17,935 nucleotides of DNA from Candidatus Geohabitans tengchongensis (lineage in GTDB: Bacteria; Sysuimicrobiota; Sysuimicrobiia; Sysuimicrobiales; Humicultoraceae). The position numbers and the translations under genes were made by a program. Below, one piece after another: positions 1 through 17,935 of the stretch (its first letter is position 1; each line of letters begins with the position of its first letter). The DNA is taken from NCBI GenBank assembly GCA_031459625.1, contig JAVKIH010000037.1, forward strand, positions 1 to 17,935. The letters run 5' to 3'. The notes under the pieces were generated by a model. The model ran no database searches and had not been told where the DNA came from. It saw only the letters and a program-made list of their open reading frames with translations.

Positions 1-1
1 C

Positions 2-2275
2 GCGCAGGTAGCCGTTGGCCCGCCGGTGAGGGAGGACCGGATCCTCGACCTGGTCGCCGTGCTGGTGGACCACTCGCTCCTGGTGGTCGAACCGGGGCGT
101 CCTGCGCCGTACCGCCTGCTGGAGACGATCCGTCAGTACGCCCAGGCCCGCCTGCTGGAGTCAGGGGAAGCCGAGGCGGTACGCGACCGGCACCTCGCCT
201 GTTACCTCGGGATCGCGGAGTGGGGGGCCCACGGGCTGGAAGGCCCCCGCGACCGGGCCCCGGTACAGGCGGTGGCGGCCCAGCACGACAACATCCGGGC
301 CGCCATGGAGTGGGCGCAGGCGCGTGGCGACGTGATCCGCGGGCTGCGTCTGGCGGTGGCCGCGGCGGGACCGATGTGGGCCGGCCACATCCACTCCACT
401 GAAGCGCGGCAGTGGCTGGAAGGCTGGCTGCAGCGAGGAGACGCCCGGGAGGTGGGCCAGCCTATTCCCGAGACGCTGCGTGCCCGGGCGCTGTACTGGG
501 CCGGCGAGCTGGCCTGGGAGGTCGGGGACAACCGCCGGGCCCAGCAGGCCCTCGAGGAGAGCAGTGCGCTCTTCCGCCGCCTCGGTGACGGTAGAGGACT
601 GGCGTCGGCCCTCAACACGCTGGCCGTGGTGTGGTACCGGACGGCGGCGTATGCAGCGGCGCGGCGGGCGCTGGAGGAGAGTGTGTCGATCGGTCGCGCG
701 CTGGCCGACCCGGGGCTCACCGCTTTCGCCCTGCTCATCCAGGGCATCGTCGCCCGCCTGGAGGGCGACTACGAGAGAGCAGAGGCGTGGGGGCGCGAGA
801 GCCTCGAGGTGGCGCGTGCGGCCGACCTCACCCGCGCCGTGGCCCTGGCGCTGGACAGCCTGGGGGTGCTGGCGGCGCAGCGCGGCGACGGGGACGCGGC
901 GGAATCGCTGGCCCAGGAGGCGGTGGCGCACTTCCGGTCGCTGGGGGACGCCTACGGCACAGCGGCCAGCCTCAACACGCTGGCGCTGGCGGCGCTGGCC
1001 CGCGGTGACACCGCGCTGGCCCGCGCGCGCAGCCTGGAGAGCCTGCCCATCTCGCGGCGCCTGGCGGCCCGGGGATCTGCCGGTCGCTCCCAGTTGACCC
1101 TGGCGCGTGCGGCCCTGCGGGAGGGCGACACCGCATCGGCCCTGACCGCCGCCCGCGAGGCCCTCGACCTCTTCCAGAAGGTGGGTGAACGGCTCGGCCT
1201 GGTCCAGTCGCTGGAGGTCCTCGGCGCCGTCGCCCTTCAAGCGGGAGGCGTCGCCGGGGCCCGGCTCCTCGGGGCAGCGGCGGCGGCGCGCGCCCGACTG
1301 GGCGCCCCACAGTCGCCCCTGGAACAGGACCACCTCGCGCGTCCGGTGCGGGCGGCGGAGGCCGCCGCGGCCCCGGGCGCACTCCAGGCCGCCCGGGCTG
1401 CGGGAGAGGGGATGACCCTCGATGCCGCGATCGAGGAGGCGAGGGCCCTGGCCCGCTCCCTGGTGCTTCCCGCCGCGGCGCCCTTCGGGCCGCAGCTGCG
1501 GGTCCGGCTCCTCGGGGGGTTCGAGGTGTGGCGGGGTGAGGAGCGCCTCTCCCCCAAGGTCTGGCGTCGCCGCCGTGACCGCCTGTTGTTCACCTACCTC
1601 CTGGTCGCACGCGAGCCGGTCCCCCGCGAGGCCCTGCTGGAGGCGCTGTGGCCCCACCTCCCTCCTGAATCCGCGCAGGCCAGCCTGGGCGTGGCCTGGT
1701 CAAACGCCAAGCGGGCGCTGGACTCCGGCGGTCCCGGGGACGCGTGCCTGGTGCTGGAGCGGGGGCGGTATGGGATCCGGCGGGGCGCGGTGGTCACAGA
1801 CGTCCAGGAGTTCGACGCTCACGTGGCGGCCGCCGCCCGGGCCCGCGACGTCCAGGCTGCCCTGCGGGCCCTCGAGACCGCCGCAGGGATCTACCGCGGA
1901 GACCTCCTGCCCGACGAGGCCAACGAGCCCTGGACGACTCTCGAACGGGAGCGGCTGCGGACCGCGTACATCGGGGTGCTGGAGCGGCTGGCGGAGGCCA
2001 GGGCCTCCCAGGGTCAGGTGGCGGAGGCCGAGGCGCACCTGCGCGAGATCCTTCGCCTCGACCCCTGGCGGGAAGAGGTCTACCGGCGGCTCATGGTGCT
2101 GCTGGCAGAGCACGGTCGGCGTGCGGAAGCGCTGCGCCTGTACCAGGAGTGCGTGGCGGCGTTGCGCCGCGAGCTGGAGGTCGGTCCGAGCGGCGAGACC
2201 GTGGCCCTCGCCGAGGCCATCGCCAGGGGAGAGCGGCCCGGCCGCCCTCGCCCACACCAGCCACCCTCGCGCTGA
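2..2275 (+). CDS. 5'-truncated large transcriptional regulator: end of an ATPase/winged-helix region, TPR repeats, then C-terminal SARP-type DNA-binding domain and BTAD
   Basis: The frame is open from position 2, so the true start is probably upstream of the window. 'LVDHSLL...YRLLETIRQYA...RHLACY' is typical of the region after the ATPase domain in AfsR/LuxR-type ATPase regulators. TPR-like helices recur ('GLASALNTLAVV', 'GTAASLNTLALA'). The C-terminus has SARP/BTAD motifs: 'LRVRLLGGFEV', 'VPREALLEALWP', 'DVQEF', 'YRGDLL', 'W...ERERLR', 'DPWREE.YRRLM', 'ELEVGPS'. Confidence 0.9.
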   Translation, partial: AQVAVGPPVREDRILDLVAVLVDHSLLVVEPGRPAPYRLLETIRQYAQARLLESGEAEAVRDRHLACYLGIAEWGAHGLEGPRDRAPVQAVAAQHDNIRAAMEWAQARGDVIRGLRLAVAAAGPMWAGHIHSTEARQWLEGWLQRGDAREVGQPIPETLRARALYWAGELAWEVGDNRRAQQALEESSALFRRLGDGRGLASALNTLAVVWYRTAAYAAARRALEESVSIGRALADPGLTAFALLIQGIVARLEGDYERAEAWGRESLEVARAADLTRAVALALDSLGVLAAQRGDGDAAESLAQEAVAHFRSLGDAYGTAASLNTLALAALARGDTALARARSLESLPISRRLAARGSAGRSQLTLARAALREGDTASALTAAREALDLFQKVGERLGLVQSLEVLGAVALQAGGVAGARLLGAAAAARARLGAPQSPLEQDHLARPVRAAEAAAAPGALQAARAAGEGMTLDAAIEEARALARSLVLPAAAPFGPQLRVRLLGGFEVWRGEERLSPKVWRRRRDRLLFTYLLVAREPVPREALLEALWPHLPPESAQASLGVAWSNAKRALDSGGPGDACLVLERGRYGIRRGAVVTDVQEFDAHVAAAARARDVQAALRALETAAGIYRGDLLPDEANEPWTTLERERLRTAYIGVLERLAEARASQGQVAEAEAHLREILRLDPWREEVYRRLMVLLAEHGRRAEALRLYQECVAALRRELEVGPSGETVALAEAIARGERPGRPRPHQPPSR

Positions 2276-2302
2276 GCGTCGACGGAGTGCAGACGCCCCC
2301 TC

Positions 2303-2336
2303 CGCTTAGGGCTGCGCTAAAGGCTCCCCGTACCTT
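2303..2336 (+). promoter_or_regulatory. Direct-repeat operator plus -10 element, copy 1 (upstream of the cupin)
   Basis: CGCTTAG(2303-2309)-GGCTG-CGCTAA(2315-2320)-10 nt-TACCTT(2331-2336); cupin ATG at 2382. Confidence 0.8.
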
Positions 2337-2381
2337 TTGGCATGGAGAGCACGAGGGAGTTCGGAGATCCGGGAGGATGCC

Positions 2382-2837
2382 ATGGAACGACGGCTCTGGT
2401 TTCTCAACACCCTGGTCCACATTCGCGTGGCCGAAGCGGACGGGCAGGACGGGCTCTCCGTCCTGGAGCATCGTGCTCCCTTCGGGGACTCGCCGCCGCT
2501 GCACATCCACCACACCGAGGACGAGGTCTTCCACGTCCTCGAGGGCGAGCTCCGCCTGCGCGTGGCGGACGAGGAGCGCCGGTGTCCTCGCGGTACCATC
2601 CTCCTCGCCCCGAAGGGCGTCCCGCACACCTACCGGGTGGAGTCGCCGGCGGGGGCACGCTGGGTCACGGTGACGGCGCGCGGGGACTTTGAGCGGTTCG
2701 TCCGGGCCCTGGGCCGCCCCGCCGAGCGCGACGACCTTCCGCCGCCGGCCGGTCCCCCGTCCCCCGAGGCGGCGGAGGCGCTGGCCCAGGTGGCCCGCCG
2801 CCATGGCATCGAGCTGGTCGGTCCTCCCCTGGCGTGA
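2382..2837 (+). CDS. Cupin-domain protein (quercetinase/QueD-like monocupin), 151 aa
   Basis: GGGAGG precedes the ATG at 2382. Cupin motif 1 'PPLHIHHTEDEVFHVLEGEL' and motif 2 'PKGVPHTY' are present, plus the family-typical 'LWFLNTL' N-terminus and 'HGIELVGPPL' C-terminus. Confidence 0.9.
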   Translation: MERRLWFLNTLVHIRVAEADGQDGLSVLEHRAPFGDSPPLHIHHTEDEVFHVLEGELRLRVADEERRCPRGTILLAPKGVPHTYRVESPAGARWVTVTARGDFERFVRALGRPAERDDLPPPAGPPSPEAAEALAQVARRHGIELVGPPLA

Positions 2838-2892
2838 CGCCTGCCGCAGGGCCGTGATGGCCGAAGCGTCCACGCCGCTCCATCCCGCCTGG

Positions 2893-2927
2893 CGCTTAGG
2901 GTGGCGCTAACCGCCGTCCTCTACGCT
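2893..2927 (+). promoter_or_regulatory. Direct-repeat operator plus -10 element, copy 2 (upstream of the small ORFs)
   Basis: CGCTTAG(2893-2899)-GGTGG-CGCTAA(2905-2910)-11 nt-TACGCT(2922-2927); ATG at 2964. Confidence 0.8.
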
Positions 2928-2963
2928 CCGCATCGCCAGGGACCCCGGCGTCGGGGAGGAGAC

Positions 2964-3161
2964 ATGGAGGACCAGGGCGCGCCGATGTCGTTCGTGATCA
3001 GGCTGCAGCGGACCGGCGGCGGGTTTCGGGGCCACGTGATCGCCGTGGCAACAGGGCAAGGGCGGGTCTTCACCGACCTGGCCGAGGCGACCGCGTTCAT
3101 TGAGGCCCAGATGCGGGAGGCGCCGCCGGGCGGCCACGCCCGCCGGCCGGCATCGGACTGA
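2964..3161 (+). CDS. Small hypothetical protein, 65 aa
   Basis: GGGGAGGA lies 3 nt before the ATG at 2964, and promoter copy 2 is directly upstream. The sequence is protein-like with strands then a helix ('SFVIRLQR...FRGHVIAVATGQGRVFTDLAEATAFIEAQM'). Confidence 0.75.
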   Translation: MEDQGAPMSFVIRLQRTGGGFRGHVIAVATGQGRVFTDLAEATAFIEAQMREAPPGGHARRPASD

Positions 3162-3180
3162 CAGGCCCGGGAGGGGGCTC

Positions 3181-3303
3181 ATGGGCCCACCGTTGCGGAG
3201 AGGGGGGAGTGGGATGGACGTGGTCGTGCGGGTTGCCGGTCTGCTGCTCGTGACGCTGCTCGCCACGGGGTGCATGCCCTTCAGCCTGCCGCTGCCCTTC
3301 TGA
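3181..3303 (+). CDS. Putative micro-lipoprotein (40 aa from ATG 3181, or 29 aa from ATG 3214)
   Basis: Both ATGs have SD-like sequences (GGAGGGG and GGGGGAG). A hydrophobic stretch 'VVVRVAGLLLVTLL' ends in lipobox-like 'LATG-C', followed by only 'MPFSLPLPF' and a stop. Confidence 0.55.
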   Translation: MGPPLRRGGSGMDVVVRVAGLLLVTLLATGCMPFSLPLPF

Positions 3304-3314
3304 CGGTTCGAGCG

Positions 3315-3353
3315 CCGCCGGGCCAGCACCTGATGCTGTGCTGGTCCTGGCGG
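3315..3353. terminator. Stem-loop between convergent genes, possible bidirectional terminator
   Basis: CCGCCGGGCCAGCAC (3315-3329) pairs with GTGCTGGTCCTGGCGG (3338-3353) with one G-U pair and one bulge, around an 8-nt loop. It lies between the stops at 3303 (+) and 3392 (-). There is no U-tract. Confidence 0.5.
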
Positions 3354-3391
3354 GTCATCGCGGCGAGGCCATTCGTCCTCTCTGAGCCGCG

Positions 3392-4423
3392 CTACTGCTC
3401 GACCCGCCAGAGGCGAATGCCACCCTCGTCGTCCCCGGCGGCCAGCAGCCGGCCGTCGGGCGAAAAGGCCAGCGCGGTGATCTCCTCGGGACCGTAGAGC
3501 ACGCGGAGGAGCGCGCCCGTCCGGGCGTCCCAGAGGAGGAGTGGCCTGTAGGTGCCCCTGGGGCCCGGAGGCCGGGGCAGGTCAACCCCCGCGACGATCC
3601 CGCGCCCGCCAGTGGCGATGCGCCGCCCGTCCGGTGTGTAGGCGGCGGCCAACGCATACACGTGTGCGATGAGCCTGTGCCGCTCCCGGCCGGTCGCCAC
3701 GTCCCAGATCCGGACGGTGTTGTCCGTCGAGGCGGACAGGGCGGAGCGCCCGTCGGGAGCGAAGGCCACGTCAGTGATGGCGGCGATGTGGCCGCGGAAG
3801 ACCCGCACCTGCCGGCCGTGCACGACGTCCCAGAGACGGACCGTCTCGTCGTCAGAGAAACTCCCGGAGAGTAGGAACCGGCCGTCACGGGAGAAGGCGA
3901 GCGCGGTCACGTGGTCAGTGTGCCCCCGGAGGATCCGCACTGTCCGACCGGTGGCGGCGTTCCACAGGCGGATGGTCCGCTCTTGACCGCCCGTCGCCAC
4001 CAGGCGCCCGTCGGGAGCGTACGCCGCGGTGTTCACCTGGAAGAGCCGGAGCTGGAATGCCCGGACCTGACGCCCGGAGGCCGTCTCGACCAGCCGGGCG
4101 GCCCCGCCCCATGGGTCGGCGAAGAGGACCTGGCGACCGTCCGGTGAGAAGGCGGCATCCTCGGTGAGGCCGCGGCAGGGGCAGATCATCCAGACCTGTC
4201 GGCGACCGGCCACGTCCCAGAGGCGCACCGTGCGGTCACTACCGGTGGAGACGACCAGCCGGCCGTCGGGGGAGAAGGCCACCGAGGTCACCGCCTTCTC
4301 ATGCCTCCCCAGCACCTGCTCGTCCGTCCCTACCGTCATCTCCACAGGCCCGGCCCCCGCTGGCGGGGCGCCCAGGCTCGCCGCCAGGAGGAACGCCACA
4401 GCCACGAGCCCTCTCGTCGCCAT
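3392..4423 (-). CDS. Secreted WD40-repeat beta-propeller protein, about 7 repeats, 343 aa
   Basis: GAGGAGG precedes the ATG. Signal peptide 'MATRGLVAVAFLLAASLGAPPAGA'. Repeats such as 'GHTDHVTALAFSRDG...VRLWD', 'GHIAAITDVAFAPDG...VRIWD' and 'VTSVAFSPDG...VRLWD'. Confidence 0.93.
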   Translation of the reverse strand: MATRGLVAVAFLLAASLGAPPAGAGPVEMTVGTDEQVLGRHEKAVTSVAFSPDGRLVVSTGSDRTVRLWDVAGRRQVWMICPCRGLTEDAAFSPDGRQVLFADPWGGAARLVETASGRQVRAFQLRLFQVNTAAYAPDGRLVATGGQERTIRLWNAATGRTVRILRGHTDHVTALAFSRDGRFLLSGSFSDDETVRLWDVVHGRQVRVFRGHIAAITDVAFAPDGRSALSASTDNTVRIWDVATGRERHRLIAHVYALAAAYTPDGRRIATGGRGIVAGVDLPRPPGPRGTYRPLLLWDARTGALLRVLYGPEEITALAFSPDGRLLAAGDDEGGIRLWRVEQ

Positions 4424-4465
4424 CCTGTGCCTCCTCGGGTCCTCGAAAGCGCTCCTGCCCTGAGG

Positions 4466-4500
4466 ACGTTACGGGGTGAGGGTTAGCGGCACGCTTAGCG
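4466..4500 (-). promoter_or_regulatory. Direct-repeat operator plus -10 element, copy 3 (upstream of the WD40 gene)
   Basis: The reverse complement reads CGCTAAG(4500-4494)-CGTGC-CGCTAA(4488-4483)-11 nt-TAACGT(4471-4466); ATG at 4423. Confidence 0.8.
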
Positions 4501-4581
4501 GAGGTCAGGGGCGCGGTCAATCGGCGCGGACGGGCTGCCGCCCCTGGGGGCCGTGCAGGTCCGGCGCGGCGACCTCCCCTG

Positions 4582-4616
4582 CGCTAAGGGGTGCGCTAAC
4601 CTCTCTGCCCTAGCGT
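4582..4616 (+). promoter_or_regulatory. Direct-repeat operator plus -10 element, copy 4 (upstream of the lipoprotein operon)
   Basis: CGCTAAG(4582-4588)-GGGTG-CGCTAA(4594-4599)-11 nt-TAGCGT(4611-4616); ATG at 4675. Confidence 0.8.
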
Positions 4617-4674
4617 GCACTTCTGGAACTCCCAAGGGTTCCGATCCGGAGTGGAGTCCGGTCGCGCTCACCCG

Positions 4675-6234
4675 ATGAGACCCTTCGCGCTCCTCGCCCT
4701 GGTCGTCCTCACCGCGGCCGCCTGCCGGGGCGGGAGCCCCCCGCCGACCGGCACAGCGCCCACACCTGCCGGGCAGGAGACCCCCGCCGCCCGGGGCGGA
4801 GAGGGAACGCCCGTGAGTGCCACCCCGCCCGACCAGCGCGAGCAGGCGGTGCCCGGCCAGGGCGAGCAGGCGGTTCCGGCAGCAACACCGGTTGGCGGGG
4901 GCGGACCCGGGTCTGTCCAGGGGACGCTCGAGCCGGAGCGCACCTACGCGGTGGGCGCCTTTGGCCGCAACCGGAACGTCGAGCTGACCGTCGCCGAGTT
5001 TCGCCTGCTGGACCCCACGCGCGTGGTGTCGTCCTCCGGAGCGCACCCGGCCCGCCCCGACCTGCGGTTCGTCGTGCTGACGACCGTCTGGAAGAACCTG
5101 GTCCCGCCCAGGACTCTCGAGGTTCCCAAGCGCGGGCCGGCCGGGACGGTGAGCGGGGAGAAGGAGACCGTCGTCGCCGAGACCGCCTATGTCGTCCCCG
5201 ACCTGGTCAAGCACCTCCACCTGCTCATCGACCGGCGGTACGTCGCCCACGTCGACCCGGCCAGCGCGCGCCTCCCCGAAGCCCTGCCCATGCCCCGGCT
5301 GGTGGTGGAGCGCTACAACCAGGAGGTGCGGGGCGCGGTGGCCTTCGTCGTGCCGGCCGGTCCCTTCCAGAGCCTGACCCTCCAGTTCTACGACTTCACC
5401 CAGGGCCACATCACGGTCCCGGTCTACGGCACCCCCCCGGCGCAGGCGGACCGGCCGGTCGCCGGCCCCGCCCGCAACCAGGTGCTGGCCGCATCGGTCT
5501 ACGGCGTGCGCACTGCCGCCGAGGCCGGCACCGCGCGGGCCCCGGCGGGCAGCCGCTTCCTCCTGGTCGACGTCGGGGCGACCTCGCTGGCGCCGGGGCA
5601 GATCGCCCAGGTGGACGTGCGCCAGTTCGTCGCCCTCGTCGAGGACGGCGTCTACCTGTACCGTCCCGCTCCCGAGCTCCCGGGGCTGGCGCACCAGTTC
5701 CACGGGGTGGTGAACCTCCTGCCCGACTTCGAGCGGCGGGGCGTGCTGGCGTTCGTCGTGCCCGAGCCGACGGGGCGGCTGGAGCTGCTGGTCGCGGCGG
5801 CGCGCGTCGACCCGGTGACGCTGCTGCTCACGCCCGACGTGGCGGCGCGGGGACAGCCGCAGCCGAAGGCCACGATCCCGGACGGGGAGGTGGCGGAGGT
5901 CCTGCTGAACGGCACCGCGCTCACGGACCAGGTGGGAGAGGCGGCCGCGCCGGCGGGGCGGCGCTTCCTCGTGCTGGACCTGACGGTGGTGAACCGGAGC
6001 CGCACCCAGGGGCTTGTCGTCCAGCCGGTGCAGTTCACGGTGACGGACGGGCAGCAGCGCACGGCGCCGTCGCCGGTGACGGCGAAGCTGCCCCACGGAC
6101 TGGCGCAGGAGCGGGTCGTCCCCCCGGCCGGGCGCGGCCGGTTCGAGGTGGCCTTCGAGGTCCCCGCGGGCGCGTCGTCCCTTCGATTGGCTTACCAGGG
6201 GTTCACGAAGGTTGAGGAGGTCCCCCTGCCATGA
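4675..6234 (+). CDS. Lipoprotein with Pro/Thr-rich linker and about three DUF4352-like Ig-fold domains, 519 aa
   Basis: Signal 'MRPFALLALVVLTAAA-C'. Three units follow the pattern 'RF(V/L)(V/L)...(W/V)xN ... V/RG.V/LAFVVP', the last being 'GRRFLVLDLTVVNRS...QFTVTDG...FEVAFEVPAGASSLRLAY', which resembles DUF4352. The ORF-track start at 4615 overlaps the -10 element and is unlikely. Confidence 0.8.
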   Translation: MRPFALLALVVLTAAACRGGSPPPTGTAPTPAGQETPAARGGEGTPVSATPPDQREQAVPGQGEQAVPAATPVGGGGPGSVQGTLEPERTYAVGAFGRNRNVELTVAEFRLLDPTRVVSSSGAHPARPDLRFVVLTTVWKNLVPPRTLEVPKRGPAGTVSGEKETVVAETAYVVPDLVKHLHLLIDRRYVAHVDPASARLPEALPMPRLVVERYNQEVRGAVAFVVPAGPFQSLTLQFYDFTQGHITVPVYGTPPAQADRPVAGPARNQVLAASVYGVRTAAEAGTARAPAGSRFLLVDVGATSLAPGQIAQVDVRQFVALVEDGVYLYRPAPELPGLAHQFHGVVNLLPDFERRGVLAFVVPEPTGRLELLVAAARVDPVTLLLTPDVAARGQPQPKATIPDGEVAEVLLNGTALTDQVGEAAAPAGRRFLVLDLTVVNRSRTQGLVVQPVQFTVTDGQQRTAPSPVTAKLPHGLAQERVVPPAGRGRFEVAFEVPAGASSLRLAYQGFTKVEEVPLP

Positions 6235-9023
6235 GAGCCCGCCTCTCGATGGCCGGGTTCATCGCGGTCGGGGCCCTCTTCCTCGGCCTCTTGATCTACG
6301 CCGCCACTCTGAGTGTTCTGGCTCGATCCACCGTCCGCTGGCCTGCTGTCGGAGGTGCCGGTGCTGCAGGCGCCTGGATCGTCCTGTTGTGGCGGCGGCA
6401 CCTCTGGCGTCACGCGGCCTGGGGCGCCGTGCTCATCTTCCTGGCAACGCTGGCCGCCATGGCATGGTTCCCCGACGGACGGGCGCACGGTCTCGCACTA
6501 CTCGGAGACGCCGCAGTGATCATCTTCCCGGCGCTCATGGGCGTTGGGAGCGTGACCGCAGCGATCATGCTCCTCCGCTGGCGGAGCCCGGCCTGGCGCG
6601 TCGGTGTGCTGCTCCTGGGCGGCTACGTCGTCGGAGCTACTGCGGTTGAAGCGGCACGCGGAGGATTCGACGCGCTGCTCCGGACGCGGTCCTCCTGGTC
6701 CACGCTGCCCCTGTGGTTCCAGGGCGCTGTGCTCGGTCTCCTTGCCCTGCTCCCGGCGGGCATCGTGGCAGGGGCGGTCGATGCCATTCGGGGTGCGAGG
6801 CGCAGTCCAGCGGTCCTGAAGTCCCTCTCGCTCTCCCTGGTGCTGCTCATCGCACTGCCGGCTGTCTATCAACCGCCGTGGACCGCACCGGTCGGTTCAA
6901 CCCGTGGGTCGGGCGAGTCCCCACCGTCCCCACCCCCCATGCCGAGCCCGACGGGCGGTGCGGTCAAGATGACGCCGATACCCTGGCCTTCTCCCGAAGG
7001 TTCAGCGGCCGCCCTGCAGGAGTACCGCGCAGCACTCGACCGGTTGAAGCATCAGGTGGATCGTTCGGTCTTCGATGTCGGCGCGCTGCAGGGGCGGCTC
7101 GGCCGCGATGTCAAGGCCATGCTGGGCTTCGTGCGGGAGGAGATCCGACTGGAGCCGTACGCCGGCGTCCTCCGGGGTGCCCGCGGCGCCCTGCTGGCCA
7201 GGGGCGGAAACGCCGCGGATCGGGCCCTCCTCCTGGCCGAGCTCCTCCGGCGCGCAGGCTACCAGGTGCGCTTTGCCGAGGGGACGCTGAGCCGGAACCA
7301 GGCCGAGGTCCTGGTGCGGTCGGCCCTGCGACGTCCCCGGACGGGGGCCGACACGCCCTTGCACCAGGAGATCCTCCGTCGGGCGGCGGCTCATTTCCTC
7401 GTCCTCGGCGATGCTCTCTACGGCGCTGGCCACCGGCCTTCGACGCAACGCACACCGCGATGGGACCACGCGGTCAGGGCCGCCCAGGACCACGTGTGGG
7501 TGCAGGTCGCCGCAGGGGACCGGTGGATGGACCTGGACCCCGCCTCCCCGGATGGGGCGCCGCTCACCCGGGCTCGCCGCGTGGGGGACGTCCCTGACCT
7601 CCGTTTCCATCGTGTCACGCTGCGGCTGGAGGTCCAGGTGGTGGAAGGCGATCGCACGCTCAGGCACCCCGTGCTCCTCTATGAGGGCCGTGCAGCGGAT
7701 CTGGTGGACGTCCCCCTGGGCATCTTCTTCGACGTGCAGGGTGAGATGGCGACCGCCGTGCTGGTGGTCGGTGGCGAACTGCTGGCCGGCCCGCCCTTCC
7801 GCATCTCCAAGTCCGCGGCCGCCGGAACCGGCGCGATCCTCCCGCTGCCGGGCACCCCCAAGGGGGGAGGCGCCATCGATGCCCTGACGGGGGCGTGGCT
7901 GACGGTCGTGACGGACACCCCCGAGGGCTCGGCGTCAGCGACCTACACGATCTTCGAGCAGGGCCCTTCGGGCAGCACGAGCGCATCGGCGGAGGATGCC
8001 CTCGGGGCCGTCCTGGGGATCGGTGTCATCACCGGGGAGATGCCCGGCATGCTGCTGGCTGCGGTCCTGGCCGACACTGACGACCCGCTGAGTCGCCCGG
8101 GGATCACGCGGTTCCTCGCGCTCCGCGCCTTCACCTACGGTGTGTTGCGCGGGGCGGTCGATGGCACCGCGGCCGAGGATCTCCCGCTGCGGTATGTCGA
8201 CGCGCCCAACGTGTTCATCGCTGAGGTACGGTCCCACGGGCCGGCGCGGGATGCGCGTGTCCAGCTCAGCTTCGACCTGACCCGGAAAGCCTATCGAACG
8301 CTCCGCGCGCCGGAAGATCCGCTGGCTGGCTACGGTGAGTTCTACGACACCCTGGCGCACGGCATGCTCGACCACCTGGTGGAGCGTGTCACGTTGGGAG
8401 CCGACTTCTCGGACCGAAGCGTAGGCGCGCTGTTCGAGCAGGCCACCGACCAGGGCATCCCAGTTAAGGCCCTGCTGCAGCCCACCGATCCTCTGCCGGC
8501 GGCGCTGGGTGGCGGGGGGATTCGCCGCCTCACCCAGGGGCGGGAAGCGGGACGAGCCGTCGTCCTGCCCGAGGCGCTCCCCCGCGGGTGGAGCCTGGCC
8601 GATCTGGGCTGGTGGGAGGTGGACCAGCGGACAGGGTGGGCGACAGATGTCACGGCCAGCGGCCGACATCAGTCGACCGTGGAACGCTCAGTCCAGGAGA
8701 CCGATACTCGGAAGAAGTCGGCCCTGGTCTGTGTCCAGACCCTCCGAATCGCTGTCAATGTCGTGATCCCCACGCTGACCCGGCTCGGTGGTTTGCCCCC
8801 GCAGTTTGTGGAGTTCCTCGAGGAGACCCGCCTTGACGACGCCCTGGAAAAGGTCGCCGAGGGCCTGTGCACGAGGTTCGGGCCGGTGCCCCGCGACATC
8901 CCTCCCCCCCCAAAGTGGACCCCCTTCCCTCCGGCCCCACGCCGTATGCCTAACCCGGGTTCGAACCCCTTCAAGAACCCCCCCGCTGTCCGCTGGCCTC
9001 CGGGGGCCCCGCGGAAGCGATGA
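6231..9023 (+). CDS. Multi-pass membrane protein with a large soluble transglutaminase-like domain (catalytic Cys replaced by Ala), 930 aa
   Basis: ATGA overlap with the upstream stop. About 7 hydrophobic segments lie in the first ~215 aa, followed by a Pro-rich linker. Transglutaminase-like core: 'FVREEIRLEPYAGVLRGARGALLARGGNAADRALLLAELLRRAGYQVRF' and 'DHVWVQV...WMDLDPA'. Confidence 0.8.
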   Translation: MRARLSMAGFIAVGALFLGLLIYAATLSVLARSTVRWPAVGGAGAAGAWIVLLWRRHLWRHAAWGAVLIFLATLAAMAWFPDGRAHGLALLGDAAVIIFPALMGVGSVTAAIMLLRWRSPAWRVGVLLLGGYVVGATAVEAARGGFDALLRTRSSWSTLPLWFQGAVLGLLALLPAGIVAGAVDAIRGARRSPAVLKSLSLSLVLLIALPAVYQPPWTAPVGSTRGSGESPPSPPPMPSPTGGAVKMTPIPWPSPEGSAAALQEYRAALDRLKHQVDRSVFDVGALQGRLGRDVKAMLGFVREEIRLEPYAGVLRGARGALLARGGNAADRALLLAELLRRAGYQVRFAEGTLSRNQAEVLVRSALRRPRTGADTPLHQEILRRAAAHFLVLGDALYGAGHRPSTQRTPRWDHAVRAAQDHVWVQVAAGDRWMDLDPASPDGAPLTRARRVGDVPDLRFHRVTLRLEVQVVEGDRTLRHPVLLYEGRAADLVDVPLGIFFDVQGEMATAVLVVGGELLAGPPFRISKSAAAGTGAILPLPGTPKGGGAIDALTGAWLTVVTDTPEGSASATYTIFEQGPSGSTSASAEDALGAVLGIGVITGEMPGMLLAAVLADTDDPLSRPGITRFLALRAFTYGVLRGAVDGTAAEDLPLRYVDAPNVFIAEVRSHGPARDARVQLSFDLTRKAYRTLRAPEDPLAGYGEFYDTLAHGMLDHLVERVTLGADFSDRSVGALFEQATDQGIPVKALLQPTDPLPAALGGGGIRRLTQGREAGRAVVLPEALPRGWSLADLGWWEVDQRTGWATDVTASGRHQSTVERSVQETDTRKKSALVCVQTLRIAVNVVIPTLTRLGGLPPQFVEFLEETRLDDALEKVAEGLCTRFGPVPRDIPPPPKWTPFPPAPRRMPNPGSNPFKNPPAVRWPPGAPRKR

Positions 9024-12000
9024 GCGGGACGACCGCTGCGCGACTCGTCGCGGCCCTGCTGGTCGGTGGGCTCCTGGCGGGCTGCGTCCGGGGGCCAGAC
9101 GCCGGCCCCACTGCCACCCCCGGTCCGATGGCAGCTTCGAGTCCACTCGCGGCGTCCACCCCCGCGACCGTTCTCCCTTCTCCCGCTCCGTCCACCCCCG
9201 AAACCTCACCCTCGCCGGGACTGGAGGCGACGCCCGCCCCATCCCTGCCCGGCCGGCCCGGGGACGTCGTCGCCACGCCAGCCGCTCAGGTCGAACAACC
9301 CCCTTCACCGGGCCGCACGACCGGCGTGCAGCCGATCGACGCCGTCCTGGCGCCTGCGCTCACCGGCACGGGCGACCCCCAACAGCCGGCCACGGAGTTT
9401 CCAGAAGATGTCAGTGCCATCCACCTCGTGGTGCGCGGGCCGGCCAACGCCAGCCTGGTGGCCAAGTGGGTCGCCGTCCAAGCCGAGGGCTATCCGGCGA
9501 ACCAGGAGGTTGAGCAGGACCGCGTCGCCCTGGGCGCCGACGGGAAGGGCACGGCGACGCTGGCGGCCAGGCCGCAGGCGGTCCTCCGCCCCGGCGAGTA
9601 CCGGGTGGACCTCACCGTAAACGGCGCCCCCGGCCCGTCCCTCCCGTTCCGCATCGTCCCCATCCTCCCCGCGGCCGCCGCCTTCGAGGAGAGCGACCGC
9701 CTCTTCGGCCGCAACGTCGCCGCCGCCGCGCTGGGGGGGACGGTGGTGAGCGTCCCGCCCAACTCGGGGGCGCCGGCCGAGTACCTGATCGACGGCGGCA
9801 GCGAGGTGGTGAGCCGGCTGCAGCAGCTCCGCCCCTGGGTCACGCGGGACGCCACGTTCCCGCAGGAGATCGTCCTGTCCTTCCACGGGGGGCGCCGGGC
9901 CACGGTGGCCGCCGTCCTCGTCGACACCGACTCCGACAACCGGTACACCGGGTACCTGGATGCGATGCCGCGCCACGTGGAGGTGTGGGTCTCCACGACC
10001 GGCGCCACGGATGGCTTCACCAGGGTCGCGGCCGCGCGTCTGCCCCGTCGGGCGGGCCGGCACCTCATCCCGTTCGACCCCGTGCCGGCGACGCACCTCA
10101 AGCTCCGCATCCTCTCCAACCACGGCGGGACCCGCACCGAGGTCGTCGAGGTGAAGGTCCTGGAAGACCCCTCCGCCCCCAGCATCCTGGCCGACCGGCC
10201 GGCGAACCTGGTCCTGCCCGCCCTGGGGGGCACGGTCGTACGCGTGCCGGACTGGACGGGCACGCCGGTGGGCAACCTCTTCGACGGCCGCACGGGAGAC
10301 CACGGGTGGTATACGCAGGAGCGCCTGCCACGGGAGATCGTGCTGGCCTTCCGCGACCGCCAGGAGGCCTACATCGACCGTCTCGTCCTGAACCCCTCCA
10401 CGGACCTGGGGCAGGAGACCTGGCTCAAGCGTCTGTCGGTGCAGGTCTCGACCGAGAGTCCTTTCGAGGGCTGGCAGGAGGTGGGCCGGTTCACGCTGGC
10501 CCGAGAGGCCCGCGACCAGGTCTTCCCAGTCGGGCGGCGGGCCCGGTTCCTCAAGCTGCGCCTGCTCGAGAACCACGGCGGGCGGAACACGAGCCTGGGG
10601 GAGGTGCAGGTCCTCGAGGGGCAGGCGGCGGGCTACCGGTCGCTGCTGCTCGAACGCCCGCCCCGCCTCCTCGCCCGCGCGGCGCAGCCGGGACAGGGAG
10701 CCGCCACGGCCACCGCCGGTGCGGAGACGCTCGAGGGCGAGCCCAACGACACTGCGGCGCAGGCCGTCCCCCTGCCGCTCGGGCGGCGGGTGCGCGGCAC
10801 CATCGCGCCCACCGGTGACGTGGACCACTTCGCGCTCACGGTCCCCCCGCCGGGACCCGCCCTGCTCACCCTGGAGCTGGGCGGGCACCCGTCCATCCGC
10901 ACCTCCCTCGAGCTGCTCGACCGCGCGGGGCGCCCGGTGCGACGCTTCGGGCCGCAGCAGGCCGGGCGCCGCGCCACCGCCTTCACCTGGCTGGTCGAGC
11001 CCGGGGAGTACGTCGTCCGTCTGGCCGAGCCGCCGCTCTCCATCGTGCTGGCCTTCGACACGAGCGGCAGCATGGGCGGGGCCATCAGGGACCTGGAGGA
11101 GGCGGTGACCGCCTACGTCGACGCGGTGCAGCCGACCGAGCAGGTGGCCCTGATCCGCTTCGGGGCGGGCAGTCCCAACGAGATCGTCCTCCTGACCCCA
11201 CGCTTCACGAACGACCGCACCGTCCTCCGCCGGGCGCTGGCCGGCCAGTTCAAGGCTGTGGGCGGGACGCCGCTGTACGACGCGGTGGCGCACGGCATCG
11301 CGCTGCTCAAGGCCACGGAGGGGAACCGGGCCGTCGTGGTGATGACCGACGGCGAGGACAGCGGGAGCAGGCTCGACCTGCGGGGGTTCTGGGCGCTGCT
11401 GGAAGAGACGCGCGTGCCGGTGTACGCCATCCTCCTGGGCAACCGCCTGCAGCAGTACCAGCCGCGCCTGGGGACGAGCGTCCTCGGCCTCTTCGCCCAC
11501 CTGTCGGCGGCCACCCAGGCGCGGGCCACCTTTACCCCCGACTCCGCGGCGCTGCGCGGGCTCTACCAGCAGATCGCCTCGGAGCTGCGCACCCCCGTCA
11601 CGTACACGCTGCGGGCCACGGCGAGCCCGGGCCCGGGGACGGTGTACGTCGACACCGGCGGCGAGCCCGTGGGCGCTCCGCCGCAGGTGGAGCTGATCCT
11701 CGACGCCTCCGGGTCGATGAAGCGCCGCATCGACGGGCGCCCGATGATCGACATCGCCAGGGATACCCTGGCCCAGGTCGTCAAGGCGCTGCCCGACCAG
11801 GTGCACGTCGGGCTGCGCGTCTACGGGCACCGCATCCGCGAGGGCCGGCCGGGCGACTGCCAGGACTCGGAGCTGGTGGTGCCGATCGCCCCGCTGGACC
11901 GCACCGCCATGCTGGCGGCCATCCGGCGGGTGCAGGCCCTGGGCACGACGCCGATCGCCTACTCGCTGCGGCAGGTGGCGCGGGACTTCGGCACCCGGTC

Positions 12001-12463
12001 GGGGGAGCGGTTGGTCATCCTGGTCACCGACGGCCAGGAGGAGTGCGGCGGGAGCCCGGCGGCGGTGGTCTCCGAGCTGCTGGCCGCCGGCGTGACGGTC
12101 CGGCTGAACATCGTGGGGTTCGCCCTGGCCGACCGGCGGACGCGCCAGGAGATGGCCCGGGTGGCCGCCCTCACGGGCGGGGCCTTCTTCGACGCCCGCG
12201 ACGGGCGCGCGCTGCGGACGGCCATCGACCGGTCGCTGGCCTTCCCCTTCGAGGTGCTGGAGGCGACGGGACGGCGGGTGGCCGGCGGGATGACGGGGAC
12301 GGCGGTGAGCGTGCCGGAGGGCGTCTACACGGTGGTGCTGCGCCCCGCGGGGCCGCCGGTGACGGTCCGCGACGTGCGGGTGCGCTACGGGGCGGTCACC
12401 CGGGTGGTGCTGACGAAGGACGGCGGCGAGATCGGGTTTCGGGTCGTGGGGCCGTCGCCGTGA
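9020..12463 (+). CDS. Large lipoprotein: Pro-rich linker, Ig-like domain, 2 discoidin/galactose-binding-like domains, PPC-like domain, 2 vWA domains, C-terminal beta domain; 1147 aa
   Basis: ATGA overlap; lipobox 'LLAG-C'. Duplicated unit 'N....ALGGTVV...L.DG...W...P.EIVL.F...LKLR.L.NHGG..T...EV.VLE'. 'EGEPNDTAAQA...GDVDHF' is PPC-like. MIDAS motifs: DTSGS/GGTP/TDG and DASGS/GTTP/TDG. Confidence 0.9.
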   Translation: MSGTTAARLVAALLVGGLLAGCVRGPDAGPTATPGPMAASSPLAASTPATVLPSPAPSTPETSPSPGLEATPAPSLPGRPGDVVATPAAQVEQPPSPGRTTGVQPIDAVLAPALTGTGDPQQPATEFPEDVSAIHLVVRGPANASLVAKWVAVQAEGYPANQEVEQDRVALGADGKGTATLAARPQAVLRPGEYRVDLTVNGAPGPSLPFRIVPILPAAAAFEESDRLFGRNVAAAALGGTVVSVPPNSGAPAEYLIDGGSEVVSRLQQLRPWVTRDATFPQEIVLSFHGGRRATVAAVLVDTDSDNRYTGYLDAMPRHVEVWVSTTGATDGFTRVAAARLPRRAGRHLIPFDPVPATHLKLRILSNHGGTRTEVVEVKVLEDPSAPSILADRPANLVLPALGGTVVRVPDWTGTPVGNLFDGRTGDHGWYTQERLPREIVLAFRDRQEAYIDRLVLNPSTDLGQETWLKRLSVQVSTESPFEGWQEVGRFTLAREARDQVFPVGRRARFLKLRLLENHGGRNTSLGEVQVLEGQAAGYRSLLLERPPRLLARAAQPGQGAATATAGAETLEGEPNDTAAQAVPLPLGRRVRGTIAPTGDVDHFALTVPPPGPALLTLELGGHPSIRTSLELLDRAGRPVRRFGPQQAGRRATAFTWLVEPGEYVVRLAEPPLSIVLAFDTSGSMGGAIRDLEEAVTAYVDAVQPTEQVALIRFGAGSPNEIVLLTPRFTNDRTVLRRALAGQFKAVGGTPLYDAVAHGIALLKATEGNRAVVVMTDGEDSGSRLDLRGFWALLEETRVPVYAILLGNRLQQYQPRLGTSVLGLFAHLSAATQARATFTPDSAALRGLYQQIASELRTPVTYTLRATASPGPGTVYVDTGGEPVGAPPQVELILDASGSMKRRIDGRPMIDIARDTLAQVVKALPDQVHVGLRVYGHRIREGRPGDCQDSELVVPIAPLDRTAMLAAIRRVQALGTTPIAYSLRQVARDFGTRSGERLVILVTDGQEECGGSPAAVVSELLAAGVTVRLNIVGFALADRRTRQEMARVAALTGGAFFDARDGRALRTAIDRSLAFPFEVLEATGRRVAGGMTGTAVSVPEGVYTVVLRPAGPPVTVRDVRVRYGAVTRVVLTKDGGEIGFRVVGPSP

Positions 12464-12492
12464 CCCCTGATGCCGCAAGGGGGTGAAGCCGC

Positions 12493-14581
12493 GTGGTCCA
12501 AGGCCGATCCATCCTAGTCCTCATCCTGGTGGCGATGCTGGCACTGGGCGGGTGTCGCGCCACCGGCCGTGCTCGGGTCGGGAGCCCTGCTGCGGGCACA
12601 GGCTCCGCGTCGGAGCCGACCGGAGGCACTCCTGCAGACCCCCTGCCCGCACCCCTCTCCCTGCCTGCAGGATCCCCGGACGAGGCTGTGTCGGCGCTGG
12701 TGGGGCGCATCCTGGGCGGGGGTCAGGAGGGGCTCTCCGCGCTGCTCACCGCCTTCCAGGCGGCCGGCATTGCTGTGCGCGGGCCGGGAGGCGGCCTGGC
12801 GGTGCAGCCTGCGGACGGAGGGCAGGGGCTGGGGGTCAGCGCCTGGGAGGCCAGGTTCATGGCGGCATTGACGAGGAAGGACCGCGCGCTCCTGGTACTG
12901 CTCACCAAGGTGCAGGAGGTGCTCGTGCGGGCCGTGCCCGAGCTGCAGGGCATTCGTATCGCCCAGCACATCCTGGACGGGATCCACGCCCATGCGGACG
13001 GGCAGCACCCGGCGATGCGGGCCTGGGCGCGGCTCATCGTGGAACTGGGGCGCCAGCGGCAGGTGGGCGGTCCGCAGGACCTCCTGGGAGGGGTGGATCC
13101 CGAGGCGGTGCGTCTGGACGCGGTCCAGCTGTCCCTCGTCACCCTGCGCCTCATCGGAGATCTGGAAGTCATCCAGCGGCGGGCGAGCGTTCCCCGCGGG
13201 AACGTCGTGGCCGACGCCGGTCAGCGCGCCCGACGGGCCAGCGCCCTGGCCGGGTGGTTGGCGCCGCCGCCGGCGTTCGCGGCCGCGGCACCCTGCGCCG
13301 ACGACGATCCGGTCATCAGCCGGGAGCAGGTGAGCGCCAGCGGGTTCGACGTGCTGAGGCAGAAGTTCCGGGACGTGCTGAGGGGAATGGCCCCGAACGG
13401 TTGAGAAGAGCGGTCAGATCGCAACGCGCTTACCGGACTCTGGCGCTCGTCCTGGCCGCCCTGCGCATCGAGGTGGCCATGGAGCCCCCGGGTCCGCCGC
13501 TGGTGCGGACGAGGACCACCGACCCGGGCGAGGGGCGGGACATCAGAGCCAGGGTGTACCTCGACCCGAAGAGATTGGCTTGGTCGGAGTGCGCCCGGGC
13601 GGTGCTGGAAGCGCTGGGCCTTCGGCTGAACGTGGGACGCCCTGCGGCCGGCGGCGTCGCCGGGGTCCCCGTCACCTGGCGCCTGGCGGCGGGCGAGGAC
13701 ATCCTCATGCTCCAGTGTTGCTCGCCCGACATCACCGACCAGGATGGCGCGTCGGTCTTCGCCGTGGTGGGGAAGCCTCAGGACAGGCCTCTGCCCGACA
13801 CGGCCCAACGGGTCAGCAAGCAGGGAGCGGTGGCGGTGGGGTTCGACCTGCGGCCGTACACCCTCCTCGGTGGACAGGCCCCCAGCGACCCCTCCCTACT
13901 GGAAGGGTGGCTGCAGGAGGCGTCCTTCCGCTATGAGACCGTCTACCCTTTCGAGGTGGTGGATTGGGAGGGTGGACGTCCGTGGACGGGGACCATCACG
14001 TACACGCGGACAGTGCGCCAGCAGCGGTCCGAAGGTTCCGTGGAAGAACAGACCCAGAGCACGTTGCGCATCGTGGTGGATCTGGGCGACACGGTCAGCG
14101 AAGCCGGCGATCCGGCAACGGGCATTTACGTGGCCCAGCTCAGGGCTACCGCGCGAGGTGAGTTTTCCGAGCAGTCGAGGTCTCAGGGTTGGAAGTGGGA
14201 CACCTGCGCAGGCAGACGGGTGCGACTGACTGGACGAGTGAGGGTCGGCTGGTCGGCTCAGGCTCGGGACGCGCACGTGTCACCATCCACCTCACACCCG
14301 GGAACTACTCTGTCGCTGTCGCCTCCGAAGAGACCTGCGAGGCGGAGGGACAGCTGGTCAGCCGACAGGCCATTTGCCTAGGTGGCGGTCACGTGTCCTA
14401 CCTGTCGGGGTCACGCGGAGGGGTACGCCTCAGCACGATTCTCGGTATCCCTGTGACCATTGCTTCTCAACTCAAGGCCCGCGACGCGCTGGCGGGAACG
14501 TGGAACCGGACCGTTGAGGGGGGTCCGGCTACCGCGACCGTCACCGAAACCCTCGAGTGGGATCTGAGGCGTCGTCGGTAG
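12493..14581 (+). pseudogene. Frameshifted lipoprotein gene, about 695-700 aa if repaired; true pseudogene or sequencing indels
   Basis: Signal 'MVQGRSILVLILVAMLALGG-C'. Protein-like sequence runs in the 12493 frame to about 13385, continues in the 12483-ORF frame ('LALVLAALRIEVAMEPP...') from about 13440 to 14225, then in the 14189-ORF frame ('TDWTSEGRL...TLEWDLRRRR*') to 14581. Confidence 0.75.
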
Positions 14582-14659
14582 GGCACACGGCCAGGTGGTG
14601 GTGACGCCGTCGATCCCTGTGGCCGGTCGACGTCTTGGAGACGGAGAGGAGGGGAGGTC

Positions 14660-15139
14660 GTGAGAACGACGTGCACGTGCGGATGCCCGGGCATCCTGAG
14701 GACACGGCGGAGGGCGAGCGGTGGCATCGTGACACGGTTCTTGCTCCTCGCTCTGGTGGCGGTTCTGGCGGCAGTGCCGGCGGCAGCGTTCGCGGCCGCC
14801 AACGCGGCCGCCCTCCTGGGCACCTGGGTGCAGGATGACATGGGGCCCGTGCTCACCTACCGACGCGTGTACCGGTTCAACCGCGACGGGACGTACGAGT
14901 TCCTCTTCACGGTGCGGAACACAGGATCGACCGCCCAGAGGGTGCTGGTCCGGGAACGCGGCCGCTACGCGCTACGAGGGGATGTCCTGGTGATCACCCC
15001 GCAGCTCGGGCAGGTCCGGTGGCAGCGTGGTGTGGCCAGGTCGTTTCCCTGGCGGGTGGAGCGGGATCGCGCCGGGGGGGACCTCCGGCTGGTCCTGGTC
15101 CTCCCCGACGGCATCCTGGACGTCTTCTATCGCCCGTAG
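14660..15139 (+). CDS. Small secreted hypothetical protein, possibly a lipocalin-like beta barrel
   Basis: A strong SD (GGAGGGGAGG) precedes GTG 14660; an alternative GTG is at 14729. Signal 'TRFLLLALVAVLAAVPAAAFA', then 'LLGTW' and strands 'YRFNRDGTYEF...ERGRYALRGDVLVITP'. Confidence 0.75.
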   Translation: MRTTCTCGCPGILRTRRRASGGIVTRFLLLALVAVLAAVPAAAFAAANAAALLGTWVQDDMGPVLTYRRVYRFNRDGTYEFLFTVRNTGSTAQRVLVRERGRYALRGDVLVITPQLGQVRWQRGVARSFPWRVERDRAGGDLRLVLVLPDGILDVFYRP

Positions 15140-15197
15140 TCATGCCATGGAGCACCGCAGGTGCGCGCCGCGCTGGCCCGCACCGGGCAGCGGATCA

Positions 15198-15224
15198 GGG
15201 TGAGCCAACAGCGGGAGCTCACCC
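15198..15224. terminator. Possible hairpin downstream of the operon
   Basis: GGGTGAGC (15198-15205) / GCTCACCC (15217-15224): an 8-bp stem with an 11-nt loop and no U-tract. Confidence 0.3.
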
Positions 15225-15241
15225 CTCGACGGCCTGGGGTT

Positions 15242-15422
15242 CAAGTACGCCTTCATCGCCTTCTCCGCCGCCTGCTGGGCATGAAATGTCGCGTCTTTGG
15301 TGAGGGGCGGTTCGACGCTGAGGTCGACTCGGGCGCCTGCGAGGTCGGCGCGTGCCCGCACCGGCCACCCTCGCGTCTCCGCCACGAGTTCCGGATCATG
15401 CGGCATGGAGGAGCCGGCCCTC
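15242..15422 (-). pseudogene. Remnant of an MNT-HEPN toxin-antitoxin pair: last codons of the nucleotidyltransferase and first ~55 codons of HEPN
   Basis: From ATG 15406: 'MPHDPELVAETRGW...ARADL..A...PPLTKDATFHAQQAAEKAMKAYL', the classic HEPN N-terminal motif. Similarity is lost after AYL. An overlapping frame gives 'EGRLLHAA*' (15422-15396), typical of MNT C-termini. Confidence 0.8.
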
Positions 15423-15435
15423 GGGGGTCTCGAGG

Positions 15436-15470
15436 CGCTAAGCGATGCGCTAAGCCGGCCGGGGTACCAT
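15436..15470 (+). promoter_or_regulatory. Direct-repeat operator plus -10 element, copy 5 (upstream of the PrsW-like/protease operon)
   Basis: CGCTAAG(15436-15442)-CGATG-CGCTAA(15448-15453)-11 nt-TACCAT(15465-15470); ATG at 15511. Confidence 0.8.
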
Positions 15471-15510
15471 CCCCTCCGACCGGCCGGGTGGCCGGGAGGA
15501 GGGCTGGCAG

Positions 15511-16932
15511 ATGGAGCACCGCGTGGAGGGAGGCCTCTCCCGCCGCAGCCTGTGGGTCGCCCAGGCGGCGAGCCTGGTGGGCCTTCTGGGCTGGGTGCTG
15601 GTGGTGCGGGCCCTGGCCGCATTCCCGGGAGTCTTGCCGCGGCTGGGGACGCTGGAGGCGGGCATCGTCCTGGCGGTCGTCCCGACCCTGCTGTGGCTCC
15701 TGCTCTTCTACGTGCAGGACGCCCGCGAACCGGAGCCGCTCGGCTACGTGCTGCGGGCGGCCGGAGCGGGCGCTGTGCTCGGGGCGGCGTTCGCCCTGCC
15801 GCTCGGCCGGGCGCTGGCCCCCGCGGCCGCCTTCCCGTCCACCGGGGTGGTGCTCGGGGGCCTGCTGCTGGCGGCGGCCGTCCAGGAGTTCGCCAAGTTC
15901 CTGGCGGTCCGCTACACCGTCTTCGAATCGCCCGAGTTCGACGAGGTGGCCGACGGCGTCACCTACGGCACGGCGGCGGGGTTGGGGTTGGCCGCGGTGC
16001 TCAACGTGCACCTCGTGGTCGCGGGGGCCGGCGTCGACCCGGTGCCGGCCACCTTGCGCATCGTCGTGACCGCCCTGGCCCACGCCACCTTCGGCGGGGT
16101 GCTGGGCTACTTCCTCGGGCGGGCCAAGCTGCAGGGCCGGTGGCGCGAGGTCGCGTGGGGCTACGGCGCGGCGGTGGTGCTCAACGCGCTCTTCGCCTAC
16201 CTCCTCGCCGAGGTCACGCGGTCCGGGCTCGCCTACCGCCCGTGGTACGGGTTCGTGCTGGCCGCGGCGGTGGCGGTGGCGGTCACGGCGCTGCTGCTCT
16301 GGCGGGTGCGGTCGCTGGGCCCCTCCACGGCGGCGGGGACGACTGCAGGCGCGGGCCAGCCCTCCTGGTCCCGGCTCGACCTGCGGCTGTGGGTGGCGCT
16401 GCTGGTCCTGCTGGCGCTGGGACTGGCCCCCGTCCGGGCCGCCGTCGGCGCCGTCACCATCTTCGCCCATCCCGACGGCCTGCGCCTCACCTATCCCGCC
16501 GGGTGGCTGGCCGCGCGCCGGGACGGGGCAGCGCTGGCCGTACAGGCGCCGGTCTCGCGGGGGCCCGTCCCCACCGAGCTGCGCGTCACCGCCGCCCCCC
16601 GGCCCCGGGGCCAGTCACCCGCGGCCATCGCCGCGGCGGACGCTGTCGCCCGCTCGGGGGCGCTCCCCCTCTACCGGGCCCTCGCCATCGAGCCGGCGAG
16701 CGTCCCCGGGGCGGAGGCGGTCGCGGTCGAGTACGCCTTTGTCACCGACCCCCACGCCGCCGTCCTGGCCGCCGAGCGGATCCCGGCGGTGGTGCGGGGG
16801 GTGGAACTGGTGGTCGTGACGTCCACGCGCGTCTTCCGCGTCGACCTGCGCACGAGCGCGGGGGGCTTCGAGCAGGTGCGGCCGACCTTCGACCGCATCC
16901 GGCGGAGCGTCCGGGTGGAGGAGCGCTCATGA
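15511..16932 (+). CDS. PrsW-family intramembrane protease-like protein (degenerate motifs) fused to a C-terminal PsbP/DcrB-like soluble domain, 473 aa
   Basis: SD GGGAGGAGG. PrsW hallmarks: 'FYVQDAREPEP', 'QEFAKF', 'EFDEVADGVTYGTAAGLG', 'AHATFGG..GYFLG'. After the last TM segment, 'HPDGLRLTYPAGW...FDRIRRSVRV' resembles PsbP/Mog1-fold domains (lower confidence). Confidence 0.82.
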   Translation: MEHRVEGGLSRRSLWVAQAASLVGLLGWVLVVRALAAFPGVLPRLGTLEAGIVLAVVPTLLWLLLFYVQDAREPEPLGYVLRAAGAGAVLGAAFALPLGRALAPAAAFPSTGVVLGGLLLAAAVQEFAKFLAVRYTVFESPEFDEVADGVTYGTAAGLGLAAVLNVHLVVAGAGVDPVPATLRIVVTALAHATFGGVLGYFLGRAKLQGRWREVAWGYGAAVVLNALFAYLLAEVTRSGLAYRPWYGFVLAAAVAVAVTALLLWRVRSLGPSTAAGTTAGAGQPSWSRLDLRLWVALLVLLALGLAPVRAAVGAVTIFAHPDGLRLTYPAGWLAARRDGAALAVQAPVSRGPVPTELRVTAAPRPRGQSPAAIAAADAVARSGALPLYRALAIEPASVPGAEAVAVEYAFVTDPHAAVLAAERIPAVVRGVELVVVTSTRVFRVDLRTSAGGFEQVRPTFDRIRRSVRVEERS

Positions 16933-17935
16933 GCCCGACGGGAGCCATCGCCCGCCGCGTGCTGGTCGCCCTGGCCGTGCTGGCCGCGGCCGCGGGCGTG
17001 GCCAGCGCGGAGGTGAGCGGCGACATCATCGAGCAGGCGGAGCAGCGCACGGTCCTGCTGCTCCTCCCCATGAAGGACAGGCTGGTGCTCCACTGCTCCG
17101 GATCCTTCATCACGCCCTCGGGGATGATCCTGACGGCCTCCCACTGCGTACGCGAGGTGAAGGGCCCCCGCAAGGGGCAGATCTACCTGCCCCAGGGGCG
17201 GGTGGTGGTCGCCGTGAACGTCCCCGGTAAGGTCAACCCCGTGCCCAAGCTGTGGGCGACGTACGTCGCCGACCTCCCCCAGGACGACCTGGCGCTGCTG
17301 CGGACGGTGGAGTTCCTGGGGTCCGAGGGGAAGCCGATCCCGCCAGGCTTCAGCGTCCCGCACATGCGGCTCGGCGACGTCGGACGGATCCGCAAGGGCG
17401 ACAGCATCGCGGTGCTGGGCTTTCCGGGCGTGGGCGGCATCTCCATCACCGTGGCCAAGGGGCACGTCACCGGCTTCGAGGCCGACGATAATGAGGTGAA
17501 GCGCCGGATGAAGCACGACGCCGCCGTGGGCGGCGGGGCGAGCGGCGGGCCGGTGGTGAACGAGCAGGGGGAGCAGGTGGCCGTGCACGTGGCCAGCGTG
17601 GCCGACCCGCAGCGCGCGGCCGCGGCGCGCTACGCCACCCTGGTCAGCCGCATCCCCCAGGCGTGGGCCCGGTACCTGGGGCAGGCCGCGGCGACCGCGC
17701 CTGAGCCCGGGCCTGGGCCTGCCCCCGGACCCGGACCGACACCCGCACCCGGACCTGCCCCCGGTCCAGGCGCTGCTCCCGGCCCAGGTCCAGGGACCGC
17801 CCCCGGTGCCCGGCCGGCCCCTGCCGCCCAGGGCGTGCTGGTGCAGGGGGTGATCGTGGACGCCGCCTCGGGCAAGGGCATCCCCAACGCGGGGTTCTTC
17901 ATCCTCCGCCCGGGGGTGGACCCCGAGCAGGCCGA
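16929..17935 (+). CDS. Secreted trypsin-like serine protease (3'-truncated) with Pro/Gly linker and the start of a carboxypeptidase-regulatory-like beta domain
   Basis: Not in the ORF track; translated by hand from the ATGA overlap at 16929. Signal 'MSPTGAIARRVLVALAVLAAAAGVASA'; 'CSGSFITPSGMILTASHCV' (His 17142); 'DDLALLR' (Asp 17286); 'VLGFPG'; 'GASGGPVVNEQGE' (Ser 17541); then 'VQGVIVDAASGKGIPNA'. No stop before the window end. Confidence 0.92.
   Translation, partial: MSPTGAIARRVLVALAVLAAAAGVASAEVSGDIIEQAEQRTVLLLLPMKDRLVLHCSGSFITPSGMILTASHCVREVKGPRKGQIYLPQGRVVVAVNVPGKVNPVPKLWATYVADLPQDDLALLRTVEFLGSEGKPIPPGFSVPHMRLGDVGRIRKGDSIAVLGFPGVGGISITVAKGHVTGFEADDNEVKRRMKHDAAVGGGASGGPVVNEQGEQVAVHVASVADPQRAAAARYATLVSRIPQAWARYLGQAAATAPEPGPGPAPGPGPTPAPGPAPGPGAAPGPGPGTAPGARPAPAAQGVLVQGVIVDAASGKGIPNAGFFILRPGVDPEQA
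17700..17828 (+). repeat. Low-complexity Pro/Gly/Ala linker-coding repeat
   Basis: Encodes PEPGPGPAPGPGPTPAPGPAPGPGAAPGPGPGTAPGARPAPAA with varied synonymous codons. Confidence 0.8.

Follow-up and report, generated by a model that had tools for sequence, protein, structure and literature searches.

Seven putative promoters of a hot-spring bacterium share a direct-repeat box probably read by a regulator with a C-terminal SARP module

In the genome of Candidatus Geohabitans tengchongensis, a box of two head-to-tail heptamers faces a gene at seven intergenic sites, and five of these lie together behind the gene of a SARP-type regulator. We consider it probable that the box is the binding site of this adjacent regulator, which would recruit RNA polymerase at seven promoters. 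The kind of element is already known; the 12-bp period and the permuted order of the regulator's parts set the predicted operator and regulator apart. The window, the whole stretch of DNA analyzed, comprises the 17,935 nucleotides of contig JAVKIH010000037.1, and its features are collected in Table 1.

The initial annotation had reported the pattern CGCTWAG-N5-CGCTAA-N10/11-TANNNT at five places in the window. A motif search recovered all five, together with the same -10-like hexamers. It had also considered chance an unlikely origin, and none of 200 dinucleotide-preserving shuffles contained any match, as against the five matches in 17.9 kb. The constituent words are indeed rare, with 27 occurrences of CGCTWAG and 63 of CGCTAA on both strands of the 2.76-Mb genome (73% GC). 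With genes called from codon-position GC, 5/5 boxes are intergenic and every one faces a gene, whose start codon follows the hexamer end after 46, 37, 43, 59, and 41 nt for boxes 1 to 5, in keeping with the 35 to 60 nt or so first given. The heptameric repeats CGCTWAG and CGCTAAN lie head-to-tail on one strand at all seven genome sites and at 10/10 strict sites in orthologous loci. Over these 17 strict sites, the repeat period was invariably 12 bp, the scan having permitted 11 to 13 bp, and TANNNT was found at N10/11 in 14.

Table 1. Boxes and genes of the window, with positions counted from its first nucleotide.
Feature	Position	Strand	Details
Regulator gene, 3′ 757 codons	2..2275	+	5′ end cut by contig end; TPR, then SARP module
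Box 1 (CGCTTAG-GGCTG-CGCTAA), N10, TACCTT	2303..2336	+	Repeats 2303-2320; putative cupin gene promoter, start codon 2382; kept in L053, L054, L055
Cupin_2 protein, 151 aa, cytoplasmic	2382..2837	+	Pfam; 87-95% identical in three orthologous loci
Box 2, N11, TACGCT	2893..2927	+	Repeats 2893-2910; putative 65-aa gene promoter, start codon 2964
Small conserved protein, 65 aa, no family	2964..3161	+	Conserved in orthologous loci
lipo29, 29-aa putative lipoprotein ORF	3214..3303	+	Lipobox LLATGC
Secreted WD40 beta-propeller, 343 aa	3392..4423	-	Pfam WD40; signal peptide-like N-terminus
Box 3 (CGCTAAG-CGTGC-CGCTAA), N11, TAACGT	4466..4500	-	Repeats 4483-4500, 5′ end at 4500; putative WD40 gene promoter, start codon 4423
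Box 4, N11, TAGCGT	4582..4616	+	Repeats 4582-4599; putative long operon promoter, start codon 4675
DUF4352 lipoprotein	4675..6234	+	Start chosen at ATG 4675; lipobox AAAC
Polytopic membrane protein, transglutaminase-like core, 930 aa	6231..9023	+	Pfam Transglut_core; 8 TM-like segments
Lipoprotein, two VWA domains and Sad1/UNC-like domain, 1147 aa	9020..12463	+	
unkA, lipoprotein, 303 aa	12493..13404	+	Codon-position GC; tblastn in L053; lipobox
unkB, about 326 aa	13400..14381	+	TTG start overlaps unkA stop
Secreted 159-aa protein	14660..15139	+	No box of its own
Box 5 (CGCTAAG-CGATG-CGCTAA), N11, TACCAT	15436..15470	+	Repeats 15436-15453; putative PrsW-protease operon promoter, start codon 15511
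PrsW-family intramembrane protease, 473 aa	15511..16932	+	Pfam, NCBIfam; 7 TM-like segments
Secreted trypsin-like serine protease, 3′ end open	16929..17935	+	Start overlaps PrsW stop

Searching the whole genome for the 18-mer of the box yielded six exact copies, no copy that differs at a single position, and 21 that differ at two. Among these 21, TANNNT at N10/11 was present only behind the copy at C15:27361 (-), a TGCTAAG variant whose -10 spacing is as elsewhere. The genome total is thus seven sites, namely the five in the window, C1:330634, and C15:27361. The regulon had been called local; the clustering of five sites in the window stands, and two members on other contigs have to be added. 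All seven copies are intergenic and face a gene, with 10 or 11 nt to TANNNT and 10 to 85 nt to the start codon, and a backwards-read control pattern gave no match. Matches to the core numbered eight in this genome and at most one in each of 93 other genomes of the phylum. A full-pattern scan of all species genomes returned at least 120 stretches; among the matches listed, 80 loci had one match each, mostly in low-GC genomes, and these were set aside as chance background.

The geometry of the five window sites would be that of an activator-dependent promoter of the SARP type. As had been noted, the N5 spacer occupies the place expected for the -35 element without resembling its consensus; there is no sigma-70-like -35/-10 pair anywhere in the window and no TG-extended -10 at any of the five sites. 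Taking TANNNT as the -10, 9 to 10 nt separate it from the end of the heptamer and 10 to 11 nt from the end of the hexamer CGCTAA (10 at box 1 and 11 at boxes 2 to 5). The suggested likeness to SARP direct repeats in their position relative to the -10 would agree with passages of PMC10936776, according to which the afs box in the promoter of afsS is made up of a pair of direct repeats at -40 to -19, centered at -29.5 and overlapping the -35 region, SARP repeats follow a period of 11 or 22 bp, and the SARP/BTAD module is an activator that touches region 4 of sigma as well as the core enzyme. The 12-bp period departs from that rule, a point against a SARP operator. Passages of PMC10972967 describe SARP operators as heptamer repeats with 4- to 15-nt spacers, and 10-bp repeat units for PimR.

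We propose that two copies of the regulator would occupy the pair of heptamers in head-to-tail order and thereby replace the absent -35 element, with the TANNNT hexamers presumably serving as -10 elements and transcription starting about 7 nt past them. The predicted starts would lie near 2343, 2934, 4459 (-), 4623, and 15477 of the window and near C1:330675 and C15:27321 (-). With the start so assumed, the box would span about -41 to -18 with its center near -29.5, and its downstream repeat would begin at -29 or -28, both much as in the afs box as described in those passages. Tandem-dimer binding, AfsR being seen as a side-by-side dimer, would then be followed by the "sigma adaptation" route of AfsR, and the N-terminal STAND NTPase and TPR part may gate activity on some signal. 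In X4, the one RNA-labeled run with the locus, it appeared as a 14.5-kb contig whose depth is flat and even, as in the DNA runs; this run was rejected as transcript evidence and gives no signal on starts or expression.

The SARP/BTAD regulator recognized at the start of the window was borne out by sequence and predicted fold, the C-terminal 277 aa constituting a SARP module. This module, an OmpR-type winged helix plus BTAD, occupies residues about 492 to 744 of the window ORF, to which positions 22 to 269 of the NCBIfam AfsR model align. Pfam profiles detected BTAD at residues 599 to 740 (97 bits) as well as TPR and a TPR_MalT-like region, while Trans_reg_C had no match at E≤10 in the regulator. 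In a phmmer comparison, the AfsR chain 8hvr_I matched over 245 residues (10 to 254 of the last 277) with an E value of 6.7e-12, and EmbR (2fez) was also matched. The AlphaFold model of the last 277 aa (pLDDT 86.8) matched the AfsR chains of transcription initiation complexes (8k60, 8hvr) with TM scores of 0.73 to 0.81, and AfsR and EmbR taken together with TM scores of 0.70 to 0.81 over 251 to 261 columns. The AfsR equivalog model NF053617 gave 101.7 bits, from the SARP part only, against a curated cut-off of 1430 bits; the regulator is therefore not an AfsR orthologue.

Judged from its sequence, the SARP module is C-terminal, behind a predicted STAND NTPase and TPR part. P0125, a cluster-mate of full length (1047 aa), shows AAA_16/NB-ARC at 8 to 139 and BTAD at 889 to 1030, and AAA_16, AAA_22, NB-ARC, and TPR_12 were found in both P0125 and P0003. 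The same order, NTPase first and BTAD last, was seen in 4/4 scanned distant homologues with full coverage, whereas BTAD lies at about 114 to 245 in the two Streptomyces/Kitasatospora homologues scanned. Small, medium, and large SARPs are classified with the SARP module N-terminal in PMC10972967. The phrases "C-terminal SARP" and "TPR-BTAD" did not occur in the literature searched, the coverage of which was incomplete; that the architecture is undescribed is weakly suggested. In this assembly, the NTPase-bearing 5′ part of the regulator gene is on contig C6 with 278 nt missing, among them the start codon and Walker A, and a longer form of the 5′ part has similar depth in the same runs. Two forms of this part have thus been assembled, and either may be linked to the box cluster, which is a further point against the main reading. 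A gap of 182 nt separates contigs C6 and C31.

Among known systems, AfsR of Streptomyces coelicolor (8HVR, 8K60, 8JKE) is the best match of the SARP module in both sequence and fold, and, like P0125, it joins a STAND/NOD NTPase and TPR to the module in one polypeptide. A looser likeness to afsS is that the regulator here is adjoined by a small gene which has a box to itself. The order is SARP-NOD-TPR in AfsR and NTPase-TPR-SARP here, the period is 11 bp in the afs box and 12 bp here, and the repeat sequences are unrelated; by our count from the alignment, V and N stand opposite the base-contacting T88 and R92 of AfsR. Moreover, the host is not an actinomycete and the targets are envelope proteins. 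In SARP operators generally, the 3′ repeat lies about 8 bp from the -10, compared to 9 to 10 nt for the heptamer here if TANNNT is the -10. ActII-ORF4, DnrI, and RedD likewise are single cluster-located activators of several promoters with heptameric repeats over the -35 region, as passages of PMC10972967 describe; they differ in being about 300 aa long with the SARP module alone, in serving antibiotic pathways, and in using 11-bp units. Pfam and NCBIfam profile searches found no biosynthetic genes in the window. MalT/LAL-type STAND regulators consist of an N-terminal P-loop NTPase, a helical repeat sensor, and a C-terminal DNA-binding domain. This order equals that of the regulator, with a LuxR-type helix-turn-helix at the C-terminus there in contrast to the SARP module here.

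Most genes that the boxes would serve code for proteins that are exported, lipid-anchored, or membrane-bound, so the likely output of the regulon would be an altered cell envelope. Two small cytoplasmic proteins, the cupin and the 65-aa protein, would also be served. The box at C15 would serve cupredoxins and that at C1 a secreted protein; a reading of the C15 operon as a quinol-cupredoxin module was rejected, the next downstream gene being something else. No Pfam or NCBIfam family was found for the 65-aa, 159-aa, unkA, unkB, and C1 proteins. For the 65-aa protein, 14 representative proteins were retrieved at E≤1e-3 among 1.84 billion, one of which, 1132 aa long, is a probable repeat artefact. 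An Atlas match for unkA, with a score of 0.77, was too low for use. An ORF of 632 aa at 12483-14381 was rejected as a single gene and resolves into unkA and unkB.

Orthologues of the regulator with 78 to 83% identity were found on three metagenome contigs, L053, L054, and L055, the contigs behind L053 and L055 being 95 and 78 kb long. The gene order regulator-cupin-65aa-WD40 is maintained in 3/3 of these contigs, and in each the box is kept with the regulator and before the matching genes. L053 has four strict boxes, L054 three, and L055 three, each with one variant in addition. Over the four loci, 74 of 96 columns of box and -10 are invariant compared to 94 of 387 other intergenic columns, with 23/24 invariant at box 2 and its -10, and the box is therefore a conserved island of intergenic DNA. 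T4 and A6 are invariant in either repeat. In L053, boxes also precede the homologues of lipo29 (69% identity) and unkA, genes which are intra-operonic in the window, where lipo29 is probably co-transcribed with the 65-aa gene; this indicates modular reuse of the box. The joint presence of box and regulator cannot be told apart from conserved synteny across the entire cluster, and the four loci therefore do not test independently which protein binds. A de novo box search in 61 metagenome loci (L053 to L113), mostly on short contigs and with a strict filter, re-found only L055, so that there is no generalization to distant regulators. Near the full-length paralogue on C8, a search for repeat boxes of identical 5- to 6-mers 10 to 12 nt apart found nothing convincing. 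Orthologues of 60 to 65% occur in further genomes. In genome G061, the SARP module is 65% identical and the contig ends within the gene.

PhoB/OmpR regulators bind as tandem winged helices to direct repeats located in place of the -35 element, with a constant spacing to the -10, and such repeats are a hallmark of PhoB-type boxes too. The box might be a true -35-overlapping activator site for some other winged-helix protein that binds in tandem and has its gene elsewhere; this could be a response regulator of the OmpR/PhoB type or another SARP/BTAD protein of the genome, and the adjacent regulator would then have a different role. We regard this as unlikely, albeit the foremost of the alternatives. 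Candidates exist, the genome encoding three OmpR-type regulators with classical Trans_reg_C and further SARP/BTAD proteins on C8, C34, and C6, and the boxes on C1 and C15 are remote from the regulator. In addition, G007 (3.2 Mb, 97% complete) retains the regulator at 91% identity without a box anywhere in the genome, which also counts against the main reading. Its regulator gene is on a 5-kb contig, where similarity to the window breaks off 5 nt short of box 1 and is followed by part of a Mutator-family transposase, and its C1:184-204 kb region holds fragments resembling the 159-aa, VWA, and cupin genes with neither box nor half-site. Against another binder, the regulator gene ends 28 to 60 nt before the first box in 4/4 box-bearing loci, all box-bearing orthologues retain the recognition-helix core SL-VAWSN-[KR]RAL, which the helices of the paralogues do not resemble, and none of the 93 other genomes of the phylum has more than one match to the box core, although they would surely encode OmpR-type regulators. 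PhoB/OmpR regulators also carry a receiver domain in place of BTAD, STAND, and TPR, and Pfam found no gene of this receiver-domain type in the window.

It is still less likely that the box is a repression operator, at which the adjacent regulator or another protein, lying on the repeats from -41 to -18, blocks RNA polymerase at otherwise active promoters. Repressors do bind sites that overlap the core promoter, as this one would; however, promoters with neither a -35-like hexamer nor an extended -10 look too weak alone, and the passages of PMC10936776 present the SARP/BTAD module as activating. That no protein operator is involved, the box being a dispersed repeat element or a bipartite alternative-sigma promoter, is highly improbable: the motif is short, repeated, and lineage-specific, but its mere seven copies are all intergenic at a fixed distance from TANNNT with neither terminal repeats nor longer common flanks, Rfam had no match in the window, where a generic repeat search found coding repeats only, and the 12-bp tandem is not known to fit the -35/-10 spacing of any sigma family.

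Returning to the adjacent regulator as the probable binder, we lean towards a wider reading, in which a permuted large SARP (STAND NTPase-TPR-SARP) would use AfsR-like sigma adaptation in an uncultured hot-spring lineage outside the actinomycetes on 12-bp-phased heptamers, with a complete regulon that can be read out and comprises envelope proteins, proteases, and cupredoxins. SARPs have been studied almost solely as activators of Streptomyces antibiotic pathways with an N-terminal DNA-binding module; here, the module is predicted to lie C-terminal to a STAND switch, the host is a hot-spring bacterium outside the actinobacteria, and the probable operator, its spacing rules, and the full target list can be read from the sequence. 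The result is a small, defined system, with a site of 24 bp, a domain of 277 aa, and seven putative promoters, in which one may ask whether sigma adaptation extends beyond actinomycetes, whether a 12-bp phase is tolerated, and what such regulators control. If the reading is true, SARP-type promoter takeover would be an ancient and general bacterial mechanism and not a speciality of antibiotic clusters, and the locus would offer a ready test for the numerous "ATPase/SARP" proteins, unstudied and about 1000 to 1100 aa long, in metagenomes and Chloroflexus.

The box CGCTWAG-N5-CGCTAA had been described in an initial annotation at five places in the window, and a pattern search of the 17,935 bp returned exactly these five matches, each exact. 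The start-to-start distance of the two repeats is 12 nt. Direct reading of the DNA recovered the five -10-like hexamers at a spacing of N10 or N11, and when genes were called from codon-position GC and Pfam, 5 of 5 boxes proved to be intergenic and gene-directed, with 37 to 59 nt between hexamer and start codon. Chance had been judged an unlikely source of these repeats, and indeed none of 200 dinucleotide-preserving shuffles contained any match.

Boxes and genes of the window, with gaps counted from hexamer to start codon
Feature	Position	Strand	Details
Box 1	2303	+	TACCTT 10 nt after second repeat; gap 46 nt
Box 2	2893	+	TACGCT 11 nt after second repeat; gap 37 nt
Box 3	4483-4500	-	TAACGT 11 nt after second repeat; gap 43 nt
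Box 4	4582	+	TAGCGT 11 nt after second repeat; gap 59 nt
Box 5	15436	+	TACCAT 11 nt after second repeat; gap 41 nt
Regulator	2-2275		3' 757 codons
Cupin	2382-2837
65-aa protein	2964-3161
29-aa lipoprotein ORF	3214-3303		lipobox LLATGC; downstream of 65-aa gene
Secreted WD40 propeller	4423-3392	-
Long operon			DUF4352 lipoprotein, 8-TM transglutaminase-like protein, double-VWA lipoprotein, unkA, unkB
unkA, unknown protein in long operon	12493-13404		303-aa lipoprotein
unkB, unknown protein in long operon	about 13400-14381		~326 aa, TTG start
Secreted 159-aa protein	between long operon and PrsW operon
PrsW operon			PrsW-family intramembrane protease and trypsin-like protease; continues past contig end

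The window is an entire contig (C31) of a 2.76-Mb genome with 73% GC in 47 contigs. On both strands of the whole genome CGCTWAG occurs 27 times and CGCTAA 63 times, and the exact 18-mer occurs six times, namely in the five window boxes and at C1:330634. There were no one-mismatch 18-mers genome-wide and 21 with two mismatches, among which only C15:27361 on the minus strand has the -10 spacing. Behind the C1 box, TAGGGT stands at N11, and a Shine-Dalgarno sequence and a secreted-protein gene come next. In this region (C1:330400-331434, loci L001 and L007), the box-served secreted protein is preceded by a paralogue sharing the C-terminal motif ...DFNAPITI.LP.C, and the box stands before the second copy only. 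The intergenic C15 site (27328-27385, locus L008) reads TGCTAAG-N5-TGCTAA-N10-TACCTT; each of its repeats begins with T in place of C, and a third one, CGCTAAA, stands 13 nt upstream. Downstream, after a long leader of about 78 nt, lie two cupredoxin genes, one for a membrane-anchored protein and one for a double cupredoxin. The motif is rare: the full pattern including the -10 is found at 7 sites here and in none of 40 relatives, and the relaxed core 8 times in this genome and at most once in each of 93 other genomes of the phylum. The five-copy observation is confirmed and extended; the copies do cluster in the window, and the proposed local regulon gains two further sites, on C1 and C15.

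A protein search gave close relatives of the regulator, and one of these served as query against metagenomes. The box recurred in three contigs (L053, L054, and L055) whose regulators are 78 to 83% identical to that of the window, and all three keep the gene order regulator-cupin-65aa-WD40. They carry four, three, and three strict boxes, respectively, all at orthologous intergenic positions, and one variant box each; in L054 and L055 it stands ahead of the 65-aa gene and has CGCCAA as its second repeat, and in L053 it stands ahead of WD40 and has a degenerate first repeat. L053, which lacks most of the transglutaminase-VWA operon, has separate boxes before the 29-aa lipoprotein gene and before unkA. 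Between its 65-aa and WD40 genes lies the remnant of a second SARP copy (14072-14668), in which an internal deletion fuses the recognition-helix motif ASLNVAWSN directly to the BTAD part.

The search pattern behind the 17 strict sites fixes GCTWA in both repeats, which makes those letters invariant by design. Among the features left free, the 12-bp period (11-13 allowed), G at position 7, and the choice of A over T in the second repeat were found at all 17 sites, C at position 1 at 15, C at position 13 at 16, and TANNNT at N10/11 at 14. In orthologous intergenic alignments of the four loci, 74 of 96 columns in box plus -10 were invariant versus 94 of 387 elsewhere (85 of 96 versus 189 of 387 for the three closest loci). 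The four loci show selection on the box; being syntenic, they do not independently identify the protein that binds it.

A regulator 91% identical to that of the window is encoded on a 5,071-bp contig of G007, a relative of the same family, and no box was found in the 3.2 Mb of that genome. The DNA resembles that of the window up to position 2298, five bases short of box 1, and at the place expected for box 1, just after the regulator stop, G007 has a Mutator-family transposase fragment (L036; C4, 1-330). The rest of G007 holds only fragments of the cluster, without boxes.

The last 277 residues of the regulator match the AfsR SARP domain (8hvr_I, E 6.7e-12) and also EmbR along their full extent, and align to positions 22-269 of the NCBI AfsR model with a score far under its cut-off. 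An AlphaFold model of this module (pLDDT 86.8, pTM 0.82) found its best fold matches in AfsR chains from two transcription-initiation complexes and in EmbR (TM 0.70-0.81 over 251-261 columns). A profile search gave no Pfam Trans_reg_C match in the regulator, and support for the winged helix therefore comes from the AfsR/EmbR alignments and the predicted fold, which bear out the earlier SARP/BTAD assignment. In P0125, a full-length protein of 1047 aa from the regulator's 90% cluster, a P-loop NTPase (AAA_16/NB-ARC) at 8-139 is followed by TPR and then by BTAD at 889-1030, so the DNA-binding module comes last; in the small, medium, and large SARPs described in PMC10972967, it is N-terminal. The permuted order (NTPase-TPR-BTAD) was seen in 4 of 4 scanned distant full-coverage homologues, one named Chloroflexus sp., and the AfsR order in 2 of 2 scanned Streptomyces/Kitasatospora homologues. 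One cluster-mate is named 'Armatimonadota bacterium' at NCBI. The recognition helix of the regulator reads ASLGVAWSNAKRAL; its core is conserved among orthologues and unlike that of the other SARP/BTAD proteins of the genome.

The regulator gene is divided between contigs, residues about 80-229 lying at the start of C6; a single 1003-nt unitig of double depth comprises C6:1-411, 182 bases, and C31:1-410. Relative to G007, C6 (1-700, locus L236) is short of 278 nt that contain the start codon and Walker A. Three DNA runs have this deleted form, in a 90-nt unitig (depth 42/38/32), alongside a longer form in a 377-nt unitig (49/45/25). The many assembly breaks inside this gene are probably explained by the presence of both forms at similar depth in the source runs. 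The locus occurs in runs that carry the label hot springs metagenome; in one labelled metatranscriptomic (X4), a single 14.5-kb contig covers the locus at even, DNA-run-like depth.

Nearly all window products have a signal peptide, lipobox, or membrane segments. The 29-aa lipobox ORF is probably a real mini-lipoprotein gene, because its counterpart in L053 (69% identity) is preceded by a separate box. A single 632-aa gene at 12483-14381 was ruled out by codon-position GC and tblastn; the interval holds the lipoprotein gene unkA and then, in another frame, unkB, whose start overlaps the unkA stop. No Pfam family was found for the 65-aa protein, and its own family is very small: a search of 1.84 billion at E ≤ 1e-3 gave 13 short representatives, 60-86 aa long, which share the segment FVIRLQR..GG.RG.V.AV.TG....F.DL..A.AFIE. 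GC drops to 0.67-0.71 in the transglutaminase-like gene (6000-9000) and near the 159-aa gene (13500-15000), versus 0.72-0.78 elsewhere.

According to PMC10936776, SARPs recognise direct repeats with a spacing of 11 or 22 bp, and 8 bp separate the 3' repeat from the -10; the afs box is a pair of 11-bp repeats that occupies -40 to -19, with its centre at -29.5, and overlaps a poor -35; bound next to each other, two SARP protomers give sigma region 4 another place to dock. PMC10972967 reports spacers of 4-15 nt for heptamers, and a 10-bp case. If transcription starts ~7 nt after the hexamer, the box would span -41 to -18 at N11 sites, with the downstream repeat at -29, and lie one base closer at N10 sites. 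No sigma-70-like -35/-10 pair was detected anywhere in the window. With a start at that place, the geometry would fit that of the afs box and SARP sites, except for the 12-bp period.

As far as sequence analysis goes, these data support the earlier reading that the adjacent SARP regulator activates the box promoters. We consider it likely that activation is of the SARP type: two C-terminal SARP modules would occupy the 12-bp-phased heptamers, which would substitute for a -35, under the gating of the STAND NTPase-TPR sensor, and the bound modules would drive a seven-promoter regulon of mostly envelope-protein genes.
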